Assembly (NCBI GenBank): GCA_965602015.1
Contig: OZ271918.1
Span: 864,001-928,000 of the forward strand
DNA: 64,000 nucleotides
Reading direction: 5' to 3'
Source: Salinispira sp.
GTDB lineage: Bacteria; Spirochaetota; Spirochaetia; DSM-27196; Salinispiraceae
Shown here: positions 1 through 64,000 of the stretch, in pieces
Layout: each line of letters starts with the position of its first letter
Position numbering within the stretch: position 1 is the stretch's first letter
The notes under the pieces: generated by a model
Databases searched by the model: none
What the model was told of the DNA's origin: nothing
The model's input: the letters and a program-made list of their open reading frames with translations, nothing else
Made by a program: the position numbers and the translations under genes

Positions 1-1587
1 ACCCTCGGTGCCGAAGAATTGCAGAATTACGATGGATAAGCCGCTGAGAAAACTCGGCATGATAATAAGAATAGGATCAAAATACAGCGCGGCGAAGCGA
101 ATCAGAGCGATTTGGAGTCCCATTATTACCAGTATTGCCCCGCTGACCACCGACACGGAGAACAGCACCGACCGCTTCCTGATAATTACCGATATCGCAG
201 CGGCGAAAGCCAAGCTGAGGCCGATGTTGACCAGCAAAGGCTGGGTGCGCAGGAATCGGTGCTGCCCCTGTTCCGCCAATAGCAGCATATTCAGAATGCT
301 ACCGTACATCCCCGCATTGGCATATTCGCTGATGAACGGGGTGGCTCCGATATCGGTGCTGCCCGAGGCTGAGAACGCGAGAATCACGTAGCGGTCCTGT
401 ACTCTGGGCCTCAAGTCGTTTTGAAGCTCCGTGAGCCGCCGGAGATCTGCGACCACAGCATCGATGGTGGGCTGTATTTCGCTGAAATCCAACTCCCCCG
501 AAAGGATAAACGGATTATTCTGCTGTCCCTCGAGAATAGCAGAGATAGTCCCTGTGGTGAGATAGGAACGAAGCAAATCCTCGGCAGCCGTGCGCAAGAG
601 GAAATAGTTATCCAGGCCATCGGGTTCCGCAGTAAAGCTCGCGGCCAAAAACTGATCTTCGGCCTGCCGGTATACATCCAGGGCCTGTGCGCCGAGGCTT
701 TCTGCGGGGAGAACCGCCCAAAACTCGAGCAAGCCGAAATTAAACCACATGCTCTCGCGCACGCTCGCTATTCTCGGGAGGGTCTCGAAGCCGATATGGT
801 CGAAGCTCAGGGGGTAGTCCTTCCGGGGCCACTCGATGAGAATACTGCCGTCGGGCTCCCGGGGGATTACTGCCGGGCGTACATCGTTCCCGTTCAAAGA
901 AAGTCCTTCCTCGCTCAGCCGAAGCTCGAGCTGAGGATTTGCCTTGTCAAAGCTCTCAATGCCCAGTATCCACTCCTCGCCGATCCGCGGGGTGAAGCGC
1001 CGAATAATACCATCCCGGTCGCGGACCACATTGACGAATCCGCTGGCAGCGGTTTCAAACCCGATTTCAGGGCTGAGGGCCCGAAACCGGCCGTCGCCGT
1101 CAAATAATGAGGCAACTTCCAGCGGCGAGATTGAGCGCAGCATGTTGCCGAACACCGGATCTTCCGCAGCGTTGACGATCTCATCAATAGAAAAACCCCG
1201 CTGAAGCAGTTGATTTCTCAAAAAGCCTGAGAGACCCCGGTTGCTGGCAAGATCGAAATTGATGTCGAGGATCTGAGCCTTGGGACTATAAAACTCAAGC
1301 TCCATTAGGTATCTGCCCAGGTCGGTTCGCTGCCAGGGCCATTCACCCTGAAAATCCAGGCTCGGATCGTCGATGTTCAAAAAGACAATCTCATCACTTT
1401 CCGGTACGGGTTCCCGGACCCACAGGAGGCTGTCGTAGATTGAGAGGGATAAACGGCTTTCGCCTGAGAATAGCACAAGCGCAAGGAGGACAAAGATCGC
1501 CGGTATGGCCAGATAGAGGTACAAGGGCAGGGGAAATAGGTTAATAAAGCGGGTTTTGCCCGGAATTCCGGTTTGTGCTTTTTTCAT
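1..1587 (-). CDS. CHASE2-domain membrane receptor, probably an adenylate/guanylate cyclase (partial; runs off the left edge)
   Basis: Not in the ORF track. Manual translation from ATG 1587 is open to position 1: MKKAQTG, a TM helix, then 'IVFLNIDDPSLDFQGEWPWQR' (CHASE2 hallmark) and 'GSTDIGATPF', followed by three TM helices. A purine-rich RBS lies upstream. The output domain is outside the window, so cyclase is an inference. Confidence 0.85.
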   Translation of the reverse strand, partial: MKKAQTGIPGKTRFINLFPLPLYLYLAIPAIFVLLALVLFSGESRLSLSIYDSLLWVREPVPESDEIVFLNIDDPSLDFQGEWPWQRTDLGRYLMELEFYSPKAQILDINFDLASNRGLSGFLRNQLLQRGFSIDEIVNAAEDPVFGNMLRSISPLEVASLFDGDGRFRALSPEIGFETAASGFVNVVRDRDGIIRRFTPRIGEEWILGIESFDKANPQLELRLSEEGLSLNGNDVRPAVIPREPDGSILIEWPRKDYPLSFDHIGFETLPRIASVRESMWFNFGLLEFWAVLPAESLGAQALDVYRQAEDQFLAASFTAEPDGLDNYFLLRTAAEDLLRSYLTTGTISAILEGQQNNPFILSGELDFSEIQPTIDAVVADLRRLTELQNDLRPRVQDRYVILAFSASGSTDIGATPFISEYANAGMYGSILNMLLLAEQGQHRFLRTQPLLVNIGLSLAFAAAISVIIRKRSVLFSVSVVSGAILVIMGLQIALIRFAALYFDPILIIMPSFLSGLSIVILQFFGTEG

Positions 1588-1637
1588 TGCCGTTGCCTTC
1601 CTCTCGGATATATAATTATCACATAAGGTGATTATAA

Positions 1638-2123
1638 ATGATGATGAAGGCAACGAGTATTTTGAAAATCACGGCGATCCTCATTTTGTGCACGGTTTTC
1701 CCCGCCACTATCTACTCCCAATCCGCTGTGGGAAACGGGCGCATTCAGATCAATGAAAGCGAGCTGCTTCGCTACCTCGACTTTCCGTCCTTGCGATGGA
1801 ATCAGCTCGAAGGGATATTGCGCGCAGATGCAGTTCCCGCGGACCGGGATCCCAGGAGGTTTGTGCGCTTTCGCGATGTAGCCAGGATTTTCGTTGTAAG
1901 CGACGGTGATTTGGTTCAGAGCATTGGCTTCCGCCTGTTCCGGAATGCCGGCGCTGCATTCCGGGACCTTCAGCACCTGGAATTTATCCCGGCCGAGCGA
2001 AGCGGCGGAAGCCATGTGTCGGGCAGAGATCTTCTTTCCCTTCTCAACCGCTATGATGTGTGGTTTAAGGAGATATCCTCAAATTACGAAAGTGCGGAAC
2101 TATCTCAGGGGGATCAGCAATGA
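1638..2123 (+). CDS. Secreted hypothetical protein
   Basis: Signal peptide; ATGA overlap with the next gene. Confidence 0.7.
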   Translation: MMMKATSILKITAILILCTVFPATIYSQSAVGNGRIQINESELLRYLDFPSLRWNQLEGILRADAVPADRDPRRFVRFRDVARIFVVSDGDLVQSIGFRLFRNAGAAFRDLQHLEFIPAERSGGSHVSGRDLLSLLNRYDVWFKEISSNYESAELSQGDQQ

Positions 2124-3448
2124 GACATCGGATTACCGTATTTTTGATTGTTTTTGCTCTGGTTGCCTCGAGTCTTTTTGCCCAGCAGCTGTATTTTGAA
2201 TCATACTCATCATTGGAATTGACACCGGACGTTGGGGAGGATCCTGGTTACGACCTTTTTCCATCATATGAAGCGCTTGTGGGTATACGCCCTCTCCGTT
2301 CTGATAGAAGTGCCGGGGGTATGTCTCTAGGCGTGGAAACCCTGGGAAATAGCGTCCTACCGGACTTTGCTATTTCCGGTTCAGTTCGTCCTTATATAAA
2401 CGAGTTGTATTACCGCGTCAGCATTCCGGTGGGCAATGCCCCGTCGGATCCAGGGGACAGCCGGCAACGCAGCACCAGCGACCTCATTCAGATTGCTTTC
2501 GGACGATTAAAAACCGACGACCTGCTTGGTTTGCTGAATCCGTTTATTTACGACGGACTTCGGTATTCCTTGAGCACATCCCGCATTAGCGTGTCCGCCG
2601 AGTTCGGATACCAGGGTCTTTTGGTAAACACTCCCTCTTCCCTGGAAAACACCGGCAATCTGCTTTTTCTCAAAGGTGCAGAAACTACCACCGAGCTGCC
2701 GTTTTGGGATAATCTGGAGGTTATGACTGCCGGGTTAGGCCTCGATGCCCTCAAGTTTTACGGCGGGCCGAATACCGTAATCAGCAAACTCTTTGTCCTG
2801 GCACCTGAGCTCATCGGCAGGCAGAGCCCCTTCTTCCTGGGCGAATATAAAACCGTGCTGAGCGGGACCGGTCTGGAAAATCCCATACGGCACATTTCCG
2901 GGATTGCCGGCTCCACCGGCTCATTAAGCCGCCGCATGTTCTACAGCATTTTGGGAAGCTACTCCCTGATACAGGAGCCCGGTCTCCCGGATATTCGCGC
3001 CGGGGCTGCGGTCGCCGAACTGCGGACCTTTCTCCCCGGCCGATTCGGTCCGAGAATAGAGCTGCAGGCGCTGGCGAGTACCGGCGGTTTTCAGTTTCCC
3101 CAGAGTCTGGCGATTACCCCCGACTATCTGGACTTTAACGAGTCGGCGGCCCTTCTCGCCGCCCTTAATATGGAAGGGCTTCTGTGGCGCAGCCGGTATA
3201 ATCCCCGCCTTGCCTTCGGCTGGCGTCTGAGCGGATTCGCCGCCGGAAAGTCATTTACGGGTCTGGGGCTGGTAAACGATGAGTCCCTGGAAGATGTCAC
3301 AGGCTATGTGGCATCGGGATTCGAAGGTGCACTCAGATTCAGACCCTTGAGGGATCTGGCATTCGAATTGAGCGGAAGGGCATTGTGGCCTTCCGGAGAA
3401 ACTGTTTCATTGGTTGATGCCCGGTTCACTCTGGAGTATCGATACTAA
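2120..3448 (+). CDS. Secreted protein, probable outer-membrane beta-barrel
   Basis: Signal peptide (SSLFA/QQ), alternating amphipathic strands, C-terminal 'ARFTLEYRY' resembling a beta-signal. Confidence 0.6.
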   Translation: MRHRITVFLIVFALVASSLFAQQLYFESYSSLELTPDVGEDPGYDLFPSYEALVGIRPLRSDRSAGGMSLGVETLGNSVLPDFAISGSVRPYINELYYRVSIPVGNAPSDPGDSRQRSTSDLIQIAFGRLKTDDLLGLLNPFIYDGLRYSLSTSRISVSAEFGYQGLLVNTPSSLENTGNLLFLKGAETTTELPFWDNLEVMTAGLGLDALKFYGGPNTVISKLFVLAPELIGRQSPFFLGEYKTVLSGTGLENPIRHISGIAGSTGSLSRRMFYSILGSYSLIQEPGLPDIRAGAAVAELRTFLPGRFGPRIELQALASTGGFQFPQSLAITPDYLDFNESAALLAALNMEGLLWRSRYNPRLAFGWRLSGFAAGKSFTGLGLVNDESLEDVTGYVASGFEGALRFRPLRDLAFELSGRALWPSGETVSLVDARFTLEYRY

Positions 3449-3467
3449 ACACTATGCGGAGGTGCAT

Positions 3468-4037
3468 ATGAAAATACGTCATATAGCGGCGCTGCTTTTC
3501 ATCTTGTTAGGTTTTACCTCATCACTGTTCGCCGGCGAGGCTTTGGTACAGGAAGTACGCGGACTGGCGTTTTTCCGGGACGGCGAATCCTGGTCCCGGA
3601 TAACCCCGGGCGACGTTATTGCCCCGGGTACCCGGGTTTTCAACAGCAGCGGTGGAAGCCTGGTGCTGGAGGTAAACGGCGACAAGGTGGAAGTTGATCC
3701 ACTCTCTGACTTTGATCTGGTCAGCGCCCGCAACCAGCAGGATGCGTCGGTAATGTATGTGCGCTCAGGCGGCATGCGTGCCCAGGTTGTCAGCTCGAGA
3801 GCGGGGGAGGGCGGCGTCAGATTTCAAATCCAAAGCCCGGTAGCCACCGCCAGCGTCCGGGGAACCGTATTCCGTTTTAACGGCGTCGAGCTCGAGGTGG
3901 AGGAGGGCGACGTCCAACTTCAGAATATACTCGGTCAGCGCCACTCGGTGCGGGCGGACCAGAAAAGCCGGGCGTTCGGACTGGAAAATATCAGTTCAGT
4001 CGAACGGTACTTGGAGCGCAATACCACAGTGGAGTAA
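3468..4037 (+). CDS. Periplasmic FecR-domain protein
   Basis: Start reassigned to ATG 3468 (GGAGG RBS); signal peptide; 'FQIQSPVATASVRGTVF' and 'VEEGDV' FecR motifs. Confidence 0.85.
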   Translation: MKIRHIAALLFILLGFTSSLFAGEALVQEVRGLAFFRDGESWSRITPGDVIAPGTRVFNSSGGSLVLEVNGDKVEVDPLSDFDLVSARNQQDASVMYVRSGGMRAQVVSSRAGEGGVRFQIQSPVATASVRGTVFRFNGVELEVEEGDVQLQNILGQRHSVRADQKSRAFGLENISSVERYLERNTTVE

Positions 4038-4065
4038 CGGGTTCCCGGTAGAAATACGTGTGTGT

Positions 4066-4105
4066 CCGGTGCGGGCGGTCAACGCGGCCTCCGCGCCGGT
4101 TTTTT
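4066..4105 (+). terminator. Intrinsic terminator
   Basis: GC hairpin CCGGTGCGG...CCGCGCCGG followed by T6, downstream of the FecR gene. Confidence 0.7.
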
Positions 4106-4142
4106 ACTTCCTCTCCGTGTATACTTGGTGATGGAGGTGAAC

Positions 4143-4568
4143 ATGAAGGCAACACCGTACATTTCATTTAACGGGAACTGCGAGGAGGCGGTGAAGTACT
4201 ACCAATCAATCCTCGGCGGGGATATTAATCTGATGAGGTTCTCCGATCTGCCTGAGAATGAAGGGGTAGTCAGCGAGAACTGGGCTTCAAAAATCATGCA
4301 CGGCAGTCTGACTCTTCCCGGCGGTCAGCAGCTGTACTTCGGCGATAGCTGGGAAGGTCAAACCCTGTCTGCGGGAACCAACGTAACCATCCATCTCAAT
4401 ACGGACAGCGCGGAAGAGGTGTATAGCCTGGTGGAAAAACTCTCTCAGGGAGGCAAGCTGGACATGAATGCCGGAGAAATGTTCTGGGGTTCGGTGTATG
4501 GCAGCTGTAGCGACAAATTCTCGATACACTGGGGTGTGGAATATGAACTACCCGGAGAACAGACCTAA
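4143..4568 (+). CDS. VOC/PhnB-family protein
   Basis: 'TPYISFNGNCEEAVKYY', 'IMHGSL', 'FWGSVYG..DKF.IHW'; GGAGG RBS before ATG 4143. Confidence 0.9.
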   Translation: MKATPYISFNGNCEEAVKYYQSILGGDINLMRFSDLPENEGVVSENWASKIMHGSLTLPGGQQLYFGDSWEGQTLSAGTNVTIHLNTDSAEEVYSLVEKLSQGGKLDMNAGEMFWGSVYGSCSDKFSIHWGVEYELPGEQT

Positions 4569-4664
4569 AGCCCTGTCCCATCCTGCACTATCGCCTTAGG
4601 CTTCCGGCATACCCAAAAACCTAAAAAGAAGGCGGCAGGCTGTGCGCCGCCGCCCGCATTTCTG

Positions 4665-5660
4665 TCAGTACCCCGCATAATCCCCGGTTTCCTGACCGTC
4701 CACCGATGGGCCGTCCATTATTTTGAGCGTGAGGTCGAAATCAAAGGGGGAATCGCCGACGCGATTATCCACATAATACCCAACTCCGTTGAACTGAATT
4801 GCACCTGCGATGGGCCAGGACAGTTCCAAAGCCAGGTGCTGGCTCAGGGGATCAAAGCCGGCTAAATCTATGGGGCTTGCGGGAATGAACAATGCGCCGT
4901 CCACGTCCATGGGGCTGACCTGATCATGCCAGTTGGATTGGGAGACCAGAGTGCTAATAGTTGCAAAATCCTCGTCGCTCAGGCCCAAATCCCCGGCGTT
5001 TGAAATTCCGTCGATAATGCCCTGGGAGATATCACGGCTTGCCAGATACGCCCGGCTCAAAAAGCTGCGGTCGACGAACAATATGCTGTTGGCGTTTATT
5101 CCGGTAAACGCCTCGCCGTGTACCGTGAGCATCTGCCGTTCCAGCCCATCGATAATAAAGGTAACATTACCGCCGCCGATGTCCAGCCGAATGAGATTAA
5201 TGCTGGTGTTGCCTACGCTTATGAAGCGCTCGCTTCGGGTCTCCCAGTAGGGATTCATTCCGACGCCGAGGGTAGAGGCGGTATCTTCGTCCGGGGAGAA
5301 TACCACTGATTCAATCCGGTCGCCCAGAATGTACTCCAGTGATTGTCCGCCGTCGTAGTCGGCAAGCTCGCCGCTGCCGATTCCGTATTTGCTTGAGTAC
5401 AGATTTTCAATATCGCTCAAGCTTTCAAAGCTCCAAAACTCCACATCTGAGCTGCGGAAGAAAATCCGGTTCTCATTCGGGAGCTGCCGGGACGCCGCAA
5501 GCGAGAGGCTTGAGGAGGACTGCCCGATGTTCGACAGATTCATGTTGTTTACCGCTGTTGGGGCCGTGGCCCACAGTCCCTGGTCGGAGTCGGGGCGAAC
5601 AACATCGCATCCGGCGAATAATATTAATGCGGCGAGTACAAAGAGAGAAATGGTTTTCAT
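4665..5660 (-). CDS. Hypothetical lipoprotein
   Basis: Lipobox LFAGC; GAGG RBS; 331 aa. Confidence 0.7.
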   Translation of the reverse strand: MKTISLFVLAALILFAGCDVVRPDSDQGLWATAPTAVNNMNLSNIGQSSSSLSLAASRQLPNENRIFFRSSDVEFWSFESLSDIENLYSSKYGIGSGELADYDGGQSLEYILGDRIESVVFSPDEDTASTLGVGMNPYWETRSERFISVGNTSINLIRLDIGGGNVTFIIDGLERQMLTVHGEAFTGINANSILFVDRSFLSRAYLASRDISQGIIDGISNAGDLGLSDEDFATISTLVSQSNWHDQVSPMDVDGALFIPASPIDLAGFDPLSQHLALELSWPIAGAIQFNGVGYYVDNRVGDSPFDFDLTLKIMDGPSVDGQETGDYAGY

Positions 5661-5954
5661 GGCTACCTCACAGTGACCTGCAGATACGCTGTAGTGCAGT
5701 AATCAGGCATTTCCGATAGGTCATATTTTTAATTGAGGTTAATTATATATCTTTTTTTTGTTTTGACAAGTTTTTTCGCGAGAATTTTGATCAATCCCCA
5801 GGTTATTACCGCGGTCTAGTGTGCATGTAGTTTTCACAATAGGGCTTGGCCAGATATTGTGAATCCCGATATGCTGGGGGCGCAGATTCGGTATGTAAAG
5901 CCGGCTGCCGGGATATGGCTATGGCAGGTACTACTCGGAATAGGGAGGCGTTTA

Positions 5955-6929
5955 ATGAACATCCGGGCCAACATTGACAGAAAAACTGTTTTTGCCTTTT
6001 TACGGCAGGCGCTGGGAATTCTGGTCGGAAGCCTTATATACGGTATAGCCCTTTCATGGTTCCTGGTGCCGTATAAAATCGCGCCGGGAGGGGTCGGGGG
6101 CTTAAGCCAGATTTTTTTTCATACGTTCGGGTGGAACACCGGTTTGGTAATGATCATCATGAATATTCCGCTGTGGATCATGGGATTAATCGTCGTCGGC
6201 CGTCAGTTCGGCATGGGGACGTTTATCGGCTTTTTTAGCAGTTCGGCCATGGCTGACCTGGTCTCGCCGCGTCGGCTCTTTGACTGGGGTATTTTAAAAG
6301 AATTGATTGAATCCTTTAACATGATTGACGGCTCCATGAAGCCTGTCTCGGAATGGGCAATGACTGACAGCATATTCCTGGCGGCCATTGCCGGATCGAT
6401 GATGCTTGGCGTGGGAATCGGATTTATCTTCCGTTCGAAGGCCTCTACCGGCGGTACAGATATTCCCGTGGCAATGCTCAAAAAATACCTGGGGGTTTCC
6501 ATCGGTAACGGCTACCTTATTGTCGAGACGGTGATCATCATGATAATCGGCCTGGTATTCGGCGACCTCAACATCGTCATCTGGAGTTTCTTCGGCCTCT
6601 ACCTCTCGGCTAAATTCACCGATGTGGTGACCGAAGGTCTGTCGCGGGTAAAGACCGCCACCATCATCTGCTCCGACCCCCAGGCCGAGCAGCGGATAAA
6701 GGAACGGATTTACCGGGAAATCGACCGGGGCGTCACCTTCATCAAGGGCGAGGGCAGCTACTCCGGAGATGCCAAGAACATTATCTTCGTCGCCTTCGGC
6801 ATGCAGCAAACTGCGGCGCTGAAGACAATCGCTCACGACGAAGATCCCGGAGTATTTATGATCATGAACGATGTGCGCGACGTCATCGGGTTCGGATTCA
6901 AAAGCCGGGATCTCGATTTGGGGGATTAA
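5955..6929 (+). CDS. YitT-family membrane protein (DUF2179 C-terminus)
   Basis: 'IAPGGVGG', 'STGGTD', 'DRGVT..GEGSYSG'; GGAGG RBS before ATG 5955. Confidence 0.9.
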   Translation: MNIRANIDRKTVFAFLRQALGILVGSLIYGIALSWFLVPYKIAPGGVGGLSQIFFHTFGWNTGLVMIIMNIPLWIMGLIVVGRQFGMGTFIGFFSSSAMADLVSPRRLFDWGILKELIESFNMIDGSMKPVSEWAMTDSIFLAAIAGSMMLGVGIGFIFRSKASTGGTDIPVAMLKKYLGVSIGNGYLIVETVIIMIIGLVFGDLNIVIWSFFGLYLSAKFTDVVTEGLSRVKTATIICSDPQAEQRIKERIYREIDRGVTFIKGEGSYSGDAKNIIFVAFGMQQTAALKTIAHDEDPGVFMIMNDVRDVIGFGFKSRDLDLGD

Positions 6930-7016
6930 CTGGGTGGATTAACTTGGGGGATTGAACAGGGTGATGGAGGCAGCAGGTCCTCATCCCGTACTCCGCCGAT
7001 GGCAGCCCTGCGAGTA

Positions 7017-8099
7017 TCACTGTGGGCTGACGAAGCCTTCCCAACGGCTCATGTAATTGATAAATGTTTCGGAAAGTCCCTCCTCCGCCAGGACATGGCG
7101 CTGAACCGGCAGGGAGTGGCTGGTGAAGTCTTTGTCATCAATGGCCCGCTTCGGAAAGTCATGATGGAGAATGGCCGCCTGTCCCAAAAGGGCGAAATCC
7201 GCCCCTGCGTCGATTACCGCCTGAACATCGGCGGCGCTGTTGAGCTTGCCCGCGACTCCCAGGGCTGTCCGGCCCCGCGCTAGCTCAGCATACCAGCCGA
7301 GTAATGTTTTTTCTCCGTATGCCGGATCTTCAGGATATTTGAAACAATCCCACAATGACATGTCCAGGAAATCAAGGGCATCGGAGGCCAGCAAACCGGC
7401 GGCGAGCTGATGCATTTCAGCAAAATCCAGCCCGTGGCCTTCGGGTGAAAGGCGCAGTCCGAGGATAAAGTCAGGGCCGCAGGCACGCCGTATTCCCCCG
7501 ATGATGTCCATCAGAAGCCGGCTCCGGTTTTCCAGGCTTCCTCCGTACTCATCATTTCGACGGTTGAACTGGCTGCTGAGGAACTGGCAGATGAGGTATC
7601 CGTGGGCTCCGTGAATTTCTACTCCGGCGAAGCCCGCTTCCCGGCTCCGTTTAGCGCCGGCGATAAAATCTTTCACCAGCCGCCTTACTTCTTCGCGGCT
7701 TAGTCCTCTGGCGTCTTCCGACTCGTCGGGGGATGGCGCTACGGGCTGAAGGCCTCCGTTAATTTCGCGGCTCGAGCGAAGGCCGCCGTGGAAAATCTGC
7801 ATAATGGGCAACGCCCCGTCGGCTTTGATTCTTTGAGTCAAAGGCCGTAATCCGTCGATCTGATCGTCCCTGTACATGCCCAGCTCGCCGCTCCAGGTTT
7901 TACCGTTTTGCTGGACGTTGGCCGCGCAGGTCATTACTGCGCCGAATCCGCCTTGGGAGCGCATGGCCAGCCAGTGAAATTCATCCTCGCTGAGGCGTCC
8001 GTCCTCGTGGCTTTGCTTGTTGGTCATGGGTGCGAGCATAAAGCGGTTTTTCATCGAGCTGCCGTTGGTAAAAAAAACCGGGTCGTTGAGTCGGGGCAT
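7017..8099 (-). CDS. NADH:flavin oxidoreductase (Old Yellow Enzyme family)
   Basis: 'NRFMLAPMT', 'GVEIHGAHGYLICQFLS', 'NRRNDEYGGSLENR'. Confidence 0.92.
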   Translation of the reverse strand: MPRLNDPVFFTNGSSMKNRFMLAPMTNKQSHEDGRLSEDEFHWLAMRSQGGFGAVMTCAANVQQNGKTWSGELGMYRDDQIDGLRPLTQRIKADGALPIMQIFHGGLRSSREINGGLQPVAPSPDESEDARGLSREEVRRLVKDFIAGAKRSREAGFAGVEIHGAHGYLICQFLSSQFNRRNDEYGGSLENRSRLLMDIIGGIRRACGPDFILGLRLSPEGHGLDFAEMHQLAAGLLASDALDFLDMSLWDCFKYPEDPAYGEKTLLGWYAELARGRTALGVAGKLNSAADVQAVIDAGADFALLGQAAILHHDFPKRAIDDKDFTSHSLPVQRHVLAEEGLSETFINYMSRWEGFVSPQ

Positions 8100-8188
8100 C
8101 TGTTCTCCTGATGGTGCCGTGGTGTCGGAGAAAGATACCGGGTAAAGAGATCAACTTCAAGTTTTCCCGCTTTGCGTTTGGACCCGAC

Positions 8189-10330
8189 TTAGTGGGTTCC
8201 CCGGGGCGGCGGGAGGGTTCGCTGCGGGGCTTGCTCTCCATTATTTGTTTCGAAGAAATCCAGGAGGTTCATGATGTCGGTTATCGCCTTCATCATTTCT
8301 TCCGCCGCCGCGGAGGTCTGTTCAGCCGACGCGCTGTTTTGCTGTGACATGTCTTCAATCTGGTTCATGGCTCCGGTTATTTCCTTGATGGATAGCGCCT
8401 GTTGAACGCTTGATTCGCTTATGTATTTCAGTTGCTCGAGAATGTTGCCGATCTCGGTTTCGATGCTCGTCAGGTGTCCCGAGGTTTCTTTCAGCGCTGC
8501 ATTTCCCGAATCCACCTTTTTGATTGATTCTTCAACCATTCTCTGGGTTTCCTTGACTGCCTCGGCGCTTCGATTCGCCAGGTTGCGAACTTCATCAGCC
8601 ACTACCGCGAATCCTTTGCCGTACTTTCCGGCCCGGGCTGCCTCAACATTCGCATTCAGAGCGAGCAGATTAATCTGGAATGCAATATCATCGATCAGTT
8701 TTACCACCCCGCTGATATCGCCGCTCGAGGCGGTTATTTCTTCCATGGCCGAGGTAAGGGAGTCCATGGCTCCGGCGGCTTTTTCGGTGCTGGACGTAGC
8801 GGTGCCGGCGATTTCCGATGCCTCTTTGGATCGACCGGCATTGAGGTTCGCCTGGTTATCTATTTCATTTAATGATGCGGATATTTGCTCAAGGCTCGCT
8901 GCCTGGTGCACGATTGACTGGCTTAAGGTACCGTTAGCCTGGGCCACTTGTGAGCTTTGAAGCTGGGCCTGATTGCATCGGTCGCTGATGGAGGCGATTA
9001 TTCCCGTGAGGGACTTTTGCATGGATTTCATGCTCAGACCCAACACATCCTTGTCGCTGGTGATGACGATTTCAGAAATCAGGTTTCCGTCGGCAACCGA
9101 CTCCAAATCATGACTTTTTTTCTGCAGCGCCGAGACCATTTTGGCGAATGCATTATTGAGCTGGGCAAGCTCATCTTTTCCTGAGGTCTCACTGATATGG
9201 ACGTCCAGGTCTCCCAGGGCGATGGTCGATGACATCTTCGTCAGCAGAGAGATACGCTTTTGAATAAAACTCAGAGTAACCAGGATAATAAGCGTCAGGA
9301 CGGCCAGGCCGATGGCCGAGGTGGCGATGAGGAAGATCCGGAAACCCATTACATCGGCCAGCACATCATCGGGATAAAACGAATAGACAATGGTCCAGCC
9401 CAGAGCGTCGAGTCGGCGAATAAAACCGGTTTTTTCAAACGATGAGTCGGGCATCCCGGGTTTGGGAAAAAAATACGAAATCCTTCCCTCGGGAGCATTG
9501 ATAAATCGGGGCAGAAGCAGTTCTCCGGTTTCGGAATCCCGAAGCTCAGGGCTGGTTCCAACCAGGCTCTGGTCGACATAGGTGACAAAACGTCCCTGGC
9601 TATCGAGGATAAACGGATAATCTGTGCGCTCGCTGTCGGTGTACAGGGTATTGTTCAGATAATCGATGCTTTCCTGCTTGAACTCTTGCGCCTGCTTTTC
9701 GATGACATCGATGTACTCGCCGGTACCCAGCACCCAACCCCAGGGTTCGAAGAGCAGGGTGTAGCCCAATTTTTCCGAGGCCTCGGTCTCCCCGGGTTTG
9801 GGAAAATAATATTCAAGCCATGCCTCGCCGTCGCGCACCGAATTGTCTACCAAATCACGGATGATGTACGTTCCGGTCTGATCCTGAAGATCGCGGCGGC
9901 TCGTACCGACTACCGAAGGGTTCGGGGGAAGGGCGACATTGATGTAGTCAACCGTATCAGCCCAGATATATCCATCGACCCCGAAGAGCATGGAATTTAT
10001 CTGTTCCACCGCAAGGGTCTGGGCCTGCTCCCGGGTGAATGCGCCGGAGGATTCCCGGGCATAAAGGCTCTCAAGCATTCCATGGGCAGTTTCGAGGATT
10101 TCTCTGAGCCGCCGCTCAACGTCTCTGCGCTGAAATGCCGATTCTGTTTCGATGGAGTTGTTCAGGGCCTGGGCTTCATTATAAATACCGTCCACGAAAA
10201 CCTTCGCGAATTCGGTATTTTGCTCCATGACATCCCGGGTTACCGTTGTGGAAATCATGATAATCAAAATAAAAATATAGGCGACCAGGGTGAAAAATAT
10301 GGGGATAAAAATCTTCCAGCGAATCGACAT
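8189..10330 (-). CDS. Methyl-accepting chemotaxis protein with tandem Cache domains
   Basis: TM, two 'Y.FPKPG' Cache repeats, TM, HAMP, and '[32 protein letters not shown]'; start at ATG 10330 after AGGAG. Confidence 0.93.
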
Positions 10331-10400
10331 GGCAGCTCCTGTAGACTTGTTGTAATGCCCAGGTGTCATGAACGACCCGGACGGCCTTAAGTATAGTACA

Positions 10401-11054
10401 TCACAAGCCCAAAGTTGCTTCCAGTTGATCCAGGTAATCTACGAAGACCTCCAGCGAGACATACCCGCGAATTATCTCATAGCGCCGCTGACCATCCAGG
10501 TCGTAAACCACCGCGAAACTCGGCGGTCCGCTGATGCCCAGGGCCCTGGCGATGCCTGTGCTTTCCGCAACAAGGTTTACATAGTCGTTTCGTCGAACCG
10601 ATTGCTCAAGGGTCTCGCCGTCCATACCCAAACCATCGGCAAACCGTTTGAGATTTTCATGGCTGTAGACTCCGCTGTTTATTTCTTCCTGTGAGGAGTA
10701 CAGCAGGGCTGCGAATTCTTCGAAGCGGCCGCTGTCTCTGGCTGCAAGGGCATACGCCCCCGCCAGCGCAGATTCGGCTCCCAGCAGGGCCACCGGGGTA
10801 ACCCGGAATAAAAATCCCCTGTCCCCGGCGACTTCCCGAATGAGCTCCGTCTCTACCTCATCGTGAAAGCGCGTGCATACGGGGCATTGGTAATCGGTAA
10901 ACAGCTGTACCATAACCGGGCTGGCAGGATCGCCGAAATCGTAGGAAGCCGATGGAGATCTCTGCCCGCCGCAGCCTGCGGATAGCAGCAGGATTACAAG
11001 TAAAGACCCAAAAGCCGGCGCACTGTACAGGACTTTTTGTGTTCTGATTGTCAT
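10401..11054 (-). CDS. DsbA/BdbD-like thioredoxin-fold protein, probable lipoprotein
   Basis: 'FTDYQCPVC' CxxC, 'LGISGPPSF' cis-Pro loop, lipobox-like LSAGC. Confidence 0.85.
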
Positions 11055-11228
11055 TGAAACTCCTCATGTATTTCTGCCCCGGCAGCATGACTTGTCTGCT
11101 GTTCAAGGATCTATCAAACTTTACCAAAATTCTCAAAGATAGCAAGGGAGAAGAGAAGAGAAGGCTGGAACCCGACCCGTGGTCTCAGTATCTTTCGCAT
11201 ATAAGAGATTCAGAAAAAGAGGAAAACA

Positions 11229-11816
11229 ATGAAGAGTAAATCATCAGTAATTGCCACGCTATTCGTTTCTGTAGTGTTGGTCGCTTCCTGTTCCGCCGGG
11301 GAAGATAAATCCGCCAATGCAGGGGCGGAAGTTCCGGCTATCGCCGAAAAACCGGCTGGCGAAGAGGGTGCTACCATGGGCAGTGAAGAGGAGCCCGGGA
11401 GCGCTTCAGCGCCGGTCATCGACCAGGGCCCGGTCGTCGCCGAAGGCGAGTGGATATCATTTACCAAGGCAGACGGCGCTGACCCGAACGACCCGGCCAA
11501 TCAGGACCGCATAAGCGACGATGTGATTCTCGCCCGAGGGAACCAGGGCGGGCAGATCTACAACGCAGTTTCTGAAAGCCGGGCCGACGCCAGGACCAGT
11601 CCGGCGGGAACCCTGTGGGCTCTGGGAACAACCGCTGAGCTTGACAGTCTTGAGTTTCAACCCTTTCGGGCAGCCGTGGGCAAGCCCAAGAATATCGCCG
11701 GCAAAGATCTGGTCCTCTATCTTGTTGAAAGCGAAACATATATAGATATCCGCTTCACCAGCTGGTCGGCAGCCAAACAGGGAGGCTTTGCCTATGAACG
11801 CAGAAGCCTTGAATAG
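11229..11816 (+). CDS. Hypothetical lipoprotein
   Basis: Lipobox VASC, low-complexity linker, compact C-terminal domain. Confidence 0.75.
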   Translation: MKSKSSVIATLFVSVVLVASCSAGEDKSANAGAEVPAIAEKPAGEEGATMGSEEEPGSASAPVIDQGPVVAEGEWISFTKADGADPNDPANQDRISDDVILARGNQGGQIYNAVSESRADARTSPAGTLWALGTTAELDSLEFQPFRAAVGKPKNIAGKDLVLYLVESETYIDIRFTSWSAAKQGGFAYERRSLE

Positions 11817-11939
11817 ACGGCTGAGAGTGAAGAACATCGACGTGCTGCCGGTTTTTTTCCAGAAGCCTGATTTTCTAATACCCTTTTTGTGACCCGTTAC
11901 ATATATTAGCGAAACACTAAGAATAAGAAGAGGTACGGT

Positions 11940-12422
11940 ATGCGCAGGTTGTCTTTGCTTTTAGTTTTGCTCAGTGTGTTGTCGGGTTCCCTGTGGGCGT
12001 TGACCGGTGAATACGGTCCGGCTGCCCCGGAAGGAAGGATTCTGCTGGCCTACGAGCCCACCCGCTTTAAAAATAATCTGGTAAGCGAAATGCTGACGCT
12101 TTTGGAGGAGCGGGGATTTTTCATTTCAGTGGTCGACCACCAGGATGAAGGACTGTCGGGATTGGCTGCATCGGACTTCGACGCGGTTTTTATCACCAAT
12201 AGCGGTGCTACCGCACAGGTTCGAGTGGAAGTCGTGGACTGGCTCAACCTCAACGGTACTACTCCGGAAAATGTCTATGTTCATACGACTCAAATTACCG
12301 AGTGGGAGCCCCAGGTAGAAGTCGACGGCGTGACGTCCGCCTCATACAATAACCGTCGACGGACCAACGACCTCGCCGCCGAGTTTGTCGAGGTGCTTGT
12401 TCGCATGGCTCAGGATTCTTGA
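11940..12422 (+). CDS. Secreted flavodoxin-like-fold hypothetical protein
   Basis: Signal peptide; beta/alpha pattern 'RILLAY...DFDAVFI'. The fold is inferred. Confidence 0.55.
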   Translation: MRRLSLLLVLLSVLSGSLWALTGEYGPAAPEGRILLAYEPTRFKNNLVSEMLTLLEERGFFISVVDHQDEGLSGLAASDFDAVFITNSGATAQVRVEVVDWLNLNGTTPENVYVHTTQITEWEPQVEVDGVTSASYNNRRRTNDLAAEFVEVLVRMAQDS

Positions 12423-13786
12423 TGATAAAAAGACTTCTGTGGCCGACGGCGGCATTGCTTAGTCCGGTTCCAGCCTGGTTTTTGTATTTCGGCAGCGATT
12501 TTAGTCACATTCTGGAACCGTTCTCACTTTCAATGTTTGTCGGGTTGATGGCGTATAGCTACTTCCTGGTTGCGATTTTTATCTCCAGCCGCATTCGGGT
12601 CTTCGACCGCCTGTTCGGTCATGACCGGGTTATGAAGTTTCACAGCTATATCGCCATTGCCGCCATCGTACTGGCAATTGCCCACCGGCAGATAAAACTG
12701 ATGGTTTTTTCATTTACAAATCTGCAGGTGCTCTTCGGCGTTATCGCCCTGTTGCTTGTAGTCGGCATTGCCGGCATTACAGTGCTGGTTATGGTCCCCA
12801 ATATCATCCATCGGGTGCGGTGGCTCAACCGGTTTCGGCTTTTTGTGAACCGTTCAATGAAACTGGACTACAGCATCTTAAAGACCGTCCACAATGTTCT
12901 CGTTCTTGCGATACTCAGCGCATCGGTCCATGTTTTTCTGGCTTCCAGCACCCAGGAGACCTGGTCGAGGATGATATACATCGCATCGCTGGCGGTGATT
13001 GCCATGGGCAGCTGGGTATGGCATAAAATTATTCGGCCTCTTCAGAACCGCAGAAGAGGATTGGTTGTCGATGAGATTATTCGGCACTCGGCGGATGTGA
13101 CCGAAGTGCGGGTCGTCTCATCAAAAGGTGGGCAGGCAGCCGGCTCGAAGGCCGGCCCAATGCGCTACAAGGCCGGTCAGTTTGCATTCTTCAGTTTTCC
13201 CGGGTCAAGCCTTGGGGCAGAAGAGCATCCGTTTACCTATTCGTCAGCGCCGCATGATAACTACATTAGCTTCACCGCAAAAAACCTCGGCGATTTCTCT
13301 TCCCGGCTCCGGGAATTATCGCCTGGAACTCCGGTACGGGTTGACGGGCCGTATGGGATTTTTACCCCTTCGAGGGCCAAGGGAAAATCTCTGGTTTTTA
13401 TTGCCGGCGGCATCGGCATTACCCCGTTTATTTCTATTTTAGGGGAAGCCGCTGGCAAGCATTCTTCTGTAGATACGACCCTGCTATGGGCGGTGAGGAC
13501 TGCCGAGGATGCGGTATACCATCAGCTGCTGCTTGGCCTCGAAGAAAAAATCGATGGCTTCACGTACTACCCTGTGTTTTCAGATGAAATGCCGGCTGAA
13601 AAAACTGCGAATATGCGCAGCGGATTCGTGGACCGGCAGATCATAAAAGATGCAGTAGGCGATGGCATAAAAGATGCCTCAGTATTCTTTTGCGGACCGC
13701 CGGCCATGCGCAACGCCCTGTTTCCCGAGCTCCAGAAACTGGGCATAAGAAAGTCTCGCATCCATTACGAGCAATTCTCGTTGTAG
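12419..13786 (+). CDS. Ferric-reductase-like transmembrane protein with FAD/NAD(P)H domain (NOX-like)
   Basis: About six TMs with two His pairs (FH...IAH, VH...SVH); 'EEHPFT', 'VDGPYG', 'IAGGIGITP', 'FCGP..M', terminal 'EQF'. Confidence 0.9.
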   Translation: MMIKRLLWPTAALLSPVPAWFLYFGSDFSHILEPFSLSMFVGLMAYSYFLVAIFISSRIRVFDRLFGHDRVMKFHSYIAIAAIVLAIAHRQIKLMVFSFTNLQVLFGVIALLLVVGIAGITVLVMVPNIIHRVRWLNRFRLFVNRSMKLDYSILKTVHNVLVLAILSASVHVFLASSTQETWSRMIYIASLAVIAMGSWVWHKIIRPLQNRRRGLVVDEIIRHSADVTEVRVVSSKGGQAAGSKAGPMRYKAGQFAFFSFPGSSLGAEEHPFTYSSAPHDNYISFTAKNLGDFSSRLRELSPGTPVRVDGPYGIFTPSRAKGKSLVFIAGGIGITPFISILGEAAGKHSSVDTTLLWAVRTAEDAVYHQLLLGLEEKIDGFTYYPVFSDEMPAEKTANMRSGFVDRQIIKDAVGDGIKDASVFFCGPPAMRNALFPELQKLGIRKSRIHYEQFSL

Positions 13787-13854
13787 GCTCTCTTAAAACC
13801 TAATCAAACAATGGGCAAACCGAAGTCCCGCCAACCGCGGCGAGACCTCGGTGC

Positions 13855-14334
13855 TCACTGAACGGCGGCGGCGGCCAGTTCGGCAATGGCCTCGTCGTCC
13901 AGCTCATCGCGGTCCTCGGAGATCTTTGCCGCGATTTTTAGCATGGTGCGGGGTATGACCCCGAGCTCATCGAGGATTATCCGCCCTCCGGCGGTGGCGC
14001 TCAGGCTGGAATGAGCCACCAGCCGGGGAGGGAAGTTCGCATCGATATAGGCTATTGCCCGCTCGCCCCGGGCCAGGCTGGATACATATAAACACAGGCG
14101 TTTTTCCAGAAGCTCCTGCTCGTGCCGCAGGCAAAAGCTCCGGATATTCGCCGGCACCTGACCAGCCCTTACGGAAGCGCCGATGATTACGCAATCATAA
14201 CCCTCAATCGTCGGCCGGGATTTCACATCAGCCATATCGGCTTGAACGTCTTCGGCTTGTATCTTGTCTACAATACGGCGGGCGATTTCCTTGGTTGAGC
14301 CGCTTCTGGTGGAGTACACTACGAGAATTTTCAC
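13855..14334 (-). CDS. hemG: HemG-like flavodoxin (protoporphyrinogen oxidase family)
   Basis: 'ILVVYSTRSGSTKEIA', 'YDCVIIGASVRAG'. Confidence 0.7.
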   Translation of the reverse strand: MKILVVYSTRSGSTKEIARRIVDKIQAEDVQADMADVKSRPTIEGYDCVIIGASVRAGQVPANIRSFCLRHEQELLEKRLCLYVSSLARGERAIAYIDANFPPRLVAHSSLSATAGGRIILDELGVIPRTMLKIAAKISEDRDELDDEAIAELAAAAVQ

Positions 14335-14615
14335 AGACCTGTCTCCTTTATATAGAGGTACTTGTTGCGAAAGTACAAACCGATATCGATGAGCACCATG
14401 GTGCCATTGAGGGCGTAGAAAAAGATGACGGGATCCGGGGCATAGAATACTTTGTGCAGAATACCTGAAATGTAGCCCACAAAAAGGGCGAAGAGGAAGA
14501 TGATGCTCTTTCCCGCCACCGATCGGGATTTCCAGGACCGGTAAATTGAAAATGGCCAGGCAAGTCCGAAGCAGATCAGCATGATAATTTCAAATAAACT
14601 CAAGATGCTCTCCAT
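14331..14615 (-). CDS. Small 3-TM PQ-loop/SemiSWEET-like membrane protein
   Basis: 'MLICFGLAWPFSI..S..S.S..GKS', three hydrophobic helices. Confidence 0.75.
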   Translation of the reverse strand: MESILSLFEIIMLICFGLAWPFSIYRSWKSRSVAGKSIIFLFALFVGYISGILHKVFYAPDPVIFFYALNGTMVLIDIGLYFRNKYLYIKETGL

Positions 14616-14761
14616 ATAGCGTGCTGGCGTAACTATATGAGATTTGTTGCGGCTTTGCTACCGGCTTCTCGTTCAGAACAGTATTCTTGGGAAATACTTC
14701 TTCAAAAAGTCTTTTTTTCATCCTTGGTCAGATGCACTATGAGTTATGAGGATGTCTGGTG

Positions 14762-14818
14762 GCACTGCATATAGGGGTGTAATTAAAATATTTAGAAAAA
14801 AAACACCATATATGCTGG
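14762..14818 (+). promoter_or_regulatory. Tandem NrdR-box-like sites
   Basis: GCACTGCATATAGGGG (14762) and ACACCATATATGCTGG (14803) resemble acaCwAtATaTwGtgt, lie 41 bp apart, and sit upstream of nrdA. Confidence 0.55.
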
Positions 14819-14851
14819 CGCATAATTATCTCCTGTGTAATAATCAATGTA

Positions 14852-15007
14852 TCAGGCAAAGCCGAAGGAGTACAAACCTGTCGGCGGAAGTCCGGTGTAA
14901 ATCCGGCGCAGCCCCCGCTACTGTTATGCTGACGAGCCCCTAAAACGCCACTGGGAAACCGGGAAGGCAGGGAGTGAGGATGATGCTAAGCCAGGAGACC
15001 TGCCTGA
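14852..15007 (+). ncRNA. Cobalamin (AdoCbl) riboswitch
   Basis: GGAAGTCCGGTGTAAATCCGGCGCAGCCCCCGCTACTGT, GCCACTGGGAAACCGGGAAGG, B12 box AGCCAGGAGACCTGCC; closing stem TCAGGCA/TGCCTGA. Confidence 0.95.
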
Positions 15008-15104
15008 ACTCACAGAACGGGAGGTTCCCCATGCGAACAAACACTATTGTATATCGATAAATCCTTTTTCCCCGAATGAAGATGGTCAGCTCTTGCTGTT
15101 GAAC

Positions 15105-15129
15105 CGAGGACGCGCGGCTTCCTCGTTTT
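15105..15129 (+). terminator. Putative riboswitch expression-platform terminator
   Basis: CGAGGA...TCCTCG hairpin plus TTTT in the nrdA leader. Confidence 0.5.
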
Positions 15130-15178
15130 ACCGCAGGTTTGCTGGTGACTATACGCGGTACAGAAGAAGGATACATAC

Positions 15179-18058
15179 ATGAATATTATTGATTTCAATC
15201 TCAAAGTGCGCAAGCGCGATGGACGCCTTACAGCTTTCGATCAAGTCAGGGTATCGTCTGCTCTGGAACGGTCTTTCGCCTCCGGCGGAGGTGATACCGC
15301 CGGGTACAACGAGGCGGTGGAGGCTGTAATGGCCCGTATGAGCGAAATGATCCGCTCATGGCTTCAATCCCTTGGGCATAGCGGCGTTGTTCCAAATGAC
15401 CTCACAGATTCGCCGGCTATTCTGCCGGTAGAAAAGATTCAGGATATAGCCGAAACGGCCCTAATGGAGTGTGGCTATTACGAGACGGCCAAGCGCTATA
15501 TCCGTTACCGCTTTCAGCACGCTCTCCAACGCCGGGAAGCTTCCCGCCGTCGGGCTGAGGACGCAAGCGACGGCCGCATCCCCGTAGCAGCCGGTGACGG
15601 ACGGACCATGGCATTTAATCGGGAAAATCTGGAGGCGTACCTGGAACTCCAGTCTCGGCTTCTGGGAGGAGACGCTGCCGGAATAATCGATTTCCGCAGA
15701 ATCGCTCGGAATGTCATAGCCGGATTGGGCAACGAAGTTTCAACCGGCGAATTGCGGCGATTATCTGTACAGGCAGCTGCGGAGTGTATTGAAGAGGATC
15801 CGGCCTATGATGACTATGCCGCCCTGCTGCTGCGTCAGGCCCATTGCCGTGAACTATTGGGTAGCGAGGAGGGCGAAGCCGGGTACGAAACGCGATATCG
15901 GGAGGGTTTTTCCGCCACATTCCGCCAGGCAGTAGATGCCGGATACCTGGACGAAAGAATGGCGACGTTCGATGTCGACCGAATTGCCGGTTATCTGGTG
16001 CCGTCCCGGGACCGGGAGCTAAAGTTCCTTGGAAGCGAAACCCTCCAAGAGCGCTACCTAATGCGCATTGACGACAAGCCCGTCGAGAGCTACCAGGGAT
16101 TCTGGATGCGTGTCGCTATGGGTCTGGCCCTCAATGAACGGGATAAGGAAGCGCGGGCACAAGAGTTCTACGACGCCATGAGCACTTTGAGCTTTATTCC
16201 CTCCACGCCGACCCTTTTCCACTCAGGGTTGAGTCATCCCCAGCTTTCCAGTTGCTACCTTTCCACGGTGAAGGATGACCTTGCGCACATCTTCAAAGTC
16301 ATGGGTGACAACGCCGCCCTGTCTAAATGGTCCGGCGGTATCGGAAATGACTGGAGCTCAATCAGGGGTACCGGAGCATGGATTCAAACGACCAAGGTAA
16401 ACTCCCAGGGGGTTATTCCCTTCCTGAAAATTGCCAATGACGTGACAGTGGCCATTAACCGTTCGGGACGACGGCGGGGAGCCACCTGCGCCTATCTGGA
16501 AACCTGGCATTATGATATCGAAGATTTCCTGGATTTACGTCGAAATACCGGCGATGAGCGACGTCGCACTCCCGATATGAACACCGCCAACTGGATTCCC
16601 GACCTATTTATGAAGCGGGTCAAGGAAAAAGGGCGGTGGACTCTTTTCAGCCCCGACGAAACTCCTGATCTCCACGAGCTTTACGGCCGTGCCTTTGAAG
16701 AGCGTTATGAATACTATGAGGCCCAGGCCTCGGCGGGACATATAAGCTTGTTCAAGGAGGTTGAGGCTGAGAAACTGTGGCGCAAGATGCTGACCAGGAT
16801 ATTTGAAACCGGACACCCCTGGATTACCTTCAAGGATCCTTCGAATATCCGAAGCCCCCAGGACCACGCGGGAGTTGTGCACAACTCGAATCTCTGTACG
16901 GAGATCACCCTGAACAACAGCGCCGATGAAACCGCAGTCTGCAACCTGGGAAGCGTAAACCTGGCCCGCCACCTGCTTCCCGACGGCAAGAAGTATCGGG
17001 GTATCGATGAAACAAAGCTTGCAAAGACAGTCTCAACCGCCATGAGGATGTTGGACAACGTCATCGACATTAATTATTACCCTACGGAGGAGGCCCGTTC
17101 TTCGAATGTGCGCCACCGTCCGGTGGGTCTGGGGCTTCTTGGGTTTCAGGATGCGTTGTTCCTTCAGGGATTGGGTTTTACCGATTCTGAAGCCCTTGAT
17201 TTTGCCGACCGCTCAATGGAGTTGATTTCCTACCATGCAATACTCTCAAGCTCGCATCTGGCAGCAGAACGGGGGGCGTACGCAAGTTTTACCGGGAGCA
17301 AATGGGACAGAGGTATTTTACCCCTCGACAGCATTGCGATCCTTGAAGAACAGCGGGGCGAGGGAATAGACGTTGACCGAAGCTCAACCCTGGACTGGGA
17401 GTCGGTTCGCGCTTCCATCCGGGAGCACGGCATGCGAAATTCAAACACCATGGCTATTGCCCCGACGGCTACCATCTCGAATATTGCCGGCGCGTATCCC
17501 TGCATTGAGCCGGCGTACAAGAATCTCTATGTAAAGAGCAACATGTCAGGTGAGTTCACCGTCGTCAACCGGTACCTCGCAGCGGAGCTCAAGACCAGAA
17601 ACCTTTGGAATGACCAGATCCGGGAACTGATCAAATATCACGACGGGTCCATTAGAAAAATCGAACAGATTCCCGCAGAGCTTCGGGAACGATTTTTAGA
17701 AGCCTTCGAGATAGATCCCCTTACCCTGCTCCGGTTTACTGCACGGCGTTCAAAATGGATTGATCAGAGCCAAAGCCACAATGTGTTTATGAAGGGCAGC
17801 TCGGGGAAGATGCTCGATGAAATATACCGTTCGGCCTGGCAAATGGGATTAAAAACCACCTATTACCTGCGGACTCTGGCGGCCAGTCAGATTGAAAAAT
17901 CAACCCTGGACGCCAAGGTTTACGGCTATACCCAAAAACGGGAAACCGGCGCTGCCGCTGCCTCCTCGGGCAGCCCCGCCGCGGGTTCACCGGCAACCAA
18001 GGTAAGCAGCTCTGAGGTCTGCAGCCTTCTCGATCCGGACTGCGAGGCCTGTCAGTAA
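15179..18058 (+). CDS. nrdA: Class I ribonucleotide reductase alpha subunit with N-terminal ATP-cone(s)
   Basis: 'VRKRDGR' cone, 'QLSSCYL', 'NSNLCTEI', 'TAVCNLGS', 'KTTYYLR', C-terminal 'CEACQ'. Confidence 0.97.
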   Translation: MNIIDFNLKVRKRDGRLTAFDQVRVSSALERSFASGGGDTAGYNEAVEAVMARMSEMIRSWLQSLGHSGVVPNDLTDSPAILPVEKIQDIAETALMECGYYETAKRYIRYRFQHALQRREASRRRAEDASDGRIPVAAGDGRTMAFNRENLEAYLELQSRLLGGDAAGIIDFRRIARNVIAGLGNEVSTGELRRLSVQAAAECIEEDPAYDDYAALLLRQAHCRELLGSEEGEAGYETRYREGFSATFRQAVDAGYLDERMATFDVDRIAGYLVPSRDRELKFLGSETLQERYLMRIDDKPVESYQGFWMRVAMGLALNERDKEARAQEFYDAMSTLSFIPSTPTLFHSGLSHPQLSSCYLSTVKDDLAHIFKVMGDNAALSKWSGGIGNDWSSIRGTGAWIQTTKVNSQGVIPFLKIANDVTVAINRSGRRRGATCAYLETWHYDIEDFLDLRRNTGDERRRTPDMNTANWIPDLFMKRVKEKGRWTLFSPDETPDLHELYGRAFEERYEYYEAQASAGHISLFKEVEAEKLWRKMLTRIFETGHPWITFKDPSNIRSPQDHAGVVHNSNLCTEITLNNSADETAVCNLGSVNLARHLLPDGKKYRGIDETKLAKTVSTAMRMLDNVIDINYYPTEEARSSNVRHRPVGLGLLGFQDALFLQGLGFTDSEALDFADRSMELISYHAILSSSHLAAERGAYASFTGSKWDRGILPLDSIAILEEQRGEGIDVDRSSTLDWESVRASIREHGMRNSNTMAIAPTATISNIAGAYPCIEPAYKNLYVKSNMSGEFTVVNRYLAAELKTRNLWNDQIRELIKYHDGSIRKIEQIPAELRERFLEAFEIDPLTLLRFTARRSKWIDQSQSHNVFMKGSSGKMLDEIYRSAWQMGLKTTYYLRTLAASQIEKSTLDAKVYGYTQKRETGAAAASSGSPAAGSPATKVSSSEVCSLLDPDCEACQ

Positions 18059-18076
18059 GAACAAAGGAGAGCCCAC

Positions 18077-19069
18077 ATGTCAATTATAAATAACAGCAAA
18101 ACTGATCCAAACAAAATCCTGCCTATGACCTATACCTGGGCCCGGCAGCATTACCGCGACGGGGTTGCCAATACCTGGGTACCCGAGGAAATCCCCATGC
18201 AGGATGATATCGAGCTGTGGAAATCCGGGCGTCTCAGCGATGCCGAGAGACGGTTGATTCTCTGGAACCTGGGGTTTTTCAGCACCGCCGAAAGCCTCAC
18301 GGCCAACAATATCGTTCTGAGCGTGTACAACCATGTGACTAACCCGGAATGTCGCCAGTATCTGCTTCGGCAGGCATTTGAAGAGGCTGTCCACACCGAT
18401 ACCTTCATATACTGTTGCGACTCCCTTGGCCTTGACCCCGAAGAGCTCTACGGGATGTACGAGACAATCCCCTCCATCCGGGAGAAAGACGCGTTTGTCA
18501 TCCGCCTGACCGAGGGAATCATGAATCCCCTGTTTACCACAAATGGAGAGGACAGTATCGGCCGTTTTATCCACGACCTCATTGGGTATTACGTCATTAT
18601 GGAGGGTATTTTCTTCTACGCCGGCTTCGCAATGATGCTCGCCATGAAGCGGCAAAAGAAGATGGTGGGCATCGGCGAGCAATTCGAGTACATCATGCGG
18701 GATGAAAGCCTTCACCTGGCATTCGGTGCGGACTTGATCAACACAATAATTGCTGAGAATCCCGATGTTTGGACACCTGAGTTTAAGGATGAAATACGTT
18801 CTCTCATTGCCGAGGCGGTCGAGTTAGAAAAAATATATGCCCGGGATGCCTGTCCTTCCGGGGTTAGCGGGTTCAGCCCGGAGCAATTTTGCCAATATGT
18901 GGAGCACATCGCCGACCGACGACTTGAGCGAATCGGATTGGACGCACTGTACCATCAGTCAAATCCATTTCCTTGGATGAGCCAGGCAACCGACCTTTCG
19001 AAGGAAAAAAACTTTTTCGAGACCCGGGTAACCGAGTACCAGATTGCCGGCAATCTCGATTGGGATTGA
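18077..19069 (+). CDS. nrdB: Ribonucleotide reductase beta subunit, class Ic-like (Mn/Fe)
   Basis: 'FFSTAES', 'FEEAVHTDTF', 'MEGIFFY', 'RDESLH', 'KEKNFFETRVTEY'. Confidence 0.95.
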   Translation: MSIINNSKTDPNKILPMTYTWARQHYRDGVANTWVPEEIPMQDDIELWKSGRLSDAERRLILWNLGFFSTAESLTANNIVLSVYNHVTNPECRQYLLRQAFEEAVHTDTFIYCCDSLGLDPEELYGMYETIPSIREKDAFVIRLTEGIMNPLFTTNGEDSIGRFIHDLIGYYVIMEGIFFYAGFAMMLAMKRQKKMVGIGEQFEYIMRDESLHLAFGADLINTIIAENPDVWTPEFKDEIRSLIAEAVELEKIYARDACPSGVSGFSPEQFCQYVEHIADRRLERIGLDALYHQSNPFPWMSQATDLSKEKNFFETRVTEYQIAGNLDWD

Positions 19070-19159
19070 GGCATAAAAAGCATAGGGCAAACCCGAGCTC
19101 TCCAATTAGGGGAGTAACCAGCATACCGGAAAACCAGATCAGATACACAGGAGACAACA

Positions 19160-21631
19160 GTGAACCAGGAAATAGAGGTAATCAGCAGGGAAGGGCAGAG
19201 GCGGATATTTGATTCAGCCCGGATTCAATCAGCGGTGTTCAAGGCATTCATCGCCACAAACCAGCTCGTAGGCAGTGATGCGGGGGACGGATCGGATGCA
19301 GGCTTGATTGCCGGTCTGGTGGAGCGTGAAATAATGCGGGAGCTGCCACATGGCGGGGAAGTAGGCGTTGAGCGCATCCAGGATATCGTTGAGCAGACCC
19401 TTGTTGAACAGGGCATGTACAAGCAGGCAAAGGCGTACATGCTGTACCGATCCCGCCACGGTGAATTGCGCAACTTCACCGCGAGCATGCTTGATATTGA
19501 ACGGACCATGGACGGATACCTTGGTCAGTCTGACTGGAGGGTCAATGAGAATGCCAATGTCAATTACAGTCTAGGCGGCCTCATACTCCACAATTCCGGA
19601 GCCATTACGGCGAACTACTGGCTGAACCGGATATATACCCGAGAAATTGCAAAAGCTCACCGGACGGCGGCCATGCATATTCACGACCTTTCGATGTTCT
19701 CGGGCTACTGCGCCGGGTGGTCTCTCCGACAGCTAATCACAGAGGGTTTGGGCGGGGTGACGGGCAAAATTGCCTCTTCACCGGCGAAACACCTGAATAC
19801 ACTGGTACAGCAAATGGTGAACTTCCTGGGAATAATGCAGAACGAATGGGCAGGAGCCCAGGCCTTTTCCAGTTTTGATACCTATTTAGCCCCATTCGTC
19901 CGGGAGGACCGCCTTGATTCCTCCGGGGTAAAACAGGCCCTGCAGAGCTTCATTTACGGGGTTAATACTCCTAGCCGTTGGGGGAGTCAAGCGCCGTTTA
20001 CCAATATCACCCTGGACTGGGTGGTCCCCGCTGACATGGCCGGGAAGCCTGCGGTGGTCGGCGGTCTGGAAATGAGCTACTGCTACGGCGAGCTTCAGCA
20101 TGAAATGGACATGATAAACAAAGCCTTCCTCGAGTTGATGATCGAAGGCGACGCCTCAGGCCGGGGTTTCCAGTACCCAATTCCCACGTACAATATTACC
20201 GATCGCTTCGTGTGGAATAGCCCCAACGCCGCCCTGTTATTCGAAATGACCGGCAAGTACGGTACGCCCTACTTCCAGAATTTTGTCAATTCAGACCTGG
20301 ACCCCTCGGATGTGCGCTCCATGTGCTGCCGCCTCCAGCTGGACAAACGTGAGCTTCGCAAACGGGGAGGGGGGCTGTTCGGCAGCGACGAGTTTACCGG
20401 CTCCATCGGGGTGGTGACCATTAATTTGCCGCAAATTGCCTATATCGCCGATAACCGGAATGCCTTTTTCCAACGACTCGACGAGTTGATGGATCTGGCA
20501 AGCGAAAGCCTTGAGACCAAACGCGAGGTGGTGACCCGTCTCATGGATCAGGGGCTGTTTCCGTACACAAAACGATATTTACGGCATTTAGATAACCATT
20601 TTGCTACCATAGGCATTGTGGGCATGAACGAGGCCATGGAAAACTTCCTCGGCTGCGATCTTCAGGAAGACGAAGCCCGGAGATTCGCCATTGATATCCT
20701 TGATCATATGCGCGGCCGGCTCGCGGAGTACCAGGAAAAAACCGGTAGCCTGTATAATTTGGAAGCAAGCCCGGCCGAAGGAACCAGCTACCGTCTCGCC
20801 CTCCACGATCTGAAGAACTATCCCGGGATCATCACCGCGGGCACACCAGACGAACCCTATTACACAAACTCAAGCCAATTGCCGGTCGATGCCACCCGGG
20901 ATATTTTTGACGCCCTTGATATGCAGGACGAACTTCAGACCCTCTACACCGGTGGGACGGTTTTCCATGCATTTCTGGGAGAGAGCATTAAGGATTGGCG
21001 CTCATGCGCAGAACTTGTGAAGGTCATCGCCGGCAATTATCGCCTGCCGTATTTCACCATCTCGCCGACCTTCTCCATTTGCGCCATCCACGGTTACCTT
21101 GAAGGAGAGCAGTCCGAGTGTCCGGTCTGCGGCCGGAGTACTGAGGTGTACAGCCGAATCGTCGGCTATTATCGCGCCCTGAACAACTGGAATCGCGGCA
21201 AGCGTCGGGAATATAATGAACGTAAAACCTATATACCCTCAGGACATAAAAACGCATCACTTGATGCTGCGGAAGTCGATCCGGCATCGGGAACGGGACA
21301 GGCGGCGAAAGAAAGCCTTGCCGATCGCAAACCCTTAGTAAATCGCTCGGTCGAGATCACCTTGTTCTATACCGATCGCTGCCCGCAATGCCCCGGTGCG
21401 AAAAAGCTTCTTGATGAAACGGGCCTGGAATACCGGGCCTACAATGCCGCAGGTCCTGAAGGTGCGGTTTTGGCCGGTCAGGCGGGCATTTGTTCGGTAC
21501 CGACTGTTATTGTTTCCGATCCCGGCGAGGGTGAATTGTGGCGCAGCAGCGATGTCCAGATTATTGCTCAAAATATCAGGGTACTCGTAGCTGCCTTGGG
21601 CGCGGGCCGCAGCGCTGCAGCAGATGCCTAA
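19160..21631 (+). CDS. nrdD: Anaerobic class III ribonucleotide reductase with ATP-cone and C-terminal glutaredoxin-like domain
   Basis: 'HIHDL', 'SMCCRL', 'YNLEASPAEG', Zn site 'CAIH...CPVC', glycyl loop 'YSRIVGYY', then 'FYTDRCPQC...SVPT'. Confidence 0.95.
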   Translation: MNQEIEVISREGQRRIFDSARIQSAVFKAFIATNQLVGSDAGDGSDAGLIAGLVEREIMRELPHGGEVGVERIQDIVEQTLVEQGMYKQAKAYMLYRSRHGELRNFTASMLDIERTMDGYLGQSDWRVNENANVNYSLGGLILHNSGAITANYWLNRIYTREIAKAHRTAAMHIHDLSMFSGYCAGWSLRQLITEGLGGVTGKIASSPAKHLNTLVQQMVNFLGIMQNEWAGAQAFSSFDTYLAPFVREDRLDSSGVKQALQSFIYGVNTPSRWGSQAPFTNITLDWVVPADMAGKPAVVGGLEMSYCYGELQHEMDMINKAFLELMIEGDASGRGFQYPIPTYNITDRFVWNSPNAALLFEMTGKYGTPYFQNFVNSDLDPSDVRSMCCRLQLDKRELRKRGGGLFGSDEFTGSIGVVTINLPQIAYIADNRNAFFQRLDELMDLASESLETKREVVTRLMDQGLFPYTKRYLRHLDNHFATIGIVGMNEAMENFLGCDLQEDEARRFAIDILDHMRGRLAEYQEKTGSLYNLEASPAEGTSYRLALHDLKNYPGIITAGTPDEPYYTNSSQLPVDATRDIFDALDMQDELQTLYTGGTVFHAFLGESIKDWRSCAELVKVIAGNYRLPYFTISPTFSICAIHGYLEGEQSECPVCGRSTEVYSRIVGYYRALNNWNRGKRREYNERKTYIPSGHKNASLDAAEVDPASGTGQAAKESLADRKPLVNRSVEITLFYTDRCPQCPGAKKLLDETGLEYRAYNAAGPEGAVLAGQAGICSVPTVIVSDPGEGELWRSSDVQIIAQNIRVLVAALGAGRSAAADA

Positions 21632-22271
21632 TGCACCAGCCAGGCGGGATTCGTACACCGGTACTTCCGGCTTATCCCGCCTGGGCTTTATGAAAACCAG
21701 CCTTACTGACTATCCCGGGCATCCGGCATCGGTGGTCTTCACTGCCGGATGCCCCCTTGTCTGTCCTTACTGCCACAACAGCAGTCTCATTTCAGGAGAA
21801 CATCCCGCTGATTTCCTTCCTCGCCGGGATGTCATCGATCTGTTGTCCCGAAGAGGGCATCTGATAGACCATGTGGTAGTTACCGGCGGCGAACCGCTTT
21901 TTCACCATGATCTGCCCAGGCTTTTTGATGAACTGGCGGACATAGGAATGGTCATAAAGCTGGATACCTGCGGGATGTATCCATCCCGGCTGAAAGATCT
22001 CCTGAACCATCCGGCCCTGTCTTTTGTCGCCATGGATATAAAAACTGCGCCGTCTCACTATACTCGGGTCGGCGGGGGAAGCCGTTCTCCCGCCCTACTT
22101 GAGGGCTCCTTACACCTGCTTCGGAACTGGGCCGAGCCCGAAAGCCGGGACTACGAACTGCGAACCGTAATGGCACCGGAAGTTGTGAGCGTAGAGGATG
22201 TGGGCGTTATCGAATCGATGCTGCTCCCCGGCGAGATCTGGCGTCAAAATCCCCTTAAACAGTATCACTGA
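21624..22271 (+). CDS. nrdG: Class III RNR activating radical-SAM enzyme
   Basis: 'SLTDYPG', 'GCPLVCPYCHN', 'VTGGEP'; overlaps the nrdD stop. Confidence 0.93.
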   Translation: MPNAPARRDSYTGTSGLSRLGFMKTSLTDYPGHPASVVFTAGCPLVCPYCHNSSLISGEHPADFLPRRDVIDLLSRRGHLIDHVVVTGGEPLFHHDLPRLFDELADIGMVIKLDTCGMYPSRLKDLLNHPALSFVAMDIKTAPSHYTRVGGGSRSPALLEGSLHLLRNWAEPESRDYELRTVMAPEVVSVEDVGVIESMLLPGEIWRQNPLKQYH

Positions 22272-22314
22272 TAGCCTCGGGCACAGATTACTAGTTCAAT
22301 TATGAAACAAAGTA

Positions 22315-22343
22315 TTGACTGTGGTACTTAGTACCAGTAAATT
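22315..22343 (+). promoter_or_regulatory. Sigma70-type promoter with a 7-1-7 palindromic operator (candidate Zur box)
   Basis: TTGACT-N17-TAAATT; the spacer contains the perfect TGGTACT-T-AGTACCA (22322-22336). Confidence 0.65.
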
Positions 22344-22349
22344 GGCCCC

Positions 22350-23477
22350 ATGAAAACAGCGACCAAACTGCCGGTTACCGTCCTTTCGGGTTTTCTCGGA
22401 GCCGGCAAAACCACCCTTTTGAATCATATTCTCAACAATCGCGACGGCATGAAAGTCGCGGTTATCGTCAATGACATGTCCGATGTGAACATCGATGCCG
22501 CCCTCATCCGAGACGGCGGCGCCCAGCTCAGCCGGACCGATGAGCAGCTTGTGGAGATGTCCAACGGGTGCATATGCTGTACCCTGCGCGATGATTTACT
22601 CAAGGAAGTCAACAGCCTGGCCAAGGCCGGGAAGTTCGATTATCTGCTTATTGAGAGTTCGGGAATTAGCGAACCGGTGCCCGTTGCCCAGACCTTCGAG
22701 CTGGGAGAGTATGAGGGGTCGGCCCTTGAAGATGTTACGGCCCTGGATACCATGGTCACCGTCGTCGATGCCTCAACATGTCGCGAGATGCTCATGTCCA
22801 CCACAAGCCTTGCGGATAAAAACATGGCGGTAAGCGATGAGGATGAGCGAAGCCTATCCATGCTGTTGACCGACCAGATTGAGTTCGCCAACGTAATCCT
22901 TGTCAGTAAAACCGACCTGGTTGAGCCCGAAGAACTGGCCCGGCTTACGGCGCTTTTGGGGAAGATGAACCCCACTGCCAAAATAGTCCCCATGCTCAAC
23001 GGCCAGATTGATCCCTTCCTCATCATGAATACCGGCTTGTATACCCGGGAGTGGGGCGAATCCCTTGACGCCTGGGAGGAAGAGCTTCAAAACGAGCACG
23101 TCCCGGAAACCGAGGAGTACGGCATCTCAAGCTGGGCATTTCGTCAGCGCCGTCCCTTCGACCGCAAAAAGTTTCAGAAAGTAATCGCCGAGGGGACCCA
23201 AGGGCTCGTTCGGGCAAAAGGCTATTTCTGGTTCGAAGACGAACCTGAGTCCGCCTATTTCCTGAGTATCTCGGGAAAAAAGGGCTTTTTCGAGGCCGCG
23301 GGTTTTTGGTGGTCAGCGGTAGACCGGGCGCAGTGGCCTGCAGATGAAGAACACCGGAAGCAGATTCTCGAATCATTCGAAGAACCCTGGGGAGACAAAC
23401 GTCAGGAGCTGGTGTTTATCGGTCAGGATGTCGACTTTGACAATTTGAACAAGCGCCTCACGGATGCGCTGGTATAG
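22350..23477 (+). CDS. COG0523 (CobW/ZigA/YciC) metallochaperone GTPase
   Basis: 'GFLGAGKTT', 'NGCICC', 'IESSG', 'SKTD', CobW_C tail 'QELVFIG'. Confidence 0.95.
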
Positions 23478-23500
23478 GCCGGCCGTCGGCTTGAAGGGGG

Positions 23501-23989
23501 ATGACAGCGGATTCCGCCGCTGCTACAGTTGTTACCATGGAATGGGAAAACGCCTACCAACAGTGCATTCGAAGAATTCTCGACCGTGGGGAAAGAATCA
23601 CTCCGGCCCGCGATCAGATTCTCCGGATTATCTGCAAATCCGGGCATCATCTCACCAGTCGTGAAATACTCAGCGAGATTGAATCGTCAGGGGGAAGCGC
23701 ATCCCGCACTTCCGTTTTTCGCACTCTGGATCTCCTCACCCGGATGTCCATTCTGAGGCCCACCTATGTGGAATCCCAGACCCCCAGCTACGTGCTGATG
23801 TCGGCGGACGGGCATCACGGGCACATCATCTGTCCCGAGTGCCAATCGGTTTTGGAGATCGAAGAGTGCGAGCTTCACGATGTGCTGCCCGTGTTGGAGA
23901 AACGCTATGGGCGGAAGTTTATCGGCCATCTCTTGGAATGCTACGCCCTGTGCGATACCTGCGCGGAGCACAGCGGCTCTAATACATGA
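23501..23989 (+). CDS. zur: Fur-family regulator, probably Zur
   Basis: 'RITPAR', 'SVFRTLDLL', 'HHGHIICPEC...CDTC'; sits in a zinc-uptake locus. Alternative start at 23537. Confidence 0.8.
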   Translation: MTADSAAATVVTMEWENAYQQCIRRILDRGERITPARDQILRIICKSGHHLTSREILSEIESSGGSASRTSVFRTLDLLTRMSILRPTYVESQTPSYVLMSADGHHGHIICPECQSVLEIEECELHDVLPVLEKRYGRKFIGHLLECYALCDTCAEHSGSNT

Positions 23990-24033
23990 TTCCGACTTCC
24001 AGGCAGTATGGGATCGGTATCATCACACAGAAA

Positions 24034-24072
24034 AGGTATTACGTTGACATACCTATTTCAAGCAGCTATATT
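24034..24072 (+). promoter_or_regulatory. Sigma70-type promoter with an inverted repeat over the -35
   Basis: TTGACA(24044)-N17-TATATT(24067); AGGTAT-N9-ATACCT at 24034-24054. Confidence 0.6.
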
Positions 24073-24102
24073 TTGAGCCAATACCAAGTCGGGAGATGCA
24101 AT

Positions 24103-24375
24103 ATGGCTTCATCGGGACGCAAAAAGGAAGAGGTCATCACCTTTAAAGTGGACGAACATCTTGCTCATGCCCTGAGCGGATTGCACAACAAGTCGGATTT
24201 TATCAGAAAAGCCGTTCTGGATGCCCTGGGGAATGTCTGCCCCGTGTGCAACGGGAGTGGTTCTCTGACGGTGTCGCAAATGAGCCACTGGCGGGATTTT
24301 AGCTCACATCATCATGTGGAGTCCTGTACAGACTGCAACGAATTCCATCTTGTGTGCGACCACGAATCAACATAA
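24103..24375 (+). CDS. CopG/ribbon-helix-helix regulator with a Cys/His metal-binding tail
   Basis: 'VITFKVD...NKSDFIRKAV' RHH pattern; CPVC, HHH, CTDC, HLVC; GGGAG RBS. Confidence 0.8.
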   Translation: MASSGRKKEEVITFKVDEHLAHALSGLHNKSDFIRKAVLDALGNVCPVCNGSGSLTVSQMSHWRDFSSHHHVESCTDCNEFHLVCDHEST

Positions 24376-24417
24376 TAGCAATACAGCCAGTTGAGGCTGA
24401 ACATTAAGGAGATACAT

Positions 24418-25686
24418 ATGAAAACAAGGACGTCTGTGCGGGGCATTGCCCTCCTGGTTCTGTTCTTTATGGTTTTTTTCTACAGCCCGCTCTTCGCCGC
24501 CGGCGGAGCGGAAAGCACGGAAGAAGCGACCGAAGAGCACCATGACGACGATCACAACGACGAAGACCATGACCACGATGATCACGATCATGATGACCAC
24601 GATCATGACGACCACGACCATGATGACGATCATGATGATCACGATCATGACGACCACGACCATGCTGGCGAAATGGTCATTCCGGATATCGAGCCCGCCA
24701 GTCTCTCCGGCGGAAGCCCCCTCCGGGTAGTGGCAACCACAAGCATTGTCGGCGACGTTGTTCGCCAAATTGCCGGCGACAGCGCACGAGTCGATGTTTT
24801 GATGCCACGGGGGCAAAACCCCCATTCGTACGAGCCCACTCCCCGGGCCATGGCGAGCGTCGAAGAGTCGTACATCGTCTTTGTAAACGGCCTGAATCTC
24901 GAGGAAGTTCTTCTGGAAACCATCGAGAACATTGCCGGCACCTATGTTGTTCCGGTTTCAGCGGGAATCGCTGTGTTGGAAGGCGGTGAGCACGACCATG
25001 GCGATGAAGATCACCAAGATGAAGATGATCATCATGATGAAGACCATCACGACGAAGATGATCATCACGATGAGGACCATCACGAAGAAGATCATCATGA
25101 CGACCATGATCACGATCACGATCACGATCACGATCATGCAGGCGGCGATCCCCACTTCTGGTTTGATCCCACCAATGTGATCATCTGGGCGGAAAACATC
25201 GCCGATGCCTTGATTAGCGCTGATCCTGCCAATGCCGCCGCCTATGAAGCAAACCGGGACGCCTATATTGCCGAGCTTGAGGCCCTGGACCTGGAGGTGC
25301 GCAATCTCGTGGCATCCATTCCCCGGGCACAGCGTAAACTGGTGGTGGACCACGTGGCTTTGAACTACTATGCTGAAGAATACGGATTCGAGGTAATCGG
25401 CGAGGTCATCCCGTCAGTTTCTGATCAGGCCGAACCCTCGGCCAGGGACATCGCCCAGCTGGCTGAAGAAATTCGGGAAGAAGGCGTCCGCGCCATCTTT
25501 ATCGGCGGAACCGCAGGCCGCGGTCTGCAAAATCTTGTGCGTGCCGTGGCTGAAGAAGTGGGCGAAGACGTTCAGATCGTCTCGATTCTCACCGGGTCTT
25601 TGGCATCAGAGGGCAGCCGGGGGGACAGCTACATCGATTTCGTACGCTACAATACGGAGCAGATTGTTTCCGGGCTCCGACAGTAA
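24418..25686 (+). CDS. znuA: Zinc ABC substrate-binding protein with two His/Asp-rich tracts
   Basis: 'NPHSYEP', 'DPHFW', 'DH' ligands; AAGGAG RBS before ATG 24418. Confidence 0.92.
   Translation: MKTRTSVRGIALLVLFFMVFFYSPLFAAGGAESTEEATEEHHDDDHNDEDHDHDDHDHDDHDHDDHDHDDDHDDHDHDDHDHAGEMVIPDIEPASLSGGSPLRVVATTSIVGDVVRQIAGDSARVDVLMPRGQNPHSYEPTPRAMASVEESYIVFVNGLNLEEVLLETIENIAGTYVVPVSAGIAVLEGGEHDHGDEDHQDEDDHHDEDHHDEDDHHDEDHHEEDHHDDHDHDHDHDHDHAGGDPHFWFDPTNVIIWAENIADALISADPANAAAYEANRDAYIAELEALDLEVRNLVASIPRAQRKLVVDHVALNYYAEEYGFEVIGEVIPSVSDQAEPSARDIAQLAEEIREEGVRAIFIGGTAGRGLQNLVRAVAEEVGEDVQIVSILTGSLASEGSRGDSYIDFVRYNTEQIVSGLRQ
24538..24663 (+). repeat. CAY/GAY codon microsatellite encoding the first His/Asp tract of ZnuA (second tract at 24991-25137)
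   Basis: Runs of GATCAC/GACCAT-type units, in frame. Confidence 0.85.
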
Positions 25687-25700
25687 GGCGGTTTTATTCC

Positions 25701-26507
25701 GTGAAGTTTTTACAGCGCTTGAACTACGGTTCATGCAGAGGCAGCGAGTGCGACACCCCGGCGGTGCCGCACTCGTCTGCTTTAAACATCTCCGATCTCC
25801 GATTCCGCTATCCCCGCTCGGAAAAGCCGGTGCTGGACGGGGTCTCGCTATCGGTTGAACCAGGCGAGAGGGTTGCCATGGTCGGGCCCAATGGCGCCGG
25901 CAAATCCACCCTGCTGCATCTCATTATCGGTATGGCAGAAGGCCATAGCGGTACAATAGACGTGTACGGCAACCCGGCTCACACCTGCCGTCACCGGGTG
26001 GCCATCGTTCCCCAGCGTTCGGAGGTGGACTGGCGCTTTCCGGTCACCGTGCGCCAGGTCGTCATGATGGGACGCTTTGTGCACCTGGGCTGGTTCAAAA
26101 GACCTCGCCGCGAGGATCACGATCGTGTCCGGGAGGCTCTGGCCACCATGGGAATCGAATCCCTGAGCGATCGGCAGGTCGGAGAACTTTCGGGGGGCCA
26201 GCAGCAGAGAGTCATGCTCGCCCGCACACTGGCCCATGACGCGGATCTTCTGCTGATGGACGAGCCGCTAAATCATGTGGACATCGCCACGCAGGAATTG
26301 ATTTTCCACACGCTGGAGCGTCTGACCGCAGCCGGGAAGACGGTAATCGTCAGCACCCATGACCTGGGAGTCCTGACGGTCCACTTTAACCGGGCGGTTT
26401 TCCTCGACCGAAAGGTCATTGCCGACGGAAAAGTCGAGGATGTTCTTACTCCGGAAACTGTGGCCCAGGCTTACGGTTTCGAATTCCACAAGGACTATGT
26501 ACAGTGA
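25701..26507 (+). CDS. znuC: Zinc ABC ATP-binding protein
   Basis: 'GPNGAGKST', 'VDWRFP', 'LSGGQQQR', 'LMDEP'. Confidence 0.93.
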   Translation: MKFLQRLNYGSCRGSECDTPAVPHSSALNISDLRFRYPRSEKPVLDGVSLSVEPGERVAMVGPNGAGKSTLLHLIIGMAEGHSGTIDVYGNPAHTCRHRVAIVPQRSEVDWRFPVTVRQVVMMGRFVHLGWFKRPRREDHDRVREALATMGIESLSDRQVGELSGGQQQRVMLARTLAHDADLLLMDEPLNHVDIATQELIFHTLERLTAAGKTVIVSTHDLGVLTVHFNRAVFLDRKVIADGKVEDVLTPETVAQAYGFEFHKDYVQ

Positions 26508-27373
26508 TCGAATTTATCCTTGAGCCCCTGTCGTATTCATTTATTGTCCGGGGTTTCGCTGCGGGACTTCTGGCCGCTCTGGCCTGTTCAATCCTCAGCG
26601 CTTTTGTAGTCTGGAGGGGCATGGCCTTCGTCGGCGATGCAATGGCCCATGCGATTCTTCCGGGAATCGTCGTGGCCTATATTTTCGGTTTCAGTTTGTT
26701 TTTTGGCGCTTTGGGTGCCGCTGTTCTCGCAGTGCTGGGGATAGGGCTTATATCCGGCAGGGGCAGCCTGAAGGAAGATACGGCCATAGGCATAGTATTC
26801 TCGGGGTTCTTTGCCCTTGGAGTTCTGCTGTTGAGTAGCGTGACCAGCTATCAGGACCTGGGGCATATTCTGTTCGGCAACATTCTCGGAGTCGCCACCG
26901 GCGATCTGTACTGGATGTCCGGTGTTGTTCTGCTGACCCTGACAGCCCTGGCGCTTTCTTACAAGGAGATTCTCGTTGCCTCCTTTGACCCGGCCCACTC
27001 GGTAGCCATTGGGCTATCGCCGTCATTAATCCGCTACATCCTTCTCCTGCTTCTGGCAATGACGACGGTTGTCGCCATTCAGACTGTCGGGGTAATCCTG
27101 GTTCTATCGCTGTTGGTAACCCCGGCCGCCGCCGCATCAATGCTTTCAAAACGCCTAAAAACCATAGTGCTGCTTTCGGTGCTTTTTGCCCTTTCGGCGA
27201 CGGTAATCGGGTTTTATCTGTCATATTATGCGGATCTGGCTTCAGGCCCGGCCATAGTTCTGCTTTTAACATTGTATTTTATCATCGCCTTTGCCTGGTC
27301 GAGGATCCGGGATCGGCTGCGTCAGTCCGGAAGAGAAACACATACTGAAAGTCCGGGTGAAATGGCGGGGTGA
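26504..27373 (+). CDS. znuB: Zinc ABC permease (ABC-3)
   Basis: 'GDAMAHAILPG', 'EDTAIGI', 'LFGNILG', 'SFDP'. Confidence 0.93.
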   Translation: MIEFILEPLSYSFIVRGFAAGLLAALACSILSAFVVWRGMAFVGDAMAHAILPGIVVAYIFGFSLFFGALGAAVLAVLGIGLISGRGSLKEDTAIGIVFSGFFALGVLLLSSVTSYQDLGHILFGNILGVATGDLYWMSGVVLLTLTALALSYKEILVASFDPAHSVAIGLSPSLIRYILLLLLAMTTVVAIQTVGVILVLSLLVTPAAAASMLSKRLKTIVLLSVLFALSATVIGFYLSYYADLASGPAIVLLLTLYFIIAFAWSRIRDRLRQSGRETHTESPGEMAG

Positions 27374-27377
27374 CAAC

Positions 27378-27415
27378 TAATACTACCAGATGTGGACGGT
27401 TCCGCCGGAATCGGC
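27378..27415. repeat. 38-bp direct repeat, copy A
   Basis: TAATACTACCAGATGTGGACGGTTCCGCCGGAATCGGC; 36/38 identical to 29410-29447. Confidence 0.9.
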
Positions 27416-27433
27416 AGGCGTAACTGCCGATTC
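27408..27433. terminator. Hairpin between the convergent znuB and MCP genes
   Basis: GAATCGGCAG-GCGTAA-CTGCCGATTC, a perfect 10-bp stem. Confidence 0.6.
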
Positions 27434-27442
27434 GACAAAATT

Positions 27443-29260
27443 CTAGGTCTTGAACTGCCCGAAGCGATCCTGTAGTTCAACGACAATACTGCTCAGCTCC
27501 TGAGAACGGGCAAGCAGACCTTTCATTGCGGAAACGATTTCTTCAGCGCCTTTTGAGGATTCCGTCATTCCGCTGCTGACCCGCTCCGAAACCTGGCTGA
27601 TCACTGCCGAGTTATCCATCATCAGTTTCGTGCCGTTTTTGATTTCATTCGAGCCGTTCCTGATCGTCACCGTGACCTCGCTAATTTCGTTTGTGGAATC
27701 GAGGATTTGGCGCCCCCCGGTATTAAGTTCGGTAACTGCCTGCTCAATTTCTGCAAAAGCATTAATTGTATCCTCCACCTCGCTGGAGATTCGTTCAAAT
27801 GCGCTGGTTGTTTGAATGACATTTTGGTCAGTTTCCAGGACTGAATTGGTAATGTCGCTTATAGTCTGTGAAATGCTTTGTGATGATCTCCCTGCGGAAT
27901 CCGCCAGTTTGCGGATTTCCTCAGCAACTACGGCAAACCCTCTTCCCGAGTCTCCCGCATGCGCGGCTTCGATGGCCGCATTCATCGACAGCAGGTTAGT
28001 CTGAGAGGCTATATCGTTGATTGTCGATGCCATTTCCTGAATTCGCCGGATGTGATCTACCACTGATTTGAATGTACCGCTCGTTTGCTGGATTAATGCC
28101 TTACCTTCATCGGCGACTCTGCTCAGGGCTTTTGTGGTTTCCCGCTTATTTTGAGCAACTTCAGTAACGCTGTTGAGGGAGGCTATCATCTCGGTGATTG
28201 CGGCAGTGGATTCTTCCACCATTGCCGATTGATTTATTATTTGCTCATCTACTGAAGTCATATTTGCCGTGACTTCCTCGATAGCGCTCACGGTTTCGCT
28301 GATGCTGCCGTCCAAAACATCCATCTGATCTCTGATAGAACCCAGATTAGCGCTTATCTGATCAATGGCCGATGATGTTTCTTCAGTGGACTCCCCAATG
28401 CTTATTCTGATCATATCGGTGCGTCCGATAATTTTTTTTAATTCCTCCATTAGGACCCTGAGGGTCGAAACGAAGCTGTTGAAGGATTCCGCGACTTGAC
28501 CAGTTTCATCGCGGCTGATTACTTCGAGCTTCTTGGTGAGATCCGCATCACCTGAGGCGATCTCTTTTAAGGATCCGGCAATTCTGCTGATGGGCAAGCT
28601 GATCCGTTTGCTCACGAAATACACGATTAGGGAAACAGCGACAAGAATTCCCACTGCGACGACGAGTTGGATAACAGTATTTTGGATTATTGAATCATCA
28701 ATTAAGGCAAAGATTTCAGCTTCCGGTATACCAATAAACAGTATGCCGATAACCTCGCCGCGGTTAGAGAGTATGGGATCGTAGGCGGTCAGGTAGGGTA
28801 TTCCCAGAATCATGGCTTCACCGATGAAGGTCTGCCCATCAATCACCGTCGGGTATGCTGCAGAGTCCTCGCCAAGGTAGGTTCCGACCGCTCGGGAGTC
28901 ATCTTCGAGCCGTATGTTGGTAGTTAAACGAATAAAATCATTGCCCTCCCGCCCGAAAACTGTGGCTGCAATCCGGTAGTCCTCGAGAATGCCGTCTACA
29001 AAGCGATGGTTATTTCCTATCTTGCTGCCATTGGAGTCATACAGTCCGTCCCGTTGCAGTTCTACCTGGCCAAATTCTTGAGAGAATCTCGCCCTGGCGG
29101 AGACGAGGTCCGATTCGAGCATCCAGCTTAAGGTTGAATCAGTGACATCGTGTCCGACGCCGTTCATTCCAATAATTGCCAAAGTTACCAGCGCCGCGGT
29201 GACGCTTGCCAATCCGATGAACAGTAAGAGAGTAATTTTTGCCTGGATACCGATTTTCAT
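27443..29260 (-). CDS. Methyl-accepting chemotaxis protein (Cache sensor)
   Basis: TM, Cache ('RAVGT', 'YLTAYDPI'), TM, HAMP, '[35 protein letters not shown]'. Confidence 0.95.
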
Positions 29261-29408
29261 TCAGCCCTCCGATTCGTGAAAACGACTAGAAGTCTAATTG
29301 TAGTTCACGCGATAATCGGCTGCAAACCGCATGTCGAAAAGAAATGGCACACATCAGACCGGAAGAGAAGTACATATTGAAAGCACTGGAGAAATGGCAG
29401 GCTGACTA

Positions 29409-30701
29409 TTAATACCACCAGATGTGGACGGTTCCGGCGGAATCGGCGGCGAGAAGGCCCCGTTCTCCGTACGAAAGGTTTGAGCTGAGGGTGCCGTTGA
29501 GGTTGTACCTCCAAACTACCCTGTGACCCCTCCGCGTCAGGGTGAGTGCTTCGATTCTGTCCCGACGCTGAACCGGGAGAATTAATTCAGCATTTCCAAT
29601 GCGGTCAACAGGCGCTATAAGCGCGTCTCCCAGATTTGCGGATCTGATTGCGTGGCTGGAGTACCCGGGTATGCTGTACATGATGTTCAGGTTTTCATCG
29701 TAGTATTCAACAACTCCGCCAATATGCGGGGTCCTCACGGCGGCCACCAGATGCTCGGAGTTTGGACCCAACGGTCCTGCCCCGATAAGATGCCTCCAGC
29801 GAAAACCCCTGCCTACCGGCACGCCTTCGGCTGCGGTTTCCAGGGAAAAGTCGAAGGCGGCAAGGCGGGCGCCCTGGCTCCGATTAGCCAGAACGGTAAT
29901 GATTTCGTAGTTCCCGTCCTGGCCCAAATCGCTGATGAGAACACCCCGTTCCTCCGCAACATCATCGCCGAAGGAAATCGAACGGGTCCCGCGGTTGGAT
30001 ATCAGGGTTAGTCCGCCGGCCTCGATGTTATTTCCCAGGACGGCATGGGCATACTCCGAGGTGGGCTGTGAAAGGTAGGCCAGGGTGTTTTCAGGGCCTA
30101 CGGCAATGTGGCCGTCGGCGAGGGGCGTTTCCTCAAAGGGAAACGCCCAGCGGCTATTATCTCCGGCGTCGGCCAATGGCATGGGCAGCAGGGCTGCGGC
30201 GGGGTACTCACCTGTTCCGAGGAGGCTGACATTATGAGTCTGGCCGTCGACAAAAACCGTGAGGCTTGATGCATCACCGCGTACGGATGGGAGACTCCCA
30301 ATGCCGACTTCCCCGTCTTGCAGCCACAACCAGGAATGTGTGCCATCGCTGAACTGGAGAATCCAGACGGCATCGGCTTGTAGGGGGACGGTATCGATTA
30401 CAAGATTTTGAGGAATTGCGACGGCCCATACAACGGCTTTTTCTATAGTAATTGTTGACCGCTGCATCTCAACAAGGGGAACCTCCCAAACGGCCAGACG
30501 ATTTCCATCGGCCCCCCGGTCGGCCTGAATAAACCGCGGCATGGCCGCCGGGGCAGAAACAGAGTCATCTCCACCTTGCACAACGAAAGGACGCCGCTGA
30601 TCCGCTTCGCCTTCAGTCCATCCGGGCTGACAGAGACTTACCAGCAGGAACAGGAGAAGGGATTGTGCACGTAGACTAACCTGTCGGATAGGTGGGTTCA
30701 T
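29409..30701 (-). CDS. Secreted hypothetical protein, FG-GAP/beta-propeller-like
   Basis: Signal-like N-terminus; 'SDLGQDGNYEII' DxxxDG loop; 'YAHAVLG', 'TPHIGG'. Confidence 0.65.
   Translation of the reverse strand: MNPPIRQVSLRAQSLLLFLLVSLCQPGWTEGEADQRRPFVVQGGDDSVSAPAAMPRFIQADRGADGNRLAVWEVPLVEMQRSTITIEKAVVWAVAIPQNLVIDTVPLQADAVWILQFSDGTHSWLWLQDGEVGIGSLPSVRGDASSLTVFVDGQTHNVSLLGTGEYPAAALLPMPLADAGDNSRWAFPFEETPLADGHIAVGPENTLAYLSQPTSEYAHAVLGNNIEAGGLTLISNRGTRSISFGDDVAEERGVLISDLGQDGNYEIITVLANRSQGARLAAFDFSLETAAEGVPVGRGFRWRHLIGAGPLGPNSEHLVAAVRTPHIGGVVEYYDENLNIMYSIPGYSSHAIRSANLGDALIAPVDRIGNAELILPVQRRDRIEALTLTRRGHRVVWRYNLNGTLSSNLSYGERGLLAADSAGTVHIWWY
29410..29447. repeat. 38-bp direct repeat, copy B (3' end of the 29409-30701 gene)
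   Basis: TAATACCACCAGATGTGGACGGTTCCGGCGGAATCGGC. Confidence 0.9.
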
Positions 30702-31247
30702 TTATGTATCCTTTGTATGATTTCTAAAAACTTGTGACACATTTGAGTAGTCGTTTTCGATTCCCTTTTCATCGAGAATCTGCGCGATTGCTCCCCGGTG
30801 ATGGGTCTGATGGTTAAATACATGGATGAGGCAATGGCCAAAATACCAGGTTCGCGGTCGACCCTTTGCTTTAAATAGTTCTACCGATTTTCCCAGAATA
30901 TCCTCTCCTGTATGCTCTACAAGCCGAACGAAGATTTCATCCACGGAAATTTCATGATCTATCAAGCTGGTCAAATCCTTATATAAAAGATTGCCTTTGC
31001 CTGGGTGCTCAAATTCCAAAGCAGGATTATTTAGGATCGGTATATCCAGATCTTTGCAATCGCGAAAGGAGGAAAGCCAGTTCAGGTTCCCGAGCAGGAT
31101 GTGGTTGAGTAACCCTAGAATCGAACCATAGTATGAACCGCAGTATTCCGTGAGCAGGTTAACTTCTTCTTCTTGAAGCAACTGAAACAGTCGCTGGTTC
31201 ACCGCTTGATTGTATCGTGCCATAAGCAATACAGCATCTTTAATCAT
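30702..31247 (-). CDS. DinB-family protein
   Basis: 'MARYN', 'GSILGLLNHI', 'HVFNHQTHHRG'. Confidence 0.92.
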   Translation of the reverse strand: MIKDAVLLMARYNQAVNQRLFQLLQEEEVNLLTEYCGSYYGSILGLLNHILLGNLNWLSSFRDCKDLDIPILNNPALEFEHPGKGNLLYKDLTSLIDHEISVDEIFVRLVEHTGEDILGKSVELFKAKGRPRTWYFGHCLIHVFNHQTHHRGAIAQILDEKGIENDYSNVSQVFRNHTKDT

Positions 31248-31296
31248 GATTCGAACCTCCGTGTTGCGGCTTCATTCTACTATACCTTCACGTACA

Positions 31297-31791
31297 TCAC
31301 TGCCAGCATACCCGACTTTCATCCCAGCGGTCGACGAATTTATTTCCGGCCCCATCTGCAAATCCGAACGGGATTACGGCATACACCGAATCCTGGAGTC
31401 CAAGAATTGATTTAACCAGCTCTTCCCGCTCGGCCTCGGGATACACCCCAAGCCAGACGGCGGATAAGCCTTCTTCCACAAGCTGCAGCAGCATGTTTTG
31501 CACGCAGGCACCCAGATCCTGTTGCCAGTTTTGGGGGTACTTCAGACTCGTGATATCTGCATGGACGACGATGGCTGCCGGTGCTGTTTTTAAGGCCGCT
31601 GCATAGGGACTCATACCCGAGAGATCATCGAGGGTCTGGCGCCTGCGAACCACCACGAATTTCCAGGGCTGCTGGTTGCCCGCAGACGGCGCCTGCATTC
31701 CGGCCCGCAGTATTTCCTCAATGCACTGTGGCTGAGGCTCTTGTGCGGTAAACTTCCTCACCGACCTGCGTATTCGTATTGCTTCAATCAT
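31297..31791 (-). CDS. Nitroreductase-family protein
   Basis: 'RRSVRKF', 'APSAGNQQPW', 'QNMLL'. Confidence 0.93.
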   Translation of the reverse strand: MIEAIRIRRSVRKFTAQEPQPQCIEEILRAGMQAPSAGNQQPWKFVVVRRRQTLDDLSGMSPYAAALKTAPAAIVVHADITSLKYPQNWQQDLGACVQNMLLQLVEEGLSAVWLGVYPEAEREELVKSILGLQDSVYAVIPFGFADGAGNKFVDRWDESRVCWQ

Positions 31792-31851
31792 GTCATCATC
31801 CTTTTGCCCTATTCGCTTGCATGCCGATGACCGCCGAAATAATCGAATACA

Positions 31852-32658
31852 TCAGCTGCCCGTCGATGCATAGTATCTCATGCCTATCCGCCACATCCCA
31901 ATGCCTACCGCCAAAAAGAGTCCCCCGGCTGCCGGCGCGATATAGGCCAGCCACTGGGGCAAACCGGCGGTCTCAGGACGCTCCATCAAAATGGCAAAGG
32001 GGTAAAAGATTATGAGGGTCAGGGGGATGAAAAATGTCAGCATGCGAAACAGGTTCTTGCCGTAGATTGACAGGGGATACTGGGCGGCCTGGACGGTGCC
32101 GTAGGTGAAAATATTCATCACTTCCAGGGACTCAACCGACAGGAAGCTGATTGCTGCCTGAATGTGATATATGCCCATGTACAGGCACACGCCCCCGACA
32201 AACGACAGGGTCATGACGCTTATCCATCTGATATCCATGGGTATGCCCATATCGAATATGGCCCACACGAGGACCATCAGCCCCTGCGCCATCCGCCCGA
32301 TCCTCCTTAAGGTAAACTCGTAGCCGAGCACCTGCAGCCCGGCGGGCCGGGGACGAAGCAGGACCGCATCGAATCCGCCGCTTTTAACCAGCTCTCCGAA
32401 AATATCAAAACCCCTTCCCAGGGCGTCGGATACCGCAAAGGTGAACTGCATAAAGCCGTAAAAGAAGGCGACCTGCGCCAATGACCATCCCCTGATGCTG
32501 CCGAATCGGGAGAACAGGGCGAGCACCCCCAGGATTTCGATTCCCGTCACCAGGAAATGACCCAGGCTCTGTAACAAGAAGGCGGTCTTGTGAATCATCT
32601 GGCTTTTGATTGAAGTCGACGCATAGCGGAAATACAAACGGATATGATTCATGGTCAT
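31852..32658 (-). CDS. ABC-2 exporter permease (DUF990-like)
   Basis: 'GGFDAVLLRP', 'YPLSIY', 'Y.STGS' end; start moved to 32658 (ATGA overlap with upstream stop). Confidence 0.88.
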   Translation of the reverse strand: MTMNHIRLYFRYASTSIKSQMIHKTAFLLQSLGHFLVTGIEILGVLALFSRFGSIRGWSLAQVAFFYGFMQFTFAVSDALGRGFDIFGELVKSGGFDAVLLRPRPAGLQVLGYEFTLRRIGRMAQGLMVLVWAIFDMGIPMDIRWISVMTLSFVGGVCLYMGIYHIQAAISFLSVESLEVMNIFTYGTVQAAQYPLSIYGKNLFRMLTFFIPLTLIIFYPFAILMERPETAGLPQWLAYIAPAAGGLFLAVGIGMWRIGMRYYASTGS

Positions 32659-33521
32659 CCCCCCTGAACGACGAGCTTCGCGGTGCCCCTGGACATCATG
32701 AATCGCCCCGCAGCCATAAAAAGTACGATCCATACAAGCTGAATCGTCAGGGCCAGGGCCGTTTCCGGACCGCTAATATCGCCGGAGTAAATCCGGTTCG
32801 GCACATCCACCATTCCGCTGAACGGAAGCAGCCTGAGAAGGGTCTGGAGCACGTCGGGAAACAGCGGCAGGGGGATGATCATGCCGGAAAAAATCGTAAC
32901 CACGGGCATTATAAAAAACCGTATGCCGTCGGCGGATATTGTCCACAGCATGGTGGCATGGGCAGATGTCAGAAAGGAAACTCCGAGCACCAAGGCCAGT
33001 ATGAGGCTCATGAGCCAGGAAGAGAGGACCATAAAATCCCGGGGCCAGATCAGCGCCAAGCGGGAGAGGGGAGTGAGGGGGAGAATAACGGTCACAAAAA
33101 ATAACAGGGGCAGCGCCCTCAGAAGTACCCGGCCCAGCTTGTCCCCCAGGGTGCTAACGAACCATTGGGAGTACAGCCCCAGGGGTTTCACCAGGGAATA
33201 CCCGATGTTGCCGCTTCGAATTTCCGACGCAAGATGCAGGTCGATATTCCAGGGCAGCATTCCCAAAAACGCCTGACCAAGCCAGATATAGGTCACAACC
33301 TGGGGGAAATCCATGGGAGCCGAAGCCGTTGAGGAAGCGTAAAATGCCTCCAGTATAAAAATCATGATGAAACCCCAGAATGTCTGGGTGGCGATTCCCG
33401 CCAATGCCGCCGCCCGGTATTGCAAGCTGACTTTAAGGCGGATTACGAAGAGGGAGCGCAGGGAGCGCATCCGCGATGGCAGCCCGGCGAAGAATCCAGG
33501 GGTCAAAAATCGTTTATGCAT
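32655..33521 (-). CDS. ABC-2 exporter permease
   Basis: 'LQYRAA', 'IRSGNIGYSLVKP', 'VVQGG' end. Confidence 0.88.
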   Translation of the reverse strand: MHKRFLTPGFFAGLPSRMRSLRSLFVIRLKVSLQYRAAALAGIATQTFWGFIMIFILEAFYASSTASAPMDFPQVVTYIWLGQAFLGMLPWNIDLHLASEIRSGNIGYSLVKPLGLYSQWFVSTLGDKLGRVLLRALPLLFFVTVILPLTPLSRLALIWPRDFMVLSSWLMSLILALVLGVSFLTSAHATMLWTISADGIRFFIMPVVTIFSGMIIPLPLFPDVLQTLLRLLPFSGMVDVPNRIYSGDISGPETALALTIQLVWIVLFMAAGRFMMSRGTAKLVVQGG

Positions 33522-34536
33522 CTCCGGCGCTCCCGGTCCGGTTCGACCTCGAACCCATCCGCTTGTACAAATCGGCGATCAGTTCTTCCACTGGCGGATT
33601 CTCCACGGTGAGATCCCTGATTCCGTGGCCCGCCGTCAGTTCGGTGATGACCGGACCGGCGGCGGCGCCGGAACTAATGCGGAACACCCCCCGTTTTTTG
33701 TTGAGGGAGATCAGCCCGGCTTGGGCCGGGAGGCGCAAGTCCGATTCCGCCGGAGCGATGTGAAAATCAACCGTGAGGATTTTTGAATCGCCTTCCCGAC
33801 GCCTCAGCTCGCTCAGGCTCCCGTTGTAGAGAATTTCGCCGTTCCCGATGACGATGACCCTCGAGCAGAGGGCCTCGATATCGTCCATGTCGTGGGTAGT
33901 GAGGATCATGGTGGTGTTCCGGTCCCGGTTAATCCGCCGGATGATATCCCTCACCGCCAGCTTCGCGATGGCGTCCAGGCCGATGGTCGGTTCGTCGAGG
34001 AAGAGGATGTCCGGAGAGTGCAGCAAGGCGGCGGCGATATCGCAGCGCATCCGCTGGCCGAGGCTGAGCTGCCGGACGGGAATGGGAAGCAGGGGCGCAA
34101 GGTCGAGCATGTCGACCAGTTCCTCAAGGGCTAATTGGTAGTCCTCTTCGCCGATGTCGTATATGTCTTTCAGGAGGAGAAATGACTCTTCAACCGGCAG
34201 GTCCCACCACAGTTGTGTCCGTTGTCCGAAGACCACGCCTATGCGCCTGACGTGCTCGATGCGGTTTTTCCAGGGGATGCGCCCGCCGACGGTGCAGCCT
34301 CCGCTGTCCGGAAGAAGTATCCCCGCCATTATTTTGACGGTGGTGCTCTTCCCCGCGCCGTTGGGCCCGATGTATCCCACCAGCTCCCCCTCGTCCAGGG
34401 CGAAGCTCACTCCATTGAGGGCGTGAACCCGGCGGCGGGCTCTGGTAAAAAGGCCGGCAAGGGCGCCTTTGAATCCCGGGCTTCGCTGGGAGACTGGGAA
34501 GGACTTACGCAAGTTCGTAACTTCGATATACGACAT
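33514..34536 (-). CDS. ABC exporter ATP-binding protein
   Basis: 'GPNGAGKST', 'VFGQRTQLWWDLP', 'LSLGQRMR', 'LDEPTIGLD'. Confidence 0.93.
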   Translation of the reverse strand: MSYIEVTNLRKSFPVSQRSPGFKGALAGLFTRARRRVHALNGVSFALDEGELVGYIGPNGAGKSTTVKIMAGILLPDSGGCTVGGRIPWKNRIEHVRRIGVVFGQRTQLWWDLPVEESFLLLKDIYDIGEEDYQLALEELVDMLDLAPLLPIPVRQLSLGQRMRCDIAAALLHSPDILFLDEPTIGLDAIAKLAVRDIIRRINRDRNTTMILTTHDMDDIEALCSRVIVIGNGEILYNGSLSELRRREGDSKILTVDFHIAPAESDLRLPAQAGLISLNKKRGVFRISSGAAAGPVITELTAGHGIRDLTVENPPVEELIADLYKRMGSRSNRTGSAGDA

Positions 34537-34785
34537 GGCAGTTTCCTGTAGGTTCTGACTATCCGGTTGATACCGGCGTGATTATGAAAAGAGGATAAAA
34601 CTATCACGGATTACTTTTTTTAAGCAATTCTCTTAGCACTGCGATGGCGAGGTTTTGTCCGTTATGTGACAAATTTCTATTTGCGCGGAAGGTTCAGTTC
34701 GCTAATTCTGCAGGATCCGGTTCCAACTTACCTTCACTAAGAATGGTGAGAATGGTCATCCGCCGTAAGCCGACGACATTATTTG

Positions 34786-35640
34786 CTACTCGGCTATTCT
34801 TATGCTTCTAATGCTCTTTCCCCTAACCTCGGATACATATAGGGTGAGGCCGTCCGAGGTAACCGCAATGCCGTTCGGAGCATTAAACGATGCGGAATCA
34901 CCGTCGCCGTCAATCCGACTCGGAGTTCCGTTGCCTGCCAGAGTCGCAACGTTACCGTCCATATCTACGGAATAAACCCGATTAGAGGCAATTCCCGTGG
35001 CGTATACATTTTCACCGGCTAAGGCAAGATACCCGATTCCTCCTCTGATCTGCGCCAAAGCCGACTCTTCATAATCGGGGGTAAAACGGATTATTCGCCC
35101 GTCATTGTAGTTCGAAATATAAATATCGCCGTTCTCATCTATTGCAATTCCCGACGGGCCATTGAGTAACTGGCTCGCAACGCTGATTGAATCACCGTCA
35201 GTATCGATACGGCGAAACTCATTGCGCACATAGTCGGTTACATATATGGCGCCGTGATTATCCACGGCAATTCCGACTGCTCGTGAAAAGTCTCCGGCGA
35301 TCTGCTCTAAATTCCCTTCAACTAAACGCAATACTTCTGTTTCCACAGCAATAAGCAGCTCTCCGTCGGCTGTCATTGCCAGACCAAGGGGATTATCTAA
35401 TCCGGAAGCCACGATACTGTTAGACCCATCGGCGTCAATCCGCCAAACAATGTTCCCGTCGCTGAAGTTTGAACGATTACCCAAATCAGAAACATATAAC
35501 TCACCGGCTTTACCGACCGCTATCCCGTCGAGTTGGGAAAGGTCATCTACCAGAGTAACGACCTGCTGTTCCAGCGACGAACATCCAAAAATCAAAGTGC
35601 TGCTGAATAACAGTATTAATAGTATTTTCACCTTTTCCAT
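34786..35640 (-). CDS. NHL-repeat/SMP-30-like beta-propeller lipoprotein
   Basis: Lipobox IFGC; repeats 'P.GIA.D..G..Y', 'FNAPNGIAV'. Confidence 0.85.
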   Translation of the reverse strand: MEKVKILLILLFSSTLIFGCSSLEQQVVTLVDDLSQLDGIAVGKAGELYVSDLGNRSNFSDGNIVWRIDADGSNSIVASGLDNPLGLAMTADGELLIAVETEVLRLVEGNLEQIAGDFSRAVGIAVDNHGAIYVTDYVRNEFRRIDTDGDSISVASQLLNGPSGIAIDENGDIYISNYNDGRIIRFTPDYEESALAQIRGGIGYLALAGENVYATGIASNRVYSVDMDGNVATLAGNGTPSRIDGDGDSASFNAPNGIAVTSDGLTLYVSEVRGKSIRSIRIAE

Positions 35641-35739
35641 CCCTGCATTTCGATAAGATTGCTATAAACCTGATAAAAACACTGTATAATTTTCACCGGC
35701 CACATACAAGGGGACGCTCTGTGATTTTCCGCTTCCGGC

Positions 35740-37224
35740 TCAATATAGACCCCGGATGCTTCCCACAACGTAAATCACTATCGCCACGATTCCCGATGCC
35801 AGCACCGTAAGAATGCTCCCGGTCCAGGCCATGTCCTTTATGCTGAAATAGCCTGCCGAATAGGGGATGACATTGGTGGGACTGGAGGTTACCAAAATAA
35901 AAGCCATGGAGGTTGTCAGCGCCGCAGGTATGGCAATGGTCAGCGGATCGATGCCGATGCTCCCCGCCAGGGCGATCATGATGGGGATGACGATGGTGGC
36001 CGTGACGGTGTTGGATGAGAACGCAATCTTGAGAAAGCTGACCATGAGAACGACGATGAACACCAACACCAGGGGGTGAAGCCCGCCGATGCCCCCCAAA
36101 AGCGCCACCGCCAGCCAGTTGGCTGCTCCGGTCTGGTATAACATCATTCCCAGGGAAATTCCTGTGACAACCAGGAGGATTCCGCTCCAGCTGATGTCCT
36201 TCTCTATGGTTTTCCAGGGCAGGGATTTGATCCCCGGGAAGAAAAAGAGGCTGGAAGTCAGCAGGATGGGGAAGGAAATGGGGATATCCATTCCCAGCAG
36301 CCCTTCAAGCAGGGGGCTGGTTACCCACAGTAGTACGGTGAGAACGAAGAGAATCATGGTTATTTTTTCCGTGCGGTTCATCGGCGGAAGCTCGTGATAA
36401 TCCTGTGCCATTTCTTCCTTCGTTTTTTTTAGATGCTTCATTTCCGGCGGGAAAAACAGGAGTAGGGCAAGCCAGACCGGCACAATCAACAGGAGCGCCG
36501 ACGGAACGCCGTAAGCCATCCAGTCGGTAAAGCTGACGTCGATACCTGCCATTTCCTTGAGGAACCCGATGGCCAGGGGATTCGGTCCGGCTCCCGAAGG
36601 TGTGGCGATGCCCCCGACGATGGATCCCCAGCAAATGGAAATCATCAATGCCTTGCCGAAATTGGATTTGAGGGGCTCAACCCCTTCCTCTTCGAGAATG
36701 GCAACTCCGATGGGCATCAGCATGGCCGCAACCGCCATGTTGGTGAGCCACATGGAAAGGACGGTGCCGGTGAGAATGAACCCCAGAATGATTTTGCGGG
36801 TCGAGTTCCCGGTTTTCGACAGTAGAAACACGGAAATGCGCCGGCCCAGTCCGCTGTGAGTGATAAATGCCGAGAGGATGAGAACGCCGAGGAAGAACAC
36901 AAAGATGTGGTTCCCGAATCCCAGGGAGACAATGCTCTTGAAGCTGTCCACCCGGAACACGCTTAACAGGAAAATACTCATCAGGCCGGTTATGTGGAAG
37001 GGGACGGCTTCGGTCATCCAGAGGATCAGGGCAAACAGCAGTACACCTAAAGCCGCCTGGGCCGGCGGGGAGAGGCTGACTCCCCGCACGGTCGTTACCT
37101 CCACCGGCAGGGGGAGGAAGTAGCTGACCAGCGCCAGGGCCAGGGCGGACAACAGAATTACCCCAGCCCGGATTTCTCCAAAATGTGTACGGTGTTTCAC
37201 CGGCGCGTTTGCCTTAGCGTCCAT
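35740..37224 (-). CDS. DASS/SLC13 anion transporter (candidate sulfoacetate exporter)
   Basis: 'LWMTEAVP', 'SMWLTN', 'GG.ATP.G..PN', 'SSNT', 'SPTN'; last gene of the catabolic operon. Confidence 0.85.
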   Translation of the reverse strand: MDAKANAPVKHRTHFGEIRAGVILLSALALALVSYFLPLPVEVTTVRGVSLSPPAQAALGVLLFALILWMTEAVPFHITGLMSIFLLSVFRVDSFKSIVSLGFGNHIFVFFLGVLILSAFITHSGLGRRISVFLLSKTGNSTRKIILGFILTGTVLSMWLTNMAVAAMLMPIGVAILEEEGVEPLKSNFGKALMISICWGSIVGGIATPSGAGPNPLAIGFLKEMAGIDVSFTDWMAYGVPSALLLIVPVWLALLLFFPPEMKHLKKTKEEMAQDYHELPPMNRTEKITMILFVLTVLLWVTSPLLEGLLGMDIPISFPILLTSSLFFFPGIKSLPWKTIEKDISWSGILLVVTGISLGMMLYQTGAANWLAVALLGGIGGLHPLVLVFIVVLMVSFLKIAFSSNTVTATIVIPIMIALAGSIGIDPLTIAIPAALTTSMAFILVTSSPTNVIPYSAGYFSIKDMAWTGSILTVLASGIVAIVIYVVGSIRGLY

Positions 37225-38116
37225 CCACTTCTCCCGGACCTAAAAGTTCGCGAAGCAGCGTTCCGGTTTCAGCCGGTCGCTTTGCCACCGGGACGCCGGC
37301 GGCTTCCAGGATTCTCGTTTTTTCCGCAACCGAGCCGCGGCCGCCGCTGACGATTGCCCCGGCATGGCCCATGCGTTTGCCCTCCGGGGCATTGCGGCCC
37401 CCCAGGAAGGCGGTCATGGGCTTGGTAAATCGCCCCTGGCGAACCATTTCGGCGCATTCTTCTTCCATGCTTCCCCCCAGTTCCCCGATTATCAGGACGC
37501 CGTCGGTCGCATCGTCGGCCTCGTACAATGACAGCATCTCTGCGAAGCGGGTGCCCGGCACCGGATCGCCGCCCACGCCGATGAGGGTGGATACCCCGAA
37601 ACCCTCGCGGACGATCATCGACGTCACTTCGTTGGTGAGGGAGCCTGAACGGGTCATTACGCCGATTCGCCCGGGTTTGTAGACCCGCTCGATCCAGTAC
37701 GGCAGGGCCCCCATCATGGCCTGGCCGGGGGAAATCACCCCGGAAGTGTTGCCGCCGATGACGGTGGCGCTCCGGCACAGGGCCGCAGAACGGATTTTCA
37801 TGGCGTCGTGTAGGGGAATGCCGTCGGCAATGGTGACGATTTTTCGTATTCCCGCGTCCAGGGCTTCGAACACCGCGTCCATGGTGAATCGGGGCGGGAC
37901 GAAGAGCATTGCGGCATCCGCCGGCTGGACTTCAATGGCTTCGGCCATGCTGTCGAACACCGGCACGCCGACGGCTTTCTGACCGCCTTTGCCCGGGGTT
38001 ACCCCGGCGACGACCCGGGTTCCCATGTCGCGCATATGGGCGGTCCAGAATCCGCCCTCCTTGCCGGTGATGCCCGAAACGATGACCCGGGTTTCGGAAT
38101 TGATAAATATGCTCAT
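37214..38116 (-). CDS. sucD: ADP-forming acyl-CoA synthetase alpha subunit (SucD-like; probable sulfoacetate-CoA ligase)
   Basis: 'VAGVTPGKGG', 'RSGSL', 'GVGGDP', phospho-His 'MGHAGA'. Substrate inferred from context. Confidence 0.85.
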   Translation of the reverse strand: MSIFINSETRVIVSGITGKEGGFWTAHMRDMGTRVVAGVTPGKGGQKAVGVPVFDSMAEAIEVQPADAAMLFVPPRFTMDAVFEALDAGIRKIVTIADGIPLHDAMKIRSAALCRSATVIGGNTSGVISPGQAMMGALPYWIERVYKPGRIGVMTRSGSLTNEVTSMIVREGFGVSTLIGVGGDPVPGTRFAEMLSLYEADDATDGVLIIGELGGSMEEECAEMVRQGRFTKPMTAFLGGRNAPEGKRMGHAGAIVSGGRGSVAEKTRILEAAGVPVAKRPAETGTLLRELLGPGEVDGR

Positions 38117-39279
38117 GATGAAGCTCCCGAAGCCCCGGCGGCTAGGTGCACCGCCCGGCGCACCGCGGTTTCCGTATCGAATATCGCTTCAAGGCCCGCA
38201 TCCTCGAGGATCTTTACTGCTGCTTCCTCGTTCGTTCCCCGAATGCAGGTAATGATGGGCCGGTCCGGGCGCAATTCCCGAATCGCCGAGACAATGCCCT
38301 CGGCCATGACATCGGCCCGGGCGATGGTGCCGAAGGTAACCATGAGAATCACCGAGCTCTCGTTTTTTAAGCACAGTTCCATGGCCCGCCGGGCCTTTAA
38401 ATAATTCGGACCGCCGAACTCAAGATAATTGGCAACGCTGCCTCCGGCATCAATAACCAGATCGTATACCGTGGTGGTGAGCCCCGCGCCGGCGCACATC
38501 AGGCTTATGTCGCCGTCAAATTGCAGGTAGGGTATTCCCTCCTGGGCGGCTTCATAGGCTGCGTCGGATTCGTAGTATTCCCGGCCGGCATGATACTCCC
38601 GGTGGCGCGAGAGGGAATTATCGTCAATGGAGATTTTCCCGTCACCGGCTATCAACAATCCGTCGCGGGTAAGAAAAAGCGGGTTTATTTCCGCCAGTTC
38701 GCAGTCCATCCGGGTAAACAGCTTCCAGAGGTTGTGCATCAGCTCGGCGAAGTCCGATGCCGCTCGGCCTGTCAAGGCGAGGCCTTTTACCAGTCGCCGA
38801 ATCTGAAACGGCATGACGCCGCTCTGAAGATCTACCGGGATGCGCATAATGGCCTCGGGACGATCGACGGCCAATTGCTCGATTTCCACGCCGCCTTCCC
38901 CGCTTGCCAGAATAAGGGCGTTGCCGCCCGGCGGATCGACGGTAATCGACAGGTATAGTTCCCGCTCAATATCTACCGCCGCTTCGACCAATACCGAGGG
39001 AACCTGGATATCATGGTCAAACAGCCGTCGTAATTCGGGCAGGAGGTCCTCGTCTTTCTTGATGAAGGGGATGAGCCCGGCCTTGCCCCGGCCCCCAATG
39101 AGGACCTGACTCTTGAGAACCAGCGGAAGCCCCAGCACATCCCAGGCATCCTTAAGTTGGCGTTCCCCGTCGGCAGACTCAGAAGCTTGTTTTGCCGGGC
39201 GGAGTATCCGCACAGAGGGCGGCACCGCTATGCCGAAGTCCGTAAAGGCATCTTTCGCCTGATATTCGAATAACTTCAT
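38113..39279 (-). CDS. sucC: ADP-forming acyl-CoA synthetase beta subunit (SucC-like; probable sulfoacetate-CoA ligase)
   Basis: 'MKLFEYQAK', 'GGRGKAG', 'EINPL', 'GAGL', 'GTN'; start at ATG 39279. Confidence 0.85.
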   Translation of the reverse strand: MKLFEYQAKDAFTDFGIAVPPSVRILRPAKQASESADGERQLKDAWDVLGLPLVLKSQVLIGGRGKAGLIPFIKKDEDLLPELRRLFDHDIQVPSVLVEAAVDIERELYLSITVDPPGGNALILASGEGGVEIEQLAVDRPEAIMRIPVDLQSGVMPFQIRRLVKGLALTGRAASDFAELMHNLWKLFTRMDCELAEINPLFLTRDGLLIAGDGKISIDDNSLSRHREYHAGREYYESDAAYEAAQEGIPYLQFDGDISLMCAGAGLTTTVYDLVIDAGGSVANYLEFGGPNYLKARRAMELCLKNESSVILMVTFGTIARADVMAEGIVSAIRELRPDRPIITCIRGTNEEAAVKILEDAGLEAIFDTETAVRRAVHLAAGASGASS

Positions 39280-39283
39280 TTTT

Positions 39284-40708
39284 CTATGTTCCCGCCTTTC
39301 CCTCGGCCAGCCAGGTTCCGAAAATCTCATCGTCGCCGGGTTTTGCGGTGGGCAGTAGATCGGAGACCCAGGTTACATTCAGAAAGTGCTTGTAGTAGAT
39401 ATTCTCGGTGGTAATGTTGCCCCCCCAGGTACCGCATCCCAGGGTAACGGTTGAGGGCATGCCGTTCCAGAAGTTCCCGCCATTACCCGGTGCCTGGGGC
39501 TGGTTGACCAGAATGCGGCTGGTGCGCTGATGCAGTCCCAGCTCTTCGACGTACGAGCGGGTATTGGTATGAATGCCGCATGAGTGGCCGGTTCCGGCGT
39601 TGTCGGTGAGCCGGGTAAGAATTTCGACGGCTTCGGGGAAGCTCCGGTATTTCCAAACCGTGAGCACCGGCGAGAGTTTTTCCCCGGCGAAGCGGTCGTC
39701 TTCAAGGGGCATCTCGCCTTCGACGACGATCATCCGTTTTCCCGACGGAATGCCGATGCCCGCGCCTTCGGCAATGGCCGCAGCGCTCCGGGCGATGATG
39801 GCCGGATTCAGGGCGCGGTATCCCGCCTTGTTCTCAACCCACATCCAGTCTTCCAGCTTGTTCCGGTCGGATCCCCGGGCGAACCATCCGCCCTCGCTCT
39901 CAAGGCAGGAGCAAAACGTTTCATATATCGACTCGTGGATAATAACCGAGTTTTCGCTGGAGCAGCTGGTTGCGTAATCGAAGCATTTGCTCACCGTTAT
40001 TTTCGCCGCAGCATCGGCGATGTCGGCGTCCTCGGCCACGATCTGCACCGCGTTGCCCGGGCCCACTCCGTAGGACGGGGTTCCGCTTGAATATGCGGCC
40101 TTCACCATGGCGCCGCCTCCGGTTGCCAGCACCAGATCCACCTGTTTCATCAGTTCATTGGTCGCGGGAATCGAGGGCTCGCGAATGATCTGGATCAAAT
40201 CCTCCGGAGCGCCAGCCTGACGCAGGCCATCGCGCATCATGTCCACCGCCAGAGCCGAACTGTTTTTCGATCTGGGGTGGGGGGCGAAGATTACCGCATT
40301 TCGGCCTTTAAGGATGGAAAGGGCATTGCTTCCCGGGGTGGCGGTTGGATTAGTAACCGGGGTAAGAGCGCCCACGACGCCAACGGGTTTGGCGTATTTG
40401 CTGATGCCCCTGGACTCGTCCCGTTCGATGAGGCCTACGGATTTGGCATCCTTTATATCCCTGAGCAGGCCAAGGATTTTTCCCTTGTGTTTTTTTATCT
40501 TGTCCTCGACATTGCCCATCCCCGTTTCCTGGACGGCGTCTGCCGCCAGCCGGGCGATGTTTCCATCGTTGTAGACCTGCCAACCGACGGCCACGCAGAC
40601 CCGGTCGATTTCTTCCTGGGTGTATGAGCTCACCGCCTCTTGGGCTCTGCGGGCTTTACCGACTAATTCGCTGATCATATCGCTGATGTGTGCATCGTGA
40701 TTGTTCAT
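39284..40708 (-). CDS. sauS: CoA-acylating aldehyde dehydrogenase, SauS-like (sulfoacetaldehyde dehydrogenase)
   Basis: 'PVTNPTATP', 'GVGPGN', 'FDYATSCSSENS', 'GEKLSP', 'LGCGTWGGN'; start at ATG 40708 after AAGGAG. Confidence 0.8.
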   Translation of the reverse strand: MNNHDAHISDMISELVGKARRAQEAVSSYTQEEIDRVCVAVGWQVYNDGNIARLAADAVQETGMGNVEDKIKKHKGKILGLLRDIKDAKSVGLIERDESRGISKYAKPVGVVGALTPVTNPTATPGSNALSILKGRNAVIFAPHPRSKNSSALAVDMMRDGLRQAGAPEDLIQIIREPSIPATNELMKQVDLVLATGGGAMVKAAYSSGTPSYGVGPGNAVQIVAEDADIADAAAKITVSKCFDYATSCSSENSVIIHESIYETFCSCLESEGGWFARGSDRNKLEDWMWVENKAGYRALNPAIIARSAAAIAEGAGIGIPSGKRMIVVEGEMPLEDDRFAGEKLSPVLTVWKYRSFPEAVEILTRLTDNAGTGHSCGIHTNTRSYVEELGLHQRTSRILVNQPQAPGNGGNFWNGMPSTVTLGCGTWGGNITTENIYYKHFLNVTWVSDLLPTAKPGDDEIFGTWLAEGKAGT

Positions 40709-40736
40709 GGGGGCTCCTTGTATTTCGGTTGGAAGC

Positions 40737-41221
40737 TTACTTGAAGTTCTCCGCCTCAATGGACTGCACAAGCTCGAAATTTTTCTGGAGGAAATCCCTC
40801 TTGAATTCCATCTTCTGGGCGAATGCCATGGCGAGCCATGCCTGGGCAATCTGGACTCCCAGGAAGGGCGCGGTTATCCAGCCGCCCATGGTTATGACAT
40901 TCGCATTGTTGATGATTTTTGCCCGCTCGCCGCTGAAAATTGAGTCAGCCACGCAGGCATACACGCCCCGGTGCTTATTGGCGACGATGGCCATGCCCTG
41001 CCCGGTCCCGCACACCAGAATCCCCTTGTCCGCCGTGCCGCTTTGCACGGCTTTTGCGACCTTCGGGGCCTGGGCGGTGTACGGCTCGGGTTTATCCGGG
41101 TCGCTGATGCCGAAATCGATGACGGTGACATCGTCCCGTTCGGCCAGAAACTCGCCGATTGCCTTTTTAGGGGGAATCCCGAAAGGTCCGATGCGATGGC
41201 TATGGTGATGTTTTCTGCCAT
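40737..41221 (-). pseudogene. rpiB: RpiB/LacAB-family sugar isomerase split by a 1-nt frameshift (possibly a sequencing error)
   Basis: N-terminus 'IAIASDLSGFPLK' is in one frame and 'AIGEFL..VIDFG...LVCGTGQGMAIVANK' in another; one extra A in the run at 41164-41168 joins them. Confidence 0.85.
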
Positions 41222-41267
41222 GTAGTTCTCCTGTTATGGCGGGGCATGAGTAGCCCCGGTTGCTTAT

Positions 41268-42203
41268 TTACTTGCTGTTGTCGATCAGCGACGATGCCGC
41301 CCGGGCAATATGCTCGGCGGTCATACCGTAGGCTTCAAGAAGCCCGTCGAGAAGCCCCACCTGTCCGAATTCGTCCTGGCTGCCGATCCGGCTCAAGCGG
41401 CAGGGAATGGCTTCCTCGGCGATGACCTCCGCCACCGCGGAACCGAGGCCGTTGTGAATATTATGGTTCTCGCAGCTCACCGCCAGTCCGGTTTTTTCCA
41501 GGGAAGATGCGATGAGCCCGCGGTCCAAGGGCTTCAGGCTCAGGGCGTCGATGACTTCCGCTTCAATACCCCGGGACGCCAGGATGTCCGCGGCTTCCAG
41601 GGTCTGCTGAAGCATAACCAAACCAAGTGAAATGAGGGTAATGTGGCTGCCGCTGCGCACGACCTTTGCCTTTCCGAGTTCGAAGTTTTCGGACTCATCG
41701 TAGTAAGTCCATCCGCCCTTGCGGTGAAGGCGGATGTACACGGTTTTGGGGTATTCGGCGATGAGGGGAAGCAGTTTCCGCAGGGAGGTTTCATCCGACG
41801 GCTCAACTATTGTGAGCTTGGGTATGTTCCGCATCAGGCCGGCGTCCTCGAAGGGCATGTGGGTACCGCCGTTGTATTGGGCGGTAACCCCCGGATCGGT
41901 TCCCACCAGTTTGACATTGAGTTGGGCATAGTTGGCCGACAGAAAGAACTGATCGTACACCCGCCGGCTGGCGAAACAGCCGAATGTGGCGGCAAAGGGA
42001 ATTTTTCCGGCGGCGGAAAGCCCCGATGCGATGCCGACCATATTTGCCTCGGCGACGCCGACGTTTATTGTCCGTTCGGGATAGGCGCTCTTGAAGCCTT
42101 TTGTTCCCGACGCTCCCATAAGGTCGGCTTCGAGAATGCATATATTCTGGTTTTTCGCGGCGAGCTCCGTCAGCACATCGTTATATACCTGTCGCATATC
42201 CAT
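41268..42203 (-). CDS. Split transketolase, C-terminal subunit
   Basis: 'NVGVAEANM', 'NGGTH', 'ENH....GLGSAV'; start at ATG 42203. Confidence 0.93.
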   Translation of the reverse strand: MDMRQVYNDVLTELAAKNQNICILEADLMGASGTKGFKSAYPERTINVGVAEANMVGIASGLSAAGKIPFAATFGCFASRRVYDQFFLSANYAQLNVKLVGTDPGVTAQYNGGTHMPFEDAGLMRNIPKLTIVEPSDETSLRKLLPLIAEYPKTVYIRLHRKGGWTYYDESENFELGKAKVVRSGSHITLISLGLVMLQQTLEAADILASRGIEAEVIDALSLKPLDRGLIASSLEKTGLAVSCENHNIHNGLGSAVAEVIAEEAIPCRLSRIGSQDEFGQVGLLDGLLEAYGMTAEHIARAASSLIDNSK

Positions 42204-42207
42204 ATTC

Positions 42208-43038
42208 TTACTTCTCCTGGTCTTCCAAGGCCCGGATGGCCTCATCTGCGGTTTCCCGGTCGAGGGGCATGTTGTGATTGCCCAAATTGTGCTCTGCGAA
42301 AGCCGCGCCTTTGCCCTTTACGGTATCCATAATGATCATGCTGGGCTTGCCTTGTACCCGTTTTGCGTTTTCGATGGCATCGTCGATGGCAGCCACGTCG
42401 TGGCCGTCTATTCTCTGGACGTGCCAGTTAAACGCGGTCCATTTGGCTGCAATATCTTCCAGACCCATGATGTCAGCCGTCATCCCGTCTATCTGCATCT
42501 TGTTGAAGTCGGTAAAGGCGATGAGGCGGTCGAGTTTGTAATGCGGAGCGGCCATGGCGGCTTCCCATATTTGCCCTTCCTGGCTCTCGCCGTCGCCAAT
42601 GCAGGCGTACACGAATGATTCCTTCTTATCCATGCGCAGACCCAGTGCAATGCCGATGGCCGCCGAAAGGCCCTGGCCGAGGCTTCCGGTAGTCATGTCG
42701 ATTCCCGGGGTGCGATTTCTATCCGCATGGCTGGGGAGGTTGGTTCCCACCACATTCAGGGTCTTTAACCAGTCGGAATGGAAAAAACCCCGGTCCGCCA
42801 GTACACTGTACAGGGCGGGGCCCGCATGGCCCTTGGAGAGGACGAACCAGTCCCGGTTATCCATCCGGGGTTGTTTCGGATCGATGTGCATCTGCCGGTA
42901 ATACAGGACGGTAAGCAGTTCGACAATGGACATCGAGCCGCCGACATGGCCGACTCCCAGGTTGGCGATTGATTCCAGGGTCATCCGGCGTATAAGGCGC
43001 GCCTTTCGCTCAAGGGTGATACGCGTGTTCTGATCCAT
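42208..43038 (-). CDS. Split transketolase, N-terminal (ThDP-binding) subunit
   Basis: 'GHVGGS', 'LSKGH', 'TGSLGQG', 'GDGESQEG', 'TVKGKG'. Confidence 0.95.
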   Translation of the reverse strand: MDQNTRITLERKARLIRRMTLESIANLGVGHVGGSMSIVELLTVLYYRQMHIDPKQPRMDNRDWFVLSKGHAGPALYSVLADRGFFHSDWLKTLNVVGTNLPSHADRNRTPGIDMTTGSLGQGLSAAIGIALGLRMDKKESFVYACIGDGESQEGQIWEAAMAAPHYKLDRLIAFTDFNKMQIDGMTADIMGLEDIAAKWTAFNWHVQRIDGHDVAAIDDAIENAKRVQGKPSMIIMDTVKGKGAAFAEHNLGNHNMPLDRETADEAIRALEDQEK

Positions 43039-43058
43039 AATAGCCTCAAGATATTTAT

Positions 43059-43075
43059 TTACTTACAGGAAATAA
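43059..43075. promoter_or_regulatory. Operator site 1, TTACTTAC-A-GGAAATAA
   Basis: Between the divergent transketolase and ROK genes; 2 mismatches to TTACTTAC-N-GTAAGTAA; flanked by TATTTA/TAAATA. Confidence 0.65.
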
Positions 43076-43118
43076 TTAAATATAATGTAGCATCGCTTCA
43101 CAGGACTGTAAAGCGGTT

Positions 43119-44312
43119 GTGAAGGAATTGAATACGGTGAATACGAAAAATCCGGTGAGAAGCAGCGATATCCGCGAAGCCAATGAGAAGCTCATTCTGA
43201 GCATTATACGTGAAGAGAGAAGCACCTCCCAAAGCGAGGTGGTATCCCGAACCGGGCTGAGAGCGCCGACGGTGCTGAGGTTTTTTACCGATCTTGAAGA
43301 GCGGGGATACATTCAAAAATCCGTCTCATCCGAGCCGCCAACTTCAGAGAGCGAAAAGCGCGGGCGCCGGCCGGTGTACTACGAGGTCGTGCCAGAATCC
43401 GCGTATGCCATAGGGCTCGAGTTCTGGCTGGAGTCTGCTTCGGTGGTAATCGAGGATTTTAGCGGGGAGGTGGTGTATTCCCAGATTGAAGATATTTCCG
43501 GCCGCAGCGGTAATTCCTTACCGGAGTTCCTTATGTCCCTGGTCCGGACAGGCATAAAGCATGCCGGGCTGGAAGATGCGAACATCATCGGCATCTGCGT
43601 CGCCGCACCCGGCCAGGTTGATGTGGAAACCGGCGACATAATCCAGTATTCCCGCAAGGGGCTTGCGGATATAAACCTGCGGGACTTATTCCAATCCGGG
43701 CTTTCCATACCTGTTCTCATCCAGAATAACAGCACCGCCGTCGCCTGGGATTTTTACATGAACGGACCCGGCAGAGAGCATCCGTCCCTGTTTACCATTA
43801 TGATCCGCTCCGGCGTCGGCGGAGCGTTTATCGACAACCGGGAAATTTTCGTTACCAAAACCCATACCACCCTGGAAATCGGTCATATCGCCGTGGAATA
43901 CAACGGACGGGCCTGCGACTGCGGCAGCAGCGGCTGCCTGGAAGCCTATGTGTCCGAACAGGCCATCCTCCAGGACTGCGCCTGTATACCGGGGATCAGT
44001 ACCATCGGCGATTTTGACAGTCTGGATGATGCGGCCCACAAAGAAACCGTCAGCGAATGTCTGCAATCCAAATCCGGCATGCTCGCCATGGCGGTGAGAA
44101 ACCTGATAAGCCTTTTCGGGCCGGAAATGGTGCTTATTGTGACCAGATCCCGGGTTCTCGGCGATATTCTCGCCGGTCAGGTTGCCAAGGAAGTTCGCGC
44201 CCAGTCCAGCGACCGGTGGCAGGGAGAAACCCGGATAGCATCGGCATGCTACGATCCCCTGAGAGCCGGCCGCGGGGCAGCGGAGCTGCTGTTCCGGCAA
44301 TTCCTAGGTTGA
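43119..44312 (+). CDS. ROK-family transcriptional repressor
   Basis: N-terminal HTH, 'RGRRP', 'APGQVD', 'EIGHI...CDCGSSGCLE'. Confidence 0.93.
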   Translation: MKELNTVNTKNPVRSSDIREANEKLILSIIREERSTSQSEVVSRTGLRAPTVLRFFTDLEERGYIQKSVSSEPPTSESEKRGRRPVYYEVVPESAYAIGLEFWLESASVVIEDFSGEVVYSQIEDISGRSGNSLPEFLMSLVRTGIKHAGLEDANIIGICVAAPGQVDVETGDIIQYSRKGLADINLRDLFQSGLSIPVLIQNNSTAVAWDFYMNGPGREHPSLFTIMIRSGVGGAFIDNREIFVTKTHTTLEIGHIAVEYNGRACDCGSSGCLEAYVSEQAILQDCACIPGISTIGDFDSLDDAAHKETVSECLQSKSGMLAMAVRNLISLFGPEMVLIVTRSRVLGDILAGQVAKEVRAQSSDRWQGETRIASACYDPLRAGRGAAELLFRQFLG

Positions 44313-44322
44313 GAGGCAATAC

Positions 44323-46389
44323 ATGTCAGCATTAGAGCAATCGTCAGGGTCTGGGGAGCAATACGCCGCTTTGTCCCTCACGGGAGAATTTACCGAGGAT
44401 TCCTTTTCCATCTTCTTTAAAGACCGGCTCATAATCCGGCACAGCCCCGACGACCCCTGCCTTGCCAGCGGTGAAGGGCGGGGGACATACCGCTTTGTCT
44501 ATGGACTGTTCAAAATTTCCGACAACATTACCAAACGACATGAGCACATCGGCTATGAGCGGCGGGAGCATACTGCTGACGGATTTACCCTGTCCTTCGA
44601 TAACGGCGCTACCCTGTCCTGTATGGTTCGACAGGGACGGCTGCACATAAGCGTCAAAACCAGCTCTCCGGAAAACCGGACTAACCGGGTATGGCTGCAG
44701 GTCCAGGGCCTTGCCGGCGAGCGTGTCTACGGCGGCGGTGAGCAGTACAGCTACCTCGATTTAAAGGGGAGAACGCTTCCGGTGTGGGTTCAGGAGCCGG
44801 GGCTCGGCCGCGGGCGGGACCTGGTGACGCTACGGGCGGAGCTCAAGTCGGGTTACGGCGGCAGCTGGTTTTCCACCTACTTCGCCCAGCCGACCTTCCT
44901 GTTTTCCCGGGGCGCGTATATCCACTGTGAATCCAGCGCGTATATGGAGGCGGATTTCAGGAAGGATGGAAAATATGAATTTGCAGTGTGGGAAGGGGAT
45001 TTCACCCTCGTCCTCGATGTGAATAAACAACCCCTGGACCTAATCGAGTCGCTTACGGGGTACATCGGCCGTCAGCCCCGGCTACCCGATTGGGCCTATG
45101 ACGGGTTGTGGCTTGGAACCCAGGGGGGGCGGGAAACCACGGGGCAGCGAATGAAAAAGATGCAGGCCGCCGGTGTGAAGATCGCCGCGCTCTGGTGTCA
45201 GGACTGGGAGGGCAAACGGGAAACCAGCTTTGGCAAACAGTTGTTCTGGGACTGGATCTTCAGCAGTGAGCTGTATCCAGACCTGCCCGGCTATATTAAA
45301 GAGCTAAAAAAGCAGCACGTCCGCTTTCTGGGCTATATCAATCCCTTCCTGGCCATTGAGGGAGAGCTCTACAAAACCGCTGCGAAGAACGGGTACTGCG
45401 TAAAAGATCCTTCGGGCAAGGATTACCTGGTAACCATAACCGACTTCCCCGCGGCGATGATCGACCTGACCAATCCCGAGTGCCGAACATGGATAAAATC
45501 AATTATCCGGTCGAATATGATCGACATCGGACTCGCCGGCTGGATGGCCGACTTTGGTGAATATATTCCGGCGGACGCCGTGTTCTACGACGGTTCGAAT
45601 GCCGAGCACTTTCATAACCGCTATGTGGTGGAGTGGGCAAAAATCAACCGAGAAGCCGTGGATGACGCGGGTAAGCGGGATGAAATCATCTTCTTTATGC
45701 GCGCGGGTTACAGCGGCAGCCAGGCCTTCGCATCGGCATTCTGGAACGGGGACCAGTTGGTAAACTGGAGCCGTCACCAGGGTCTTCCCACCGTCATTCC
45801 CGGCAGCCTTTCTCTCGGCCTCATCGGGGCCGGGTATGTACATAGTGATCTGGGCGGATATACCACAATCTTTCATCTTAAGCGGAGTAAAAGGCTGATG
45901 ATGCGCTGGGCCGAGCTATCGGCATTCAGTCAGACCATGCGCAGCCACGAGGGCAATCGGCCGCACATAGGGTGGCCCCTGGATGGGGATGATGAAACCA
46001 TGAAACATCTGGCGCGCATGACCGGCATCTTCACCGACTTGAAACCCTATCATCAGGAACTCTCGCAAGAATACCAGGAGAAGGGCACACCTCCAATGCG
46101 TCATCTTTGGCTGCACTATCCTGATGATCCTCAGATTCGAAACCGGAAGCTTCAGTACCAATACCTGTATGGTCCGGATCTTCTGGTGGCGCCGGCGTAT
46201 AAGCGCTTTTCCCGGTTTCGCACAGTATATCTGCCCTCTGATGACTGGGTGCATATGTGGACCGGCAAACCGTATCCCCGGGGGTGGGCGAGGGTTCCCG
46301 CTGTTCTCGGCTCCCCGCCGGTTTTCTACAGAAAACCGTCACGTTGGTCTGATTTTTTCAAGACTCTGGCAGATCGCTGGTCTTCGTGA
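44323..46389 (+). CDS. yihQ: GH31 sulfoquinovosidase-like glycosidase 1
   Basis: 'GGGEQYS', 'QDWEG.R.TSFGKQLFWDW', nucleophile 'WMADFGE', 'WNGDQ', 'HSDLGGY', 'RSHEGNRP'. Confidence 0.88.
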   Translation: MSALEQSSGSGEQYAALSLTGEFTEDSFSIFFKDRLIIRHSPDDPCLASGEGRGTYRFVYGLFKISDNITKRHEHIGYERREHTADGFTLSFDNGATLSCMVRQGRLHISVKTSSPENRTNRVWLQVQGLAGERVYGGGEQYSYLDLKGRTLPVWVQEPGLGRGRDLVTLRAELKSGYGGSWFSTYFAQPTFLFSRGAYIHCESSAYMEADFRKDGKYEFAVWEGDFTLVLDVNKQPLDLIESLTGYIGRQPRLPDWAYDGLWLGTQGGRETTGQRMKKMQAAGVKIAALWCQDWEGKRETSFGKQLFWDWIFSSELYPDLPGYIKELKKQHVRFLGYINPFLAIEGELYKTAAKNGYCVKDPSGKDYLVTITDFPAAMIDLTNPECRTWIKSIIRSNMIDIGLAGWMADFGEYIPADAVFYDGSNAEHFHNRYVVEWAKINREAVDDAGKRDEIIFFMRAGYSGSQAFASAFWNGDQLVNWSRHQGLPTVIPGSLSLGLIGAGYVHSDLGGYTTIFHLKRSKRLMMRWAELSAFSQTMRSHEGNRPHIGWPLDGDDETMKHLARMTGIFTDLKPYHQELSQEYQEKGTPPMRHLWLHYPDDPQIRNRKLQYQYLYGPDLLVAPAYKRFSRFRTVYLPSDDWVHMWTGKPYPRGWARVPAVLGSPPVFYRKPSRWSDFFKTLADRWSS

Positions 46390-46458
46390 GCACCACTAGT
46401 TAGCTCACGAATCACCGAGAAATTCGCTTGCGGATATCGATAAATCGGGTATAATTAC

Positions 46459-46475
46459 TTACTTATTGTAAGTAA
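46459..46475. promoter_or_regulatory. Operator site 2, TTACTTAT-T-GTAAGTAA
   Basis: Immediately downstream of TATAAT (46450-46455), upstream of the cupin/ABC operon. Confidence 0.7.
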
Positions 46476-46523
46476 GGTAAAATCCAAGCTGCACCATCAA
46501 GCGTACAAAAGCGAGGGCATTCA

Positions 46524-47279
46524 ATGACAAAAAGCGGTCAGCTGTTTAGCGCAGATGCCAGCCGATGCGAATTAAAAGAGTTATTCAACCACCACACCTC
46601 CAATCTCGATGGTCTGAGCGCTGCGGAAATTCGAATACAGAATTCTATCAGTCCGCCATTCGCCTTTGAAGGTGAGGAAGTACTGCTGTTTAACCTGGGG
46701 GCGCCGCTTACCGCCCGGGTGAACGGAGCAGACTACCAGCTGGCCCATTACGATGTTCTCTATGTCCCGCTCAACAAGGGTTTTAGGCTAAGCCACAATG
46801 GAGATGAACCGGGTCTTGTGTATGCGTATCGGGCGACCGGTACTGAAGACTACCCGGTGTTCCATTCCGGCTATGAAGACGCCAGGAAGAGTAAAGAGCG
46901 CATCCGCCACCTGAACCGGAAAGTCGTGTATAAAATGTTCGATGTCTCCGAGGGGGCCAACAAATTCATGGCGGGCTATACATTCTACGACGACCACACC
47001 AGAGCCTGGCCGCCTCATAACCACACCGATCAAGAGGAGGTCTACAGCTTCATCGAAGGCAAGGGCGCCATGACGGTATACGAAGACGATGAACACCAGA
47101 CCTTTGTGACATCGGTAAAGGTGGGAAGCCACGTTACCATTCCGGTGCTCAATTACCATCCGGTGTTCAGTCACGATGAGCCCCTGTGTTTTATCTGGTG
47201 CATCGCCGGGGAACGGTATTGGGTAGGGGACAAAAACACCGACTTCATGAAGGGAGACGGGGAAAAGATAACCACGTAA
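46524..47279 (+). CDS. IolB/KduI-like bicupin isomerase
   Basis: 'YDVLYVP', 'AWPPHNH...EEVY.F', 'NYHP', 'FIW' resemble the 5-deoxyglucuronate isomerase metal site. Confidence 0.75.
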   Translation: MTKSGQLFSADASRCELKELFNHHTSNLDGLSAAEIRIQNSISPPFAFEGEEVLLFNLGAPLTARVNGADYQLAHYDVLYVPLNKGFRLSHNGDEPGLVYAYRATGTEDYPVFHSGYEDARKSKERIRHLNRKVVYKMFDVSEGANKFMAGYTFYDDHTRAWPPHNHTDQEEVYSFIEGKGAMTVYEDDEHQTFVTSVKVGSHVTIPVLNYHPVFSHDEPLCFIWCIAGERYWVGDKNTDFMKGDGEKITT

Positions 47280-47398
47280 TTCATCCGCCGGCGTACCGAC
47301 CGGCGGTGGAGATACTTTTTCGGCGGATTCCGGTGGACAGAGAGCTTGTCCGGACCGGACTGCCGGTCAAAACAGGTGTATACCTGAAGGAGGAATGT

Positions 47399-48655
47399 AT
47401 GAAGCTTGTGTACCGCAGTACGGTAATTCTAATGGTGCTGTCCGCAATGGTGCTATTAGCTGTGGGCTGCAGTCCCGCGGAAGAAGAGGTAGTGGTTCTG
47501 AACTTCCCGACTTTCTGGGTCGGACAGGATTCAAAGGCTGAACCCATCGCCGCCCTTGTTGAGAGTTTCAACAACATGTATGAGGGGCAATATCAGGTTG
47601 TTATCGAGCCGAATCCCGATACCGACGGATATCGTGATAAACTGAACACCCAACTGGCTTCCGGACAGGCTCCGGACATCTTTGTATTCAATCCCGACCC
47701 CACCACCTTCCAGTACTACGAAAGCGACATCCTCATGGATTTCACCGACGAACTGACCGGCGCATGGGCTTCGGATTTTGTCAGCAGCTATATCACCGAC
47801 AGCACCCGAAACGGGGCTATTAAGTCCGTGCCCTTCGAAATCGGCATCACCCCGGTATGGTACAACATGGACCTTCTGGCCCGGGCAGGCGTTGACGAGA
47901 TTCCGGCGACCATCGAAGATTTCTACGTCATGGCTGAAGCGCTCAAAGCCGAAGGAATTGTTCCCGGCAGCCAAATGACCGGCGGTTCCAATGCGTGGAC
48001 CAGCATGCTCTGGTACAGTCACATAGTCGGCAGCATCGGCGGACCCGATGTATGGTCCAAGCCCCTGACCGATCCGGTTTTTGTTGAAGCGGCAGCGGTT
48101 CTCCAGCAGCTGTACCAAAACGGCAATACCACCAGGGACGCGGTAGGCGGGGACGCCGGTGTCTCAGGAGGACACTTCCTGGCTTCCAATACCGCGACTT
48201 TTATCAACGGTCCCTGGTACATCGGCCGTATCCGCGGCGATGCTCCGGAAGTCCACGCGGTAACCCGTCTGGCTCCGGCTCCCCAGGTAGGCGATTACTC
48301 CGGACATCAGATCGGTTTTATGCTTTCAAACCTGGCGGCGGCCAATACCGATGATCCCCGCCGGAGGGAGGCGGTCATCACATTCTTGAAACACATGACC
48401 GATCCGGACAATGTGAAAATGGTCAGCGAAGCGGCGGGTTCCCTGTTCGCCATAAAGTACGAGCTCGGCGCCAACGCCGATCCCCTTCAGCGGGAATTCG
48501 TACGGGCGGCCAGCGAGGCCACCTTCGTCATCAACCACTTCCAGTCGGCCTTCGACATAGCGGTTGTGCAGGAATTCGGACAGGCCCTGGCGCTTTTGGC
48601 CCTCGATGAAGCGACTCCCGAAGAGTTTGTCCAGGCCTTGGTAGACGCCCAATAA
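47399..48655 (+). CDS. Carbohydrate ABC substrate-binding lipoprotein
   Basis: Lipobox AVGC; 'ASGQAPDIF', 'WYN.DL', 'NGPW'; AGGAGG RBS before ATG 47399. Confidence 0.9.
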   Translation: MKLVYRSTVILMVLSAMVLLAVGCSPAEEEVVVLNFPTFWVGQDSKAEPIAALVESFNNMYEGQYQVVIEPNPDTDGYRDKLNTQLASGQAPDIFVFNPDPTTFQYYESDILMDFTDELTGAWASDFVSSYITDSTRNGAIKSVPFEIGITPVWYNMDLLARAGVDEIPATIEDFYVMAEALKAEGIVPGSQMTGGSNAWTSMLWYSHIVGSIGGPDVWSKPLTDPVFVEAAAVLQQLYQNGNTTRDAVGGDAGVSGGHFLASNTATFINGPWYIGRIRGDAPEVHAVTRLAPAPQVGDYSGHQIGFMLSNLAAANTDDPRRREAVITFLKHMTDPDNVKMVSEAAGSLFAIKYELGANADPLQREFVRAASEATFVINHFQSAFDIAVVQEFGQALALLALDEATPEEFVQALVDAQ

Positions 48656-48760
48656 GTAAGTATGCCCTGAGCTGCCAGGCTCTCGGCCACGACGGTCGTC
48701 CGGTCTGTATCCTTGGCCGGACGGCCGCACTATTTCACCGTACCCCAGGGAGAACCGCCA

Positions 48761-49651
48761 ATGCGTGTCCGAAGCAAAAAAAATGCCTTGTGGATATTAC
48801 TTTTCCTCGCCCCGGTTTTGATTTTGTACGGACTGTACTTCATCTATCCTCTTGGTTTTATTTTCGTCACCAGCACGCTCGACTGGAACGGTATAAGCGA
48901 ACCGGTTTTTGTTGGTTTGCAGAATTATGTAAAGAATTTTTCCAACGCCACCTTTCAAATATCCCTTCGAAATAATGCGGTGTGGCTATTCGCCAACGGT
49001 ATTCTTCAAATAAGTATGGCCGCCCTCGTAGCCCTCATACTGGCAAGGCAGCCGAAAGGGTGGCGCTTCCTGAGAACCGCGTATTTTCTTCCGAATGTCA
49101 TCTCCCAGGTCGCCATCGCCATGATGTGGGCCGCCCTGTACAATGCGGAGTACGGCGCCATCAATCAATTCCTCTCGGCGATCGGGCTTAACGAGCTGAC
49201 CCGAAACTGGCTTGGGGAACTCAATACCGCCCTCCCGGCAATTATTATCCAGCAGATTTTTTACATCGGATATTTCATGATTATCATTCTCGCCTCGCGC
49301 ATGACTATTCCCGAAAGCCTCTATGAAGCCGCGGAAATGGACGGGGCAAACGCCGTTCAGCAGGACTGGTTCATCACCCTCCCCATGATAAAGCCGATAC
49401 TTATCACCGCAATGACCCTGGCCATGGCCTATGGTCTCAGGCATTTCGAGGCTACATTCCTTTTAACAAACGGCGGGCCGGCGAACCGAACCTCCGTTCT
49501 GGGAATCATGATGTATAAGCGCCTGAGCTCACTTGATTACGGTGAGGCCGCCGCCATCGGCGTTACCCTGGTGATTTTGGGGCTCATTATGATCGTCGTA
49601 ATTCGCAGCACCATCGGGCGCAGAGATTCCGCCTCCGATGTAACGCAATAG
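48761..49651 (+). CDS. Carbohydrate ABC permease 1
   Basis: 'FVGLQNY', EAA loop 'LYEAAEMDGA', 'LTNGGP'. Confidence 0.92.
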   Translation: MRVRSKKNALWILLFLAPVLILYGLYFIYPLGFIFVTSTLDWNGISEPVFVGLQNYVKNFSNATFQISLRNNAVWLFANGILQISMAALVALILARQPKGWRFLRTAYFLPNVISQVAIAMMWAALYNAEYGAINQFLSAIGLNELTRNWLGELNTALPAIIIQQIFYIGYFMIIILASRMTIPESLYEAAEMDGANAVQQDWFITLPMIKPILITAMTLAMAYGLRHFEATFLLTNGGPANRTSVLGIMMYKRLSSLDYGEAAAIGVTLVILGLIMIVVIRSTIGRRDSASDVTQ

Positions 49652-49662
49652 GGGAGGGCACA

Positions 49663-50511
49663 ATGGCAATCGTTCGTTACGAAACCTCGGGAGACAGGGT
49701 CGGCAAAATCGCCAAGTGGCTGATTCTCGGTTTTTTCTTCCTGTTCACCTTCATGCCGCTGGTATGGCTGCTAATATCGAGCTTCAAGACGAATCTCGAG
49801 CTGCAAATTGCCCCCTTCAGTCTGCCTGAGGTGTGGCAGATTTCCAATTACATCAACGCTTTGAAGATCAGCGGTCTGCCGCGGCTCTTTTTGAACAGCT
49901 TTGTCGTGTCAACTGCATCAACGGCGCTGACAATCCTGGTTACTTCCATGGCGGGTTTTGTGTTTTCCCGGGAGGTTTTCCGGTTTCGTCAGTCCATTCT
50001 CAATCTGATCATCGCCGGCGTTCTGGTCCCCATCATCGCCCTCATGGCCCCCTATTTCAGACTTACCGCGGCCCTCGGCATATATGACACTCTGCTCGCC
50101 CTGATTCTGACCTACACCGCTATAAACATTCCGATTTCCACATTCCTGATGTACGGATTTATGCAGACCCTACCCAAGGAGCTGGAGGAGGCGGCCACCA
50201 TCGACGGAGTAGGATTCGCCGGCCGCTATTGGAAAATCATATTACCGCTGAGCAAATCGGGGATTGTCACCGCGGGAACATTTGTTTTCCTATTCAGCTG
50301 GAATGAATTCATTTACGCCCTGCTGCTGACCTCCCGCCCCGCCGCCCGTACGCTTCAGCTCGGAATCCGTTTTTTCGTAAGTCAATTCTTTACGGATAAT
50401 ACATCCATGTTCGCCGCCATCGTACTGACCATGCTGCCCACTGTTTTGCTGTACGTATTTATGCATGAACAGATTATCAAGGGCTTAACCAGCGGTTCGG
50501 TGAAAGGGTAG
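49663..50511 (+). CDS. Carbohydrate ABC permease 2
   Basis: 'ELEEAATIDG', 'WNEF', 'GSVKG'. No ATPase gene lies in the locus. Confidence 0.92.
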   Translation: MAIVRYETSGDRVGKIAKWLILGFFFLFTFMPLVWLLISSFKTNLELQIAPFSLPEVWQISNYINALKISGLPRLFLNSFVVSTASTALTILVTSMAGFVFSREVFRFRQSILNLIIAGVLVPIIALMAPYFRLTAALGIYDTLLALILTYTAINIPISTFLMYGFMQTLPKELEEAATIDGVGFAGRYWKIILPLSKSGIVTAGTFVFLFSWNEFIYALLLTSRPAARTLQLGIRFFVSQFFTDNTSMFAAIVLTMLPTVLLYVFMHEQIIKGLTSGSVKG

Positions 50512-50523
50512 AGAATAACATTG

Positions 50524-50672
50524 CACTGCCCCGAAAACAGCTGATGTGCGAGGGGAAAACATTGTGCAGCAATGATTTGCGAAGATATTTGCCGATCAGT
50601 TCACCGGAGGGCGGGCAATTCCTGTCCAGAAAAACGCTTAGACTGTTTAAATCAGCTGTTTTGGGGGCACTG
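50524..50672. repeat. 22-bp inverted repeat enclosing ~105 bp (MITE-like)
   Basis: CACTGCCCCGAAAACAGCTGAT ... ATCAGCTGTTTTGGGGGCACTG, 20/22 complementary. Confidence 0.6.
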
Positions 50673-50707
50673 TTAATTCCACACTCCGCGGGTGAAGGGG
50701 ATGAGCC

Positions 50708-51553
50708 ATGAAGCCGGGTAGAAAAATCAGTGGACTCTCACAACAAACACCGGAAGGTAACCATGAGCTGAGCTCTGACGCAGCCAATCTTCCCTTGCCG
50801 CTGGAGATAGTCGAAAATGACACCGAGCTGTACTGGCTCATGGCCCTGGAGCTCTACGGGGCTCTTGCCAGGCTCACTCCCGGAGAATCCCTGCGCTGCA
50901 TCGCTCCGGTGGGGCCGGTTTTCCAGTACCGACGATTTATCAGGCTTGTTGACGAGCTCCCCATTGATTTGGCCGGGCTTCATCTGTTTTTTATGGACGA
51001 ATACCTTAACGACGACGGAAGTGTTATTAATAGGACCGATCCTCTTTCGTTCCGCGGCTTCATCGATAAGGAACTCGTCGAACCGCTGGGGACCCGGCAC
51101 GGCTTCAATCCCGGGCAGCTGTATTTTCCCGACCCCGCTGATCCGTCTTCCTACGACCGCATCATCGATGAACATGGGGGCATCGATGTCTGCTTCGCCG
51201 GTGTGGGAATCAACGGACATCTGGCATTCAACGAAGCGCCGAGCGCCGCCGATTCGCCTTCCAGAGTGGTGGAGCTGTCCGCCGAAACCCGGGTCACTAA
51301 CGGCCATACCGCCCTGGGGGGCGACTGGGAGAGCATTCCCCGGCTTGCCGTCACTGTCGGGATGAAGAGCATACTCGCGAGCCGAAGGCTTCGAATCTAC
51401 TGTAACCGTCCATGGCAGCGATCGGTGGTGCGTAAGCTGCTGTACGGACCGGTCGGTCAGGCCTTTCCGGCATCATTCGCGCAAAACCACCGGGATGCCC
51501 GGCTCACGGTCACAAGGACTGTTGCCGAATCGCCCCGGCCGGGGCTGAAGTAG
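50708..51553 (+). CDS. NagB-like glucosamine-6-phosphate isomerase/deaminase family protein
   Basis: 'FMDEY', 'GGID', 'G.G.NGHLAFNE', 'AVTVGM', 'PAS'; has 'PVGP' in place of the canonical 'ATGST' loop. Confidence 0.82.
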   Translation: MKPGRKISGLSQQTPEGNHELSSDAANLPLPLEIVENDTELYWLMALELYGALARLTPGESLRCIAPVGPVFQYRRFIRLVDELPIDLAGLHLFFMDEYLNDDGSVINRTDPLSFRGFIDKELVEPLGTRHGFNPGQLYFPDPADPSSYDRIIDEHGGIDVCFAGVGINGHLAFNEAPSAADSPSRVVELSAETRVTNGHTALGGDWESIPRLAVTVGMKSILASRRLRIYCNRPWQRSVVRKLLYGPVGQAFPASFAQNHRDARLTVTRTVAESPRPGLK

Positions 51554-51560
51554 ATACGCT

Positions 51561-52516
51561 ATGGAACTAATTGATTTTCATGTGCACGGCGGGCCGCCCA
51601 AACGCAGCGAAGAAATCACCCGCTATATAAATGAGAGCGGCATTGCAGCCATGGGCATGCTCTCCCTTCCCTGCCTCCTTTGTATGCCTGTGCCACCCTC
51701 AATGACGAGATCCTGGAAACCGCCCGCCGCGTGGATGCCGCCCGGCCGGGCTTTCCGCTTGTTCTCTTCGGCTCCCTCGATGATGAAAAATTACGGGTAT
51801 CAGGCTATGAACCCGAAGAAATGGTGGACGATTTGAAGTCCCGGGGCTTCGGCGGTGTGAAACTCTGGGAGGGCAAACCCCATCTTGTCAGGCGACTTTC
51901 GATGCTTCCCGATGACAGGCGCTTCGTTTTGCTGTGCCGCCGGGCAGCCCAGCTCTCCATGCCGGTCATTTTCCATATTGCGGATCCCCCGGCATTCTGG
52001 AAAAACGGCGGCCCCTATGCCTCCGACGATTCGCTTCCGGGCTTTTCCGACCTTATTGAAGCCGCAAGCCGCCTGGCATCTTTAGCGCCCCAATGCACCT
52101 TCATTTTTCCCCACATGCTGTTTCTCGCCGGGGACCTTGGAGTTGCCGCCCGCTTCCTTGATGAGCACCCGTCTTGTTACTTCGACCTGGCTCCCGGGAA
52201 CTACCTGTTTGCCGATTTGGCCTTGCGCAGGGAGGAGGCTGCTGCGTTTTTCGCACGGTATTCGAAGCGCATTGTATTCGGCACCGACGGCTTCTGGTTC
52301 GACCCCGGTGACAAGACCCTCGCCGGTGACAGCTACGGTGGAAACCTGCTGCGCTTCACCAGACTTCTGGATTTCCTGTCTACGGACCGGCAATTTGACA
52401 ATCCATTTGGCTTTAGCGTTGAAGCCCACCCCCGCATTACCGGCCTCAAGCTGCCGGAAAGCATCCTTCGTCCCATTCTTTCTGAGAATGCAAAGGTCAT
52501 TATGGAGGCCCTATGA
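51561..52516 (+). pseudogene. Amidohydrolase-2 family protein with a 1-nt frameshift near 51670-51682 (possibly a sequencing error)
   Basis: 'IDFHVH' in frame 51561; 'GFGGVKL', 'PVIFH', 'FPH', 'IVFGTD', 'ILSENA' in frame 51680. Confidence 0.8.
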
Positions 52517-53631
52517 TGCGCTGTGCCGTCGCCGGATTGGGTATCGGACTGGCCCATGTCGCCGGCTATTTTGCATCGCCGGATGCCGAACTCGTCGCCG
52601 TTGCCGACCCGTGGGAACCACGTAGGCAGTCCCTCGGCGGAACCTTCGGGCAGGGGAGCATGAGGGTTCTCGAACCCCTGTTCGACGAGGGGCAAAAATC
52701 TGCCAGTTGGGACGAGCTGGGGATAGCGGCGTATGCGGACATATCGTACCTGGCTGAACGCCGCGATATTGATGTGGTCAGTATCTGTACGCCGGCCTAC
52801 CTGCACGAACAGCATGCCCTCTTGCTTCTGGAGGCGGGGAAACACATCATCCTCGAAAAGCCCATTGCCCTGAGTTTGGAGGCGGCGGAGAATATACGCC
52901 GAGCAGCCCGAAGGCTCGGGCTCACGGTGGCTGTGGCCTATGAGTTTCGGGAGAACCCCGCAATCATCGCGTTGAAAGGCCTCGTTGAAGCGGGGGAGTT
53001 CGGGGATATTAGCGCATGGAGCCTGTATCACACCCGCAGGCCCTTCCGAAGGGATAAATGGAATGGCTGGATTCAAAAGCAGGAGAACTGCGGAGGACTG
53101 CTGACCGAGGAAACATCTCATTGGTTCGATCTTCTCTGCCATGTAAGCGGGGATGCAATAACATCGGTGTACTGCCTGGGATCTGCTTCTATCCATGGGG
53201 ATTTTGATTATGAGGATATCGCGTTCTGTCAGGGGAGGATGCAAAGAGGGGCGGTCTGGCAGTTGTCCCACGCGCTTACCAGCCACGATTTCGCCTTGAC
53301 AATCGAGGTTCACGGTACCCGGAGGATGGCCCGGCTATCGCTCAAAGAGGGAGCGTACAGCAGCTTCGACGGCGGCCAAAGCGATTACTGGGGCATACTC
53401 AGCCACGGCCCTGTGAACGGCGGCCCCGGCGATGCGGAAATTACGCGCTGGTCAAGAGAGGCCGGAGAACCCGAGAGTATCAGGGATAACGTGGTTCGGG
53501 TAGTGCAATGCCTCCGCGGCAACAGACCGCTGCCGGTGGGCATTGAAGACGCCATCAGGGCGCTCCGGATATCCCTGGCGGCCAGGGAAAGCATGAACAG
53601 CGGAACTGTTATCGAGATTCCACTGGCTTGA
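52513..53631 (+). CDS. Gfo/Idh/MocA NAD(P)-dependent oxidoreductase
   Basis: 'AVAGLG.G..H', 'ICTP..LH', 'LEKP', 'GGLL....SH.FD'. Confidence 0.92.
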   Translation: MMRCAVAGLGIGLAHVAGYFASPDAELVAVADPWEPRRQSLGGTFGQGSMRVLEPLFDEGQKSASWDELGIAAYADISYLAERRDIDVVSICTPAYLHEQHALLLLEAGKHIILEKPIALSLEAAENIRRAARRLGLTVAVAYEFRENPAIIALKGLVEAGEFGDISAWSLYHTRRPFRRDKWNGWIQKQENCGGLLTEETSHWFDLLCHVSGDAITSVYCLGSASIHGDFDYEDIAFCQGRMQRGAVWQLSHALTSHDFALTIEVHGTRRMARLSLKEGAYSSFDGGQSDYWGILSHGPVNGGPGDAEITRWSREAGEPESIRDNVVRVVQCLRGNRPLPVGIEDAIRALRISLAARESMNSGTVIEIPLA

Positions 53632-54271
53632 TTCTGATATTGTCCCCTGTGATGCCCACGTATGCCCCCCGCTGCGCTGCGGGGGATTCGGGATGGCAGA
53701 GCATCCATTTGTTTTTCATGAAGTACGTCGGGTCATCAGACTGCGGAGTTTCCAGGGGGCGGTTGGTTCCCTCCGGAAGGATGATAATCGTGCAAAAGGG
53801 ATGTTCGCTCACCCGGCACGGGGCAAGATGAAGCGTGTTGCCGTATAATTCGACCAGGCTTCCCGCCGGCAGATAGAACGGGACCGCCATTGAGGAATCC
53901 CACGTGAAATCGGTAATATCCTCGGCTCTGCCGAGAAATAGCACCACATCGCTCACCGCAACGATAACCTCGCTTCCCCGATGATACTCCATACCGTTCA
54001 TTCGGTCGTTCATGCCGAAGCATAATCCCGCCTGCAGGGCAGTGGAATTGCCGTATACCTCCGATCGGATTTTTGAAAATGACTCGAAGTGCTTCAGAAC
54101 TTCCAACTCCCGCTTGTATGCCGGACCTTCCAGATCAACCTCGGTCAGCGCCTGTACAAACATCTCGCTGCAGTCTATCCCACGAACCAAACGGCCGTAT
54201 CTCGCCAAATCCGGAGAATCTGCGGGAAGTATCCGCAGGGGGGCATTTGCCTTGTTTAATTGCTCTAACAT
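53609..54271 (-). CDS. DUF4867-like cupin-fold protein (seen in sulfoglycolysis clusters)
   Basis: 'MEYHRGSE', 'ELY..TLH.APC', 'LPEGTN.PL', 'NKW...HPE'. Confidence 0.8.
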   Translation of the reverse strand: MLEQLNKANAPLRILPADSPDLARYGRLVRGIDCSEMFVQALTEVDLEGPAYKRELEVLKHFESFSKIRSEVYGNSTALQAGLCFGMNDRMNGMEYHRGSEVIVAVSDVVLFLGRAEDITDFTWDSSMAVPFYLPAGSLVELYGNTLHLAPCRVSEHPFCTIIILPEGTNRPLETPQSDDPTYFMKNKWMLCHPESPAAQRGAYVGITGDNIRIKPVESR

Positions 54272-54298
54272 TTATGCTCCTCTTTTAAGCCGGGGATA

Positions 54299-54455
54299 GG
54301 CGCCGCAGCCAAACCGCTGCCGCCAAACCGGCGCCGCAGCCAAACCGCTGCCGCCAAACCGGCGCCGCAGCCAAACCGGCGCTGCCACCCGACCAGCGCC
54401 GCAGCCAAACCGCCGCAGCTCAAATCGGCGCGGCAGGCCAATCTGCGCCGCAGCC
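54299..54455. repeat. Intergenic GC-rich tandem repeat (17/14-bp subunits forming 31-bp units)
   Basis: GGCGCCGCAGCCAAACCGCTGCCGCCAAACC twice exactly, then further exact and degenerate GGCGCCGCAGCCAAACC copies. Confidence 0.9.
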
Positions 54456-56437
54456 TATTGACCTGCCAGCTCGGCAAACAGCCCGGCCCAGCGGGATTCG
54501 AGCCGGTAGAATACCGGCGGCTGGCCGTAGGGGGCATCGATCGGCCGGGTCCCGCCGCGGTATTCCGATCCGCTAAAAACGTGAATCCATCGGTCATCGG
54601 GAAAGTACACCGCTCGCTCTGCGGCTTGCTCCTTCACCACTGGGGCCACGAGAATATCCCGGCCCAACAGATATTGCTGGCTATCTTCGTATGCCCGGTC
54701 TTCTTCGTAGTAGAAAAACAGCGGTCTGATTGCCGGAACTCCCTGCTGGTAGTACTCATCCAACACCCCCAGCAGGTAGGGTTTGAGTCGTTTGTGGATT
54801 CTGCTGAAAAGGGCAGTGAGGGACACCGTCAATCCGTCATGGTCGAACTGAACGTTGTCCTTCGGCCGGTTGCCCTCATGGCTCCTCATGAGCGGAGAGA
54901 AGCAGCTCATCTCAAGCCACCGGATATACAGATCCCTCGATCGTTTAATAGATGCCACCGTGATGTATCCGCCGATATCGGAATGGCTGACTCCCATTCC
55001 GCTGAGTCCGGCGGAGATTTGAGCGCGGATGACCGAACCCATTCCGTAATCATCGCTAAAGTCGCAGTGCTGGTCGCCGTTCCACAACATGCCAGCGTGG
55101 CGGCTGGTTCCGGAATACGCGGCCCGGACAAAGAAAAACACGTCTTCCCCGGCGCCCGATTCGACAAGGGCTTCGCGGTTCATTCTGCTCCAGAGCACGG
55201 GCCACAAATTATGAATCAGCTCCGGGTCGCCGGCATGAAGGATGCAGTCGGTGGGCAGATATTCGCTGAAATCCGCCATCCACCCTGAAAGCCCGTAGCC
55301 GATCATATTGGTTTTGACGATGGCTTTCATCCATTCGAAAGCATCCGGGTTGGTCAGGTCCACCATCCCCACGGGGAAACTGGTAGTTTTTACGATATAC
55401 GGCTGCCGGTGCTGGTTTACTACAAGATACCCCCGCGATTCGGCTTCGGCGTATTGCTCGCCGTCGCACGCCAGGAATGGATTAATGTATCCCAGGAATC
55501 TGATGCCCTCCCGCTTCCATTCGCTAATTTTGTGCCGCAGTCCGGGGTAGAGATTCTCATCGGCCTTCCAGTTCCAGAATAACTGTTTGCCGAAGCCGGT
55601 TATCCGCTCGCCCTGCCAGTCCTGCGCCCATATGCCGCACAGCTCGGCGCCGGCCCGCTTCATCGCCCCAACTTTCTCTTCGCATACCGAGCTGCCTCCC
55701 TGGATTCCGAGAATGATGCCGTCGTGAATCCACTCGGGAAGTCTCGGTTGGATGCCCAGGCGTGTATTCAGCTCTCCAACCAGATCTGTGTAGTTCCGGG
55801 CGAATGTCAACACAATTTCTGCCGGCGCTGTGGAAAAGCTCAAGCTGTGACAATCACCGGCGCGGAAATCCAGGACGGCATGGGCTGAGGTATCCACATG
55901 ACAGGAATAGCGGGCCGTGGATATAAAATCAGGTTGTACCTGATATGTGGAATATTTTTCAAATGGCATCGGTTTTTTTATGCCAAGGAGTTTGAGAAGT
56001 TCCTTCCTGATGATCGACCAGGTGGTGGTGTGTTCGCTGATCCAGTTGATCACCCTGCATCCCCTGAGGTTGAAGCGGGCGAATTGTTCGCCGCAGCCGA
56101 AAATCATCTCATCCTTATCCGCCGCAAATTTCACCCTGACAGCCTGATCCTCGGCTAGGTTTCGAAAGCTGAGGCTGACTGAGTTCCCGGTTTCACGAAT
56201 ATCAATGCTGACTTTCTGGAATGCCAGGCTTATGCATTCGCTCTCGCTGATTTCTCCCCGGCCCGCGGAAAAGAATCGGGTCCGGTCCCGTATGCGGAAA
56301 TGACCCTTCTTCATGGCGAAGGTCTGTCGGCGTTTTCCGACAAAGAACGCCGGATCCCCCGGGGAATGCGAAAGAAGGAGACGGTCATTCCAGCGCAGCT
56401 CGAGGACGTGATTATTTGCCTCCAGCTTTATGCTCAT
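54455..56437 (-). CDS. yihQ: GH31 sulfoquinovosidase-like glycosidase 2
   Basis: 'FGCGEQF', 'WAQDWQG.R.T.FGKQLFWNW', 'WMADFSE', 'WNGDQ', 'HSDIGGY', 'RSHEGNRP'. Confidence 0.88.
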   Translation of the reverse strand: MSIKLEANNHVLELRWNDRLLLSHSPGDPAFFVGKRRQTFAMKKGHFRIRDRTRFFSAGRGEISESECISLAFQKVSIDIRETGNSVSLSFRNLAEDQAVRVKFAADKDEMIFGCGEQFARFNLRGCRVINWISEHTTTWSIIRKELLKLLGIKKPMPFEKYSTYQVQPDFISTARYSCHVDTSAHAVLDFRAGDCHSLSFSTAPAEIVLTFARNYTDLVGELNTRLGIQPRLPEWIHDGIILGIQGGSSVCEEKVGAMKRAGAELCGIWAQDWQGERITGFGKQLFWNWKADENLYPGLRHKISEWKREGIRFLGYINPFLACDGEQYAEAESRGYLVVNQHRQPYIVKTTSFPVGMVDLTNPDAFEWMKAIVKTNMIGYGLSGWMADFSEYLPTDCILHAGDPELIHNLWPVLWSRMNREALVESGAGEDVFFFVRAAYSGTSRHAGMLWNGDQHCDFSDDYGMGSVIRAQISAGLSGMGVSHSDIGGYITVASIKRSRDLYIRWLEMSCFSPLMRSHEGNRPKDNVQFDHDGLTVSLTALFSRIHKRLKPYLLGVLDEYYQQGVPAIRPLFFYYEEDRAYEDSQQYLLGRDILVAPVVKEQAAERAVYFPDDRWIHVFSGSEYRGGTRPIDAPYGQPPVFYRLESRWAGLFAELAGQ

Positions 56438-57879
56438 CAGTTTCCTCCGAGGCTCTGATAGGTCCGTCCGGTGACCAGCTCGCAGGCTCGTATCACCTCG
56501 GGGTCATCGGCGCTGTTTTCCCCCCTTGCCCGGGCTTTAAGTTCCTTCCTCATGAGCTCATGGGTTTCCGGGTCGATTTTGAAGTTTCGTGAAAAGGCGA
56601 TGCCGGCAATGAGCAGCACAAAGGGGAAGAATATGAACATAAAGCGGATTCCGTTGATGGTTTGAACGCTTTGGACTGCTCCCCCCTCGACGAAATTGAA
56701 CAGGCTCAGACCGATGCCCACAACCTGGAGGGCGATGGCCTGGGAGATCTTCCTTATAAAAGTCGTCATTCCCGAGTAAATCCCCTCGCGGCTTCTCCCG
56801 CACATAATCGTATCCGCATCAATGACGAAGGGAAGATTGTTGTACGGGACAAAGATTCCCCCAGCCAGTCCGAATGCGAAGACCGCTCCGGTCGTCATTA
56901 TGACCCATGCAGGAACGCCAGAGGGGAGCAGGGAAAGGCCGAGAATGCCCGCCAGGCAGATAAGAAGGTGGCGACGGAAAACCCTGGCGTTCCCCCATTT
57001 CATACAGCTTCGGGCCACAACAATGATTCCGATAATCTGGACAATCAGCACGGTACCGAGAATGAGATTCTCACCCTGGGCATAGTTGAGATAATAAATG
57101 AGGTAGAACATCAAAAGAGCCATAAAAATATCCATGGAGGCGTAGGCTGACAGGTACATGCCGATATGGCTTCTGAAGGACTTGTTCCTGAAGGTGGAAA
57201 AGAACTCGCCGAAGATTTCCCCAATGGTTTTTGCCTGCCGGCTGCGCTCTTCCTCGCTTACCTCCCGCTCCCAGGTGCCGAGATAGGTGAAGATCCAGGG
57301 GGTGGAAAAGAAGATGCCGATGATCAGGGCGAAGTAAAAATACCCCAGATCATTGCGGCCCACCAGGGAAAAAATGATTCCAGGAACTACTGCGCTTACC
57401 AGCGTGCCGAATTGGGAAAACACCATTCTGATTCCCAGCATCTTCGAACGGGATGTATACTCATGAAGCATCTCTGCCGGCAGCGCGTTGTACGGAACCA
57501 TTACCATGGTAAACACCGTGTTAAAAAGCATATAGCTCAGCAGATAATAGATGAACTGGGCGGCTCCGCTCAGCGGCGGGTTAAGCCAGAGAAGAACAAA
57601 AGAGAGGGTGATGGGCACAATACCCAGAAGAAAAAATACCCTCCGGCGGCCGAAACGGCTCCTGGTTTTATCGGAGATAATGCCCATCATGGGGTCGGTA
57701 ACCGCATCCCAAATCTTGCCGAGAGATACGATCAGGCCGGCCATAACCGGATGTATGCCCACATTGGTGGTGAGGAAGAGCAAAAAGTACGTCCCGATGA
57801 TGATAAATGCTCCCCCGCCGTAGATGTCCCCTGCGCCGTAGGCAAGCATGTTCCTGAGTTTTACTTCTCGTTCGCTCAT
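56437..57879 (-). CDS. MFS glycoside-pentoside-hexuronide:cation symporter
   Basis: 'AYGAGD', 'WDAVTDP.MG.ISD.TRSRFGRRR', 'REG.Y.G'. Confidence 0.92.
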   Translation of the reverse strand: MSEREVKLRNMLAYGAGDIYGGGAFIIIGTYFLLFLTTNVGIHPVMAGLIVSLGKIWDAVTDPMMGIISDKTRSRFGRRRVFFLLGIVPITLSFVLLWLNPPLSGAAQFIYYLLSYMLFNTVFTMVMVPYNALPAEMLHEYTSRSKMLGIRMVFSQFGTLVSAVVPGIIFSLVGRNDLGYFYFALIIGIFFSTPWIFTYLGTWEREVSEEERSRQAKTIGEIFGEFFSTFRNKSFRSHIGMYLSAYASMDIFMALLMFYLIYYLNYAQGENLILGTVLIVQIIGIIVVARSCMKWGNARVFRRHLLICLAGILGLSLLPSGVPAWVIMTTGAVFAFGLAGGIFVPYNNLPFVIDADTIMCGRSREGIYSGMTTFIRKISQAIALQVVGIGLSLFNFVEGGAVQSVQTINGIRFMFIFFPFVLLIAGIAFSRNFKIDPETHELMRKELKARARGENSADDPEVIRACELVTGRTYQSLGGN

Positions 57880-57895
57880 CAGCAGTCCACCCTCT

Positions 57896-57922
57896 TATTA
57901 TTACTTACGGTAAGTAATAATA
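57896..57922. promoter_or_regulatory. Operator site 3, perfect 13-1-13 palindrome
   Basis: TATTATTACTTAC-G-GTAAGTAATAATA, upstream of the symporter operon. Confidence 0.8.
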
Positions 57923-57973
57923 GATCCGAAAGAGGCCGGCGTCAAACGCTTCCTTTGCTATGTTGATAATACG

Positions 57974-58630
57974 CTATGTTGAACGCACGCGCAGCTTCCC
58001 GGCCACCGAAAAACTGATCGCCGTTTCGCCGTTGTCGCTTCGAATGGTTAAGGTTTCCGCCGAGGGGTTGTGCTCCATAATCTCGATGCGGGCCCCGGGA
58101 ACCAGGCCGGTCTGTGTCAGGTAATTCAGAAATCCCGGATCGTCATGGGCCACCTGAACGACTTCGTAAAATTTTCCATGCCCCGCTTCCGACAGGGGAA
58201 TGGTACTCGACTCCGCGAAGCTGCCGTCGGCGGCGGGTATGGGGTCGCCATGGGGATCGGTCGTCGGATGACCGAGCATTTCGTCGATCCGGTTGAGCAG
58301 CCGGGTGCTGATGGCGTGTTCAAGGATTTCCGCCTCCTCATGTACTTCAGACCAGTCGAGCCCGATAATTTCCACTAAAAACAGTTCGATGAGACGATGC
58401 CTTCGCACCACAGCCAGGGCCGCATCCTTGCCCTTCTCCGTTAGAAGCACTCCGACCCGGGGGCGATACTCCACAAGCCCGTCATCTGCCAGGCTTTTCA
58501 TCATGGTGGTGACCGTCCCCGGCGTGACCCCTAACGATTGAGCAAGGTCTCCAAGAGACACCAGATCATCCCCGGTCGATTCGGAAAACCCGTAAATCTT
58601 TTTCAAATAATTCTCGGTGGTGCTGCTCAT
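57974..58630 (-). CDS. troR: DtxR/MntR/TroR-family metal-dependent repressor with a FeoA-like tail
   Basis: 'ENYLKKIY', 'RRHRLIELFL', 'EAEILEH', 'DPHGDPIP'; divergent from troA. Confidence 0.9.
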   Translation of the reverse strand: MSSTTENYLKKIYGFSESTGDDLVSLGDLAQSLGVTPGTVTTMMKSLADDGLVEYRPRVGVLLTEKGKDAALAVVRRHRLIELFLVEIIGLDWSEVHEEAEILEHAISTRLLNRIDEMLGHPTTDPHGDPIPAADGSFAESSTIPLSEAGHGKFYEVVQVAHDDPGFLNYLTQTGLVPGARIEIMEHNPSAETLTIRSDNGETAISFSVAGKLRVRST

Positions 58631-58680
58631 GCTTCAATAGTATACGAGCGGTGGGAGATGGTCAAACTCCTGACTTTTTA

Positions 58681-58734
58681 TTGACATTATAGATTGTTTG
58701 AATTACATTGTGTAATACTTTGATCAATCAAAGT
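58681..58734 (+). promoter_or_regulatory. troA promoter with a palindromic operator
   Basis: TTGACA-N17-TACATT; ACTTTGAT-CA-ATCAAAGT at 58717-58734; ATTACA-N3-TGTAAT over the -10. Confidence 0.7.
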
Positions 58735-58748
58735 GTAAGGAGAAGAAT

Positions 58749-59828
58749 ATGAAAAAGCAATGCCTATTGGCTTTTCTGATAGTAATCATGGGCGCCGCAG
58801 CCTTTGCCGCAGGCGCCGGCGAGGCAAACCCTCGGGCGGATGGAAGCGCCGTCGAGCTTGAGAACGTCAATCGCGACGACGGCGTTCTGCGGGTTGTGGG
58901 CACCACCACCCAGGCATTCGATTTGCTCACCATTCTCACCACAGGCGCCCAGAACGTCGAAGTTACCGGACTCATGGGCGCCGGTGTCGATCCGCACCTC
59001 TACCAGCCCACCGAGGGCGATATCCGGGAAATGAATGAAGCGGACGCGGTGGTGTACAACGGACTTCATCTCGAGGGTCAGTACGACGCGGTCTTCGAAG
59101 CCCTGGGAGAGCAGGGGGTGACAATCTACGCTATGTCAAAGCCGGTGAAAGACGGCGGCTTTATTATCGGAGCCTTCGACGAGGGCGCGGCAGCCCTGGG
59201 AAGCGACGATCCCCATTTTTGGTTCGACCCGAGGAACTGGGCAATCACCGTCAGGGATACCGCGCGACTTCTCGCCGAGCTCGATCCGTCCCAGGCGACA
59301 GTCTTCCTGGACAACGCCGAGAGCTACGCCGATCAGCTTGACCTGTTGTACGACTGGGCCGACCGGGGAATGCGAAGCGTTCCGGGCAGTCAGCGCTACC
59401 TGGTGACATCCCACGACGCCTTCCAGTACTTCGGCGCGGCCTTCGGCTGGAGAATGGCGGCGATCCAGGGAATCAGCACCGAAGATGAGGCCGGCGTCGG
59501 TGATGTGCAGCAGACCGTTGATTTCGTGATTGAAAACAACATTCCGGTACTCTTCGTTGAATCGACAATACCCCCGGATACCATTCAGGCGGTCATTGAA
59601 GCCATCGAGGCCGACGGGGGCAGGGCGAGAATCGGCGTGCGCGAGCTGTACTCAGACGCCATGGGTTCTCCGGGCACTTTCGGCGGAACCTACGTGGGCA
59701 TGATTGCGGAGAATGTCTATACTGTTCTCCAGTCATACCGGGCAGCCGGCGCAGCCGCGGAAATCCCCGACTGGCCTGCAGGATTGCTTCCCGAGCCCCC
59801 GGCATCCATAGTAAATCCAGGAGAATAG
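58749..59828 (+). CDS. troA: Mn/Zn/Fe ABC substrate-binding protein
   Basis: 'GVDPHLY', 'DPHFW', 'SHDAF.YF', 'LYSDAMG' (His3Asp site). Confidence 0.9.
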
Positions 59829-59830
59829 CA

Positions 59831-60588
<758 letters not shown>

Positions 60589-60589
<1 letters not shown>

Positions 60590-61782
60590 TGCGCAAAGAA
60601 GCCCTGTCCGACCGGGAAACCTGGCTCTTTATCGCCGCGGTTTCCGCAGCGCTGCTGCTCCTCATTCCCCTGTTTATTCTCACAGGGGTCCGTTTCAGCT
60701 ATACCCTCCGGATGGTTTCCGCCGGCGGCCTGCTCCTGGGCGCACTAAGCGGCGTCATCGGAAGTTTCGCCGTGCTTCGAAAGCAGAGCCTCCTCGGCGA
60801 TGCCCTCAGCCACGCAGCCCTGCCGGGAGTGGGCATCGCCTTTCTTATTGCCGGCAGGCGGCTGGGCGTTCTGTTGACCGGGGCTGCGGTGTCGAGTCTT
60901 GCGGGGGTGTGGTTCATCTCCCTCATCACCCGGAATACCCGGATAAAGCAGGACGGGGCCATGGGAATAGTGCTTGCCGGCTGGTTCGCAATCGGCATCG
61001 GCATCCTGGCCTTTGTACAGCAGAGGCCCGACGCCAGTCAGGCAGGTCTGGACAGTTTTATTTTCGGCCAGGCCGCGGCAATCCGGGCCAGGGACGTCAG
61101 CCTCCTCGCGCTGGTCGGCGGCCTTATGCTCCTGACCCTCGTGATGAACTGGAAGGAATTCAAACTGGTCACCTTCGACCCCGAGTTCGCCCGGGCGAAC
61201 GGATACCGGGTCGGCCTGATAACCGCCGTCCTCCTTGCGCTTATCGTCGCGACGGTGGTACTGGGCCTCCAGCTTGCCGGTGTGGTGCTGATGGTCGGCC
61301 TGCTTATCGCCCCGGGCATAGCGGCGAGGCAGTGGACGAACCGGCTCGAGCAAATGGTCGTGCTGGCTGGGGTCATCGGCGCGGCTTCCGGCGGCCTCGG
61401 CGCGGTCATCAGCGCCCTGGATGCCGGGCTTCCCACCGGACCGATGATTATCATAACCGCATTTCTGTTCGTCCTGCTGTCCCTTTTGCTCGCTCCCGGG
61501 CGGGGCGTACTGTGGAATTTGCTGCGCCTGAAGAATGACCAACGGCGCTACGCGGCGGCAAATGTACGGAAAACCGCATACCGTTACGCAATGAGTCACG
61601 GGGACACGGCGAAGCCCGTAAGCGAAGACTTCCTTCGCGGCGTCCTGGGGCGCCCCGCAGTCGAGGGGATACGTCAGCTCGTAGAAAACGATGAGCTGAG
61701 GTATACCCCCGCCGGCTACGTGTTGACCGGCAGCGGCATAGAACTGGCGATGGCCGATGAACAGCTCAAGGGGGATAGCTGA
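60589..61782 (+). CDS. troC: Metal ABC permease with a C-terminal winged-helix-like tail
   Basis: 'LLGDALSHAALPG', 'FGQAA', 'TFDP', 'PTGP', tail 'YVLTGSGIELA'. Confidence 0.88.
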
Positions 61783-63275
61783 TGTACGCTCTCGAACAGG
61801 CGCTCGTCTGGCTTTTTACCCGATTCTTCGAACCAGAGGCCATCAATCTGTTTTTCCGAAATCCCCAGAACACCGCCATCCTCATCGGCAGCTTTATCGC
61901 CGTGGCGGGAGGGCTGTTGGGCACCTTTCTGCTTCTCAGAGGCCTGGCGTTGACTTCCGACGCCATCAGCCACACGGTTCTCCTGGGGATAGTCGTGGCG
62001 TTTATGATCATGCTCGGTCTTGGCGGGGAGGCCAATCTCTCCTCGCCCTGGCTCCTGATCGGCGCTGCAGCCGCCGGGGTTGGAACGGTAATCCTCACCG
62101 AGTTATTGAGCAAAACAAAGCTGGTGAAGATGGACGCCGCCCTGGGGCTGGTGTTTCCCTTGCTGTTTGCCGTGGCGGTGGTGTTCGTTTCCCGCTATGT
62201 GGATGACGTGCACATGGATGAGGACGCCGTAATGGTCGGGGAAATCGGCATTGCCTGGGCGAATACCAACAGCCATGCACTGGGAGACTACGAAACCATC
62301 GTCATTACCGAGGACGACCCCCGGGCGACCTTCACCCGGCAATGCACCAACTGCCGGGAGCTGGGCATCAGCCCCCGGGACCCCATGGCCGAGTTCGAGA
62401 TCGTGTACACCAATCTTGGCGAGTATACCCCGGCCCAGGCCTATCTGGCCGGATTAACGGATGTTGAACCGCTTCTGGTCTTCTGGCCCGAGTCGGTAAC
62501 CCTTACCTTCGCCATGATGGCCCTGACCCTGGTGTTCATTACGCTGTTTTACAAGGAAGTGAAGATTTCCACCTTCGATCCCGCACTGGCCAAATCCTTG
62601 GGCTTCCGGCCGACCCTTGTGCTCTATGCGCTCATGACCCTGGTGAGCCTGGTCTCCGTAGGAGCATTCGATGCGGTGGGTTCCATTCTGGTCATTGCGT
62701 TTTTTATCATCCCCGCGGCTTCTGCCTACCTGCTTACCGACAACCTGCCGGTAATGCTGACAATAAGCGCCGTTTTTGGTTCCCTCAGCGCCTGGCTTGG
62801 CTATGATTTCGCCCGGGGGCAAGTGCTCGGCATAGATTTTTCAACCTTGTTTCCCGGAGGCTGGGACACGTCGATTTCCGCCTCCATGGTTTTTATGATG
62901 CTGGTTCTATTCGTTGGGGCCTTCGTCGCCTCTCCGCGATACGGGGTGGTATCATCGATTATCCGCCGCTATGGTCAGCGCAGGCGCTTTGAAGAGCAGG
63001 TTCTTATGGGGCATGTGTTTCACCACACCGACACCCCCGAGGCAACGGTCGAACTTCCCCGAAAAACCCTCCCGGAACACATCCGCTGGAATCCCCAGCG
63101 CCTGGACAGGGTCTACCGCCGCCTCGAAACCCGGGCCCTGGTGCGCACCGGAGAGAACGGACTGGTACGCCTGACCGACAAGGGCCGCCAGCGCGTCAAA
63201 GACTTTTGGTCGAAGAATCTTGCCCGGGAGGCCGGAGCCGCCGCCGGAAGCGCAGAGGCGGGAACGGTGCTGTAG
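61782..63275 (+). CDS. troD: Metal ABC permease with a CxxC-containing insertion and a C-terminal winged-helix-like tail
   Basis: 'DAISHTVLLG', 'VHMDED...GEI', 'AFDAVG', tail 'VRLTDKGRQR'. Confidence 0.88.
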   Translation: MYALEQALVWLFTRFFEPEAINLFFRNPQNTAILIGSFIAVAGGLLGTFLLLRGLALTSDAISHTVLLGIVVAFMIMLGLGGEANLSSPWLLIGAAAAGVGTVILTELLSKTKLVKMDAALGLVFPLLFAVAVVFVSRYVDDVHMDEDAVMVGEIGIAWANTNSHALGDYETIVITEDDPRATFTRQCTNCRELGISPRDPMAEFEIVYTNLGEYTPAQAYLAGLTDVEPLLVFWPESVTLTFAMMALTLVFITLFYKEVKISTFDPALAKSLGFRPTLVLYALMTLVSLVSVGAFDAVGSILVIAFFIIPAASAYLLTDNLPVMLTISAVFGSLSAWLGYDFARGQVLGIDFSTLFPGGWDTSISASMVFMMLVLFVGAFVASPRYGVVSSIIRRYGQRRRFEEQVLMGHVFHHTDTPEATVELPRKTLPEHIRWNPQRLDRVYRRLETRALVRTGENGLVRLTDKGRQRVKDFWSKNLAREAGAAAGSAEAGTVL

Positions 63276-63420
63276 CAGGATTAAGATACTGCAAGCATAT
63301 ATTCTTAGTACATAGATAGTTAATAAAAATTAATCCCGATTGACCATCGTAAACAAATCATATACCCTCCTTATACGTCAGAAACAGTCAGAAATAGTAC
63401 AAAAAATAGAGGTACCCCAT

Positions 63421-64000
63421 ATGAATCAGTGGAGAGACTACAACCCCGGCGCCTGGCAGCATAAAATTGACATCCGGGATTTCATTCAGAAAAATTACAG
63501 CCCTTACGAAGGCGATGATTCCTTCCTTGAAGGTCCCAGCGAAGCGACCGAGAGCCTGTGGCAGACCGTGTCGGCCCTCATGAAAGAAGAAAATGCCAAA
63601 GGCGTCATCGATCTGGAAACCGAGGTTCCCTCGTCGATTACCTCCCACGGACCGGGCTACATCAATAAAGACCTGGAGAGCATCGTCGGTCTTCAGACCG
63701 ACAAGCCCCTGAAGCGGGGAATTATGCCCAAGGGCGGTCTTCGGGTGGTTGAATCCGCCCTCGATTCCTACGGATACCGCCTCTCGCCGGCAGTCAGCGA
63801 GATTTACGGCAAGTACCGCAAGACCCACAATGAAGGGGTCTTCAGCGCCTACACCGACGAAATGCTGAGGGCGAGAAAGTCTGGAATTCTCACCGGCCTG
63901 CCCGATGCCTACGGCCGGGGCCGGATTATCGGCGACTACCGCAGGGTGGCACTGTACGGGGTTACGCGCCTCATCGAGGACAAGCAGAAGACCCAGGAAG
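63421..64000 (+). CDS. pflB: Pyruvate formate-lyase (partial; runs off the right edge)
   Basis: Not in the ORF track. Manual translation: 'DFIQKNYSPYEGDDSFL', 'IVGLQTDKPLKR', 'YRKTHNEGVF', 'GLPDAYGRGRIIGDYRRVALYG'. Confidence 0.96.
   Translation, partial: MNQWRDYNPGAWQHKIDIRDFIQKNYSPYEGDDSFLEGPSEATESLWQTVSALMKEENAKGVIDLETEVPSSITSHGPGYINKDLESIVGLQTDKPLKRGIMPKGGLRVVESALDSYGYRLSPAVSEIYGKYRKTHNEGVFSAYTDEMLRARKSGILTGLPDAYGRGRIIGDYRRVALYGVTRLIEDKQKTQE

Follow-up and report, generated by a model that had tools for sequence, protein, structure and literature searches.

We abbreviate sulfoquinovose, a sulfosugar that is abundant in plants, as SQ and 6-deoxy-6-sulfofructose as SF. Reviews put the production of SQ at about 10 billion tonnes per year and, as far as these sources describe it, the same isomerisation is the first step in three routes of SQ breakdown. 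Enzymes of two folds have been described for this step. According to the same kind of overview (PMC11659671, PMC12890257, PMC9594981), one of these enzymes is YihS, from PF07221, and the other is SqvD, from PF02952 (the FucI fold); SqvB belongs to DUF4867. As outlined in these papers, the sulfo-transketolase (sulfo-TK) pathway has a published variant that yields sulfoacetate, and this variant matches a gene island that we describe here, except for SqvD.

The island lies in a stretch of 64,000 nucleotides from Salinispira sp., which we will call the window. Relative to the sulfoacetate variant from Acholeplasma, the island has all of the downstream gene types and a DASS gene beside SqwKL, and SqvD is replaced by a cupin. 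We are fairly confident that this cupin is a third, metal-dependent class of SQ isomerase, as judged from comparative genomics: across related genomes, it is present where neither of the known enzymes for this step was found. The pathway is known, and the cupin is likely a new enzyme class for a known reaction. We found no cupin SQ isomerase described in the literature, whose cluster figures or supplementary tables could still show the gene.

An SQ gene island without a known SQ isomerase

The island includes homologs of all the components of the sulfoacetate variant (SqwG, SqwH, SqwI, SqwD, SqwK, and SqwL), clustered with a homolog of SQase, with the Sqw assignments based on family and gene order and not on direct comparison with characterised Sqw sequences (Table 1). 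The true start of the SqwD/SauS-like gene is near 40708. The frameshift in the SqwI-like gene lies in a run of A near 41163, where the contigs of three of four runs have one extra base; the four runs are from one sample, possibly the source of this DNA, and the fourth run has no coverage there. The frameshift is likely an assembly error.

Table 1. Features of the SQ island, with positions in the window
Feature	Positions	Strand	Basis or remark
DASS/SLC13 anion transporter, candidate sulfoacetate exporter	35740..37224	-	TIGR00785; next to SqwKL in most clusters
Two-subunit ADP-forming CoA ligase, SqwKL-like	37214..39330	-	Family scans; role as far as described in PMC11659671
CoA-acylating sulfoacetaldehyde dehydrogenase homolog, SqwD/SauS-like	39284..40849	-	NF047625 is the best NCBIfam match (515 bits, below the cut-off of 600)
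RpiB-family SqwI-like sulfoerythrose isomerase, frameshifted	40737..41221	-	Family scan
Transketolase C subunit, SqwH-like	41268..42245	-	Family scan, tree
Transketolase N subunit, SqwG-like	42208..43038	-	Family scan
Operator between the transketolase operon and the ROK gene	43055..43075	.	24.4 bits
ROK-family regulator	43119..44312	+	PF00480 plus HTH
GH31a, YihQ-type sulfoquinovosidase homolog	44323..46389	+	NF007746, 834 bits; 661 bits to E. coli YihQ
Operator upstream of the cupin, inverted repeat	46455..46475	.	27.6 bits, the top-scoring site of the genome; inferred site of the ROK regulator
KduI/IolB-fold bicupin, candidate SQ to SF isomerase	46524..47279	+	ORF of 251 amino acids
Sugar ABC transporter (binding protein, two permeases), after the cupin	47399..50511	+	Pfam
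NagB-like, amidohydrolase, and Gfo/Idh/MocA trio	50708..53631	+	Family scans; trio found with FucI-type isomerases too
DUF4867 (SqvB/SftX) protein	53609..54271	-	PF16161, 196 bits
GH31b (second YihQ-type GH31) and GPH-family MFS transporter	54455..57879	-	Family scans
Third operator, upstream of the MFS-GH31b-DUF4867 unit	57897..57917	.	22.7 bits

Two other features of the region may be related to its function. Trios of NagB-like, amidohydrolase, and Gfo/Idh/MocA genes are also found behind ABC permeases in other clusters (L133, L134, L137, L183, L185, L186, L055, and L003), and they possibly feed another sulfosugar or glycoside into the pathway. At 57974-63275, the island is adjoined by a DtxR-like regulator and a TroABCD-like manganese/zinc ABC transporter, which we identified by eye from the translations. 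The transporter could supply metal, or its location could be a coincidence.

GH31b (54455-56437) matches YihQ at 592 bits. Both GH31 proteins of the window keep Q288, W304, and Y508 of YihQ, as well as the catalytic D405 and D472, and both have Gln at the position of R301 (we take Q288, R301, W304, and Y508 to be the residue numbers in YihQ). All six of the matched solved SQase sequences have Arg there. With Gln in place of this Arg of the sulfonate pocket in both proteins, the identity of the incoming glycoside is less certain. This would fit with a different reading of the cupin, namely that it isomerises a related sulfosugar (such as 6-deoxy-6-sulfomannose, also listed as sulforhamnose, or sulfofucose) and that the clusters serve that sugar; there are mannose- and lyxose-type isomerases among the cupin folds, as far as PMC8378251 covers them. 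But the R301Q variant is spread across clusters with the cupin and clusters with FucI-like genes alike, and nine GH31 proteins of cupin loci have Arg. Because the variant does not track the type of isomerase, it gives no reason to link the cupin with a different sugar, and we consider this reading unlikely.

The initial annotation had recognised no YihS or SqvD/SftI-type gene in the island, and we did not find one there either. The genome of the window (G000) is a single contig and is 99.67% complete, and we searched all of it. An HMM built from 20 FucI-like proteins of SQ clusters had no hits in the genome or its ORFs, and an HMM built from 34 such proteins had no hits at E ≤ 1 among the genome's 16,783 ORFs. 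A search with E. coli YihS also gave no hits, while the positive control in E. coli scored 993 bits. Searches of the genome for the Pfam families of both isomerases were empty, but these are insensitive, as the same search missed the cupin itself.

A bicupin of the KduI/IolB superfamily

The initial annotation described the first gene behind the second operator as a bicupin. Indeed, the ORF is present behind an inverted repeat, and it belongs to the KduI/IolB superfamily (PF04962, 37.5 bits versus a gathering cut-off of 23.9). The protein is not a member of either NCBIfam equivalog: it scores 41.2 bits against KduI (NF002091, cut-off 250) and 19.2 bits against IolB (TIGR04378, cut-off 205). 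It matches neither PF02952 nor PF07221 in Pfam scans, and its fold is unrelated to those of SqvD/SftI (the FucI fold) and YihS (the AGE fold). It is also much shorter than the FucI-like proteins of the clusters considered here (~440-470 amino acids).

We predicted the structure of the cupin from an alignment of 99 rows, which gave a two-barrel cupin with a pLDDT of 92.1; we used this model instead of the one from the single sequence, whose pLDDT was 32.7. The top structural matches of the model are tied: KduI (Z = 23.9, rmsd 2.3 Å over 215 aligned residues) and the IolB-like STM4420 (Z = 23.4). Oxalate decarboxylases and other bicupins are next behind, with Z = 20-22, so the function cannot be read from the fold by itself. 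By sequence, the cupin is nearer to KduI than to IolB while lying outside both equivalogs, and its significant matches in the PDB are KduI chains only (best E = 4.9e-6). The likeness to IolB that was originally noted therefore holds for the fold and superfamily, but by sequence, KduI is the closest of the characterised relatives. The cupin family includes 1,268 proteins at E ≤ 0.001. Its next relatives are a more distant family of IolB-like bicupins of ~250-270 amino acids (P0161-P0270, 60-100 bits).

The cupin contains the motifs RAWPPHNHTDQEEVY and NYHP. The metal-site pattern and the YHP motif that were given originally are both present, except that the gap from the second His to EE was one position too short in the pattern. 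This style of motif (PPH...EE.Y and YHP) is shared with IolB (IolB-like PDB 2qjv), while RxWPPHNHTDQEE and WCIAGERYW are specific to the cupin's own family. All 99 rows of the alignment have H165, H167, E172, and H212, which we predict to be the metal ligands. These residues align with H198, H200, E205, and H248 of KduI, which are its ligands as far as described in PMC10792219. R126, R128, R160, R231, Y232, and W233 are also invariant in the family.

The cupin and KduI thus share the bicupin fold, the His-His-Glu-His set, and, if our prediction is correct, aldose-ketose chemistry on an anionic six-carbon sugar. The cleft of KduI binds sulfonate buffers, according to the portion of PMC10792219 that deals with it. 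But the two proteins are just 15-19% identical in the structural alignment, and the cupin has a sulfosugar context. In a pairwise alignment, the cleft residues T184 and Y207 of KduI are kept (as T153 and Y174), while R163 is changed to K, T194 to A, R203 to Q, and M262 to I.

Database names label the cupin family as 5-deoxy-glucuronate isomerase. In agreement with these names and with the Pfam assignment, the cupin might be a divergent KduI or IolB whose substrates are intermediates of uronate or inositol metabolism, and it would then be just a passenger in the island. Given the scores far below both equivalog cut-offs and the loss of the catalytic R203, T194, and M262 of KduI, we think that this is highly unlikely. 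There is no inositol gene cluster among the annotated neighbors.

The cupin and FucI-like genes exclude each other

We examined 401 genomes of the class, using the cupin, a FucI-like protein from an SQ cluster, and an intact relative of SqwI as queries, and we mapped 80 regions. The cupin subfamily is present in 27 of the 401 genomes (at least 59% identity; the next matches are at 21-40%). Across the whole sample, no genome shares the cupin with FucI clade 1 (27 and 21 genomes), but only ~1.4 would be expected to, so this overlap is uninformative alone. We relied instead on the genomes with the sulfo-TK pathway. SqwI is present in 66 genomes, and transketolase was beside it in every region that we fetched.

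Among these 66 sulfo-TK genomes, 22 contain the cupin, 37 contain a FucI-like ortholog, and none contain both. Two are ambiguous (G550 and G360), and five have neither: four of these clusters are on contigs of under 8 kb (G616, G337, G353, and G645), and the fifth is a long-branch cluster without GH31 (G394). Most of these seven assemblies are fragmented. Fisher's exact test gives p ~ 9e-12 for the exclusion, which is overstated because related genomes are not independent. All 11 of the FucI-like proteins that we tested matched PF02952 (5 of them above the cut-off), and our label of SqvD-like for these genes comes from their family and context rather than from alignment to a characterised SqvD sequence. 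Matches to the FucI profile in the 27 cupin genomes reach 143 bits at most, as compared to 489-691 bits for the orthologs in clusters, and the best match to YihS is 34 bits (in 3 genomes); none of the 27 has a YihS ortholog. The anti-correlation across SQ clusters that the initial annotation had asked about is clear in this sample.

The two types of gene also occupy the same positions. In the arrangement ROK-X-ABC, X is the cupin in L055 and FucI in L153, L155, and L156. In X-TK-TK-SqwI-SqwD-K-L-DASS, X is the cupin in L024, L025, L042, L044, and L045 and FucI in L163 and L172. In TAL-ALDH-X, X is the cupin in L246 and L250 and FucI in L161 and L171. This one-for-one swap, with the same operator, transporter, and downstream enzymes, argues against a different sulfosugar as the cupin's substrate. 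The cupin would share with SqvD/SftI its reaction, its place in the pathway, and its partners in both sulfo-TK and sulfo-TAL clusters; with YihS it would share the reaction. For SqvD, the activity has been published (PMC9594981).

When we mapped the cupin onto a tree of the transketolase C subunit, its distribution required 9 changes, of which at least 4 are forced by well-supported branches. (This is a quick tree with 85 of 88 rows; L029, L031, and L148 were too short and were dropped, and 22 extra cupin loci were added.) So many changes suggest that the distribution of the cupin reflects repeated exchange rather than a single lineage. The FucI-like orthologs that fill the slot of the SQ isomerase in spirochaetes (L133-L189) are themselves of three clades, with 20, 14, and 3 members in clades 1, 2, and 3. 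The clades are 22-30% identical to each other, suggesting several separate recruitments.

Could the cupin be an accessory protein, for ring opening or as a mutarotase, with isomerisation carried out by SqwI, DUF4867, the NagB-like protein, or a TIM-barrel protein? One of these, DUF4867, is also a metal cupin whose function is unclear; no mutarotase or kinase activity was detected for it, as far as PMC11968277 reports. Also, AP_endonuc_2 TIM barrels are found in 28 of 109 loci near non-spirochaete copies of the cupin. But an accessory protein would accompany SqvD, and we saw both in 0 of the 66 genomes. The NagB-like and DUF4867 proteins, which had been put forward as alternative isomerases, co-occur with FucI-like genes (in 6 fetched loci, namely L133, L134, L137, L183, L185, and L186, and in 16 loci, respectively), so they are unlikely replacements and we rejected both. 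In the best 80 of 284 genome loci around the cupin, DUF4867 accompanies it in 14 and a NagB-like gene is near it in only 3. We also rejected SqwI, which is absent from the transaldolase clusters, and Pfam shows no TIM-barrel gene in the island of the window. Overall, an accessory role seems quite improbable. Comparative genomics instead supports the original proposal that the cupin is a non-orthologous replacement for the conversion of SQ to SF, as its predicted activity.

A shared operator

We derived an operator matrix de novo from the regions that precede transketolase in clusters that lack the cupin (27 usable of 30); its consensus is TTACTTTCAGTAAGTAACTAA. The matrix scores 21-30 bits upstream of transketolase in all 13 usable remote clusters of cupin genomes. 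In the window, the operator of the cupin is a perfect inverted repeat, TTACTTAC-N5-GTAAGTAA, which overlaps a TATAAT at 46450-46455; a scan for sigma-70 promoters found none on the + strand at its threshold. We infer that the ROK protein binds these operators. Three sites in the genome score above 14 bits, and all three are in the island, so the genome has no co-regulated gene, isomerase or other, away from the island; a co-regulated isomerase elsewhere would have counted against the proposal.

Some cupin genes of spirochaetes stand alone, outside any SQ cluster, and 12 spirochaete copies share a housekeeping block with phosphoglucomutase or alpha-galactosidase, as might be expected if the cupin were a passenger acting on uronates or inositol intermediates. 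But the operator of the island is retained at the stand-alone copies, and the same genomes have sulfo-TK clusters without FucI at other positions. The matrix scores 11.8-30.1 bits upstream of 17 of the 21 stand-alone copies (0 of 60 shuffles for each), many of which are close kin with an identical site; it fails at the other four (L005, L023, L026, and L038). Stand-alone copies of the cupin appear, from these sites, to belong to the SQ regulon.

The matrix does not fit the non-spirochaete loci or a second group of spirochaetes, which shows another palindrome. Upstream of the cupin in L024-L045, we noticed a second operator-like palindrome (similar to GTTAAAGACTTTAAC), which goes with a different clade of ROK proteins that are 22-26% identical to the window's ROK.

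The cupin in other pathways and phyla

An SF-consuming enzyme is present in 26 of the 27 cupin genomes of spirochaetes: 22 have SqwI and transketolase, 3 have a transaldolase, and G446 has a SqwG-like gene (65%) with a ROK gene at the end of a contig. In the remaining genome, G324, we did not find an SQ pathway. In G423, G373, and G408, which lack SqwI, the transaldolase is directly behind the cupin. The transaldolase from G423 scores 273 bits against the SF transaldolase of B. megaterium, as compared to 151 bits for the best ordinary transaldolase. A neighboring protein scores 356-371 bits against PDB entries 8qc2, 8qc3, and 8zn9, which we take to be GH188 SQases. G373 and G408 carry relatives at 97% and 66%. 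What sulfo-TK and transaldolase clusters share is the need for sulfofructose. That the cupin adjoins close homologs of a characterised SF transaldolase and of GH188 also fits poorly with a related sulfosugar as the substrate.

Among the best 80 of 284 genome loci around the cupin, 27 have transketolase within the stretch. We also considered the best 80 of 366 metagenome loci, which were picked with divergent members of the cupin family. Among those of at least 9 kb, 12 of 22 have a transaldolase, a transketolase, or a SuyB-like gene, and 10 of 22 have no SF-pathway markers. There were no hits to FucI or YihS in either set of 80 loci. In 22 non-spirochaete genomes, YihS had no hits, in a search without a positive control, and the FucI profile scored at most 134 bits, except for 216 bits in G666.

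Some non-spirochaete copies (L075, L072, L282, and L300) are beside a PfkB kinase and/or a LacD-type (tagatose-bisphosphate) aldolase, with a DeoR regulator. These loci are a possible EMP-like route for a sulfosugar, and they are among the points that would favor a related sugar as the substrate.

Acidobacterial-type clusters (L066, L068, L064, L074, L077, L223, L274, and L298) combine the cupin with a Gfo and TIM-barrel pair, a transaldolase, an aldehyde dehydrogenase, a LarA-family racemase, and split SuyAB-like genes. Three of them have a SorA-like sulfite dehydrogenase. From their gene content, these clusters are a candidate for a complete route of SQ mineralisation with a nickel racemase. 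The SuyB-like protein matches galactarate dehydratase only. We could not assign the acidobacterial transaldolase to SqvA, as it is nearer to ordinary transaldolases (256 versus 163 bits). Transaldolases unlike SqvA and 63-64% identical to the acidobacterial one are also found, with aldehyde dehydrogenases, in sulfo-TK clusters of the FucI type (L161:2490-5481 and L171:2034-4279). We propose these as candidates for a second clade of SF transaldolases, in a bifurcated pathway.

Proposed mechanism

We propose the following scheme. Derepression by ROK would switch on the three units, and GH31 would release SQ. By analogy to KduI and to the cupin phosphoglucose and lyxose isomerases (for the latter, as far as described in PMC8378251), the C-terminal barrel would hold a divalent metal with H165, H167, E172, and H212. 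This metal would bind O1 and O2 of open-chain SQ, and a hydrogen would be moved from C2 to C1 by an enediol or a hydride shift, as is debated for the cupin phosphoglucose isomerases. Candidate residues of the sulfonate pocket are Arg126, Arg128, Arg160, Arg231, and Tyr232/Trp233. SF would then be converted by SqwGH, SqwI, SqwD, and SqwKL to two xylulose-5-phosphate, sulfoacetate, and ATP. KduI and IolB use open-chain acids, and under this analogy the ring opening of SQ would need explaining.

As far as PMC8378251 describes them, the cupin phosphoglucose isomerases are a precedent for a metal cupin that isomerises a gluco-aldose with an anionic group at C6. But they are shorter, single-barrel proteins of ~190 amino acids that act on a phosphate substrate, and their sequence matches to the cupin are weak and non-significant (E = 0.18-0.95).

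Implications

A 2026 survey of genomes (PMC13372026), as far as its methods are laid out, uses an SQ isomerase as one of its references for both sulfo-TK and sulfo-TAL, and it retains only those genomes in which all hits are within 10 ORFs. Such criteria would drop 22 of the 66 sulfo-TK genomes of spirochaetes in our sample, or a third.

More tentatively, and with slightly less than even confidence, we suggest that there is a third class of SQ isomerase, which evolved independently and marks a hidden set of sulfoglycolytic bacteria across Spirochaetota, Acidobacteriota, Verrucomicrobiota, and Planctomycetota. This set would include an undescribed acidobacterial route, within a single organism, to sulfite: glycoside cleavage by the Gfo/TIM-barrel pair, the cupin isomerase, the second type of SF transaldolase, an aldehyde dehydrogenase, a nickel-dependent sulfolactate racemase of the LarA type, a SuyAB-like lyase, and a sulfite dehydrogenase.

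If the cupin is an SQ isomerase, then a family that is now mislabelled as 5-deoxy-glucuronate isomerase would have a function, and a third fold for SQ isomerisation would be a clear example of convergence among enzymes.
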